Of a stretch of 64,000 bases of DNA, positions 1-64,000 are shown piece after piece (position 1 is the first letter of the stretch; the number at the start of each line of letters is the position of its first letter). Both the position numbers and the translations under genes were made by a program. Origin of the DNA: Marsupella aquatica (Eukaryota > Plantae > Marchantiophyta). Below the pieces are notes generated by a model. The model ran no database searches, was not told where the DNA came from, and saw nothing but the letters and a program-made list of their open reading frames with translations. The DNA is taken from contig OZ316893.1 of NCBI GenBank assembly GCA_973895155.1, forward strand, positions 20,092,857 to 20,156,856. Direction: 5' to 3'.

Positions 1-197
1 AGGAACGTCATAAGGGAACCACGCATCAAATAACGAACACCTAATTTACTTCTTATACACAGCACCAGAGAAGGGAAGCATCTGAAGGAGGTCGAAATGA
101 ATTACTTGAAAACTCAGTATACAGGACAAGATCTGCCTCAAAAATGCAGTTCCCGACGCCTACGTTACCCTCAAGGACACTCTTAAATGACACATTC

Positions 198-1196
198 TCA
201 ACGGTATCGTTTGAGAGATAAAGTGTTGTTCCTCTTCCACGTAGCATGTACTGAAGGTCGGGATTTGTGGTAAAGATGGCCTTTCCCACGTAGACCACGG
301 TGCTTCTTCCCAGCAGATGTCAACCCACGAAGCTCACGATGCTTATGGACAGGGTTAACAATCCAGTTGATTCTGGGATCCTTACGGATGGCAGAATGCG
401 CTGTGTCCACTAGGATAACTTCAAAATACTTGTAGGTTGAATCCTGCATTCATAAAAAGTGATGCAAGCTTCATTGGCCACTGATCAATCACTAGAGGGA
501 ACCGACGTCCCGGAGGATCTTGGGAACTAAGTTATACGTTTCAACCATTCTATATCAAAACTCCGTAGAACGAACCGAATGCATGACATTGACGCATCCA
601 TCTCAATATGTTAGGACATAAATAAATCACGTGTAATACCTGATTAATCCAGTAGGAATTGAGAACTCGAAGGCCTCCCAGCTTGCGCCCCGCTCGCTCC
701 TCCGCTACGGATCGCAAGCTGCGCTGAAACTTCAGCTGAGTAATACCCTGGTTCTTCGGCTTACCATACACAATACCCTTCGAAACGGGCCTCTTCCTGC
801 CACCTCGTCGCACCCTAATACGATACACAACGTAGCCCTGGATTCATTCAAAACACCGCCACTCAATTTCAGCTGATGCAGAGCTTACGGAGTAAAAGGA
901 AGCACAAACATCGTAGGTCACGAGCCATTTCATCGGAAATCTCCCTGAGCCGCAAGTCACCAGCAACATCGACAGGACCATCAGATGAAAAGAAAGCAGG
1001 GAAGAGAGTTCCAATCGTCACTGACCTGCTTGGCCTTGAAACCGAGACGGCGGGCCTTGTCTGGGCGAGAGGGGCGAGTGAGACGGACGATGCCCGGCAG
1101 TTGGCGAAACTCCCAGCATCGAACTCGCAGCAAAAACCTCAGCACGTCGGACTGCTTCTTGCGCCATAGCTCCTCGATATACTTGTAAGCACCCAT
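198..1196 (-). CDS. RPL15: 60S ribosomal protein L15 (eL15), 3 exons: 1026-1196, 640-837, 198-443
   Basis: Spliced translation [29 protein letters not shown]...GFKAKQ|[18 protein letters not shown]...YWINQ|[13 protein letters not shown]...LSLKRYR*, 204 aa, with GT-AG introns. Confidence 0.98.
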
Positions 1197-1345
1197 GTTT
1201 CCTACCACTCCGTCCCTCTCGAGCTGCCGCAAGCTCTTCCACCTCCCCCGTCGATTCTCCGAAAGGAAGAGCTCATGTGCAGAAATCAATCTTGTGTTCT
1301 GCTCCCCTCTGCTCGAGAGTGCGGCCATTACAGAACCTACACTCT

Positions 1346-1358
1346 TTTAGGGTTAGGG
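1346..1358. promoter_or_regulatory. Telo-box-like element upstream of RPL15
   Basis: TTTAGGGTTAGGG lies ~150 bp upstream of the RPL15 ATG. Telo-boxes are typical of plant ribosomal-protein promoters. Confidence 0.5.
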
Positions 1359-4300
1359 CTGCGTTAGGCTTGTTCGGCAACTTACTACTGTTTACAGTAT
1401 CGTACTGTAAGGTTACACACCAGGCTCGTGACCAAAGGGGGTTTGGTCACATTAGGCTGAACAAAGTGCAAAAAAAAACCAAAAAATGAAGTAAACATAA
1501 AAGACAAATCATTAAATGTTCCTCTCATATTCTCTTTCCTCTGCTTACATAAACCATTATGATCTTGCTTGAATACAAATACTATATGCAATACATTGGA
1601 TTTTGTTTTGGTCTCTTTGGAACAAGGGAAACTGTATAAAAGTCAGTATTGCGGTCCATTATTGCAGTCCTTATGTATTTTTTGGCAAAAGTAACTTGGG
1701 GGATTTTTTTTGGCCCCCATCACATAGCCAAACATAGTTAAGCCAATCACCTTGATTATGCTTACGATACCAGGGTTGGAAAGTTGAGCGGTTCTGCAAC
1801 TTACTACTGGTATACAGGGTTGTATTGTAAGGTTACACATCACCTTGAGGTTGGAGCGCTTCTGCAACTCACTACTTATTGAGTGCACTAATGATACCAT
1901 AGCCTGATGCTTGTGCAACAAATCTCAAGGTGAAAAAAAAGACAAATTTCAAGGTGAAAAAAAAGTCAAGGTGTGAAAAAATGTGAAGGAGAGAAAAGAT
2001 TACAAGGTGAGTCAAGAAAACATAGACTTTGCAACATAGTTGTTGAGACGTGTTATGTGTGATCCGACCATATAGTTGTTGTGATTGTGTTCAATACCCA
2101 TGCATTGCACATAAAATGTTGCAAAAAAAATGTCATTTTATAAAAAATGTACATGTCAAAAAAAGTTGCAAAATTGATGAGGGAGAGCACAAGAATTGAT
2201 GACTATCATTGCATAAATGATGTTCATGTCAAAAAAATGTTGCCAAAATGATGAGGAAGAACACAAGAATTGATGGCAACCTTGGCACGCACATTCACAC
2301 AATGCATTAGGTGGAGGGTGACATCCCCCCTCCCCCTCATGGCCTCCTCTCCCCCTTTCTCTTGGGCTGTTTACAATACCGTACTGTAAGATTACACATT
2401 ACCTTGAGTGCAATTCCCATACCAAGTTGAGAGGTTTGAGCAGCTCAACAACTTACTATTGTGCCTGTCCCTTTTGGTCTCCCTTAGTCCTCTTGCTTGT
2501 CATCACCCTTCCTTCCCCAACACACCCCAGCCTCCCTCCCCTCCAATAGAGAGCCTTTGTGACATCCGGGACCTTTAGAACAACCCTAGTGGTGTCTCAA
2601 GATAGATTCTCTATGGAGCAAAACGGAATTGATACAAGTGGTTCAATAGCTACTTCTAAGGTTTAATTGCAGCTCAATCTCTATATCTGATTGTGGTCAG
2701 AAGTTACAGTTGGGGTCTAGGCTTCTAGAGTAAAGCCTCTAGACCCTAACTCTAAGGCCCTACCAAAATTTATGTAAATGGAAATAATTATGGGAGATAA
2801 TGTATGTCAATGATGATTAGACATGACAGTTTCTCATCATTCCTATAAGTATTCAAAGAATGGGTATTCAGGCTAGTGGTTATCAAAGGGAACCAACGTG
2901 AAATCACTAGGTCTTTGGTCCATGACCCCTAAAACATCCAAACAAGATAAGTTGATTTATGAATGTTCATTAAATGAGCAATTTCGTTCTCTTGCAATAC
3001 ATGATTATCTGAATGCATAGAAAGGCTCTTCTCGATCAGTGAGGAAATGCAAGATTCGCTAAATGCTTAGATAGGCTCTTCTGTACAGGATGTGAGGTTT
3101 AGAGAAGCTCTTTTCCCCAAGGACATGCCGGGAGATGTCCAGGCAAGTGACAACAGCAAACATGATTGCAAGGGGCTAAATTGGTGCGAAGCCTCTGCAT
3201 ATGTGCGTTATTTGAAACAATAAGTTCTTCTTCTGTTCCCTACGAACCCACAAAGACATGCTTTGTTCTGTGCTGTGACAACCAAACCATGCCATGCAAT
3301 TACCTAGGCTTCTCTGCTCGATCAAGCTACAGTCCTGTTAATATTCAAGGTTGGCGATTTTCATGATAGTCAATGCTTTCATAGCTTTTTTGAGTTTTCA
3401 GAATTAGACCGTTCGTGACTGTTTTCAGTTCTTGAGAGTCAAATTGGATGTCAAGCACTTTCCTGTTTTCGTAAACCACGATAACCTCGGTTAAATGTCA
3501 AAATTCGGTGGGAAAACATTGAATGTTACAAATGTTTGCAGTACTTCATCAATGTTGTACGTGTAATCGTTAAGGTGTTCAAAACTTACAATTTTTCCGT
3601 TGCTTGAATGTTGAACCCGTCTGTATGTTGAGAAAGTTCCATGGTTACTCACTTCGCTACAGTTGGATAATCTTGCTGTGAGTCATCTGGTCGTGAAATA
3701 CAGACAGTGCAAAGCGATCGTAGTTGTTTATTACGACTGATGTATTGGTTGATCCATCTGCTGGAATCGGTGAGAACTTCAGCACGTAGTGAACGGGCAA
3801 TAGTAAAGCTGTGGAAAGCAGTGGAACTGGACACAAAGGAATTTGTCCGTTCGCTCTTGTCTTTTCTCAAGTATCTTTCAATTTGACAAGATTTCTCAGA
3901 TGAACAACAAAGCTCCCCTCTTTTCCGATTACGTGCACCTAATAAAATATCGCACACAAAGAAAATATGCCCAGAAGTCTTGCAATCATTGATTCTTTAC
4001 ATCGGCATGCAGCAAATGTTTACAATGCTTAAAGTATGCCAGTTAATAGTTCTCTAACTTAAACCAAACTTCCTCAAAAGGAGCATACACCAGGCTCCAA
4101 TAGAGGAGCAAGTTCAGAACTTCTATCAACCAGAGTCGAGTGTTTCTCGAAATTACTCTGGATTCAAACCTGACTTCTTCTTAAACCCTACAATAGGAAC
4201 AAAGCTCAATGAATGGACACTGTCAGATTGGTAAAAACTATAGTAAGCCAATTCACAATTGTCACAACAACTCAAAATTGGGCAATCCACCGGGGTCCAG

Positions 4301-4555
4301 GAGGTCTTCACTGCCTAAGTCTGTCCTAGTGGAATATCACAAAGACTACTACAATCGACCAGGGTATTGTGAGAAGATGCAGCTGGAGAGGCAGGAGCGG
4401 CGATAGACTGGGATTTATTGAAAAGGGTGAACAATACAAAATCAATATGTATGAAAGCCAATACAAGAACTACTCAACTGGCTCTCAACTGAAAATCGGT
4501 AATGGGACTGTTCTGAATTGCCAGAACAAACCCGGTTTCGTGTAAGTCCATGCCA

Positions 4556-5070
4556 TCAGTGATGCTCAGCAGGTTTTCCTCCCGCCTTTTCTGCAGCAGC
4601 TTGCCGTTCTCGTTCCTTGTTGATAGCATTCATCCTTGAGTACTGTGACAACAGATTAAATCAGATCAGTTACTCCCCCTCTGCCTCTAAAAATCTTCAA
4701 TTTCCGAATAGTGATGATTTCAATGTAATGTCCGCTTAGAAAAGAGAATTGCTATAAATTATGATAGACCACGATGAAGAGTTCTAACATGGAGCGAAAT
4801 GAATAGCAGCATTTGCAAGCCTTCCATAGGTGGACTCAGGAACAGGGCCCTCAAAATTGAAAGTGAAAAAGTAGAACGAAGGACGGCCGAGTTCCACAAC
4901 CAAATGAGCTACAACAATACCTCCTTGCGATGGTGAAGGCACTCGAAGTAGTCCTCACGGGCAGCTGCGCAGTCGGCAGGCGACGCACAGCGCGACATGC
5001 ACTCACTGAAATCCATCCAGACGTCGTAGCAACGACCCTTTCCACCATGGATCCCGAATCCCGACGCCAT
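4556..5070 (-). CDS. NDUFS5: Mitochondrial complex I subunit NDUFS5 (15 kDa), 2 exons: 4921-5070, 4556-4642
   Basis: Manual translation [50 protein letters not shown]|[28 protein letters not shown], 78 aa, with twin CX9C motif and a GT-AG intron. Not present in the ORF track. Confidence 0.93.
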
Positions 5071-7488
5071 ATCTCTCCACCAAATATGCTGTGCTAGACT
5101 GCAAGCTGCTGCTGAATCTCACCAAACCCTAGATTGGTGGAGCTTGAAGAAAACTGTAACTCGAAAACTGTCAAAAGCATGAAATCCTTGTCGCACTCCG
5201 AAACAAAGGGAAGCAAAGGCCGCCTTCGAATCAAACCACCCGCTCTCAAATTCTGATTCTCTTCTGGAGAACTCAGTCAGATTCGACGCCACGAGAATGT
5301 AGAGCAAATCGAAAGGAGCATCACTCGTCGCAGTCCCGCTCCGCACTGCACTGCAGGGAAGGCTTTTTTTCGGAATCTCACTGACCCCGTAATACATATG
5401 CAATCTGCTGTCCCTGTTTCATTACTCGAGATGCATTCCACTGTTTTTCTTATTGGCACATTTTAGCCAATAAGAAAGATTGCCGGTCGTCTTTTTTGGC
5501 AATATAGATAGATACCTTGCCAGTGAATTACTTCTATTTATCAATGTCACTATTTTTGTTTATGGCTTGAGAAAATTTATCAATCTCGCTGATTTTGTTT
5601 ATGGCATGAGAAAATTTAACTCAAGTTAGTTTTTTCATATACTATGGTTGTCATTGCACCCAGTTTCTTGATCAGACGGCCCTAGTCTACCCTGTGGACC
5701 CACCCTCTAGCCTCCTTCTCTAGCGAAAAGTCACCTTGATTAGTCAGTTGACCCAGGGGTGGGTCAGGTGGTCCAGTCCTCCCATCCTCTGCCCAGTCTC
5801 TGTCCAGTGCCAGCTTATCCTTGCACACAACTTTCTGTCCTGCAAATATTGGTTTTATCTAGCAGCTGAAGAGTTTCTTTCTACCCATGATTATTTCAAA
5901 CATTTGTCAATTAAATAACTATCTTTAACCATAGTAAATTGTTGAAAGGAACAAAGAAATAGAAACTAGTGATTGTGCTCCCGAAGTGGAATGCTTGGGC
6001 TGGTTTGTAGTTTGTAACTCATTTGAAAATGAGTAGTAGATAAATAATCAAGTGCAAGATAGAAAGGATCCAAGATTCAAGTTATTCGCGCCAATTAGCT
6101 TCAAATGATCATGAAGGTATAAGCAAGTCAGAATTAGGGGGGAAGCAAGATAAGCATTGATATGGAGATCCAAATGATTACATATTCAGTAAACTCGTCC
6201 AAATGGCTGCTCCATGATCCCACATGCCCTGTTCACATGATCTAAGGTGGTCACATAGAACTTGCAAAACAGGGCACACAACTTTGATACAAATCTTTAG
6301 ATATTTCCAAAGACCATATTTCCAAAGACCTGTCTATATTATTGAATTTAAGAATTGCTAAAAAGAGGCTAGAGAAGGAGACTAGAGGATAGGTCCACAA
6401 ACTAATAATCTTGTTTTGAAAGGAAATGTTGAGCATCACGAAGTGCACTCTACCCCCAAAAGCAAAAGTGGATACTAAATACATTGCAGTATTAGGGTGT
6501 CCCAATCCTCAAGCAATACACGGAAGAGGTTCTGGTCATAACATTTGACCCTAACGATGCTCATCGTCAAGTGGAAATATTGTTTGTGTGTGCCCAGCCA
6601 ACAAATTTTTCTTTCAACGTCTCATGGATTTCAGTAAAGAGCCACTAGCCATGACAAAAACCTGGTTCCACCAAGTTTCTTCATTTTTAGTATTGTTTTC
6701 CTGACATTGTGGAGCAAAGTCTCATGGTAGAGGAGAGGAATGTGAAAAAGGGAGAAGCCTTGGACACTTCTCCTTTTATATGGCTTGTGGTGTTTTAAGA
6801 ACAAAGAGTTAATGAACAGTGATCTCAATGTCCATAAGGTTTGGTTCTGTAACCCATAACTCACCTTTTAACACTAAGAACTTTGGTGCTTTGAGGCCCT
6901 CTTATATGGACACTGGTAGTATGGTTATGGCTTACAGTTTTCCAGTTATAGTTGTCTTAGTCTGACTAGCTTAGAGCATCGCACAGGTTCCCTGGTTGGC
7001 AGGCGGTAACTCTACTCTCTTTGGGGTCAGCTTTGAGCCAGTTGTCAAGCTCTTCCTCCAAGTTGAAGCTGGTTGCCCTGGTGACTGTCATTGTAGACCG
7101 TAGAGTGTCAAAGGCAGGCACACCGTTGTTGTGGAATCGAACTCTCAGGGGGCACTTTATTCAAATAGAACACATGGAACATTCTATTCAAATTGAGACG
7201 ACAAAGTTTTGGAAAACACACCCATGCATTCTTTTCGGGACTGTACTTCAAATTCAATCGCACAATGTCGCTTTTTGATTGGAACATACACGATGAACAT
7301 CCAGCAGTGCTTCCATAAATGCTCTCCCGAGTAGAGGGCCCAGACACTCAATTTGCAATGGGGCAATGGGTGCTATTAGAGTAAAAACCAGTTTTGCCCC
7401 TGGAAGGCCATATTTCTCCATTGTTAAATAGAACGGCAGCACCTGAAAGTCCACTTCAAGTTCGTATACTGATATAGTAGGAAGTATC

Positions 7489-10400
7489 TCATTCACCTCC
7501 CCTTCCTGAACCATCCGTGGATATATCTTGCATGCGAGCTTGTACGCTGCTAGAAGTGAATTTCAGCGGCAAGGTTGCTTCTTTCACTAAAAAGTTCACA
7601 AGAATTCTGCCGTTTTCTGTCCCAGCAAGCTCTACGAGAGATAAAAAAACACTAGCTCCACCACGTAGAACCTGAAATATAGATGTCTGTCGTTGTGACA
7701 GCTCAACCAAAGATACCTGACAATGATGAAACAAGTTCAGACAAGTTTATCCAAGTAGATGACAAATCTGCCCACACTCAGTTGTGGGTGAACTTGCGAT
7801 AGGATTTAGTTCCTGAGACACCAGAAATCTGTATGTAGCCCATTAACTGCTGCTGAAGCTGTGTCAAATGCAACAAGAAGAAGCACACATACATATAGCA
7901 AACGCTTAACACAGACCATAACTGGGAGCTGCAATCCAAAATTTGTCGGCACTTCACAAGAAGTCCCAGGGGTTGGCTCAAAATATACCAAAATTGAAAA
8001 CGACAAGTATTTCTTGACTCCAAATAGCAATAAAGTTGGAAAAAGTCACCTTCTCATTTAGTGCAATTCCTGCCTTCACCTTGGCAATCGCAACTGCCCT
8101 CCAGAAACCACCTACAGCATCAACTAGGCCGCGATTTGCAGCTGCTTTCCCAGTCCACACTCGTCCTTGCGCAACCTCTTCCATCTTTTCAATCTGAAGA
8201 GAGATCAACATGACTTAAGGCTACTACCTTACCGTTACACATATTCGTCTGTTGTATTTTTCAAACTGTGAATAGCCATGTATGTTTATTGAGGAAATAA
8301 CTATTTCTTTCTTTTGAATAATTCGTTTATAACCAATAAGGAAAAGACAAGAAATTCACAAGGGAACGCTCTCAAAGAATCAACTACAGAAGCAGAGAAT
8401 TAGGGTAGAGGATATAACTCTTGCAGAGTAAACCAGATTTATGTATTTGGAAATCCATGACTTGAGATTGACTGAGGCCTTCAAACAAGACAAGGACAAG
8501 TAATGCAGCTGTCTAGAAGCATACCTCCATGGACCTGGAGAGGGCAGCCTTATCTCGAAATGACTTGTATGAATTTTGAGCACTCTGCGCAAAATACTCC
8601 TGCTCCTCTGGGCTGCAAAGACAATAAGCGAGTTCTATTTGAACATGGCACGCTGACTTTCACCTAAACTATCACGAAGATCAGTATTGCAAAGGAACAT
8701 AGGCAGAAAATTGTAAAGCTTACTTAGTTGCCGGTTCTGTGGTCATTCACCCAGAAAAGACACAGCTAATTAGGTTGCACCCAGGACTAAATATATTCAA
8801 TATATGAGGGAAGGAAATCCAAAGACATGAGAATGAATTCCCCTTCCCAGATCCGGACATCCGGATATCTACCGTAATTTCTTCCAAAAAGGCCCCAGAC
8901 ACTTGAACACCAACACCCTCGGGGCCACCTATACGCCTAAGAATCTAGGGAGAGTATCCAAAGTCCACATTAAGGACCTCCGGATATCCTTCACAAAGGC
9001 TAGTAACAACTCACTCTCCCTTTACTTGCTATTCTACCTTCCTGGCGACCTGTCCATTAATTTATTCATGGTTTGAAATCAATTTAGCTGTATTTTTTCT
9101 TTGTTCGATCTGCAGTGATTTCTTCAACTGTCCCATCAATATTGTAACTCAAAAGACAACTTCTATTACACCCACCATATCCTGATATCTGCAGCCCTAT
9201 TCAACGAATTTTTCCTTCTAAAATTCTCCAATCCATGTTTCCCTATGCCAAGTATTTTTGTGTAAGGATTAAGATTATCCACATAAGCCAGGTAGAATTG
9301 CCATAAGGCTTTCGCGCTAACAGATATACTCAAAAATATTATTCAAGCCAATTAATTGACATAGCATCACAGGTTCCTACGGAGCTATCCAATCAAAGGA
9401 ACTTCATCCAAATTCAGCGAAAACATGATTGAAAAATGCGTGACCCCACACTAAGATGAACCACACCCTAAACTGTGAGCACGAACAGAAAGTGCATTCA
9501 AAGGAAAAGCTACCTCCACTCAGCACAGACTCATGATAAATAGAATGATGTGCACCTGAAAGAACGTTGTTCGGCATCAAGTTCAGCAAATCGTCCCCTA
9601 GAGATGATCTCCTTCGTATAGCCAATGCGCTCATATAGCTGTCCAAGATTAAACTTTCCTGACAGGGCCACAACTGTTGTTAGCACATGTAGCCTGGGAA
9701 GGGGTATCTATCACAGCATCAACAATCATGTGGATCTAAGATGCTATCTAAAATGCCGAAAGACTACACAGATAACATATTCTCTACGTAGGATATATTA
9801 GATACCTGTTACAACTCCAATCGATCCCGTAAGAGTGAGGCCCTCTGCGACAATAACCCCAGCAGCCATGGCCATGTAATAACCTCCACTTGCAGCGACA
9901 TCCGCCATGGACGCAATGACTGGCTTCTTGGCAGCCAAAAGCTTTATCTCCCTCCACATTCTACGAATTTGACAACAATCCCAACCTTTGAGTATGCTCA
10001 CTGTCAACTCTGAAGTCATGGTCTAAATTCTAAATGGACTTATATACGACAATCCAGCGAAAGATGACAGATCATTTAGTGCTAGTGAGCTCATCTTATG
10101 CATTCGGTTTCAACGTTATAGACCTGCAGCCCTTCTAACTTTTCGTCCCGATTTGAGCACAAGGTCACACAACTCATGCAATTCCTTACCAAAACATTTC
10201 CCTGCAACGGATTATTATATCCGTACTAATACTCAATAGAACTAAGGAGACAGAATATAGGTCAAGATAAAACGACACTCACAAGTCAGATGCCAGGGCA
10301 TCACCACCTGGACTATCAATTCGTAGTACGACCGCCTTAAATTCTTTCGCGTCTGTACCAAAAATTGCATTTCAGCAGTCTGGGTTACATACTTTCAAAT

Positions 10401-13400
10401 ATAATCAACGTCGCCAATGTCGAAGGGACATCAGATACTAAGCTTTGTACTCAACCATGAAAACTGAGAAGTGAAAGAGGAGAGAGAAACCTCGAACTCT
10501 TCGAATCTTCTCAATAAACGAGTCGCTCACGATACCCTCTCCAGAAATTCCGAGGCCTCCACGTGCTCGGCTGATACCTCCCACAGCTCGGATGACAGCA
10601 ATTTTTGTGCGACCTCCGGATAACCCAAGAGTCCATTCCTTTACTTTTGAATACCGTCTACATGATTACAAAGAAACACAACCAGCTAATCTCAGTCCAT
10701 GCTCCTGTTTAACCTATACAGCAAACAAAGAGCCAATTCCATCTCTTTGTATTCGATTGAAATGCTAATGAAACTCAATCGCAGGGAAAACTTTTATGTC
10801 CCTATTGTTTTTGTCCTTTTCCTCCAACACATCCATTGAAACTTGTATGTCCCGATTACATTTGTCTATTGTTTTAGACACCAATCAAGGTGCCGCAAGC
10901 AAAGCCTACTAGCCATATCTACAATCTCTAAAAATCTGTAATTTATCCATTCAAACCTTTCTCGAAGCTATAAAAACTCAACCTCTTCGTTGATACTGCT
11001 AAAAGCATACATACTTGTAACACAACAAATACTCTGTAAGTTGTCCCCATCAACAATATATTTCCAGACCATGGGACCGTATTCATCGCGTGGGACCCAA
11101 CAAAGCCGTGCAATGAACAATGTAGAAAAACCAAAGAGAGATCTTACTTGTAGTCAACACTTGGAAGCTTCTTGCCTTCCTTAATTCCTAGTCTCTGCTT
11201 CACCATTTCCTCCACCTGAGACAGTCATCATCACTCAGAATTCTTGTAGTGAAAGTATCTCGTTTGAAGGTCTGCATCTTCCACCGAGCTTTGCAATGAA
11301 TATTGACCTACTTCAGCAGCACACGCAAATCCAGAGTTTAAGTAACTAAATACCTCATCCTCATATTTTAAATCTGTTATCCACCCTCCTTCCTTTAACT
11401 TAGGTAGCTCGAAAATGCCTGCATTGAGTAACTCTTCCACTTCGTTCTTTGTCTTACCTGTTTTACACTCACCAAATCCACGAATGCTTCGAACTTTAGA
11501 AAAGATGGTAAGCAAACAGTATCTTAACGCAGCAGAATCGCTCTTTGTATCTCTCGGTTAGAATGGATAACGAATATACCTTAAAGTCTTTAAGCTTCGA
11601 AAGGGGCATGAACACAACCTGCCGGAGAGAGTAATATTAAGAGAGGTGACAGGTGTAACCTCACCCAAGAACTTTGTATAACCTCAGTTACAATTGTAAC
11701 AAACACTACCATCGTGCAAGAGTTCTAGCTACAACGCCTTACGAGGATGATGATGTGAAACCCAGCGCAAAACTAGCAGAGCATGGACTTGCCAAATCTC
11801 AAAACATTCCCTGCTTGCTATTATGAGGGAACCTTAAACCCAATTTCGATTCTTAGTCGAAGTTCTTTGGCACAAGCTCTCTACTCCGACAGCTACTAGA
11901 GGCAGTATTAATGAGGTGATACTGACTGATATCTATATTCCGAGACCATGGCCCTGTTGTTGCAACTTGATATATTAGAGTCTTAGTAATTGACTGTAAA
12001 ATTGTTCATTGCAGTTTTCAATTCATACTTAGAATGGGAAGCAAACAGACCTCTTGAGGTTGAAACTCCATGAAGCCAATTATCGTAGATATCATCAAGG
12101 AGAGCAGTCAGCATCTCCCGGTTCGGTTCGGACATACTTTTCCTTGTAACCTGATCACCCAAACTCTTGTACTTTCCTATGGCTTGGACCTGTGGTTCGA
12201 CACCAACTTTCTCCAACACACCTGCTAACATGCAAAGCACGGAGCTGCAGAGTTTAGAAATTATTGAATTACACACAAAGCCTCAAATAAATCCAGAAGT
12301 CTTCTCAGATGCAAATACCCTAAAGATGGCCATCCCTTACGGATCACCACATGAAAGGTTACTTAAGAAGTAGCTATTGCATGTCATTTAGCGACAGTCA
12401 CATGAACAACTATCAAATAAATCTCCAGAGACAAACTCGATGCAGCATAGATGTCCAATGAGCTGACCTCCAAGGAATGTTGCCTGCACCTTGAGACCCA
12501 GTAGCGATATGTATGCTCCAGGAGGGGCGTATACCTCCCCACATTTGCAAGCGAGATAGTACTCCTTCTCACCAGCAACAACTATAAAACCTATTACAAA
12601 CTTTCCTGCAGTACAAAGTCAGACGTAACCTCAGTAAGGGAACAAGTGATCAGTAACTAAATCGCAAGAAACAAGAAGCAAGTGTTGGAATAACACAACA
12701 ACGATGAATCGAGTACCTGATTTTTTGAAATAGTCAAGATGACGACAAATTTCATCAATTTTTCCCCATCCGCACTCTAAGGGCTCAAAGCGAATCACGA
12801 TTCCTACAATTCGAGGATCATGTGCTGCTTTGATCAGGTTTTGACAGATCATTGGCAGTGAAAGGCCCTGTGAAAAACGACCCGGGACCTGCTCTGTAAC
12901 CTGATTCAGACCAGTGCCTCTGTAAGATATGCATTCACCTATCGAGAGATTAAGGCAAATCATTCATGACGGCGGTCATTCAATCGCTTATATGGTTGCC
13001 AGCAAACAATTATGTGATTATTTAAGGGTCAAATGCACATAGGTGCAACATTGTAGGTTAAGAACCAGACCTATGTATAGCGAGTTGCGACGACAAATGC
13101 ACTATGATAGCTCCGAAGATTGGAGATATCTTCTCTGTTTATTTTTTAGTACTGACAACCCTTCAGCTACTAGCATCTGGAACTCACCGAGCCTCCAAAT
13201 TTCAGCTTTAGAACACTGCCTTTCTTCACTCTTTGCCACGGGAAGGCAATCAGCATCCGGCATTTCGTCACAAAGCCGTCCCATCCTCCACGCTCCTGAT
13301 ACTCAAGTTCTCCAGACGGGTATTCTTCTTTAAATGTCGCTCCATTTGCCTCGACTGGACTCTCTTTTGAGCTACTTGTTTGCTCTACATCTTTATTTTC

Positions 13401-14659
13401 TGTCACTTGTTGCTCTGCTTTCTCATCGAGTGCTCGGACTGAACTTCCCCATCTCCCGAAACGTTGTGTGTCACCTAAGAGGGGCAACAATACCCTAGAG
13501 GTTCCCTTCTGACCACAATCCCTGACCGAGGTCCTAGAGAGATTTACCCTCCCACTTCCATGCCGATAAAATGCTTTGATAGATCTAACCTGCAAACAAA
13601 AATTCGATTCGAATCGACGTAAGCCTGGGAGACATACAGAGATGAACTGAAAAGGGGAAACCAAAACTAGACGAAATCAATACGAACAGACATCAAACAT
13701 ATCAAAGACACTTGAGGAACAATGGTAGACAAGAAATTGTCACTGTATCTCAGAACTATGCCCTGTGATATTATATCATAATTAACAATTTCTTCCCAGA
13801 AAAAAAAAAGATTCACTTCACGTTCCTGTAACAAATGCTCTAGTTCATGAAATGTTCGAACTGACAGCTGCAGGCATGCTTGTAGGAGCCATGAACTTTG
13901 AACGCCGTGCTCTTTCATTCAAGAACCATTGGAACACCCAAACCGAAGGCCAGTGACCAAATTAATTTATGTTTCGTTTATTTTACTCTCATGAAGTCAC
14001 AAATGATCAACTCCTTTACGTCACTCCATACAAGAAAGCCGAGAAAACGATTTCAAGGATTATTGGTAGGAAGAAAGCTGGCTTTTGAAATGTGTTCACT
14101 CCATTTAGTAAAAGGAAACCACAGGATGCAAATGGTTGACAAGCGGTTCAATTCAGCTAAGGTCACAAGTCCACAAACTCATGATCAAAGATACAGTTGT
14201 AAGATTCCACAAACTTGACGATTGCTTGTTTAGGTTGTAAAATAATTGTATCTAAACAGCACTTTGCAGCTGAGTTTATTTACACTTGTTGATTTATGTA
14301 CAAATAAAATTGCTGGATGCATTTTGGTCATTTTCTCAGCGAAAGGTCTCTAGTACATAGTTGAGCCGGCACTTTTTCGATTCTCCATTTTAATCAAAGC
14401 AGCACAGGGAGGGAAAACAGCCACCATATGTGTTGTCTACTTGAAAAACAGTGGAAATACATAGCGTGTCATACAAAATGGAGCCAGCGGCCAGCTTAAT
14501 TGCTTCGTCTGCCCAACAGGCATCCTTCTGGAGTGAATGCAGATCGGGTGCAACAGTGAGAAGAATTCAGACGACAAGGCAAAGCTGTACCTGATTCGGG
14601 AAGTGTGCATCGCATCCCAAAAGAGCTGACACGAGCGCTCTCCCTGAAACGCTCGTCAT
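7489..14659 (-). CDS. SPPA: Chloroplast serine protease SppA (protease IV, S49), multi-exon; first exon tentative
   Basis: Exons encode [77 protein letters not shown] and VAQGRVWTG...GLVDAVGG. Stop at 7489. The candidate first exon 14591-14659 is phase-compatible with the exon starting at 13589. Confidence 0.92.
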
Positions 14660-15181
14660 GTATGGAAGAGAGGTTGAAACTGACTATTGGCAGGCGATCA
14701 TGAGCAGTAGAATCATGAGCAGTAGAATTGCGTAGATTCAGTAATTTCTCCCCCACACAGTGCAACCTTCAATTCCCAAGAAATTGGACGACGCCTGAAT
14801 TGTCGTAGATTGTCGGGAGAAACACAGCATCCGCGAGCAAAACATCGCAGGAAAGAGGGAGAACAACACAATCAGTGAATGCGATAAGCCTAGCGGGGGA
14901 GAAAAATGCAAAGCAAAGAAATGAAGACAAACATCATGACAAGGCCATTTCGCTCAATTCCTGTGACACATCACCAATTCAAAATTCCGCCAGACTCCGG
15001 GCAAATTGAAATCAGAGTTCGGATACTTTTCACAAACCTGGGGTCCAGAAACGAGTTGGCATGCATGAAAATCGCTTGCAGGATCCGGTGCAAGAATTCA
15101 GGCAAGGGAGGAAGGCCCCGTCGAACAAGCGCTACTCTCCAATTAATCTCATCCACTCCACACCGCTCCTGTCTCGTGTAC

Positions 15182-15717
15182 AGCTCTTCTTCTCTCGTGT
15201 CCCTGTTCCGCTGAGGTCCACTCGAGCCCCAGTTACTTTTGCCGCATGGTCGCATCCAAAGATGACGTGGTTGGTTTCAGTTACCCCATAACCTTACTGT
15301 GGTCAGGAAAGTGTCTCTCATTGTCCTGACTTACACTAGTGATATGATATGTAACGTAAATTAGTTTGTGGACCCCTGGCTACATTTTTTAGGCATTAAA
15401 CCTATCCATAAACCTGCTTAACCCTGGATGGGTGGTGAGTGATTTCGGAAAAACTAACTATGAAACCAAAATTGACGCATGAAACTTTTCCCCGAATCCA
15501 AGCTCTTCTTCTCTCATGTCCTTGTTCCGCTGAGGTCCACTTGAGCCCCCGTTACTTTTGCCGCATAGTCGGATCCAAAGATGACGTGGTTGGTTTCAGT
15601 TACCCCATAACCTTACTGTGGTCAGGAAAGTGTCTCTCACTGTCCTGAGTTACACTAGTGATACGACATGTAAAGTAAATTAGTTTGTGGACCCTCTAGC
15701 TACATTTTTAGGCATTG
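15182..15717 (+). repeat. ~215-bp direct duplication (15182-15397 and 15500-15717)
   Basis: Both copies read agctcttcttctctc...gatgacgtggttggtttcagttaccccataaccttactgtggtcaggaaagtgtctctca...ttttaggcatt with scattered substitutions. Confidence 0.9.
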
Positions 15718-16207
15718 TTCAATAAAAATAATGTATGTAATATTAGCTTTAGCTCAAGTTGTGAGAGGCTATTATGGTACACAATGCTCTGGTAACACAT
15801 ATTATTATGATGAGATAGTTTTACAAATTTTAGTAAAAGCATAGGAGAAATTACCTCATCCAAATGTGATTTTGTTATCTTCTTCATAATGACCAGGAAA
15901 ATGAGGGGTTTTAGCTTGAGTTTTGAGAGGCCAATATGGTCCATAATGCTCTGCTAGCAGGCATTTAAACACTTAAGATCTATGAGAATTGTTAACTAAT
16001 TTTAGAACATTAAATAACCCCAAGGCAGAGTTTGTGTTTACGTTAATTGATTTGGGCATCGGATGGCACTATATTCGACCACTAAAGTGCCATGGCACTC
16101 AATTTGAGTTGAGAAGATTACTTTCTCAAGATCAATTGAGAAATATGATTTTCTCAACAACGAACCCTAATGTTTCTAGTAGCTAAGTCCTGTTTGTAGA
16201 AGATTTC

Positions 16208-16552
16208 TGTTGAGCATAGACGACGATTGCAACGGCAAGCCCATGAACCATCCAACGCACAATAGTCGACACAGAGAGATACGTGGTTCACCTCCACATG
16301 AGGCTACGTCCACGGGAACACACAAGAGCTTTACTGCACTCTAGGCCGACCGGCCATACCAAGCATCCACAGCACAAGCTCTCCCTATCTCTCAACTGGC
16401 TCCATAACAATGAACCTGAGTTCCACCTCTCCAAGCAAACACCGCTTGGTTATAGAGTGTGCACAGCATGACTAACCTAACCAAGTCTGCGACTAAGGTT
16501 AGTCTTAACTACGGTACATTCGTAACTCTAGACCTAAGAGTAAATCCTAACA
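16208..16552 (-). repeat. Copia 3' LTR (345 bp); PPT immediately internal (~16553-16563)
   Basis: tgttgagcatag...aatcctaaca is followed by atctccccctt, which reads AAGGGGGAGAT on the minus strand. Confidence 0.96.
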
Positions 16553-16742
16553 ATCTCCCCCTTGACTCTGGTCTAGGGGAGGGTAAAGACTGCTACCAGT
16601 ATGACTGCTCAGCGGGAAGTTCTGGAAAGAAAACCAAACCAATTTTTTCCCTCTTTATAGAGAGTAGACCAAAACTAAGCCGTAGCCTATACAAGGAATG
16701 AGCAAGAGCATATCTCAGTATCTACACAAATGTTAAGTAACC

Positions 16743-19700
16743 CTACTTGTGAGGCAATTGCAAAACCTGCAACGCATCACGGTGTCTAGAAAAACTCTCC
16801 AAAGGAATCACTTTGGTAGAAGCGTCAGCCGGGTTGAGTTTACCATCAATCTTGACTAGCTCAAACATATTATCAGACACAGCCTGCCTGATAAAATGGT
16901 ACCTAATGTCGATGTGCTTCACTCTGCTGTCCATCACCTGGTTCACAGCAAGGTGGAGTGCACTCTGACTATCACAGTGGAGCTTCACATTCCCCTGTGG
17001 CAATCCCATCTCAGTGATAAGTCTATCCAACCAAATCGCTTCCTTTGCTGCTTCCGCTGCTGCAACATACTCCGCTTCTGTAGTAGACTGAGCAATACAC
17101 TTCTGCAAAGTAGACCTCCAACTTATGCATCCACCTCCAAGTGTGAACACATAACCTGTTGTTGACCTCCTCCGATCCAGATCCTGTGCATAGTCAGCAT
17201 CTACATAGCCCATCAATGATCTAACATTATCAGCATGTGCATCAAACAATAGACCATGATCCACGGTACCCTTCAAATACCGAATAATCCACTTCACTGC
17301 TTCCCAGTGTACCTTCCCTAGATTCGACATGTACCTGCTCACCTTGCCCATAGCCATGGTAAGATCAGGTCTAGTGCAAGTCATCAAATACATGAGACTC
17401 CCCACTGCCTTGTCATACGGAACCTTTGACATCAACCCCTTCTCTGTGTCATTCGTAGGACAGAACGCTGATGATAACTTGAAGTGTGGAGCCAACGGGG
17501 TACTTACTGGCTTGCTATTCCCCATGTTGAACCTTGCAATTACCTTCCTCGCATAACTGCTCTGCGTCAACCATAGCTTGCCAGCCTCCAAGTCCCTAGT
17601 GATCTCCATACCCAAAATCCTCTTAGCTGGCCCTAAGTCCTTCATCTTAAACTCTGCACTAAGCAGTACCTTGAGCTTAACAATCTCAAACCTATCCTTG
17701 GCTGCAATTAGCATGTTATCCACATAAAGTACTAAAACAATGAACCCAAAGACAACATTCTTCACCGGTTTAAGATACACACATGGGTCAAACACACTCC
17801 TGTGAAAGCCTTGTGCACGAATCCAATCATCAAACCGCTTATTCCACTGTCTTGGTGACTGCTTCAACCCGTACAAGGATCTCAGCAATCTGCAAACCAA
17901 ATCCTCTTGCCTTTTCTTCACAAAACCTAGCGGTTGTCTCATGAAGATCACCTCTTCCAAGGTGCCATAGAGGAAAGCTGTGACAATATCCATCTGATCT
18001 AGCAGCAGACCAAACATAACAACAAGCACACACAATAGCCGTATTGTTGAGTACTTAGCAACTGGTGAGAAGACCTCATTGTAATCCACACCTTTTTCCT
18101 GTGTGAATCCCTTGGCTACCAACCTAGCCTTGTAGACCTTCGATCCACCTCCTTTGGACTGATCCTTCAGCTTGTATATCCACTTGCTGTCCACCACTTG
18201 CTGTCCCTTAGGCAGCTTGACAAGCTCCCAAGTTTTATTGTCCTTCAGTGACTGCATCCCCATTTGCATTGCTGCAGTCCACTCCTGCTTCTCCTTTGAA
18301 GCACTTACTTCATGAAATGAAGAAGGTTCACCTTCTTCCAAAATCAACGCATCACCCTCATCGTCAGTAACAAAATCCTCCTCTTGCAACTGAGATGAAT
18401 CAACCCACTGTCCATACCTTGGTGGAGCACGTACAGTGCGACCAGATGCTCTTCTAGCCGATGACTCCGGTTGATCTGCGTGTGCTGGTACAATTTGAAG
18501 CTCAGCAGCATCCACTTGCTGCTCACCAGCATCAACAAACTCCTCTGATTCCTCTGGCACAGGAACCAGCTCCATAATTGTAGCAACTCCTTCTCTCTGG
18601 ACATGCACCTCATAACCAATCTCCCTCTCAACGAGATCCGGGATAGGAGATTTTCCTTTGTCAATACGGGAGACCTGAGTATTCTCCCCCTCCTTCAATA
18701 ATCTGGATTCATTGAAGAAAACATCCCTACTGACAACGAGCTTACAGGCAATAGGATCCCATAGCCTATAGGCTTTCACACCACTCTGGTACCCAAGAAA
18801 AACACATTTCTTGGAGGTAGAATCCAACTTGGTCCTATTCTGCTTCGGTGTGAGAGCATATGCATCACTTCCAAAAACTACCAAGCCATGATAGTCTGCT
18901 TGCCGCTTATAGCGCATCTCAAACGGTGTTTTGAAATTGATAGCACTAGAAGGAGAAAGATTTACCAAATAAACTGTGGTATTAACAACTTCTGCCCAAA
19001 ATTCTTGTGGTAAACCTGATTGGCTCAACATACTCCGTGACCGCTCCAACAATGTCCGATTGAGCCTCTTAGCGACACCATTCTGCTGCGGAATATAAAC
19101 TATGGTGAGATGGCGAGTTATCCCCTGTTCTGAACAGTACTCTTCAAATTCCATTGAAATGTACTCCCCGCCGTTGTCTGACCTCAGACTCTTCACCCTT
19201 GTATCCAAACACTTGACCGTGTTTCCAGTCTGATTCTCCACCTGGGCCTTCCACTTCTTAAAAATGGACAAGACATCAGACTTATGCGTCATGAAATAAA
19301 TCCACACAAATCTTGAGTAATTGTCATTAAATGATACATAGTACAACTTTCCAGAGTGTGAGGGAGTCGGGGATGGACCCCACACGTCACTATATATGTA
19401 CTCAAGAACCACTTTAGAACAATGAGTTCCAACACCAAAAGCACGACGATGCTGCTTTCCAAGAATGCAATGCTCACAGAACTCTAATTTACAAGATTGC
19501 AAATCAGAAATGAGTTCATTCTTCCGTAAGATAGCCAAACCCTTCTCACTCATGTGGCCTAGCCGTGAATGCCACAGTTGAGTCATCTCCTCGTGAGACT
19601 TTGTTACATTGGCCTCTCCACATACAGTATTGCCATGTAACACATATAAATTCTTTTGTCTGCTCCCCTTCAAAATCACTGTCTCTCCCGACCTGACTTA

Positions 19701-21059
19701 AAGTTTACCATCAATAACGCTCCATTGATGACCATTTGAATCCAACACACTGAGTGAAATCAGATTCTTACGCATGCCAGGTACATACCTGACTCCGGAC
19801 ACTGTGCGCACAGCGCCATCAAACATTTGAGTCTTCACAGACCCAATTCCCTCAATTTGACATGAGTGATCATTTCTCATCAGAACTGAACCGTTTGAAA
19901 CAGAGTAAGAACTGAAAAACTCACGAATTTAACAAATATGAAAAGAGCAAGCACAATCAAGAATCCACACATCATCTGCTCTCCTAGATGACGTGCACAG
20001 GGCATACCCCCGACTTCATAAAACATACTCATCATTGAGTAAATCAGCTTCTCCATCAACCCTAGCCACATTTGCCGATGAAGTTTCCGCTGCCTTTCCC
20101 TTACAGTCTCGCTTGAAGTGTCCAACTTGGTTGCACTTCCAACATGTCACCTGCCTCCTCTGAGGGGATTTACCCCTGGACTTAGATCTGGATTTAGATC
20201 TAAATTGGGTTCTATGGTCCCTAGTTGGTCGCTGCATACTCCTCCCACGGTTAACATTGAGGGCAGCACCAGATGATGAAGGCTGTGACGTGATGTGCAT
20301 CTTCTGCTGAAGATCATCACTAAGCAGAGAACTTACCATGTCATTGTATGAAATGGTATCCCTATCACGATGCAACAACACTCGTGATAGGGACTGGTAA
20401 GATGGGGGCAATGAACTAAGAAGTTGCAGAGCCTTCGTCTCATCATTCAAAGTCTCACCAAGGTTTTCCAAGTCAACGACCATGTCATTGAAAGCATCCA
20501 CATGGTCTTGCAACTTCGTACCAGATTCCTTCATCCTGAAACTCATCAGTTTGTAGGAAGTGTAGAGCCGGTCAAATGACAAGTCCTTGCGGTGATACTT
20601 GCTCTGCAATTCCACAAACAAGGACATGCAATCCTTATGTACACCTAACTGCTTGATGATGGGAGGCATGAGATAGAGTGTAACACACCACATTCCCTAC
20701 TCCTGCATGCGGTCCCATTGTTTCTCATCAACATCGTCTTCACGAGGGCTCAGCAGTTGGCCCATCCCTGACGCATAGAGCACTCCCTTCACCTGCTTCT
20801 CCCATAGCAAGTAGTCAGAGCGCCCATCATACTTTGTCACTTCATACTTGGGTCCCCCAAGCTTGAAAGTCCTCATCTTCTTCTTTGGCACTACCGTGAG
20901 CTCCGGTAGTAGTACTGCTTTCTCCACCACACGTCGCATCGGTGATGGTATCGGTGTCACGTGCTCTTCCTCTTGCTCCTCTCTCTGCCCCTCAAACCGC
21001 CGCGATGATCCTCGTGCTTCAAGTTCCACGTCTTCAAAAAACTCCTCCGAATCACTCAT
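16743..21059 (-). pseudogene. Copia gag-pol, disrupted
   Basis: Gag with CWKCNQVGHFKRDC knuckle; GAG-pre-integrase LWHSRLGH...CEHC; integrase RSDNGGEY; RT KARLVAKGF, YGLKQSPRQW, YVDN; RNaseH DADYA, STTEAEY, KHIDIRYHF. Stops and frameshifts occur in gag/PR. Confidence 0.95.
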
Positions 21060-22333
21060 ATGAGAAAATCACAAAAAATGTCGTTTTTCACAACTTCTCA
21101 AAAAACTTGAAACTCAACACCGCCGCGTAGCCCACGAAGCTAGGAGTCCAATACTGAAAACCGAAATCAAAATCAAAATTTGACGGAAAAGTTATTCAAA
21201 TTCGGTCGAGGTGGGTAAAACCTTGGGAAACTCCCTCATTTTGACCACCTGAGGGAATAACCAAAATACCAAGTACAACCCGTCATCGGAATTACAATGT
21301 GATCGGTGCGCCGCATTGCCAACTTCAATGGCTACAACCTCGCCGAAAGAGAACCAAAAAAGTTATCGTTCGACGGACAAAATCTTTGTCAGTCGGTCAA
21401 AAATAGCTCTCTGGTTTTTGGAATATTCTATGACCCTTGTACAGGCCCTGTGGGAATTTTGGAAGAACAATCGAGGGGCTAACACGTGTCCTCGAACCCC
21501 CAAAACCCCCTACCACCCTTCGTCGTCGAAATCTGGTCGCGCGCGCAGAAAATACACACGGCAGAATGTACCCTCGACACCAAACGCAAGATATCTCACT
21601 CGGGTTTTGACGAAATCAAGATCTGATTTCAGATTTGGAAACTAGACTCCGAGACGGTGAAGATCAATATAAGAAGCACCCAAAACGAGGAAAGAACAAG
21701 GGAGAAAAAAATTGGTAAAGATGACAGATTTCTCTCATTTGCCATAGCCAATTTCGAATCAGTTTTTCAAAGAGAAAAAATGGTACCTTGTCAACAACGA
21801 ATGTTGATGAATTGCACTTGGTGCCGTCACCAAGTCCAACAAGGTAATTGATTTTTTTTAGCCTTCCTCTTCCATCAAAGAGCCAATCCCGGACTCAAAA
21901 CAATCGTCTTGCCTCAATCTCTCCGTTGAGTCAAAACACTTGACACTTCTCCCTCCGAGTCGATTGCCACGATAAGAAACCCTGATCAGGCAAAAGAGGA
22001 CTCCATAGCCGGTCAGAAAATCAGAATGCTTCTTTTGCTCCTCCCGTCGTACACGGTACACACTTGGTAACAAATCAGCTACCAAAACAAATAGCTCTTT
22101 GTCGTGACATATAGTATCGTAGCCATAGTGTATCAGAAACATACAAGTCACCGGCAATGCATATGTGCAAGCTGCTAGCAACCAACATGCATAGAAAAAG
22201 TCCAATCACATTCACAGGTGCCAAGAAAAAGCAACTGAGGTGGTATGTACGTAGTGGAGGTGTAAACCTCTGTATCCCCCCCCAGACCACAGCCAAAAGG
22301 CGGGCTGAAGAAAAGTCAGATAGCACGTGGAGC

Positions 22334-22468
22334 ACAGGAAGGGCAAAACCATAACCCTTCTGGCACCTGGGTAAGTTCAGGCCGAAGGCAGAAAAGATGG
22401 TACCCTCCATTGCAATTGTCACACAACAGCATCTGGTCAGCATCATCAATTTGCAAACACACTTTGCA
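22334..22468 (-). other. PHD finger at the integrase C-terminus
   Basis: CKVC-x11-CDNC-x4-HLFC-x14-CPSC (C4HC3), including MLLCD and VPEGLWFC. Confidence 0.93.
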
Positions 22469-25400
22469 AGGGTAGTCCACAGGTGGAATCCAAGTAGAAG
22501 TCACAATGGTGGGATCCAAGTTAGGCAGATGACAAGGGGTGCAATTCTTGACATTGTCAGCAATTGTGCGCCCATCTGCCCCTTGTAACTCTAGCACTCC
22601 AGACGGTCGAATAGCTTTGACCCTGAGAATAGTGCGACTGGTAGAGGTGTCTAGGGTGTCGTTAGCTTGCCGCTGCAAGTACACAAAATCTCCCACTTCA
22701 AACTTCCTGACCTTGGGCTGAAAAGTGCCCCCTCGCGTGTGTGCATAACGCAGTGTGTCCCTGTGTTGTGCAATGGCCAAATTCTCCATGGCCATGGGCA
22801 TAACCCTCCTGAATAGGGCAACCCTCTCAGAGATCACATCAGACCAAGTCACAGCTGAATCCAAGTCCACCACCTGAAGCATGTGAGAAGCAATAGCAGA
22901 AGGTGGAACTGGGTGACAACCAAACAACAAGAAGTAGGGAGAAAAGTTAGACAGTGATGCATGTCTGGACATCCTATACCCCATGGCAATGTAGGGTAAG
23001 GCCAGGTCCCAATCCTCCTTGTTTTTGGTGAGACAGATCTTCCGAAGGCCCTTCTTGCATGTCTGAACCATGCGCTCTGCCAAGCCATCTGCCTGTGGGT
23101 GATCTCGTGATGTCCGGCGATGATCAATGAGAGCCTGATCAAGCAGCTCCTGGAACTCTCCTCTAAACTCTGAGCCCTGGTCAGTGAGACATTCTGCACA
23201 AGCTCCAAAGCGGCTGAGAACTTGTTGCAAGAATGTCTGGCTGGTGCTACAGGAGGTCTTATCCGGCAATGCCACAAGTTCTATCCACTTGGAGAAATGC
23301 TCTATCATGATCATGATGTAGAGATTACCCCAAGATGTGAGGGGTAATTCTCCAGCCAAATCACATGACCAACGATAAAACATGCCCTGAATAGGGAGTG
23401 GATGAAGTGTGGGTTGCCGAGATGTGAAAGAAGTCCTTACCCTATCACACTGCTCACACCGGGCAATAACATCTCGAACCTGGCCATGCATGCCTCTCCA
23501 ATGATAATGGGGGACCAAGAGGCTATAAGTCCTCTTAACACCAAAATGACCAAGCTCAAAATGTACCTTACGGATAAGGCCAACCCTCTCATGAATGGGT
23601 GGAACCACCACTTCCCTGTCTGGCAAGCAGCGCACAAGATGATCTCCCTTCCACAAGTAGCGCTTGGACCTTTGCTGAATTCGGTCTCTCTGGGCAGCAG
23701 TAACATGGGTGGGGTACTCCCCATCCTGCAGAAATCTCAGAGTGTCGCTGTCCTCCCATATGTCCACCACAGGTTGGTCAACAATGTAGCATGGCAGCAA
23801 AGCAAGATAGGTAGATGCATGAAATGTAGGCAGGATGGAAACCTGGTCAAAATCCTGCCGTGCATCTGAGGGATCATCAGAGGCAATCAAAGGGCTGCGG
23901 GACATAGTGTCAGCATTTTGATGTGTCACACCAGGCCTATGAATTACCTCAAAATCATACTCCTGGAGTATGAGTGCCCAACGAGCAAGCTTGCCAGTAA
24001 GCTTGTCGTTGGTCATCAACCACTTCAAGGGCTGGTGGTCGGTGTAGAGAACAAACCTGGTCCCATAGAGGTAGGGTCTGTAATGTATGACAGCCCACAC
24101 AACAGCAAGGCATTCACCCTCATAAGAAGAATAATGACTCTCTGCCTGATTGTTGCTCCTGGATGCATAGGCAATGACGTACTCTTTACCTTCCTCATCA
24201 TGCTGGCCCAGAATGGCACCAATCCCAAGGGCACTCCAATCTGTGTGTAGCACAAAGACCTTGTTGAAATCAGGTCTTCTCAGCACCGGGTATTCTGAGA
24301 GCTTCTCCTTCAAAGTGGCAAATGCTACCTCAGCATCTGTACTCCATGTCCAAGTCACATTCTTTTTCAACAAAGCATACAATGGGTGTGCAATGGTACT
24401 GAAATCTTTGATGTAGATCCAGTAGTAATTGCACAACCCAATAAAACTCCTCAAAGTGTGAACATCGGTAGGAGTGGGCATTTCCAAGATGGATACCACC
24501 TTGGCCCAGTGAGCCATGGTTCCATTTGGAAGAATGCGATGCCTAAGATATACTACTGATCTGACAGCAAATTCACACTTCTTGGGGTGTATCTTTAGGT
24601 TCACCTTCTTAAGCCTCATGAATAGCTCCTCAAGGTCAAGTAGATGCTGGTCAAATCCTTTGTTGTGGACCAACACATCATCAATGTAGCATTTCAAAAA
24701 CTCAGCACCTTGAAGAACCTGGTCCATGACTCTTTGAAAGAATATGGGCGCATTCTTCAAGCCAAATGGCATCACCAACCACTCCCATAGTTGGTTACTA
24801 CCATGGAAAGCTGTTTTCTTGCGGTCCTTTGCAAGCAGCAAAATCTGGTTGAAGCCTTGCCTTAGATCCACAAGAGTGAAGATGTCTGAGTCTCCAATGC
24901 TGTCAAATAGCTCCTCTGGCCGCGGCATGGGGTACCTGTCATGGGGTGTGACCAGGTTCAATGGCCTGTAGTCCCCACACATGCGCTTCTCTGTCCACAA
25001 TCCACTGGAATCCTTCTTTGCTGGCATCACTGTAGCTGCCGCAAAATCTGATGTAGATGGCTGAATAAGACCAGCTTCATAAAGCTCTTGGCACCTCTCA
25101 TCCACCAGCTGCCACTCATGCTTACTCAAACGGTGTCTCCGCCTAAAGATAGGTGTTTCATCAGCCAACTCAATGGAGAACTGCATAGTCTTGCACTTAC
25201 CCAAGTCCTTCATAGAGAAAGCAAACACATTCTCATGCTTGAGGAGCAAATTCAGCAGCTGGTCCTTCTGTCTTTTACTCAGGTGGTTGCCCATGATAAA
25301 TGTGTAGTTGGCAACACTAGGAATAGGACCTGATGTACTCGTGCTTGAAGAGCCAGAAGTGCCAGCCTCTCCACTGTCCAAGCTGCTAGCATGCTGCTGA

Positions 25401-25639
25401 TAAGGTGATGAGGCCTCTCCAAGGCCTGCTGTATCTGTTGCTCTGGTCTGATCCACACCATGAAACTCAGAAATAATGTCAGCCACATTACAAGGGACCT
25501 CCTCCCCCCCAACACTTGGACTGAAGCGGTGAGTGTTGAATAGAGGTAAGTGCACCTGGTCTGGATGCCATGTAGCAGCACTGTGGAGGGGTAGGGCTGG
25601 AGCTCCTAATGCTGGAGGAATGTACATCTGAAAAAGGAT

Positions 25640-26590
25640 GCAAGTGACCAGAAGCCAAGTGAGAGCATTGAGATCCATTACCCTGCCAAGTAAAGCATTC
25701 CTGGCCAGCCTGGTGATTTTGGTGTGACCTGTAGTACCGGGTTGGAAGCCCATAGCCCGTTCTCTCTCCTCAGGACTAGGTTCATCCCATGTACCGGTAG
25801 AATGTCGATAAACCAGCCCAGGACCATCACCCTGAAAAGCATGTGCACCTAGAAAGGACACAAATGTAGGCCAAGCAGCACGGGGTTGTCCAATGGTATT
25901 AGCTGGATACCAAGGTGCTGGCTCTTGCCATGTAACTGGTTGGCAAGAACTGTCAGGATCCAAAATCTGGTCCACTGTAAGGTTAGTGTCCCTGGATGTG
26001 TGGTGAAGAGCCATCTCCAGCAAGGAAGGTGGTGCAAGGTTAGTCCAAAAGTTACGAAGACGATGTGCATAAGAACCACAGTGCACTGCATCAATGAGAA
26101 GGGGTGGTCCCAAGTAGTGCTAGACCACACTAAAATCCTCTTTGACCTGTGGACGCTGGTCAAACTGAGATGGAGTATTCTCAATGATATAACCAACAGG
26201 AGGATAAAGGGATTGAGCCTAGGTGAGAATCTGAACCAATGCTGTGAAAAGGCCAGAACGAGAATCATGTAGTCCAGCACCGTGACTAGCAGTTGAAAAC
26301 CCTTGGCATTCCCAACCAGCTATGATCAAATCAAGGGAGCCAAGAAGGGTTAAGTGCCGGTGCTAGACAAGCTGGATATCTGAAGGAAAGAAAGAAAATG
26401 CAGACTTCCATGCACTGTGTGGAAACTGCTAAGGAAATCGCTCTGAAAATTACAGCAGACGGGATTCAGCCACTTGCCTTGCACCTGGATCAATATCCAC
26501 ATAGATGTACTGCTTCACCACCATGCCAGACTGTAGGAGAGCTTCCAGGCCTGTAGAAATGCCACCAAAAAGCTCAAGCAATGTAAGGCC
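25640..26590 (-). other. DNMT3-like C5 cytosine methyltransferase domain within the polyprotein frame
   Basis: Reading through in-frame stops gives motif I LELFGGISTG, II YVDID, IV DLIIAGWECQGFS, V DSRSGLF, VI YIIENT, VIII IDAVHCGSYAHRLRNFWTNL, IX EERERAMGF and X RLARNALLGR. Confidence 0.9.
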
Positions 26591-29500
26591 ATCTGAAGGA
26601 GGAGTCCATGTAACTGGTGCGCTCAAGATTGGGGCTATTGGTTGTCCATGATGCTGCCCAAGGTCCTCAAATTTGTGCAATGCAGCCACCAAAGGTCCAT
26701 GGGCTGCTTGGAGCCGTTGTACCACCTCTGGTTGATGATCCACGTTGCTGGAAAGTGCTGCTATACGTGCAGCAGCATGTGCAGTAGCCACCTCATCATC
26801 ATCCTCCTCAATCCAATCCTGCAATGGGTGGTTGACATAGGTAGCTGTGTGCACTGCTCTCAACACACAGTGGTGAGCCATAGGGGTATGGGCACCATGC
26901 AAATCCAGTGGAATGTATCCCAAGTGTGAGCCATTCGTATGCCAATCAACTCTGTAGTATGCATGCTCATGCCAGTTGTCAATGGTAAAACCTGGTGGGA
27001 ACAAAGCCTCCTGGCCAATGAGCACATCATACGTAGTGGCATTGGTAACCAAACATCTGACTGGGAAATGCAGTTCCTGATCTGTACCTCCATTAAAAGT
27101 GAGAGTGAGTAAAGTAGAACTCTCACCCAGCACATCCTCCACAGTGCCACTAGCAGTCTGAATATGCCACCTGGATGGCTGTAAATGATCAGTCAGCAGT
27201 CCCATCTTCTTGGCAAACTGAATGCCCAAGATTACTGGTTAAGCACCTGTGTCTAGCATGACCACCTGAGGAGTGTGACCCTCCAACTTGACTGCTGAAT
27301 TCCTGTTGTCAACAATGGCAATGGTGGTGGAAACTAAAGTCCTGTCACTAGGCACCACTTTTGGCAAATGATGAGGTACCTTGTGAAGGGAGTTAGTGTC
27401 CATGGTCTTCCCACTCAACAGCATAGCCAAGAAAGATGGAGCAGCATGACCAGAATCAAGTGTAGCTCTGGTCACACAATCTGCAGCAATACTGTCATCT
27501 CTACCACTGGAAATCGGTACTGGGATAGCCAAACCAGTGGAAGCATGCAATGGAGAAGGAGAAGGTCCAGTATTAACATGAGATTGGACCTCCAAAACCG
27601 GTGTCACAGGGGCTGATGAAGAATGCAGTGAGCCCTCTAGCGCTCTGATGACAGCTCTAGCATCCAGCTGTAAATCATGGCAACTGAAAAGTGGAGTGGT
27701 AAGAATCCTTTGTGCCATACCGGAGGTGAAATGCTCAAGCAGCTCAGGAAAAATAACTCCCTGTGAAATGTCAGCAGCACCTGGTGGTGGAATGGATGTA
27801 GCTGCAGCTCCCTCCCCCCTCGCCAACAAGGTGCGCTCTTCAGCAAGTATGAGTGGCTGAAAAGATTGGGGCATGACAGCCCGAGCTCCCCGGGCTCTAG
27901 TCATAGGACCAGCAGCAAGACCATCAGCTTGTACAATGCGGCGTGTGGGAGCAATACGGGAGGCAGCACTGGGCTGCTGGTAAGCAAAATAGGAAGGGCA
28001 GAATGAATCTGAAAATGCTGCTGTAAGGCCAGGCTGTGTAGCAGAGGACAGCACACACTCACCCATATGAGCATCAAATGGCAAGCCATAGAAAGAGCGG
28101 GGTAGGGGTGCTGAACTGTCAGTGGTGCCTGGGCCAGGGATGGGTTGCACGTGACCAGCCGGTTGGGAAGGACCAGAAGAGGTAGTGGACTTGCCTTTGA
28201 TGTTGGCAAGTTGGGTACGTAATGACTCAACCTCATGAGTCAGAGACTGGAGTTGAGTTGCCTGTGCGTTGTGAGCCTCCTTCTGAGCGGGTTGCTTCTA
28301 TTGCTGCTTGGGCAATTTGTTAGCACTGGATGCTTTGCCACTGGAAGGAGGAGCAATTGATGCAGTAGGAGCCCTCCTAGCTGGTGGTGGAGTGGAAACA
28401 GGAGCAGGATATGAGTGGCCTGCTGTCGTAGCTGCTTCCTCTCGGGGAATTTGGCAAAACAAACTGCCTCCAAGTGGCCCACTTTCCCGCAAAATCACAA
28501 GACAGGTCCTCAGCAACAATATCACATTCATTAGCCTTGTGATTAGGGTTACCACAGTAGTTGCAAGATGGCAGCATGAAAGCAGCATGTGCGGGCTTGG
28601 TCTTGGAACCTTACTGTGGCACACGGGAAGGAGTGGCCAGTGTAGGAGTAGCAGCCTGGTACCTGGATCGCGGTGGACGCGCAATACTGGCCTCATAATG
28701 TGCATGGGCCAACTCAAGTTTCTCAGCAGTGTCATAGACATTGAGCAGGGTGTAGCTGTCTCCAAACTCTGAGAATACTTGCTGCAACACTTGCGAATGG
28801 AGAGCTGGGGTGCCCTCCAACGCGCGAAGATAGCGGTGAGCAGCTTCCAGGTCAGTGATGCTCTGGGTGTCTTCCTTCAGCTTGAGAAGCCGGCGATATA
28901 ACATCTTCAATGTTTCATCGCGTTGCCTCACAAATGTGGCCAACTGCATGATTTTGTCAGCACTCTTGATTGGGAATTCCAATTCAAGAACCTGGAAAAA
29001 CTCAGCCACTGGATCAGCAAAGGCAGGGGAATCAATGGTGGGAGAAATACCTGATGTAGCCTGTGCCAAGACAGTGGGAGTAACTGGTGCAGTGGTGGGA
29101 ACTGGAGTAGGAGGGGAAGTGGCAGGAGCAGCAGCATGGGCTGCAATGGCATTCTATAATGCCAGTTGTGAGGCAGCCGCAATTGCAGTGGCATAGGCAG
29201 GGTTAGGCAATTGTGTGACAGCAAGCAGCCGTTGAGAATGCTGCTCATGCACATCCAAAGCCTCGTGGTGCACATACCTGGCTAGCTGCTTAAATGCAAA
29301 AGCATTTGTGAAATTGCTGCCATACTTCAACTCCAATTCGTAAACGACAGTGTAGAAAGTGGATTTGAACTCACGCAAAGAGACAGTGCCTGGCCGCCCA
29401 CTGAAGCGCTCAATGCGGCTAGATGAGTGACTGGCATCCATGCTGTATGTCGGTGAAGTTGGAACAATCACTGATGTAGAAGGAGAAAAAGGCAAAGAAG

Positions 29501-30204
29501 TGATAGCAGGCTTCGGGGTAGAGGTGAAGCGACCGCCAAATGTAGCAGAAGGGTTGCATGGTGTGGGTGTTGCTGCTGTCTACTGACATCGTCAAAATTG
29601 CCGAGACTCCAATGAAATTGGCACCAACGGTCGTGGATCACTCCGTAAGTGGTACCGGGGTGTCGGTGGCGATGAGCTGCTACCTCCCGGCTCGTCGGCT
29701 GACATGCTGCATGCTCACCCGGGGTGCCAATGGGAAAGAAATTGACAAGAAAAAGGAATGGCAGCCCCAAGGCTAGGAAATAAAACCCACAAAGGAGACA
29801 AACGGTACAAGGCAGCAATGTGTCAAATGTGTAAACACACAGAAAAACCGTCACAAAGAAAAATCGTCGGCAAAGGAAAACCCCTTAAAAACTCGGGAAA
29901 GGCTTAATGTTGGCGGCAATAAAGAAATCCGGGAAAAGAAACTAGAAGTGCCCCCCCCCTTAAGTGTATACATCGGGCCCCTATGTGGACCCAAAAACTG
30001 GCAGGAAAAGGGAAACCAAAGAGGCGCGCGTCAGCAGGAAAAGAAAACCGGGCCAAGTGGGACACAGAATCTGAAGTGTATACACATCAGCCCGATGTGG
30101 ACCCGAGAGATGGAAACAGGTCGATCGTCGCGCGGCGAAAAAGCGAGACAAGCCGAAAAAGGCGAAAATAAAACGGGAAGAGTGAGGCGAAGAAAAGAAA
30201 TGAG

Positions 30205-30660
30205 GCCTGTGCATAGGGCTTCGCACCCCCCTCCTTATGAGCTCCTGAAGAGGTGGGGCTACGAGCTCCCCCTCCCCTCTTAAATGTGCTGGGTGCCTTG
30301 TGCCTGGCAGGACTCCCAAGGGGAGTCGACGTGAACTCCCCCTCTCCCCTTTAATTCTTCATAGGGCCTCGTGCCCACTCCTTGCGCTCTGCCTCGGCTC
30401 TGTCTCCCCCCTCTTTAATGCTGCTATCTGGGCTTCGTGCCCTACAGGAGGACTCCCGAGAAGGGAGTCGTATGTACTCCCCCTCCCCCTTCAATGCAAC
30501 ATAGGGGCTCGTGCCCTATCCTGGCACACTCGCTCCCCTCCCCTCCTTAAATTGCAGCATAGGGCTTCGCGCCCTCTCCTGGCACACTCGCGCTGCCTTG
30601 TGCTCGGCTCCCCTTCCCCCATGCTTTAATTCTCCATAGGGCTTCGTGCCCTCTGTCCTC
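30205..30660. repeat. Imperfect tandem array in the Gypsy 5' non-coding region
   Basis: About six copies of (cata)gggcttcgtgccct-like cores interspersed with ctcccct...ttaa motifs. Confidence 0.75.
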
Positions 30661-31848
30661 TCGCTTGCTTATGGCAGGGCAAAAAGAAAGGGAGTCGAGG
30701 CAGGAAAAACGAGCGAGAAAATGCCGAAAAAGGGAAGAAACCTCCCGGATTGAGGAGGGACTACGGCCGATAAACGGAGATACAGCCGAGGCAAGGGCAT
30801 GGTGCCCTATGCACGGCCTGTGCAGGGTGTCGTGAGGCAACAAAACGGGCTCAACGGCAGTTGTGGCCGAAAAGTGGCAACAAACACAAAACGGCCCCAA
30901 AAGCAGTCGAGGCAACGGTTGATGCAACGTCGGCAGCAGCAGGTTGTGGCCGGAATGTGAAACCCGGGCCTCCCAAGGGAGTGTTATGTGTATACACTTA
31001 AGTATACACATAACACCACAATAAACCCATAACTTTTAACTCGTCACTCCGATGTCCGTCGAAGAAATTGCAATGGCTTCACCAGAAATTGTCGAAATCG
31101 TCACGAGCAATCTTCTTCCCGTCACCGCTAACTCGACAGTTCTTCTTGAATAAAAAGCGTAAGAGAAACAATCGTACTGAAATCGAATCGAAAACCGGCG
31201 GGATGCCAAGATCGGCCGGGAGCATCTAATGAATCACTGTGTGAATCCCGTGTACGGAACTGACGAGCACTGTCTGAGCTCTGTCAACAGCGATTCAAGA
31301 AGAACTGAAGAACGGCAAAGAAAAACATGCCCTAAGTAGGACCGGGTCCAGGCGTCACACTAACAAACCCCTTTTGCTTCAAGAACAGCCCAGACTCGCT
31401 ACAAGAACATGACACTAACTCAAGTAGTACACTAGCCCTAACCATACCTAGCGGGCATGCGAGGGACATGCCGATGTGCACAAGCGGCACTGTCCCTCGG
31501 CATGACATCTTCCCGATCTACAAGCAGAGCTACAACATGCAATGCCTCTTTCACCGTAGAGCTCAAACCGTCGAGAAAACAAACTCTGGTCCCTCCTCCA
31601 AAAAACCGTCAAACACGAATGTTGCCAACTTTCTTCATAAAATCCAGAACGACAAAAACTTAGATCTCTCCACACCACGAGCTCCGTTCAGCAATTTCTT
31701 CACACCGTTAGAAAGCTCTTGCCCCGATCTATCCGTTGAGCCCATAAACTCCAAGTTCCATGCGACGAAACTCCGGGAAATCCACCGACACTCAACACTA
31801 GAAAAAACCATCACAAAATCCTGTCACGAACACACGTCACCTCCCAGA

Positions 31849-31863
31849 CATGCTCTGATACCA
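31849..31863 (-). other. Copia primer-binding site (tRNA-iMet)
   Basis: The minus strand reads TGGTATCAGAGCATG 2 nt inside the 5' LTR. Confidence 0.95.
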
Positions 31864-31865
31864 AT

Positions 31866-32209
31866 TGTTGAGCATAGACAACGATCGCAACAGCAAGCCC
31901 ATGAACCATCCAACGCACAATAGTCGACACAGAGAGATATGTGGTTCACCTCCACATGAGGCTACGTTCACGGAACACGCAAGAGCTTTACTGCACTCTA
32001 GACCGACCGGCCATACCAAGCATCCATAGTACAAGCTCTCCCTATCTCTCAACTGGCTCCGTAACAATGAGCCTGAGTTCCACCTCTCCAAGAAAACATC
32101 GCTTGGTTATAGAGTGTGCACAACATGACTAACCTAACCAAGTTTGCGACTAAGGTTAGTCTTAACTACGGTACATTCGTAACTCTAGACCTAAGAGTAA
32201 ATCCTAACA
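31866..32209 (-). repeat. Copia 5' LTR (344 bp)
   Basis: About 15 substitutions and 1 indel versus 16208-16552 (hand count). Confidence 0.96.
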
Positions 32210-33710
32210 ATTTCCAGAGTTTTCACTCGCATCTGACTTTGGCAAGTTTTGAATTAGACTTTAATAGCCTCATGACCTTGATGCAACTATTCACTAAATG
32301 GAGAAGGGCAGAGCTTAATCTTTGAGAAGAGAGAAGTCCGATTAGGAAGGGAAGTTGGTAGTCATGTTGTGTTGGACAAGTAGGATAGATTTTATAGTTT
32401 GCATTGTTTAGATTAAATTTTCTCATGAAGTCATTGTGGACCCATTCATTGGCCTGAGAAGTTTGGCATTTCTTCAACTGCCACAAGAATACTTTGCTTT
32501 GCAAGCCAAAGTTGACGATGTGGTTATCACAAGCAGTTCTCAAAATTAGGCTTTTTCTCTACATGCAACCAAATTCTCAAGCTAAGTGAGTTAGAATCCG
32601 TGGCAAGTCCATTTGAAACCAGATCAATTTCTAATCAAATGAAATGTATCAGTTCGTTGAGTTCAAGTTCCGACCATAGCTACAATTTGCCTTATTTGCA
32701 AAGGTCGGAAATCGTATTCCAGGTGCCAGCTACCCTTTAACAAGTAAGTTATCAAGTTAGTTATTAGTCATTGTTTATTATATGAAAAATACTTTAAAAA
32801 TCTTTGAATTTAATTTTTAAAATTGGATACGTAACTAAAACAGTTAATATAGTGACAGTTTTACCAATCTTGCTCTTTGCATTTCTTATTTTTTACAATC
32901 TTTTTACGGCGTGGCATACCAAAATCTACACCGAAATTGACACAAATACAAATGAAAAATGTAAATATGATTCACTGACGAGTCTTGTTTGTTGTGGTTG
33001 TTGTTGATGTGGCACGCTCTAGTGCGAGGAATTTTGGAAAGGACCTTTCATGGGGGTTACATAATAATCAAAAATAAATTTATTTAGTGAGTGCAGGTTA
33101 TATAGGTTATGTATAGGATAAGAACTGTTTGGGCACACGGCTACTAGGTTGTAATCCAGTGACCAGAAAGTGAAGAAGAGTTGATAGACAGCAACCCGGG
33201 AAGCTTTTCCGAGCAATCCTAGAACAAGGTTCGGTATAGAACCCTAGCTTAGGCAGTCCTTATGAACATAAATACTATCCGTAAATCATTTTGGGCATGA
33301 CAATATGGATATAAAAGAGGCCTCCAGAAATCCTTACACACTGGTAAGTTTGGTTCCGTACACATTTTACAGGTGTGTAATCAGTTTCAGAGGTACCGGC
33401 TATTCACATAATCTATTGCCCTGAATACACTTTTTTTGGACGGTGATTACATACTAGAAATGAGGTCTGGGTTTAGGGTTACAGGGTGGTAAACCGTCCT
33501 AGAATACCACCCTTCCTAGAAATCTCTGAAAAGTTTCCTGGCTGCCACTGATCAGCTTTTTTACCCTTTCTGGTCATAGGGTTATAGGGTGGTAGCCTCA
33601 GCTCTGACTGCAGTTATCCTGTACTTAGTCTCCACTCCCTACTCTGTAATAGTGCAGGTACTAATGTGTAATAGTATAATGGCAATCAAAAGATACTCTC
33701 CAAAGCATTA

Positions 33711-34069
33711 AGCACGAGACTCAATCTCGATGCACATTGATGGCCCCTAATCGTACGCTAATGGCATTAGGAGGTTTCGGGCAGTTTAGGCTGCCACGTC
33801 GCCTGCCCCAACAGGGACACCCTTGAAGGCGCCCCTACACCGGCCCTGCACCTCCGCTCATGCCAGGCCCTAAATCCCGCGCCTCATGGGCCCCGACCCT
33901 GAACCTAAAGGCCCTGGGCCCTGCACCTTCCCGTCACGCCTCCCTCCCGTCGCGACTTCCACCCCGTCGCTACATAACTTCCCGTCGCCACACAACACCC
34001 CGGCCCGTTGCCGCACAACACGAAAATACGCCCTCCCCTACGATTTCAAAATTGCCATGAGGTCGCAAT
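33711..34069 (+). repeat. Left TIR (359 bp)
   Basis: agcacgagactcaatctcgatg...gaggtcgcaat is the reverse complement of 43391-43749 with about 8 mismatches. Confidence 0.97.
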
Positions 34070-34221
34070 CCTAGTTCCAGACTCGTTTTAGGGTCGACAA
34101 CAAGGCGGACATTGTCTCGCATATCTTCTACGCAGATTGTTCGCAGCTTTAGAAGGGCGGTGAGAGATTGGAGATTGGCAAATCCAGGCAAGTCTTTCAG
34201 CCTGAATCATCTGCGAGTGAA

Positions 34222-35076
34222 ATGACGACTTTGACTGATGTTCATCGTGCTGTTCAGGACAGATATACGTTGCTCGTAGGTCCAATGCACGTTCAAATTC
34301 TTAATTTTGCAGCTCCGAACCCGGTTCCCAAGAAGTTTACTTACCGTGGATGCACTCAAAGAACCGTGGGAGGAATGTGTAAGGTGTCCATTGAAGGACC
34401 AGATCATAAGCATTGTCTGCACGATTCCCAGGTTAATGGAAATTATGTGCACATGTTCCGTTTTCAGCTCATTGTCTCAGACGACACTTTACAAATGAAC
34501 TGTCGCACACCTGCATTACGTGCTTCTATTTGGGATGCAGCGACTAATCTATTGCAGACGTCTGCATCCGATTTGGCTGCTATGGATGCCGCTGACCAAT
34601 TTCTGTTGGTGCACGAATATATTAAGGACCTGCCGGTTGTTAATGTTACAATCAGGGTGACGCATGGTTTTGCTCATCTGCAGGAGCTTGAAATCATTTT
34701 CGCCCAGAGCATTATGGCACACAGCCGTATTTGGCAGCCATCGTTGACGCCCAGGCGCGGTGTGCAACGGAGCACTCCAACAAAATCAAGGGTCACGTTG
34801 CCTTCAGCCATCCCACCTAGTCCTCTTGAAATTACTCCACCGCGGGTGGTTGTTCCTACAACACCATTTCTTGCGCAAGGTACAAGCTCCAAGGAAGGCA
34901 CACAGTACAAGACAGGCTCATCGCCATCGCTACAGACATCCGAAGGCGCCAGTGGAGTTTATGATGAATCGAGCAGCGAGGTTGTAGATGACAATGGGAA
35001 TATGATGTCTATTGTTAAGCGACTAGCAGATGCCTTCAGTGCATCACTAGATTTTTACTCGTCCCACCGCCCATAA
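34222..35076 (+). CDS. Transposon-borne RPA1 C-terminal (DBD-C) OB-fold-like protein with S/P/T-rich tail
   Basis: FTYRGC...CKVSI...HC...FRFQLIVSDDT...ASIWDAATNLLQTSASDL resembles the Rep_fac-A_C pattern (YxAC..C.KK...C....Y.L...I.D.T....F...AE.L.G.SA.EL). Start codon uncertain. Confidence 0.6.
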   Translation: MTTLTDVHRAVQDRYTLLVGPMHVQILNFAAPNPVPKKFTYRGCTQRTVGGMCKVSIEGPDHKHCLHDSQVNGNYVHMFRFQLIVSDDTLQMNCRTPALRASIWDAATNLLQTSASDLAAMDAADQFLLVHEYIKDLPVVNVTIRVTHGFAHLQELEIIFAQSIMAHSRIWQPSLTPRRGVQRSTPTKSRVTLPSAIPPSPLEITPPRVVVPTTPFLAQGTSSKEGTQYKTGSSPSLQTSEGASGVYDESSSEVVDDNGNMMSIVKRLADAFSASLDFYSSHRP

Positions 35077-35732
35077 GAGTAGATTATCCATAGACATCAT
35101 AGTGTTGTGGTATAGTGGCTGTTCTCTGGCAAAATTTTGGCCTTAAACCCTTTGCCTCGTTTTTTACACAATGTAATCGAGCCCGCTCTTCATGCGAGTA
35201 GTACATGAATACTGAAACTGAAATTGGTTCATGTTTTCCTGGATTTGTACAATGCTTACACTATTGTCAACAAATACACATGTGACTGTCTTTGGTTTAG
35301 GCTCACAACAAATACATAATAGAGTTTTGCAGATATGTGTGACCCGTCGTGGGAACTGACTCATTGCAGTTTGTGGTTGACTGGCAGGAATAAGGCGTTG
35401 TTTTACTAAAATATCCCGTCCAATCATGGGTAGCACTAAGAAGAACAAGCAGGTACTAACCACAGCTTACGCTAATGCCACATTTCACATTCTTGTAGTG
35501 TTACAAAACTTTGTGTGAGCAGAACATTAGGGTAATGCGACTACTCGTTTTGCGCATCATAGTACCATGCCATTGTACACGCTAAATACAAGGGAGTCAT
35601 GTACTCCACTGGTGCACATTAGGGTAATGCAATATCTTACTTAGTGTCTGTTCCTAATGTTCAAAGCCCCAACCTCATTACTGCACGTCGTGTTTCCTTT
35701 AATTGCAGCTTCTACTTGCCCAAACCTGTCGC

Positions 35733-38642
35733 ATGCAGGGGGATGATGTGGCTCAGGACATGACATTTGATATGCCGCCGACTCGGAAGTCTACCCTGCG
35801 GCAAAACAAGCCCAAAGTTTTGTTAAAAGAGCCCGAAATAGAATCCGAGTCCGAAGAAGATTTTTTGCCTCCCTCGAAGCCTAGGAGACCCTCACGTCGT
35901 TCTTTGGTGAAGTTACCATCCTTGAAATCCGCGGCCGCTGAGAAAGTACCTCATACCCGGGTTACTCGACAAACTATGTATAAGGATACACACAGCAAAG
36001 GCCGAAGGACAGCATCTACTTTAAGGGCGCACGCAAAGAAGGCATCAAAGGATTGCATTGACAACGATGTCATGCAAAGTACTTCTGAAGGTGATGATTC
36101 AGAAGAGTTTCTAGACAGCAGCGAAACGGAACATGGACCGATCTCATGGAGAACTACATACAAGGTCGATGCCACTAAGGTGAATTCTTTATGGATTGTC
36201 GGACCCAATGTTGGGCTCCACTTTTCAAATACATTGTTTGCCGCAATTTAATTATGCCATGGCATGCTCACTCAGAAAATTCATTGCAGGTAGCAAAGCA
36301 GAAGTCTCAACATGGCAATGGAGTGGAGGGCGAGCATTATACCTTGTTTGCAAACGCAGTGGTTTGCAAAGTTGCACCTTGCAGAAATCGAGTGTTTAAA
36401 ACAGAGAGGACCTTTGGCAACCATGTTTTCAAAAAGCATGGGCTGATATCAAGTGGGACTTCTATGTCCTTGTATGCCCTTGATAGCGAGTCCGAAGAAA
36501 GACGTCAGCTCTACAATGCAAGGAGGAGGAAGCAGCCAGGCGCGGTTGTCTGCACTTCATACTATGAGGCCAGGGGATCCATGAGAGCCAGGTGGAGCCA
36601 AGCAAAGTATAGAATGAGGTAAATCTGACACAAATTACTCATCCACATTGTGTAACATTTCTGACATCATCCACACTAATGCCATTCGAGATTTGTGTAA
36701 GGTGCATTTCTGACATTAATCAGACTATTGCCATTCTGGATTTTCTTGGCATGCAGGGCCAGTATATTCAAACGCTGGGTGACTAATTTCGAAGACAACC
36801 TCCTAAAACATCCTCGTCCAATTGTGACAGAGGAAGGATTACTCATTACTCTACTGAAGCATGTCATGCCTAGTCTTGGTTACGACCCTTGGAATAGTTT
36901 GTTGATAGTGAAAGATTTCTCTCAACTGGTGGAGTTGTTGTCTCTATGCCACTCAAGTGCTTCTGTTGGTGCTTGGACTGATACGTTGTTGAAGGAAATT
37001 GAGGCAGGGTTACATTGTCATTTGGACAAACACGACCTCGCGACACTGCATTCTGCAGGGACTGTGCTTGGTGCAATATTTCATAGTGCGTCAGCCACGG
37101 CTAGTCATGCTCCACACCTCACAGTTGCATTGGCAACACATAGAAAATCTATTTGTGAAGATGCAATTGGTTGGCTTAAAAAAAAGAAGGACGTTCTTCT
37201 ATGGGAAACCAAGCACGGATGGGGTCTGTACGAGGTGAAGGCCGAGATTGAGTACCAATCATGGAAAGCTAAGGCAAAACCAAAGAGTTGCGCTACAACT
37301 CTAGGTAATCTTGTGAAGTCATACTCGGCGTTCAAGGGATGCACCGATGCAGAGGCTAGATTGCAGGTATGAATCCTTAAGTATTTACATCCACCTTTGT
37401 AATTTAAGTTGCGTTATCTGAATTGAGCTTCCTTGTATTGCACTGGCAGTAATGTTTTGTTCAACTTGCAGGTTGTAAAGGACAGCGTTTGGATCGACAC
37501 TTCAGATGATGGTGGACCCGCTCCTAAGGAGAAGAGTCGAAAAGCTTTGCGTAACAACAAGGTGAAAAACCCCCAAAAAATGCAGGAAATACCAGCATCA
37601 CTCACAACTGAAGAAGCCGTATCACTCGTGGCAGGTGATGAAGTCCCAGTATTTGATAAATTTTCCCCTCAGCACTTGGCAATTGCCTGACGACCCTGCA
37701 ACAAGTCAGTGGATCCAAAAACAAGACCGTCTAGAGGAAGAGCAGGCGGAGTGCAAGCGAAAGAAGATGGAGGAACAAGAACAGGCAGACTTCAAACGTG
37801 CGAAGATGGACGAATTTCTCCAGCAGGATGCACTTGCAATTGCAGTTTATCATCCACGTAGTGGTGCCGGTTCTGTTCTTGAACCAAATTGGCCATTGCA
37901 TTCAGACAGTGTCAATGACACCTTCGAAGCACCCATTCCAAGCAATGATGACAATTTCAGCCCGCCAGAAGAAAACCGGAGAACGGACCTTGCTCAACAA
38001 CGGGTTTGGATTGTTCACCCGAATGGAACAATCAATTGCAATGGGGACATTGATGATTGCGTTTTGCCCGAGGCCCACCAAGGAGGGAATGATGTTGGGA
38101 ATGATGTGGAGAATGATGGAATGGATTTGGCTCATCACCCACTTGCTTTTTCTGCTTGTATTGGATTATGCTCGTTGTCACAATTGCCACTCCCGGAGAA
38201 AGAAGCCAAGCTATCCTACAAAGTGAGTGAAGCGCATGCAACAATGGTTGGGGATAGCTGCAGTGAAGATGTTGTTTGTCCTGTGGGGGGGACTTCGCCT
38301 CTGTCACATGTCCCACCCTCAATTGTGGTGTCAGAAGACCAGCCCCAAACTTTTCCCAACAGTACAGCATTTGTGGATGGTCTGTGTGATAATGTGCAAG
38401 CCTTGTTCGCAACTAGTCAGATTCGAAAGATCCTAGATGAAATGGCTGATGGCATTGATAGTATATTGAGAGAAGAGGTGCCACTCTCGGACATGGTACT
38501 TGATCTGTTTCCAAGTTGCCCGGCCTTGTCCTCTGAATGTCACGAGCTTGTACCTCATGTGGGCAATGCAAATCCGATACATGATTGTGCTGAAGATGTC
38601 GTGCTTAAACTAGGGAGCATTATTGTTGACAATCATTTTTGA
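35733..38642 (+). CDS. Transposon-borne multi-exon gene of unknown function with a C2H2-like finger; probable frameshift near 37680
   Basis: Successive long ORFs bounded by GT/AG (about 35733-36179, 36290-36618, 36756-37366, 37472-38642); CKVAPC...FKTERTFGNHVFKKH. Confidence 0.5.
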
Positions 38643-39264
38643 ACAGTGTCACTGTTACTTAGGCAATTTGAAGAACTCTGCAAATGTTGTACAGTGTGCT
38701 CTTGGCATACATAAAGCATTTTTCAGTTGTGCAGATTGTATTTGCAATGTATTTCACAGACCTGGAAAAGTGTCCAAACACTCTTAACATATTAGCAGGG
38801 ACAAACATTATCCTTGCATTGCCGAGTGTAAAATTATTGTATTGCATGCAATGTTAGAAATTTCGGATGGGTTTAAAGCTTCAAATTGAATGAGATGACC
38901 CGTGTTATTGTACACAACAATACAAGCCAAGTACCGAAAATGTCCAATGTCCCGACTCAGGATCCTTCACCTTGAACACTTCAACCCAGTGGATTGCCAA
39001 GATTCACTAAAATTTGGAATGGTCGGCTGGAACAACACATCCTTTCAAATACACTGTGTGTGCACAATTGACTATTCAGCATAAACCTCGTTTTGCAGTG
39101 TGCGAATTTCATAGCGCGGGTGCAACAATTTGCACCAAAGTAGCGCAGGTACATCATACCAGATAGAATGAAATGTCCACAGGACTTTACTGATGATTCA
39201 AAATCGGATTGAAACATTGTATAATGAAAACTTGGAACATTATGTGCCATACTAATAAACTATT

Positions 39265-42200
39265 CTAATCTGATATAGACACAATTTTGCCATCCGGTAT
39301 TGAGGTGGGGACAGTAATATCACGTTTCGCACCAGCAGAGAAGGCATCCAAAAGTTGAGTGAAATTGGGAGACATCGCCCACGTTTGGCTACATCCAATT
39401 TGGATGCTACCAATAACTTGAGATTTCCTAGGAGTCAGAGGTTCACTTAACACCGACGACTGCGAGCAAGCTTTGGCCACTTCATGAGCAGGGTATGGAG
39501 GAGCAACGCGGCTCTTCCTTTGTTTTGATGGTTGTTGTGTACGCGTATTAGTGGTGGATCGTTGTATTGCAGTACTTGGCTTGCATTTTTCGGACCTTCC
39601 CCGTGGTTTCTTTGGCGCTCCCGGTGTGTCTCGTACAAACCCTGCACTCCACGACACCACAACTAAATATGCAGTGACATAAATCATCGTCATGCCATTG
39701 AAATAAACAAAAGGCAACTCACCTTGTTTTGCGTTCATCGCTTGTGATGTGTAATCCTTGTCGTTCACTGCATCCAGCATGCCCTGCAGTGCATCAACAG
39801 CAAGCTTGTCAAATTTTCCTTGGAATGATACGGGTCTGCCCTTTCTCTTTATTTGCAGTTTTTCGGGGGCATTATGCTGCATCATTGGGGCGTTGGCATC
39901 CGCTGTGTCCGTCACATTTGGTTTCCTCTTCTGCCTCCCCTTCATTCATGAGCTTGTCAACCCATCCAGGTTTGGGGACGGTAGAGATGTCGGATTGTGC
40001 ATTTGGAACTAGCGCCTCCAATGGACTTGAATCCCGTTCCAACCTGGTTACATTCTGTTGTGCTTCCCTAGTTTGCAATGACTCACACCAAACCTTCAAC
40101 TCTTTCAGGCCCTGTATTGCCAGTGATGGGCGGTATGAAATAGTCTCATAAGCTTTATTGAGAACACTTATGAACTCATCCAGTGGAGGCAAGACAGGAG
40201 CCAAATCAACCTGGGCAGGTTCTTCCTCCCAGAATTCCTCGTCGTCATAGGAAAGAGTTACATCTCCAACATTGGTAATTGGGGCTTGGTCCCCATTGTG
40301 AATGTTCTGGAAGACATCGAGCCCTCCACAAAAAGTACCAAGCTTTGTACCAAGTTGAGTGAGAACATCCAATTGAGTCATGGTGTTTGTCATGAGAAAC
40401 ACCTTAATCTACACAATATATGAGACAAATTAGTAAATTGCACATCATTGGCAGAAGTGATGAGACGTACAGAAAACTGGAAAAGTGGCCAATTGGAGCG
40501 GAGGTTACCTGGTGCTTGCAAGCATTGCCCTTGACTGAAAATCCGCAGGTACAGGAACATGAGTCGTCATTCCAATCTGTGACAACATGTTCTTTCATCC
40601 CACTGTATTTATCTGAAGTACTTTTTACAGATGCACACTTGCTTTTTCCAGAATCAAAAAGTGTGACAAAGTTATCGGGGATCCGGACGGCTCTATTCAT
40701 GCATTTGTGTACATGGTGCTCTACAGTCTTGTTTCGGAGGCGTCCCTGGAATTTGTCCGCGGACATGCACCAATAGTGGTTTTCAATAGCTTTCAACTTC
40801 TCAACCAACCATGGGATAGTCCTTCCATTGATGGTACTTTTATCAGCCTTCAATTCCACTTTGAGAGTATGGTGCCATCTCTCAATTCCACCATTAGTGT
40901 TCTGATTAGAGTGTCTGTACAATCTTACTTTCACAGCCCAACGATTTATCTTTTCATGCCACTCCCTCTTGTAGTAAGCAACAAAAGTTGGTTGAGTCTC
41001 CCTCCATCGGTCCATAAAAGATTGAGACTCTGCTTGAAGGTCTGCGCAGGAATACAGGAAATAATTATGCATTTGTTCAGGTGTTTTAAGATGCACAAAC
41101 CCGGACAATTTTGCTTTCAATGGAATTGAAATAGAACATGAAATTGAAATAGAACATACCTGTTCCATCATAATACATCAAGGTCCCAAGGTTTGCATTG
41201 ATTTGAGCCTTTGCAAATGGACAAAAAACCTTCCAGATGATATTCTTGGTCCAGGCCCTCCTCACATGCCACGTACAAAAGGTGATGGGAACATTCGGGA
41301 AGACATTGCTGCGAGGCAACATGCAAGGCAATCTCGATTAACAAATATGTGGATGTCGATAATGAAATAGAATGAAATCAGAGGCAATTTTGGGGCTGGG
41401 AGCATTACGTTATGGCAATTTGCTCCTCATCTACGACATCAATCATCCAACAATTTGGCTGCCATGGAACGTCGTTGCCCATATCTGATCAATCTCTTCT
41501 GGTTTGCAGCTCCTTTGAGGTTTATCAATACTGTAGTGACTTGCACTGCTGTGTACCTCTGGAGGACTGCAAATGCAACAGGGATTGCATTCTGAAATTT
41601 GTCGAACACCACAACGGTGTAAAATGGGAACTGCACATTGGAACAATTCAAAGCAGAAATCAGGCATTGTGGTTGTGTTAATCCGGTCAGCACGGATGGA
41701 ATGTTGGAAAACCTACATTGTATAGTATGAATAATATTTACCCCACAATGATTCGTGCCAAATGTGGCATCGAAGCCCACAGCACCGTCGTGACCAAGCT
41801 GAGCCAACTTTTTCCTTTGCCAATCGGTACACAATGCCAAGATGAAGGGTTGGTCGTCAGATTTTACTTGGGGCTGGTAAAACAATACATCTGACTTGTT
41901 TTGTAGGACCCAATTGTGAACACCAGTTGCGTCGTCTGTAGTGTAAAATGGCTGTCTTCGACGCATTGCCTCTCTCACTGTCCAAATGTCTTTTGGCGTG
42001 AGTTGCATGTCTCTGCTAAATATAACGTCTGCATCCGAATCTGGGTGATCTTTTCGCCATTTCACAGCAACCTCATCAAAGTGCGCCTTGATAATAGCCT
42101 TCGCTGACAACCCAGCTCTTAAATATCGTTCTAGTTTAGCCCTTAGTTTGATGGAAATGCGAGGGGCTATGTGGCAGTTTGCTGCATATGCGGATGTGTC

Positions 42201-43311
42201 CTCCAAACCGTGGCAAATGAGCCCATCTCTGTCGCGGTGCTCCCGATGTACCCAATGTATGAGGAGAACATCCGGACACTGTACAAATAGACTTGCTGAG
42301 AAACTGCATCGGCACCCTCGCTTCATGGAGTGGCCTACAAATATAAAGACGCGGTTTAGGGGATTCTGACAACACAGAATGTTCATGTTCAAATACACTG
42401 TTTGTGAGTCATGTTCAAATACCTTTGTCCTTCAATCAAAAAAGCAAATACATTGTCCTTCGTGTCCTGCCACACAATTTTTCAGAAATATTCCAAACCA
42501 GACTTGCAGAACGTGATGTGCATGGGGACATGGAGAAACATTTACCTGTGATAGTTTTCTTTTTGAGGTAGACGCCCCCTTCTTTGCAGCTCAGGTTCTC
42601 TGGAACTTTGTTTCCTAGGACATCCTTCCAACGGCGCTTGTCTTCTGGGCCAAAGCAGCAATTGTACCAGGTGACCGTCTTCTGAAGAGGCCCGACTCCA
42701 TTTATCTTATGCTCATGGGATTTGCGAACGGAGAATTGTGTATGGAAACCCTGTCTCATGTTTTCTCCCCAAATAAAGTCATTCAATCGGTTCTGAGGAA
42801 TCCACGCAAAGTCTGCCCTTGCCCCAAACCATTGCAATTTTGTAGCATCGAATTCACCCAGGGGAGGATATTGAATTCTGTCACACTTATAATTCTCATG
42901 AAAGCACTTCTTCAGTTGCGGAATGGGCCGATCACAGTCACGAGACTCACTCTTCGCTCCAGGCTTGACTTTCATTTCAGTCTCGATCGTTGGAGTGAAT
43001 TGCTCACCTTGTTGATTTTCCTTGTCCCTTTCTACAAACTCTTTCTCCCGTTGTAAATTCTGCACATTGGACTCCAATGGTGGTTTTCGAATAGAGTTGT
43101 TCATTGCGTCCCGAAAAACCTGCATCCTCTCTTGCAGGTCTGCAAAAGTCAGCGGCCCTCTAGTGGAAGCTTGAGCTTGGACTTCAGCTGTCTTCGGCAA
43201 TAAATCTTCGACCACAAGTGTGCTACGCCCCGTGCTTGAAGGATCCACATATTTCTCGTTGTCATCCCTTCCCAGCTCATTAGGTGCCATATCAAGATCC
43301 TCAAACTCCAT
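39265..43311 (-). CDS. MULE-type transposase with SWIM finger, multi-exon, apparent frameshift near 41490
   Basis: KRGCRCSF...HREH; FDATFGTN (D1); WMID (D2); CTWHVRRAW (CxxH); NTNGGIERWHHTLK (E); CSCTCGFSVKGNACKH (SWIM). Confidence 0.88.
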
Positions 43312-43390
43312 GGTATCCAGCAATTGCTCGTGCAAAGCACGAACACACACTTACAAATGCGTCGGATTTTGCTGCCACAGAGTGCGCGCC

Positions 43391-43749
43391 ATTGCGACCT
43401 CATGGCGATTTTGAAATCGTAGGGGAGGGCGTATGTTCGTGTTGTGCGGCGACGGGCCGGGGTGTTGTGTGGCGACGGGAAGTTGTGTAGCGACGGGGTG
43501 GAAGTCGCGACGGGAGGGAGGCGTGACGGGAAGGTGCAGGGCCCAGGGCCTTTAGGTTCAGGGTCGGGGCCCATGAGGCGCGGGCTTTAGGGCCTGGGAT
43601 GAGCGGAAGTGCAGGGCCGGTGCAGGGGCGCCTTCAAGGGTGTCCCTGTTGGGGCAGGCGACGTGGCAGCCTAAACTGCCCGAAACCTCCTAATGCCATT
43701 AGCGTACGATTAGGGGCCATCAATGTGCATCGAGATTGAGTCTCGTGCT
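43391..43749 (-). repeat. Right TIR (359 bp)
   Basis: Reverse complement of 33711-34069. Confidence 0.97.
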
Positions 43750-45590
43750 TAGCCTTCTCTCTTATGGTGCAATCAAAAGTTACTCTTGACAGGTCAGGGC
43801 TTAGTGTCTAAAGGCTTGACTCCTCTAGACCATCTAAATGGGGGATAACTAAAGTTGGAGTTGAGGCTGGAAAACAGGGTGAGCATCAGAGGGCCTCAAT
43901 GTCCTAGCTCATACTTGTATCATGAACATGCTATTTTTGCAACCTTTGAGACTTGAACCCAAAGTATTTTCCGAAGATATTACTTAGCTTTAATTTGGTT
44001 TTGTTAAGCAGAGATGACATTTACAATGACAAATCCATGATCATCCAACGCACTAGAGGTGATACAAAGACATACATGATTCACCTCAACTGAGACTACG
44101 TCCATGGAAACACACGGGAACTTACTGAACTCTAGGTTCGTCGACCATACCGAGTCTCTGCAATACAATTGAGATATAGCTAGAGTGAATACAAATTGTT
44201 ATGGAGCTATATCATGACTAATCTAATAAGAAAAAATTGAATGTCACCCGAATGAACATATGATGGTCCAATTACTGGTCGGCATGAAAAAGTGAGCAAT
44301 TTAGGAAGGTATGAAGACATGAGCAAAAGAAGGAAGGCATTAGGACATGATGGTCCAAGTGATGGTCAGCATGGAAAATGGTGGGAAATGGTGTGCCAAG
44401 AAAGATGTGGCCCCACTGATGGTCACCATGGAAAATGGTGGGCAAGGAAAGGAAGCATGAGTTTGCATGGTTGGGGAGAAGAGGGGTTAGAGGTTCATGG
44501 TGGATGTGAGATTAGGAATGAGAGTGTGTAGGGGAGAAGGAAAACAAAGTAAGATGTGAATGGTTGGAGGGGTAAGTGGAAACATCATAGTATTAATTCC
44601 ATTTAGTTTTAGTAAAATTCCCCCAAAAAAACCTAGCATTAAGCATTTGGACCCTGACTTCTCCCCTCACACGTTTCATTATCTACAAGAAATTACATAG
44701 TCAATTCGCCATGCCAGCCAGTTATCCACACGCCTGATCCTGCTCAAGACATTTGTACTGCCTGCTCTGGCTTAGTGCTTGCGACCCTGTCACATTGCGT
44801 AACCTTCTCAACCCTATGTTCAGTCTTGTTTTTACTGAATTTTAACACGATTTGATTCTCAATTGAGCATGTTAAGATAAAAAACATATCCATATCTTTT
44901 CGTGTAGGACATATAGCCAAGTTGAGGACTCATCCGATCCAAGCTTAATTATAGATCCAAAATGGAAAATGCACTCAGTATTTTACGGAAACGCCCAAAC
45001 AAAGTACAATGAAGGGAATTTTACTTCACAGGCTTTTGAGGATTCGAATTATTGCCAACGAACACAACTGCTAACTTCGTTGAAGTTCGGCTGAATTGAG
45101 TGAGCAGGACTTGGCAATCGGGAGTGTAACGGGTTTTGTCCAGCACTTCAGATGATGAATTTGTGTCTTATTTACAGAAGCAACGCAAACACAGTCCATT
45201 TTTCGCGCTTTACCGGTGACAGCTTTTCCATCTGGTAACAACGAGTCCGGATGCCAACCAGTGGAATACTTCATTACAACAAATTGAACTCTCCGGAAAC
45301 AAGTGTTCACCGAATATTACAATTTTATCAAAATACACTGGTCTGTGGTACGTACAGAAAACGCCCCAACTTCTCGGGGGAATTTCTCGTCAACTATGCA
45401 CAGGTAATATCTATCTGTTCATTCCTGCTAAAAATCTGGTCCATGTTAAACACTCAACCGCGACCGCGCAATTAAGAATGGAAGGAACAGTTCGATATCC
45501 CGTCTCTAACTTGTGATTGGTTATCCACTAAAGATAAACATCACGCTGTTGCTAGCACAATTTTGTGTTCCACCTTCTGAGGTGCGATAA

Positions 45591-47498
45591 TCAACACATG
45601 AAACCCCTACATATAGCGCTTGCCGCTAAGATAATCCCCAAGTAAGTGAAGATCACAGCTCTCAGATTTGTCGAAGCCCTTAGCTTGTATGCACCACTGG
45701 TATCTCCCGTTGCAGGAGCTGTCATGGCTGCCAAAACAATTTAACACCTAAGTCAGCGAGGTACACACATTACTTAAAGACAGAAAGTTGTCACGGGAAC
45801 AGTTGAAATAAAGTAGAATGCGACAGCAAGATGAGTTCGAGTCAGCGAGTTTCAAAACTTCGCCTCCATGAAGTCGCGGGAACAGTTCAAGTCAGTCAAT
45901 GCTACAGCAAGAAGAGTACAACGAGTGAGTTCAAAAGCTTGGCTTGAACAGACAGCCCTACAATGCTCTATGTAGCGGGTGTGCCTATGGAGTGCACACC
46001 CGCGAACTACTACATCAACGTAGTGATAGTTTCGATGATGTCTCAAGAGCTATTCCTACAAACATTGCGACTTGCGACACCTTGTAAAGGCTTCGCCGCA
46101 ATAGACACCGCGAATTGGATACTACAGCACTGTTCCGAGACTACCGCGTACAGAGGAAAAACCCATTAGCATTAAGGACAGGGGACCACATGCAACCACC
46201 GCAGAGTCCAATTGCTTTTGCTAGTTGAAGTGCAAAGTACCATAACAGTAAGTTGGTTTCTATCTACTTAACAGCTCGACCTGAACAGCACTGAGAAGGC
46301 CAAGTATTGTTTACCTGGGCCTGATGTAGGGGTTTCTCCAAGTAGAGCTGCAAAATTGGCATACAAGTCAGACAGCTCAGTTCCGAACCTTATGGAGAAA
46401 CACTGCAGTATAAGTCCCAAGCCGAATGTCACAAAAGTTACACAAATGAGCTAGTCTACGGGAACAATGCATTCAAGTGTACAGACGTGCTTGTGTACTA
46501 AGGCTTGAAGCCTACCAAATACGAAGATGAGATGTAGAAGCACATCAAGCTCTTCAAGACATTAAAAGAAGGTCAGCGTTATCAGTTCGACAAAATTTAC
46601 GGAAGGACCGAGTGGATCAGAGAGAAGCAACCAGGGTACGCCCGGGATGTTTGATACGTTCTCACGTGTGACGCCCCTTCCAAAGGAGAGACAATGACAA
46701 TTTCGAAGCTGTTCAGAAAGAGTTCCTAGCTAACAGCCAGCCTCACTAAAGCGTAGTAAACTATCACACTATCACGTCAGTATGGTATGTGCGCAACGTG
46801 TACTAAAAACTGGCTTCTGTAAGTTAGGACTTAAAGAACGAGAGTACCACAGAAACCTTCTATTAGATGAAACATGGAGAATGAGGCAGCCTGATCTAAA
46901 GCAACACTATCGACATTACGTAGTATTTTACATGCGGCGCGGACCGGGGGGCCGGAGGACAGTAACAATCCCCAAAATTAGACACCATCGTCGAAAAAAG
47001 TTTCAATGAAATGTCAAAGCAGCGAACTTAATGCAGGGACGATTTGGTTTTGACATTGCAAAGAAGCACGCGTGCCAAAAACCTTTCCTTTGTCTTTCTT
47101 GCCTGCAGTCTGCACAACATCTTGACATCATCATAGCGAGATCGATATATGTTACCTGGACAGTTGGCTACACTAGCACCCTGTATTTTGCAGAGGGTCG
47201 GCAATTGCCCCGCGAGGTTGAGATTGTAATTTGGGATGATTTGGGTGGTGCTGTCGTTCATGGCGAGCACACACAGGCATTTCGCATCGGTCTGGTGTAT
47301 ATTGAGCACGCCAGTGCAGCAATCGGTACTAGGCGATGAACTTATCCCTGTAACAAACTTGACGCAGCCTTGCAGTGGGACCAGCGCACTCCTGCAATCC
47401 GGGAGAGGAGGAGCAGCTTCCACCGTAAAACTCCATCCTACCACCGCGGTAAACCAGACGCAAAGAACAGTCGCCACAACTCTGCTGATCCCCGCCAT
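45591..47498 (-). CDS. GPI-anchored non-specific lipid-transfer protein (LTPG-type), exons 47156-47498, 46315-46347, 45591-45727
   Basis: Signal peptide, eight-Cys motif C-C-CC-CLC-C-C, spliced Pro/Thr linker ALLGETPTSGPAMTAPATGDTSGA and hydrophobic tail VIFTYLGIILAASAI. Confidence 0.88.
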
Positions 47499-48004
47499 TG
47501 CTCTACACGGATTCGATTGAAGTCCCCGGTTGGACAGAACCACAACAATGAGTGAGTGACATGACCTACAATGTCGATTTCAAAGTTCCACCAGCACGGG
47601 ACGGACTAGACGAGAACTATCACGCGTGATCGATATCGATCGATCACACTCAGCACGTGGGGTTCACACGACGAATTTATACCAATTTAAACTCAAGTGC
47701 TGAGCTACTGTAACCATTGGTGACAGGCGACTGTAGCAGGCACAAAATGATAATGTGAGCGCAAGTCGGGATTATCACCGTCGGATGAAATAACTGTACC
47801 AGCTTACACCTGCAATTTAGTACACGTTACGCACGTACCATACTGACGTGATAGTGTGATACCTCAGACGGCAGCCGGGCAGCGAGGTAATTGTACTCGC
47901 TGTCAATGCAGTTGCCATACACGGGCGCGTACCGTATTCTTAGACCTTCCCAAATGAAGCCAGTAACGTTCCCCACAAAGAAACACTTCTGTAAGACACA
48001 TTTA

Positions 48005-48241
48005 CACAGTCTGTACACGCGTTGCCGGAGGTCACACAAGATATTGCGAAATTTACGTTACGACACCGAAGTACCAAATCTCTTGTAAACTGTCTGTACA
48101 CGCATTGTAGCAAGTCACAAGGTACTGCGACATTTACGCTACGAGCCGTAACTACCAAATATGCATTCAAAGCGAAGCATTGTAGCGAGTCACAAGGTAC
48201 AGTACTGCAATTTTCAGTTTATGACACAGAAGTACCAAATG
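48005..48241 (+). repeat. Three degenerate ~70-80-bp tandem units upstream of the LTPG gene
   Basis: Recurring (gtctgtacacgc)attgtagc.agtcacaaggta...taccaaat. Confidence 0.65.
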
Positions 48242-48674
48242 TGCGTTCAAGGTGGTAGGTATGCATTTAAGACCAAATATCACCGTCACCTGACACGGCC
48301 TTCTTTCATGATATGACCGGGTCTAATTACCGTTGCGGCGTAAGCTTCTCGCACATTATTATTGAAAATCTATGTACTTGAGACAAGATTTTAAGTAATA
48401 TTTGCGAAGGAAAGAAGGTTGGAAAAACAGATTCAATGCATAATTTAGTAATAAATATTTTGAGCATTTTGATGTCAGTGCTTACATTTTTTAAAAGTAA
48501 AAACTGAATTGTGGAGTAATTATTTCGGCCGCTGCTCTATCCTTTGGAAAGGTTAATTTATTAAGGTTTGGCTTATTGTATGCGCCGCTCGGACCTGACA
48601 GTCCTTATGGTGGACATGCGGTCAATCCCAAGTTCCCAACGGGTCTTGAAGTCTTCAGTCACTCACTTTTGAGG

Positions 48675-48781
48675 ACATTCATCATAAAATAGTTGTACGT
48701 TTAGAGCACATTCATCATAAATATAGTTGTACGTTTAGAGCACATTCATCATAAATATAGTTGTACGTTTAGAGCACATTC
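48675..48781 (+). repeat. Minisatellite, 3 x 33-34 bp
   Basis: acattcatcataaa(t)atagttgtacgtttagagc repeated three times. Confidence 0.95.
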
Positions 48782-50784
48782 AACAAATATCAAATAGACT
48801 TGTTCGTGCATGATGTGTCAAATCGTGATGAACATGTAGACTATTATTTAGGCATGGATCTTGGCCTCTTGGGTGCCCAGTTGAACTACTTAAGATTCAA
48901 AAAGGGACTTCAAATACCAAAAGGGCTTTTTGATGTTTTTGTCTCTAATAAGTAGGAGGCAGTTCCGCTAGAGGAACGAGACACCTATTTGTGATCAGCC
49001 TTTGTTTCACCCATTTTTCCTTCCTCCTATATTTTGGGCCAAACAGTAATGATCACCCTTTGTTTTACCGATTCTTTCATGCACAACTCTAATAACAAGC
49101 TATATTATTACTTTCACAATTCCTCCCTTTTATGTCTCATGATCGACAAGTCTGACTCTGTCGTCTTCTGTTACTCTCTCACAGACGAGCTCCTCGATCT
49201 TCTCGAGATATTCTGACGTAGATTCAATCAGATGCCCTCTCCAGTAATCAAGTCCGACATTGGAAGTTTTCCCTGCCTCAATCTGGCTGCACCAGTGGAG
49301 TTCCATTTTGAGCAATTGCACTCAGGCCTGTTTCACTGACGTGCAGACTGGCAGACGTCTCCCTGTAGCGTCCAGTGTGATCGACAAAAGCTTCACATGC
49401 AGTGCCTCGTATTTCTTTCTGTAACTGCGCCACCGCAAAATTAAGGGACTGGATTGTGAAGGAGTTGTGTGCCGCTCTCATTGGGGCGACGAGACAAAGC
49501 TTTGTTGCGTTAAATAATCTCGATCTAATAGCACACATGCAGCTCAACACGAGTTGTGTGACGAACAAACTGATGGGTGATAGATCTGTCATCATGATAA
49601 GCCAGGCATGCAGATTGTTCATGATAGAAGGGTGAGCCAAACTAAATCAAACTAACTTGCAGTCTATCTGATTAAAGGGGGCTTTACACAGGTCCATTTA
49701 CATGTGCAGGTCAGTTTACAATAGTGGTACCTTGGTTAGAAGTTTAGGATTTAGGGTTCTGATGCAAGGAGTTTACCCAACGACCAAATTTTCTGCGTGT
49801 AGTTTTCCCATATTTTGTTGACACCCAGATTAGCACAATGCCAAAGGGCAAAATCGTTGATCAGATAGACAGGGTCTCACTGGCAAAACAGGTTAATGAA
49901 GGGGGGGAAGGGGGGGAAGGGTAGAAAGGGAAAAGGGCCCAATAAAGCCAAACACCCAGTCAACACATCTATCCGCCACACCAACAACCCAAAAAATATT
50001 ATTTTCGGAGCATTTAGCCACATCCGATTTTTTCAGGCTAACACATCACGAGTTGATGTTTTCCCAAATTCAACAACTGGCCAACATATTTTGGGAGGCA
50101 GACTGTTTGAAACGTTCATTGAATGAGCAGGGTGCCAAAATCTAGGCGCCAACTTATGTACATCTGTGTTAGTCAGACTGCCCCTAGCATAACAAGTGCA
50201 TTTTAATATTGTACTTGCCGAATGAGACGAGAGCAAGAGGTCCTTTCAAACCATGCCAAACTTTGCCAGAACTTCACTGTCCAACAAGCATTTTTGGGGC
50301 CCGCTCTAGTCCATGTAAGGTTAGGAGATTTTTGTAGCTCTCAATTTCTTGCTTGTAAAGACAAGTGGATAGGTCACTTCATATGGACGTTTGCGATGAT
50401 TGAAATCTCCAATCAGAATTTTAGAAGTGACTGGTCATTAGTTATCTGGTAGTTCACGCAAAGCTCCCCTAAAGTAGAGTGACCTGACTAATTTTGAGTA
50501 AAGTTTGCTGTTGGGGGAGACGACATGATTGTCCGTGCATTTCATTCATAATGAGGACGGGCTATGGGGCAGAATCTTCCAACCTTAGTGCGAACTGAGA
50601 TCCAAACTTTAAAGTCCTTTAGTCACTCATAAGTACTTACAGGAGCTGTTTGGGTTCCTATGCAATGAGAGCCTCAATGATTGTGTGTAAGATTAAGCCT
50701 TCACTCACTTCACTGGAGTGCGAGGTATTGTATACACACGTATTTTGATAGCGAGGACAGTATTGTTAGCATTCACTAGTGATT

Positions 50785-51125
50785 TTAATTTCCTCTTTTT
50801 TGCTGATTTGCGACGAAAGGTAATCTCGAGGCTCGGGTACACACCTGCCCGCGCCTACTGCCCGCCTTCAACATATTTTTTTGAATGTGAATAGCATGAA
50901 TGATCCCCACTTTTTGGGTGGGGTGAATGTTAAAATGCATTATTTGACCCGACAGGTTTCGAACCCGGGACCTCCTGATCCCTAACTGAGGTGTGCTACC
51001 ATTGAGTCTCTCCACAATTCGTGACAACATTCTTTCACTCTAGGTATTTATCCTAAAATCAAACGCAATACATACGGGTAGCGGGCAGCACTAACGAGGT
51101 AATCAATGCGGATTAGCATTAATTA
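50785..51125 (-). repeat. Repeat containing a degenerate tRNA-like (Pol III A/B box) segment, copy 1
   Basis: Minus strand reads gactcaatggtag...ggttcgaaacc, followed by ccccacccaaaaagtggggatcattca. Confidence 0.6.
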
Positions 51126-52199
51126 TCCTCGAGATTGAGTTTCGTCCTTAATTTTTGCTGCCTCATATATATTTAGTGTTATTTTAAGACCCCAAATTAT
51201 GACTAGTCCCCAAAATGGATGATACCAATCACGTTGTAGAGAGGGTCATGTGAATAAAAACATTGCTTGTGCAAGGAATTCTTTTACTGTTCCTCGCATG
51301 CTACAATGACCCTTCTCCAAACATGAATGACCAGGCTTTTGAGCCCAAGGGTCTTTCATAGCACAACACCTTTCATATTTTGTAATGAAGGGTAATTTAA
51401 AGACATTGAATCTATCTGAATGAGGTGAAATTTAGACATTTATTTAAAAGAGGGTCAAATTACAATGGGATCAAAGAATTCAATATAAACCTTTGGATTT
51501 TGTGCCAACTTACATTGTTCACTTATCAGAACTATTGTGGATGAAAGTCCTTCTTAAGCAATTCATCCACAATAGTTCCACGATAGTTAACATCAGTACG
51601 CCACTGATTCTTATGGCTCCACCACTGAACTCGGGGAACCTGTAGAATCCTACCTTTTGGTGAAATTCCAATTTTTTTTGGATGACAAAAAATGAACTCT
51701 ATTTGAACTTAAAATTGTTTTGTTTGATCTCTCAACTTCAAACAACCTCTTAGTTGACAAAATTAATTGGATCTTCACCACTTAAATATTATTCTCAGAA
51801 GTCCTTTTTCACAAATTTCAATCGACAATGTGGACCATTTCTATAGAACACAATGCCGGACCAAGCAAGCAGTGAAACAATTTTCTACATCCAATTTTTG
51901 CTAAGGCACTTGAATCTGAATGCAACTTCTGGATGACTAAAACTTGGCACATAAATAGTGATTGACCCAATCCAAACTCTAATACTAAGAAAACTCTCAA
52001 AATTCAATAATTTAAGTCATTATTGGTCAAGAAATTACATTTTGCCTGAAAGGAAGAAAATTACATAGTGAATTTGTAACCACAACTTTAAACATGGTTA
52101 GTCATTCTTAACCTGCATAGGTCAGAACCTAAACATGGTTAGTGGCAACAATATATATAGTGAGGGCCGACCCCCAAGACACCCTGTCATTAGATGGAT

Positions 52200-55100
52200 T
52201 TAGACAACTTGTCTATGTTCCACTCTCAACTATCAAACAATGAAATATGGTGAGTACCATACATTGTTGATTGCCTATTCAAGGCATCAGTTCTCTACCT
52301 TGCTTCACAAACCATTGATTTTATGATTAGATTATTGTGATATAATAGACTGAAATTGAGCCAATGTAAACTTACATCTCATTTGCTTGAGCTCATGGCC
52401 TTAGGGAAGAAGCATAGGTGACTTTCATGACACATCGCTTGAATGCAAAGGGGAGATAGTAAATCTCATGAGTTATCAGTCACTTCCATCAATCTACCTT
52501 ATATCAGACCTCTCAAAGAAACTACCAAGTTGTGGTGCAAGAAAAACATCCTTTAAAAACATTCAAAAAAAAATCCACTATGGGGCATCCTTACTATACA
52601 GATACCCCATCTCGACAAGGCCAATCGAGATGGGAGGGGGTCCGTACAATACACTCGTTAAATTTTCCAAATTTCTTTTTACCAAATGTTTCTGTAGAAA
52701 AATTTTCTTGGGGGTTCACTTCCACAAAAATGGCACATCATGTGCGACAAATGATACGGTCATTACATTGGTTCAAAGGGAAGACTTGAAAATTTTCTCA
52801 GAAAAGCAATATGATCTTTTAAATCCAATTTTTAAACTTATAAGAACATTAGGGTCTTTCTGACCAAATTTTGGAATATTCCAAGAATATGCTAACTTTA
52901 TGGGCATTGAAAATAATATTTTTGTTCTTACGTTTCACGGGGTCCAAGGCCTAAAAACATCGTAGGTGATGGGGACGCATCCATGTAGTGAGATCCCAAG
53001 GTATTTTTTGATTTTTTTGGTCTGTACGCCCATTTTGGCGCAAGTTCAACCGAGATTGAGTCAATCTCAACTGCCCAACCAAGATGCAGATAGGTGCAAA
53101 GGGCTCATCTTAGCTTCTCAACTTAGATTCATAAATTTGTGAGATAATTGATATCAATGGCTAATATAGGTTATCAATGACAGATAAATGATGATGTTGT
53201 GCACCCCATGCCCATGCAAAGGGAAGACTTCTTGATACAAGTGGACATTGAACACCTCAGCACTAAGCTTAGCACATACCTTTCATAGTTCTATGACAAT
53301 GATAGATAAACAAATTAATATAAACTACGTCCAAGCCATCCTTCAAAACAACCAGCAATACTCTTAATTGAGATTGTAAACAACAATGAGATCAACACAA
53401 GGCAATACAAGAACACAAACCTCAAGGCTCTAAATGTATAGTTACTCAAGCATTGTATTCCTTCCAATTTTTTTTGTCTTCCTTCTCCTCTCAAGCAGCC
53501 AGATCAACAACATACAATTTTACTCTTGCATTGGACAAAAAGGGAACAGACAAACGCTGGCAAAACATACAACAACAAACCTCCATAACAAACAAGCAGC
53601 TCCAAGACCTCCATAATGCACTTCAAGGTCTAGTGTCATCCTGTCAGTAAGCATCATTGTCCCACAATCTTGTTATGGCATCAAGCTCCAACTTTTGACC
53701 TGTACTTGAAGGTCCAAAGTGTTCAAACAAAACATTGGAATTGGGGCAGGTTGGTTGCCCCTTGACTCCCAGGTCTAAACACCAATTGAGACACCAATTG
53801 AAACCTGAATACCAAAAACTATAGCCTAACCTAACCCTCAATTCATACCAGAGTCTCAATGGCCTCTCAAGTTATGCTCTTCCATTGCCTTTCCATAGCC
53901 CACCAATGACAACAACAGGAATTGAGGCCCATGGAGTTAGCCCCTAAACATAAAGGCCAAAACCCTACACCCATGCATACTTTTGGATATTGTCTTGGGA
54001 AAACTCAAAACTTTTATTTTGGGGGAATATATGTGTAGCAGGTGTACCAATTAGAGCATGACACATGTCCTATGCAAGTACATGACACGAAAACCCTAAC
54101 TTTCTTAGATAGCTCCATGGAATATGACCCATTTAATGAGGGCCCGTTGTTCTTTCAACACCCAAGAATTTAACATACACTCTTATTCTTCCACAAAATT
54201 TTGGAAGTGTTCCTTCAAGACCATTTAAATGACTCTATACTTTGTTCCACATGATGTGGGACTCCCTCAAAAGTGAAACCCTCCAAGACCCAGGTGACCA
54301 CCCTTCTTATTTTAAACAATCCAATTTGAGCAGCGAGCGTTCTTTGAAAGCAAATATGTTGGGCAATATGGGTATCACAATAGCATTAGCGTTAGGGATT
54401 TTGTCTCCCTCTCACAGTTTCATCCAAAGGAATTTGAGAGTAAATAACACTACCAATACCAATGGACGCATTCAAGAGTTTGGAAGCGCAAATCAAGCCT
54501 ATATTGCAAGTACCATTGAGATCTAAAAGATTTCTCAAGAAGGACAATAACACAATAGCACCAGATTTTGCAACCAAACAACGATACCTATATTAAAGTA
54601 TAATTCCATAAATTGAGGGTTCCAGGGCGACTCACATGCACTTGTGGCATGACTCATGGTGAGATACCTTTAGCATCAAAAATTAACTACTCAGGCAAAA
54701 AACTTATGGGGGGGGGTCTCTTTCATGAAAGTGCCACATCACATGCAACAAAGTGTAGGTTCATTTAAATGGTCATGAAGAAAGACTTCCAATTTTTTGT
54801 GGAAAAACAAAAGGGTCCGTTAAATTTTTGGATGCGCTTTAAAGAACAATAGGCTATCAATAAATAGGTCATCTTCCATGAATTTGTCTAAGAAAGTTAG
54901 GGTTTTTTAATCATGTACATGCATAGGACACATGGCATATTCTAATTGGTAGTACACTTGTCACTATGAGATTTGGTACGCATGTAATCCCACATAATAG
55001 TAATTTTTGTTTAACCTTTCCAAAGAAAATAGCTGAAAGTATGCATGGGTGTCGCTAGGGTTTTGGCCTTTGTCTTTAGGGGCTCAGAAATTCCATGGGG

Positions 55101-56415
55101 CCTCAGTTTCTGTTGCTATTATTGGAGGGCTATAGACGGGCTATGGAAGGGCGTACCCTAAGAAGGCCATTGCGGGGGGCATTGTGACTTTGGTAGAAAA
55201 TGAAGGTTAGGTTAGTTTAGACTCGGGTTTTTGGTATCCAGGTTTGAGGTTCAAGTTAGGGAGTTATGGGGCAGCCAACGGACTGCCCAATTTCAATGTT
55301 CAGTTTAAACACTTTCATTGTAGCTTGAGGCAAACGTCAGAAGTTAGAGCTTGATGCCATAACAAGATTGTTGAAGGACAATGTTGGCAAGGAGGATTGC
55401 CGTTGGACCCTCTTTTGGACCTTGGAGTGCATTGTGGATCAAGGTATTAGAGTAGACTATTAGTTTGTCATGTACGTCCACTGCTCCCTGTTTTGCTAGT
55501 GTTTGTTTAAATGCCCTTTTTGTCAGGCTCATGATGATGACTATTTTTAATGTGGATGCATGAGAAGATCGAGAAGGAAGACAATAAAACAAGGAAGGGA
55601 GGCTTGGTGAAGAAGGAAGTGCAAAGCTTGACTTTTTACATCCGAGAGTTTTGTGTGTCTTGTATTGCCTTATATGTTATTTTTAGTATTATTTCTAATT
55701 ACAAGTAAGAGTATTGCTAGTTATTTTGAAGAACGACTAAGATATATTTTGTATTTATTTTACTCCATCATTATCATAGAACCGTGAAAATCCTGTTATA
55801 AGCCCAATGCTGAGGTGTTCAATGCCCCACTTGTATTGAGGACCTTTTTTTTGCATTCACCTATCATGAAGGTCATCTCTCATTGCTTCTTCTCTGAGGC
55901 CATGAGCTCAAGCAACTCGGGGGTCTCACTATATGGGGACCTCCCCATCACCTACAATGTTTTTAGGCCTTGGACCCCCTAAAATGTAAGAATTTTTTAA
56001 AAAAAATTAACCCCTATAAATTTGGAATATTCTTGGAATATTCCAAAAATTGGATGAAAAAGACCCTCATGTTCTTATAAGTCTCAAAATTGAATTTAAA
56101 AGACCCTATTATTCTTCTACAAAAATTCGTAAATCTTCCCTTAGAACCAATAAAATGACCCTATCCTTTGTTGCACGTGATATATTATTTTTGTGAAAGT
56201 GAAACCCCCGAGTCAAGCAAATGAGTTGTAAGTTCTCATTGGCTCAATTCCCCTAAATTATATGAATATAATCCAGTCATGCAACCGTTTGTTAAACAAG
56301 GTAGAGAACGGATGCCTTGAATGGTACCAATAATGTCTAGTTTTCTATTCATAGTGTATGGTTCTCACCATGATACACTATTTGAGAGTGTAGAGAGCAA
56401 CATAGACAAGTTGGT
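52200..56415. repeat. Large degenerate inverted repeat (arms ~52200-54290 and ~54705-56415)
   Basis: Many matching reverse-complement blocks, e.g. 52939 ggggtccaaggcctaaaaacat vs 55957-55978, and 53671 tgttatggcatcaagctc vs 55347-55364. Confidence 0.88.
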
Positions 56416-58324
56416 CGTTGAACAACCATAGAATAATATATATAATTATTTAGTTTCATGGTCTATATACTATATAGGAGATGGAGGATGTATTGTCAAG
56501 TGAAAAGGCGGAGTAAATTACACTGAGTGTAAAGACCAAGCAAATGGAATGATTGCAAAATTTTAGGCTCCAACTTATGAGATAATTATATTTTCTTTAC
56601 AGGTATTATTTAATTCAAAACAAAGCTTTACTTAAAGTTTTTAGGGGTAAATTAACATAGTAAAAGATGGCTACTTTAAAGTACATAAGGGCGAGAAAAA
56701 AAATTACTTTTCACTTATAAGTTAGGGGGTCTAGACCTAAAAACGTTGCACGTTATATGTAGGACCCTTCATACAGTGACCCCCCCCCCCCCCAAGAGAA
56801 AAAACAATGAGTGAGAAAGGTACATTGTGACATGACCAAGTGAGAATCATCCTGAATTATTTGTGCCCTAGTAAAGTATTTCATTGGAAGCAATTTAAAG
56901 GAAATAGTGAGAGCAGAAAGTGTAGCAAGACAAGTGCTCCAAGCAACTGAGGGAGTAGCCATGGAAGGAGAGAATAATCCTGGACATTAGTTAAGATAAC
57001 TCCTGTTCATGCACAATACACAAGAATGTGGCAGGCTCTACACAAGGTATTGACAAGCTCAAAGCACTTTGTTGATGGTATACTTTCTAGGGCACTCCTG
57101 CAACTCACAATTGTTGCCCTATTGCCCCCAACCCTGCCCAAAATGTCAAAAGGCAGTTGACCATTTTTTTTAATAAAAGTTCAATTTAGGTACACTTTAC
57201 AATAACTCTTATTTGTGAGAGTGGGTTGACATGGCTTGACTTTTGCTCCTCTGAGTTTATAGAAAACTCTATTGTAACTTGTAATTATTCCAATATTTTG
57301 ATATTGGGTTTTTATTACTAACAATTGTTTGATTCATTTTGAATTTTGGATCTTTGTTGAGGCTACAACTTTTTGAAGGTCAATATGATCAATGTTGATC
57401 CATCTTGCAAGATATCCTTGATTGATAGGCTAGGTATGATGACCACAAAGTCAATGAGTAGAGAGAAAAAATTAAAGTTTTGTTCCGAGCATGTTTGTCT
57501 ATCATACAAACATGATTTGGTTCAAGAGCACAAACTCCTTCCTTTGCTATTTGCATTATAGTCGTGGTTGTGGATCAAAAGTGCCTAACATTAAGGAAGA
57601 ACACAAAGTGATATACCAGTATTGTTGTTGGCATTACCAAGATTGATAACAAGCCAAGTTTATAGAAAGCTGAAATTCTAAGACTGATCGTAACTTAGTG
57701 AATAAATCTCCCAATCTATTGATGTTTGGACTCTGTCATTTTGAAGTTGAGCATGAGCCCTTTAAAAATCTGATGTTAACACTAGACAACATCTAACGGC
57801 AGAGTATGGTTTCCTCTTTTTATAAGCTTGTAAGCGGATGACATATGTAGGAGATTGGTGGGATCCCATATTAAGCCTCGGTGGGTTCTTTGTCAAGGGT
57901 GTGTGTGTTGTCAAACGTGGAGGTACAATAGGTTGGGTCCTGCTCATTTAAGACCCAAAATGGATCTTGATTGTGATCTATAGGACAACAAAAAACTACA
58001 TCAAAATGAGACACTATTTCACTAATGCACTCATCTCTCATTAATGATCTGTTGCTGTTGAGGGAGGGCCAATCTACTGAACTGACTCACTATATGAAAA
58101 CGTAATTAGCATGTCTGCTTAGACCTAGAGTCACATGACACTTGCTGACCATCCAAATCCAAACATCATGATGCTGGTGCAATGGCTCTCAATCTTGCCG
58201 GGACAGTCCAAGTACTTGGCTAGTCGTCCACAACTTAAACACAAAGAACATCCCAAAGTACATAATTAGGGATGATCTGACAAATTTGAGCATGAGAAGA
58301 TTTAGAGCAGTTGGCAGTATTGAT

Positions 58325-58710
58325 GCATATTAATGCTGAAATCCGTACGGTTAGAGAGGCCACTGCCCACTGCCCGCAGCATTGCCCGACCATAGTATTG
58401 AGATAAGATGACAAAATAAGACTTTAATTCTGTGCAACAGATGCTATCTCAGTGGTAACTATACGAACAGAGTTGGGTACCAACAGGTGCAGAGCTCGAA
58501 TCCTGCCAGGCACACCACTCCTCTTTTGTAACAAACCCCACCCAAAAGTGGGGTTCATTCAGTTCCTTTGACATTTCGAACAAAATTTGCAATCACGCAT
58601 TTTCTCGGGCAACGGACGGGGATGGCCACGGGCAAGGAGCGTGCAAGAGCCTCGATAGTGTCATTCGACGTGAATATGAGAAGAGGCTTTAATCTGAAAA
58701 TCATTGGTAG
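58325..58710 (+). repeat. Repeat containing a degenerate tRNA-like segment, copy 2
   Basis: tatctcagtggtaa...gctcgaatcc followed by ccccacccaaaagtggggttcattca. Confidence 0.55.
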
Positions 58711-60320
58711 GTAACCAATCAGTTTATTTCCTTCTACAAGTCATGGGAATCGAATTGAATGCTGTCCATTGTGCAGGCGATTGCTGCCGGTAGCCGGTCG
58801 GTGCAGGCTAGCTACGTGTAGAATACAGCTAAATATGTCTAACGTGCCACTGGTAACATCTAGCAGGCTCTGTCCTGGTGGTAGGTGGGTGAGATGGTGG
58901 CAAGGGAGGGTTGGGTTTGAAACTTGCCGGCCCCGTTTTCCCTTTTAACACAGATCCCCCCAAATTTGGGGTACAGAGGTCTCTAGTGACACTAGTACGT
59001 TCTTTAATTCCACCCGAGAGTTTAACACACCTCTTCCCCAAAAAGTGGGGTTCACTAGCACCTAGTGACACTTAGAATTTCTTCATTCAAGGAGAAGAAC
59101 CGGCTGTAGCAGTTTCCGGTCAATGTTCACTCAACTACAAGACAACATTAATTGTACAACACGTGACTCGTAGAAGTGAGTATCAGTTTGGGCCAATATG
59201 GCTGATAAGGTTGTCACACCTCTCATATGAACCCTATGTTTATGATAGGTACTAGACATTTGTCCTACTAATAAGGAGAATAAAAACAAACAATAAGAAC
59301 CACATATTAAGGTCACTCAGCTTGGCAAATTACAACATTATTGCATATGCAGACCCTCAAGTAGAGAAGAGTGGTGAGAGTGGACTATAGTTTTTGGAGC
59401 AAAAGTTCAATTGGTAGTACCTCATTACATTCAAACCTAAATACAAAGTCATAGTTTGTCCATAATTAAAGTAACACTAATACTCCAAACTCCAACCATT
59501 GAGATCACCGGCCATGAGTTCCAATAAACCATCCATGTCATAACCTAGGTCAAACAATATTATAGCCCCATCATGGGATGCATTCAACATGGGCCTCAAC
59601 ATTTGCCGATGATTACTTGTATCAATTAGGTCTCTCCATTTAAGCAATACTAATAGCTTCTATAAAATGTCATCTCTTCATGTGACGCCTTCGAAAGCAA
59701 TCTTGGCCAAATGAACTCTGACCAATATTACATGGTCAGGGATAAATGGGAGGAGAGACTTGTGAATATGATTTTCACCACCCTCATCAGCAAAACTGTA
59801 GTAAAGCTCATCTTCTTATACCCCAAAATCTATGCTGGACTGGTCAAGGTCGAGTCTTGACTATTTCTGTCAGCGTAAAGGAATGACAAAACATCAATTT
59901 CTTTGTCCTTTGTGATGCTATACTTGATTCTATTGGCCTGACCGCACTAGTGCTAGAAGGTAGCAGATTGAGAACAACAAGAGTGAATGGTAGAATGGGT
60001 GATATTGGAAGCCCACATGTTGGATTGAGGAGTGGTCCGCAATTTTTTCCAGGCTTTTTCCTCTCGATCCTGTCCCTACAAAGCTGGCAGCCAACGATCA
60101 AGCATCACAAAATGGCAAGCCAAAACAACAGATTAAGTCGTAATCCATGATGGCTGGGGATCAAATGCACACCTAAAATTACCCGCAACAATGCGAAGTG
60201 ATTGTGGTCATGGGAGCAGACTATTATTGCTTGGGGCTTCAGGTGAACTTGCAGTACTAAGTCCCACAGAAAACCTCCTACAACCTGTGTTAGAGGAGTT
60301 ACTGGTAGACTTTCAAACAC

Positions 60321-60960
60321 AAGTGTAAGTGTATCATCCAAGTCAAACTCTATATTTAACAAAGGTCCATCCTGGTTTAGTAAATCTATAAGGGCATTTC
60401 ATCATACTTGGAGGTCCATGTGGGCTTCAAGCTCTGGGATGGCGCCTCATGTTATTTCTTAATTAACTAAAATGAAAAGAAATTATGGAAGTGTAAGTGT
60501 ATCATCCAAGTCAAACTCTACATTTGACAAAGGTCCATCCTGGTTTTGGAAATCTATAAGGGCATTACATCATACTTGGAGGTCGATGTGGGCTTCAGCT
60601 CCGGATGGCACTTAGTGTTATTTCTTAAATTAACTAAAATGAAAAGTAATTAAGGATTTGCGCACAAACCGGGATGGCACTACGGTAGTAGAGTGACCTG
60701 GGCTGCAGGTCGAGTTAGGGTTCTCTCACTTGGACTCCAGGGTTTGGCAACATTCAACAAATGTCCATCCTGGTTTCCGAATTCTATAAGGGCATTTCAT
60801 CATACTTGGAGGTCTATGTGGGCTTCAAGCTCCGGAATGGCGCTTCGTGTTATTTCTTAATTAACTAAAATGAAAAGTAATAAGGATTCGCGCGCGAACC
60901 GGGATGGCACTACGGTAGTAGTGTGACCTGGGCTGCGGGTCGAGTTAGGGTTCTCTCGCT
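60321..60960 (+). repeat. Three imperfect tandem copies of the RPS19 upstream segment
   Basis: gtccatcctggttt...ctataagggcatt.catcatacttggaggtc.atgtgggcttca...taactaaaatgaaaag occurs at ~60365, ~60533 and ~60763. Confidence 0.92.
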
Positions 60961-61098
60961 TGTTGCAAGGACTGCCACTTTCGACTCCAGCGAGGGTTTG
61001 GCAATAAACCCTTCGTGGCTGCTGCTGAAATCCCCTTTGGACAATTTCAGTCCGTCGCGAAGCAGCTCAGGAGCCGAGGGAGAGCCGACTCATCCACC

Positions 61099-62697
61099 AT
61101 GGCGGCTGCGGCCAAGACCGTGAAGGATGTCCCTTCACACGAATTCGTTCGCGCTTACGCTGCGCATCTAAAGCGGTCGGGAAAGGTATGATCGAATACG
61201 AAGGTGCTCTTCTTTTTGGTTATGGCCTTGCACGATTCCTATAGATTGAAAAAAAACGCCATGCAATTGAGGTCCTTGTGGAGAAAGACCCCGGATTGTG
61301 GACTATGAGGTCAGCGTGCAGAGTATAGGAACCTTCATAATTGTAGTGGTCTATTTCCTTTGCGTTTCCCGTTTTTTGTTTCTCTGTCTGAGAAGTTTAT
61401 TTCATTCTTCAAATTGTCAAATTGAAAGGATATGGTGGTTTCTCGTCTTTGTCGCAGCAGTGCGCCTGATCAGTCAATTGCCCAGATTTCTCTGCTTGCC
61501 AAGATCGTGGTCGTCATCTGTCTCTAGGGATAAATTAATATGTTAGCCGGACGTGCGAAGCGTTTGTAGGTCGCTCCGCGTTTGTAGGTCGCTCTGTTAG
61601 GGTTTGCAGGTCCTCATTCGTTTTCTATTTCCATTCGCTTTGGAGGATGCCTTACACCATTCGAATCCTTGAAACGGCATTGCAGATCGAGGTGCCAGTA
61701 TGGGCTGACCTCGTGAAGACCGCTACTTTCAAAGAGCTCGCTCCATATGACGCCGACTGGTACTACATCAGAGCTGGTAGGGGTCGGAGGTCTCTAGACT
61801 CTTTCCCATCAATTTCTTCTCTTCAATACCCAAACGGGGGAATTCTTTGTTGGACAGTCTATTTTACTGTAATGATATCTGCACGACAAAGTTGTCCTGT
61901 GGCTCATTGCACATTGTTGGCGTCACTTCAGCGTCTATGGCGAGGAAGATTTACTTGAGGGGCGGAATTGGAGTTGGTGCTTTTCGCAAGATTTATGGAG
62001 GACGTAAAAGTAATGGCGTCAGGCCCTCCCATTTCGCTAAGAGCAGCGGTTCTATCGCCAGGGACGTTTTGAAACAGCTCGAGGGCATCGATATTGTTGA
62101 GAAAGACGTGAAGGGGTAAGTGTGCCTTTGTAAATTTATTAGTAATGCTTGTTGGCCGCCAATAGTAGTCAGGTTTTTTATGAAATACGGGCCCCGTGGT
62201 GCCAAAACTCTCGATGTCATCAATTCTCCCCTTCTGCGTAGTGCTTCCTCCTGTCACTCCTGTTCATGCCCCAGATCCCTTCTACTAGTGCTTCACCTAA
62301 CTGTCGTCTTTGCTTGCTCGTTTTTTCTCGTTTGTGTTCTTGTGATCTGCCCGCAGCGGGCTAGTGGAGGAGATGTGGCAGTTTAATATCTCCCTTTGAG
62401 TGTTTCTCCTGACCTCCTGTAGCCCGTGGCCTCCCTATTGTTCAGTTGTTATCCTTGTTTAAGTTATGAGCTCCAACATCATTTGCTAAATCTAAATGTC
62501 ATGGAAATTGGATAAGGAAACTTACGAAGTAGGGAATGCATGCATGTGTTACTCCGGAGCTTTGTTAATTGTAAGGATCTCGTGAACTGATAAAGTTCCG
62601 ACTGTGCGTTCTTTTGTGCAGTGGGAGGAGAATTACTTCCAATGGACAACGGGACTTGGACCAGGTTGCGGGTCGCATTGCTATCGCTGCTGCATAA
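61099..62697 (+). CDS. RPS19: 40S ribosomal protein S19 (eS19), exons 61099-61185, 61686-61776, 61932-62115, 62622-62697
   Basis: [29 protein letters not shown]|[30 protein letters not shown]|[18 protein letters not shown]...EKDVKG|[24 protein letters not shown], with GT-AG introns. Confidence 0.98.
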
Positions 62698-63559
62698 GTT
62701 GTTGTCCCCACTGTATATGATAGGGTCTGAAATACCAATCTATCTTTCATTACCTTGGGTCCAAACCTCTGCAATTCCTTTCATCAGCACTTTAGAGTCC
62801 GAAACATTAGAACCTGGACTCGGGTGGAAGAATTTACCTTGCCAGTCAGGCGAGCCGTCAACCCAATAGTGTCGAAGAAAATTCTTAAGAGTGTATGCGG
62901 CAAAATCAAATGAAGAACACATGAGTTCGTTTGACCTTTTTTTCGAGGTATCTCATTTATTGGAAATTTGGCGAAGGTGCTGCAAACATATCCAGACCCA
63001 AGTGAGGAACTAAGCGATGCATTTGCTTACAGGTCTTGCACGATCAAGATGTATAATGCTTGAAATATGGATAAAAAGCAACCTTCGTAAATTACCTTTT
63101 GATCGATTCTTTCGACATGGGTGGCCGCTTCGAGGTGTCTGATCGCACCACGAATGTCATTGCCTTGTTGGAGGTTCGGATTCTCGAGAAATTTCTAAGT
63201 AAGTCAGATGTGTCCCATTTCTTTGAGAACAAGAGGGTCGTAAGTAGGCATCAAACAAGATCACTGCAATCGCTTAATTGTATTCAGAAATCTGCGTGAT
63301 CTACAGTGTGGTGAGTTGGAAATAATTCAAAAAATGCTTCTAAAGAAAATGAATAATTGAAAGGGTTCACAGCGCAGAAAAGCAGCGGATGTTGTCCTTC
63401 AAGTTATCGAGCAGTTTGGAAGATGAGCACCTTAGTGACTGAGCATCCGAGGGGTCACATTACAGATTGAGTTGTGGCAGGCAAATCAATAGGAAAATCC
63501 ACTGGGAGTCCAGGGCCATGGTCCGTCCGGCTCACGGGTTCACTCCAGACAAACCACTG

Positions 63560-63722
63560 GAGAATGAAGTCACCTGTACATCAGGTTAGTGTCGAGAGTT
63601 TGGAATATCTGGACAGCCGAACGCCAGCTTGGCAAAGTAATTTAGGCCTTCTAAGCCATCGAGAATGAAGTCACTCGTACATCAGGTTAGTATCGAGAGT
63701 TGGAATGTCCGGACAGCCGAAC
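63560..63722 (+). repeat. ~62-bp direct repeat, 2 copies
   Basis: gagaatgaagtcac..gtacatcaggttagt.tcgagagtt(t)ggaat.tc.ggacagccgaac at 63560 and 63661. Confidence 0.85.
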
Positions 63723-64000
63723 TCTGGATACTAACCTCATTCGGCCTTCTTTGAATTGCTGAGAGTCAGAGGAGTCGACGAGGCAATGGTTTTTATGCCT
63801 TCTATGAGTTGCTCAGAGGCAGAGACCTAGAAAATAAGTTTTAAGAACTGCTGGGCAGAACTGGCACACTTGGCTCATAGTTGAAACCTATCGGAAGGTG
63901 TTTAGGGTTCAGGGTTGCCTCTGCTTTAGGTAGAGAATTTCTTCAAGAGACCAACCTCTACAAGTTCAATGTTACTCCATCAGAAGCTTCAGGTTTATTA

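Follow-up and report, generated by a model that had tools for sequence, protein, structure and literature searches.

Two of the ideas that bear on this locus, a chromatin reader joined to a DNA-methylation writer in one LTR element and the PHD finger as an accessory domain of Gypsy elements, are already in print as concepts, and the surprise of the present case is limited because of this. The PHD-bearing element Gypsy-7a_cRei of Chlamydomonas reinhardtii is reported to insert between genes 2.6 times above chance, and a steering role of the Gypsy PHD in insertion has been proposed for it in print (PMC9940879). A Dnmt3-related DNMT has been described in the Klebsormidium nitens element KnitGypsy-Dnmt3, or 'Gypsy-DNMT3' (PMC5890265), which is also named in a preprint whose authors set their EpiLTRs apart from it (10.64898/2026.05.21.726589). 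A PHD domain is mentioned neither in the accessible portions of the EpiLTR preprint nor in those of two chromovirus papers (PMC6317226, PMC12477314), and it is named nowhere in the available text or supplements of PMC5890265, whose Fig. 4c may show one. Our literature search returned no earlier statement of a DNMT3-plus-PHD rule, and no prior account in such elements of a covarying self-priming signal or of integrase ends inside the LTR at a palindrome.

Here we analyse a 64,000-nucleotide stretch of the liverwort Marsupella aquatica (the window), for which we establish directly the presence, position and conservation of a PHD finger in a gypsy element, the ends of this element, and the family-wide co-occurrence of PHD and DNMT.

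A nested Ty3/gypsy element with split repeats

The inner element is a 9.4-kb Ty3/gypsy retrotransposon (22100-31507, minus strand) with TG..CA ends and a 4-bp target duplication, inserted in the 5' untranslated region of a copia element. The features are as follows.

16208..32209, minus: host Ty1/copia element; LTRs of 344-345 bp, about 95% alike, pol at 16743-19697, gag at 20016-21068
22096..22099, plus: target-site duplication TCTT, left copy (sequence)
22100..22275, minus: terminal repeat B (3' end, ends CA); in four runs, loose ends fall at 22099/22100 and 22275
22276..22283, minus: polypurine tract (G run) directly before B (sequence; same in relatives)
22316..22480, minus: C4HC3 PHD finger and stop at the Pol C-terminus; first Cys codon at 22468, last at 22336 (Pfam, PDB matches, fold)
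22481..22810, minus: integrase C-terminal region, a helix and small beta domain (model secondary structure; conservation), putatively SH3-like from its position
22811..23599, minus: integrase H2C2 zinc finger plus DDE core with its catalytic D, D and E (PF17921, E 3.5e-13; PF00665, E 1.9e-12)
23957..24346, minus: RNase H (PF17917, E 4e-38)
24545..24994, minus: reverse transcriptase core, YIDD motif (PF00078, E 2.5e-25)
25661..26593, minus: DNMT3-like C5 cytosine methyltransferase in the RT frame, with catalytic Cys and EN motif and five premature stops (PDB and Pfam matches; relative P0121)
27002..27292, minus: aspartic protease, DTG motif, interrupted by a single in-frame stop at 27241 (PF13975, E 1.5e-6 with X for the stop)
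28298..29579, minus: putative gag region, so labelled from its position, with CCHC knuckle, stops and a frameshift (translation; DNA homology to 29-36 loci)
31137..31151, minus: predicted primer-binding site of self-priming type, directly after A (inverted repeat; relatives)
31150..31507, minus: terminal repeat A (5' end, begins TG); joints 22275>31150 and 31507>22100, ends, target-site duplication
31293..31307, minus: self-priming arm within A (inverted repeat; perfect 15-nt complement of 31137..31151, covarying in relatives)
31508..31511, plus: target-site duplication TCTT, right copy (sequence)

The PR-RT-RH-INT order, DDE integrase, TG..CA ends, short target duplication and polypurine tract are those of Ty3/gypsy elements; instead of two identical LTRs, however, the element has split repeats, its ends A and B being unrelated. 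The window copy has the layout A-coding-B and lacks the second A repeat. Among 80 family loci, B-A-B was found in 32 and A-coding-B only in 30, both repeat joints (22275>31150, 31507>22100) are present in runs of the family, and the family layout is A-coding-B-A-B, as in KnitGypsy-Dnmt3. Integration in the family proceeds through ends located inside the predicted LTR. Both ends were available at 24 loci, and of the 19 scored (5 were left unscored) the target duplication matched at four of four positions in 10 and at three of four in 6. No B was detected upstream at any of the 24 loci that possess a 5' A, 22 of which offered more than 600 nt of upstream sequence, and we therefore rejected a symmetric two-LTR-circle model, which predicts A-B-A at some 5' ends. 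Loss of the LTRs by decay was rejected in view of the intact TG..CA ends and target duplication, and a tRNA-like site near 29730 was discarded as primer site, being 1.4 kb internal to the element, whose true end is at 31150. A viral-contig scan gave no relative.

That this copy sits within another retrotransposon, as the preliminary description had it, is borne out by the copia LTRs (16208-16552 and 31866-32209), the 5-bp duplication ATTTC, which is evident in the sequence itself, and an empty-site joint (22097>31511) that two of the four runs show. The nesting had also been taken as a sign of targeting, a reading that we abandon: one nested copy proves nothing, flanks are diverse, and two obvious transposons account for some 30% of the remaining window. 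In the four runs the inner gypsy end has many different flanks (loose-end agreement 0.42-0.54), and we rejected on this ground that the family targets this copia. Recognisable TE protein coding occupies 2-4% of bases in the relatives' flanks, as judged with 13 probe proteins, and the target duplications of the family show no obvious motif. Where 9-kb flanks were available (22 loci), the median CWG o/e was 0.23 within 0-1 kb and climbed to 0.85 at 7-9 kb, with 19 of the 22 loci showing the lower value close to the element (p 2e-4; no control element); we rejected this gradient as a proxy for targeting, since post-insertion selection or methylation spreading yields the same pattern.

The window copy is dead, a point on which the preliminary description was silent: it cannot work because stops interrupt gag, protease and DNMT and the second A repeat is missing. 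The gag-like region has no Pfam match among the window ORFs. In the DNMT, which lies in the frame of RT and upstream of RT-RNase H-integrase, the stops fall at 26452, 26431, 26365, 26221 and 26122; read with X at these positions, it matches DNMT3A with E 4.6e-9 as against 0.15 for HhaI, and Pfam DNA_methylase with 2e-6. Its best PDB matches are DNMT3A/3C/3B, its motif order (I-IV-VI-VIII-X) is non-rearranged, and an unbroken DNMT-RT-RH relative, P0121, is 70% identical. In a single comparison, CpG o/e across codon boundaries was 0.09 in the inner pol (6 seen) versus 0.28 in the surrounding copia (13 seen), a deficit that host enzymes could have caused.

The PHD finger and its sequence signature of H3 readers

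The final 54 residues and the stop of a 1267-codon frame (22316-26119, minus strand), encoded by 22316-22480, are confirmed as a genuine PHD finger where an integrase targeting domain would be. The finger is intact, with all eight C4HC3 zinc ligands kept, and PF00628 is recognised at residues 1218-1262 (E 3.6e-11, 43.3 bits against a cut-off of 24), after RVT_1, RT_RNaseH, Integrase_H2C2 and rve. Pol terminates five residues past the last PHD Cys, the order is PR-DNMT-RT-RH-INT-PHD, the finger following INT without a spacer domain, and Pfam finds no chromodomain at the integrase C-terminus, the PHD standing there instead. A phmmer search of the PDB yielded 108 distinct sequences at E<=0.01, the best 60 of which are PHD-bearing proteins or domains, headed by CHD4, WSTF, EHD3, ATXR5, BAZ2B, Lid and KDM5. 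An AlphaFold model built from a 63-row alignment (mean pLDDT 82, superseding a poor single-sequence model with pLDDT 50) superposes on the ATXR5 PHD at 0.8 A over 49 columns and on those of BAZ2A/B at 1.1-1.7 A. Ligands, Pfam score, PDB matches and fold thus agree with the canonical C4HC3 finger that the preliminary description had placed at the polyprotein C-terminus. Its pN is 0.17 (window versus 69 loci), lower than that of the linkers (0.23, 0.32), and the integrase C-terminal region has 0.128 (73 loci); only pN was used, the synonymous count being saturated (pS >1) and dN/dS undefined.

We placed the contact residues of KDM5A-PHD1 (10.1101/715474) on the window PHD by distance from the zinc ligands. 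The equivalent of D312, which contacts R2 and is described there as essential, is D; L308-L310 correspond to MLL, the A1-pocket residues V330/P331/G333/W335 to V/P/G/W, and Y294 and D306 to Y and D. E305 (A) and D315 (N) are unmatched, and D292 is off by one position. In the printed alignment, E1944 of BAZ2B, part of its 'acidic wall' (PMC5415848), lies opposite a D of the window PHD. Among the 144 PHDs matched in 180 family proteins, Asp directly follows Cys3 in 133, M or L stands at Cys3-3 in 141, P at W-4 in 125 and G at W-2 in 113; the acidic wall is partly kept (acidic at either position in 92). Position His-2, which we take to be that of the Trp of the methyl-lysine cage, is without an aromatic residue in 143 of the 144. 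The window finger itself combines the missing aromatic cage with Asp after Cys3, the P-x-G-x-W pocket and the acidic wall, with differing E305 and D315 equivalents. Since the finger keeps the majority of the residues with which KDM5A-PHD1, BAZ2 and ATXR5 contact H3 and has no methyl-lysine cage, it is likely to be an H3K4me0-type reader; the signature of an unmodified-H3 reader claimed earlier for this sequence is upheld by the contact residues, the PDB matches and the ATXR5/BAZ2 fold match. The ATXR5 PHD prefers unmethylated K4, and is reported chiefly to tune cofactor binding with little gain in nucleosome affinity (PMC5499861); reader domains therefore need not target.

Co-occurrence with DNMT and the role of the finger

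In a DNMT-only search, 47 of 51 relatives with both DNMT and integrase, ranging from green algae to liverworts, carry the PHD, so that the co-occurrence envisaged in the preliminary description is the norm in this large family, parts of which have been described. It is family-wide, yet obligate in neither direction: four of the 51 lack the PHD, with integrase frames intact in the PHD-less ones, and four long proteins have the PHD and no DNMT, two of which (P0061 and P0063) read PR-RT-RH-INT-PHD. In the window, about 1060 residues, with RT and RNase H, separate DNMT and PHD; 86 proteins have the algal-type order RT-RH-DNMT-INT-PHD, and Marchantia-named and similar relatives have a gag-PR-DNMT protein without RT, represented in Marchantia polymorpha by Mp4g09160 and three MARPO models. 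Family trees were built with FastTree and midpoint-rooted with no outgroups, and we therefore claim no order of events.

We consider it reasonably probable that the PHD-tipped integrase is tethered to H3K4-unmethylated chromatin, with the DNMT acting apart. Protease cleavage would leave the PHD on the integrase and free the DNMT; the PHD would read H3A1/R2/K4me0 and disfavour insertion into H3K4me3 chromatin, in the way that chromodomains bias the insertion of chromoviruses, and the DNMT may methylate CG in the cDNA. Among the observations compatible with such tethering are the persistence of the PHD with integrase where DNMT is absent, the CpG deficit of the inner pol, ATXR5 as the closest compact fold match, and the precedent of Gypsy-7a_cRei; the unmatched E305 and D315, the part-kept acidic wall, the TE-poor flanks of relatives and the four PHD-less DNMT-integrase relatives speak against it.

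In animal DNMT3, the ADD reader is on the same mature polypeptide as the catalytic domain and contacts it. The preliminary description suggested that the element may have rebuilt this pairing; the PHD would then bind or recruit the element DNMT, so that a new copy or its flanks would be methylated in dependence on H3K4-unmethylated chromatin. The resemblance of the DNMT to DNMT3A, the 47 of 51 co-occurrences and the algal-type order, in which DNMT adjoins integrase and could remain fused to it, are in keeping with this suggestion; we nevertheless regard it as improbable because the pairing is obligate in neither direction and RT-RNase H separates the domains in the window type. The gag-PR-DNMT proteins without RT argue against it as well, as does the shifting of DNMT within the polyprotein while the PHD kept its place behind integrase. 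Integrase tethering is the better reading, and PHD and DNMT probably work separately.

Somewhat less unlikely than an ADD-like partnership, though still doubtful, is docking of the integrase on any nucleosome through the H3 A1/R2 anchor, which would make integration more efficient with no real preference for chromatin state, any heterochromatin bias arising from post-insertion selection. The A1/R2 residues are indeed the best kept in the family and the K4-side acidic residues vary, and the motif-free target duplications and diverse flanks would fit; the closest solved fingers (ATXR5, BAZ2A and KDM5A-PHD1), however, are reported to discriminate against methylated K4, largely via main-chain pockets (PMC5499861, PMC5415848, 10.1101/715474). 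We give least credence to a non-histone job, be it a zinc module for integrase multimers, binding of a host chromatin protein or handling of the internal attachment site. The finger does adjoin the integrase C-terminal beta domain, and integration ends inside the predicted LTR may require extra machinery, but conservation covers the H3-binding groove besides the zinc ligands, and integrase frames stay intact in PHD-less relatives.

More speculatively, the family may be an ancient green-lineage retroelement class, of high copy in bryophytes, with a chromatin cycle of its own: it would self-prime, cut a 10-bp palindrome inside the LTR (giving A-coding-B and A-coding-B-A-B), land its PHD-tipped integrase on H3K4-unmethylated nucleosomes and deliver DNA CG-methylated by its own DNMT3, algal members adding a Tudor-like domain and a second, adenine-type methyltransferase.

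Comparison with described elements

If the PHD steers the integrase, chromodomains would not be the only chromatin-reading route by which plant LTR elements are targeted; the second route would respond to a missing active mark. Through this family, the range of DNMT3-carrying Gypsy elements, so far one charophyte, grows to include chlorophyte algae and liverworts; an opinion article describes methylase-encoding transposons as absent from land plants such as tracheophytes (PMC6338049). Since gag-PR-DNMT proteins of the family are encoded in the model plant Marchantia polymorpha, both the purpose of a retrotransposon DNMT and any insertion bias due to the PHD are testable there.

The host enzymes ATXR5, BAZ2A/B and KDM5A-PHD1 share with the window PHD the R2/A1 pocket residues and the lack of a methyl cage (PMC5499861, PMC5415848, 10.1101/715474), and ATXR5 and BAZ2 also the fold (0.8-1.7 A); their binding has been measured, whereas the window finger, known from sequence, differs at two contacts. 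Chromoviruses, including Tcn1/Tf1-sushi (PMC6317226, PMC12477314), likewise bear a histone reader at the integrase C-terminus, and Tcn1/Tf1 self-priming resembles that predicted for the window family, which differs in its split repeats and DNMT. EpiLTRs join a DNA-methylation writer and a histone reader in one LTR element, as the window family probably does; their reader, however, is a chromodomain, their DNMT is sister to DNMT4 and DAM is present (10.64898/2026.05.21.726589), whereas the window element has a PHD and a DNMT3-like enzyme and lacks the combination of DAM, DNMT4-like DNMT and chromodomain. Gypsy-7a_cRei is a Gypsy Gag-Pol with a PHD and an intergenic bias, for which its authors proposed a targeting role; its figure legend, by which we compare it, gives the order RH, PHD, INT and lists no DNMT (PMC9940879). 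KnitGypsy-Dnmt3 has, like the window family, the Gypsy domain set with a Dnmt3-related DNMT inside Pol and DIRS-like A-coding-B-A-B repeats (PMC5890265); none of our hits bore a Klebsormidium name. The window element has such a non-rearranged DNMT in the Pol frame, and it is by domain set and repeat layout that we liken this bryophyte copy, in the short A-coding-B form, to the Klebsormidium element.

Boundaries and coding content of the inner element

When the window was compared with itself, no pair of LTRs turned up for the inner element, a Ty3/gypsy copy nested in a Ty1/copia element, both on the minus strand. Contigs of public runs join position 22097 directly to 31511 (the empty site), 22275 to 31150 (uniting two unrelated terminal repeats, A from the 5' end and B from the 3' end) and 31507 to 22100 (B-A; seen in run X2), and the inner element, with TG..CA termini and TCTT as target duplication, therefore spans 22100-31507. 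It is inserted in the 5' untranslated region of the copia element, which has intact LTRs and its own duplication. Ranked by identity, the best-matching named full-length relatives of the copia come from liverworts (Calypogeia at 68-69%, Marchantia at 70%), against 52-57% identity for most angiosperm matches, which points to a probable bryophyte host. Many unrelated sequences flank the 3' end of the inner element in four runs, and the family is therefore dispersed.

A GC-rich block made of repeats of 55-62 bp is adjoined by a perfect 15-bp hairpin (29834-30851 and 30981-31016 for the two together). In each of the four runs the contig depth of the block lies far below that of the remaining element, by about 40-fold in three of them, which suggests a rare insert or a subfamily segment; no target duplication was found around it. 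Elsewhere lie a 10-kb Mutator-like DNA transposon (33709-43751), whose terminal inverted repeats measure 361 bp (98%) and which weakly matches SWIM and ZSWIM-RNaseH-like domains, and a decayed long fold-back (52205-56413; centre near 54500) with arms ~70-80% complementary.

The preliminary description had placed a PHD finger at the end of the polyprotein, and this is confirmed:

22316-22480, minus strand: PHD finger, C-terminal end of a 1267-codon frame (22316-26119)

Pfam finds RVT_1, RT_RNaseH, Integrase_H2C2, rve and then PHD (E 3.6e-11) along this frame. In agreement, a PDB sequence search with the finger gave 108 sequences at E<=0.01, the best 60 of the 108 being PHD proteins, and its predicted structure (63-row alignment as input; pLDDT 82) superposes on the ATXR5 PHD at 0.8 A and on BAZ2A/B at 1.1-1.7 A. 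The finger is genuine, intact and no chance match. Upstream, the same frame runs through five stops into a methyltransferase, the best solved relatives of which are DNMT3A/3C/3B (E 4.6e-9, versus 0.15 for HhaI), and beyond it into a protease with one stop. Since stops are present in gag, protease and DNMT, the window copy is dead.

Pairing of DNMT and PHD among relatives

The integrase-PHD query, biased in that it favours PHD-bearing proteins, matched 327 proteins; among the matches listed, 118 of 120 have a Pfam PHD, and those named come from Haematococcus, Volvox, Pleodorina, Chlamydomonas eustigma and Calypogeia. A DNMT-only query matched 69 proteins, 51 of which extend past the integrase, 47 with a PHD and four without. 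At the DNA level, a metagenome scan over 21 of 64 parts confirmed at least 600 stretches, and the best 80 loci were used (from six assemblies; seven share an insertion site with another locus). The PHD is present in 72 of these, the other eight stopping at or before the integrase end; where the DNMT is mostly complete (48 loci) it is found in 45, and three run off the contig. The co-occurrence that the preliminary description proposed to check was thus found at both levels.

RT, RH and INT occur in order in 142 of a pooled 296 proteins. RH-DNMT-INT-PHD accounts for 86 of these and the window-like DNMT-RT-RH-INT-PHD for seven; four have a PHD but no DNMT in their long N-terminus, one has a degenerate finger, one has none, two are truncated proteins, and 41 begin too near the RT for a DNMT call. 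P0061 and P0063 have no DNMT and run protease-RT-RH-INT-PHD. In the unrooted DNMT tree, DNMTs preceding RT fall together on one side of a branch (12 rows, support 97), and the integrase tree, also unrooted, separates the two orders likewise. In Marchantia polymorpha, four gene models annotated as hypothetical encode gag-PR-DNMT proteins of the family that lack RT (P0123, P0126, P0129 and P0150, i.e. Mp4g09160, MARPO_0063s0090, 0204s0011 and 0020s0163). Because of these counts, orders and trees, we regard the DNMT-PHD pair as a rule of the family, not an obligate one, with the PHD travelling with the integrase.

Five algal-type proteins (P0044, P0071, P0134, P0145, P0157) have 350-400 C-terminal residues after the PHD or replacing it, with a weak PTM/DIR17 Tudor-like match (PF21743, E 2e-4 to 0.1) and an adenine-methyltransferase-like domain (PF02086, E 0.004 to 0.4; DPF-x-G-x-G and SPP motifs); they may represent elements with two methylases in which a PHD stands in for the chromodomain. 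The top ESM Atlas cluster for 22319-23605 holds integrase+PHD proteins (80 members, score 0.95); a phylum is recorded for few of them and is most often Mollusca, so that these may be genuinely animal or may be algal DNA carried in the samples. Most premature stops in the coding domains of the 80 loci stand in place of Gln (546), Arg (190) or Trp (153), fitting the pattern expected from methylated-cytosine decay in CHG/CHH plus CG.

Replication signals and integrated ends

Positions 31293-31307, inside A, are the perfect 15-nt complement of 31137-31151, just after A. In relatives both places, ~30 nt downstream of a TATA box, are filled by another sequence pair and the pairing is kept (score >=10 in 18 of 24 loci, versus <=9 in control stretches). 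Since the complement persists at both places despite changed sequence, it points to self-priming of the Tf1 type, as reported for Tcn1 in the part of PMC6317226 available.

Loci named for the self-priming-type complement: L002, L020, L032, L061, L063, L079

With self-priming, the reverse-transcribed LTR would be B+A, from PPT to priming site. The TG/CA integrase ends lie inside this predicted LTR, facing each other at the B-A junction across a two-base spacer (33 junctions: AC 15, GC 7, other 8, unclear 3), and a GC spacer makes the junction a perfect 10-bp palindrome. Cleavage by integrase at this palindrome would account for both integrated forms, although the permuted A-B-A form expected under a symmetric circle model was not seen in 24 loci. 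Among the best 80 loci, 32 end in B-A-B and 30 in B only, 13 have no B, one is cut after A and four are too short; about half of the copies stop at the first B, and 4-bp duplications flank both forms. The A-B junction, with small variable indels, unites the predicted cDNA ends. We infer from these junctions an internal-end integration at the B-A palindrome, in incomplete outline.

Probable histone reading and published systems

Spacing from the zinc ligands placed the finger on KDM5A-PHD1 (10.1101/715474, available portion): D312, L308-L310 (here MLL), the V330/P331/G333/W335 pocket, Y294 and D306 are kept, and E305 and D315 are not. By alignment an Asp occupies the BAZ2 'acidic wall' position (PMC5415848, in part), and the ATXR5 PHD, the closest compact fold match of the model, selects unmethylated K4 (PMC5499861, in part). 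Across the family, Asp directly follows Cys3 in 133 of 144 PHDs, and 92 have the acidic wall at either of two positions. His-2, the cage position, is non-aromatic in 143 of the 144. Amino-acid divergence of the PHD between the window and 69 loci is below that of the linkers. Judged from its residues, the finger is likely an H3K4me0-type reader, and that part of the preliminary interpretation is supported; its argument that nesting in a retrotransposon fits targeting is not, since one nested insertion in a window rich in transposons carries no information on targeting.

On the most probable reading, the PHD would stay on the integrase after protease cleavage and tether it to H3 tails without K4 methylation, while the DNMT would act separately, probably on cDNA. 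CpG o/e is 0.09 in the inner pol versus 0.28 in the surrounding copia (a single, weak comparison), and in yeast dinoflagellate DIRS DNMTs methylated CG, the Klebsormidium nitens KnitGypsy enzyme giving an inconclusive negative (PMC5890265, in part). The flanks of relatives show a methylation gradient, compatible with targeting and with selection alike. As a rival reading, general docking of the PHD to nucleosomes seems unlikely. The proposal that the element rebuilt the DNMT3 pairing of writer and reader holds as to co-occurrence; the pair is not obligate, however, and coupling of PHD to DNMT in the manner of ADD, the H3K4me0-reading domain of animal DNMT3, is distinctly improbable. A non-histone role for this finger is more improbable still. 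Returning to tethering by the integrase-borne PHD, one may tentatively picture, as a bolder reading that is less likely than not, an ancient green-lineage class, at high copy in bryophytes, that combines self-priming, LTR-palindrome integration, a PHD directed to H3K4me0, DNA CG-methylated by its own DNMT3 and, in algae, Tudor-like and adenine-type methyltransferase domains.

Several of these traits have precedents. PHDs are termed common accessory domains in Chlamydomonas transposons (PMC8557442) and occur often in fusions with TEs (10.1101/2021.11.30.470311), Ginger1 included (PMC2836005). From the parts of the sources available, a PHD-bearing Gypsy that is biased towards intergenic sites and for which a targeting role is proposed (PMC9940879), EpiLTRs, LTR elements with reader plus writer (preprint 10.64898/2026.05.21.726589), and DNMT3 retrotransposons, mentioned without PHD (PMC12344493), are on record. 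In the literature searched, mostly from listings and with sparse coverage of subscription journals, we found no description of DNMT3+PHD as a rule, of members in bryophytes or of the palindrome inside the LTR. Gypsy-DNMT3 with split repeats has already been described (PMC5890265, in part), and the available text and three supplements of that paper, figures aside, make no mention of a PHD. The A-coding-B-A-B layout, shown by 32 of the best 80 loci, is the one described there for KnitGypsy-Dnmt3. The window element is a putative member of the Gypsy-DNMT3 kind, whose PHD-tipped integrase is under-reported.
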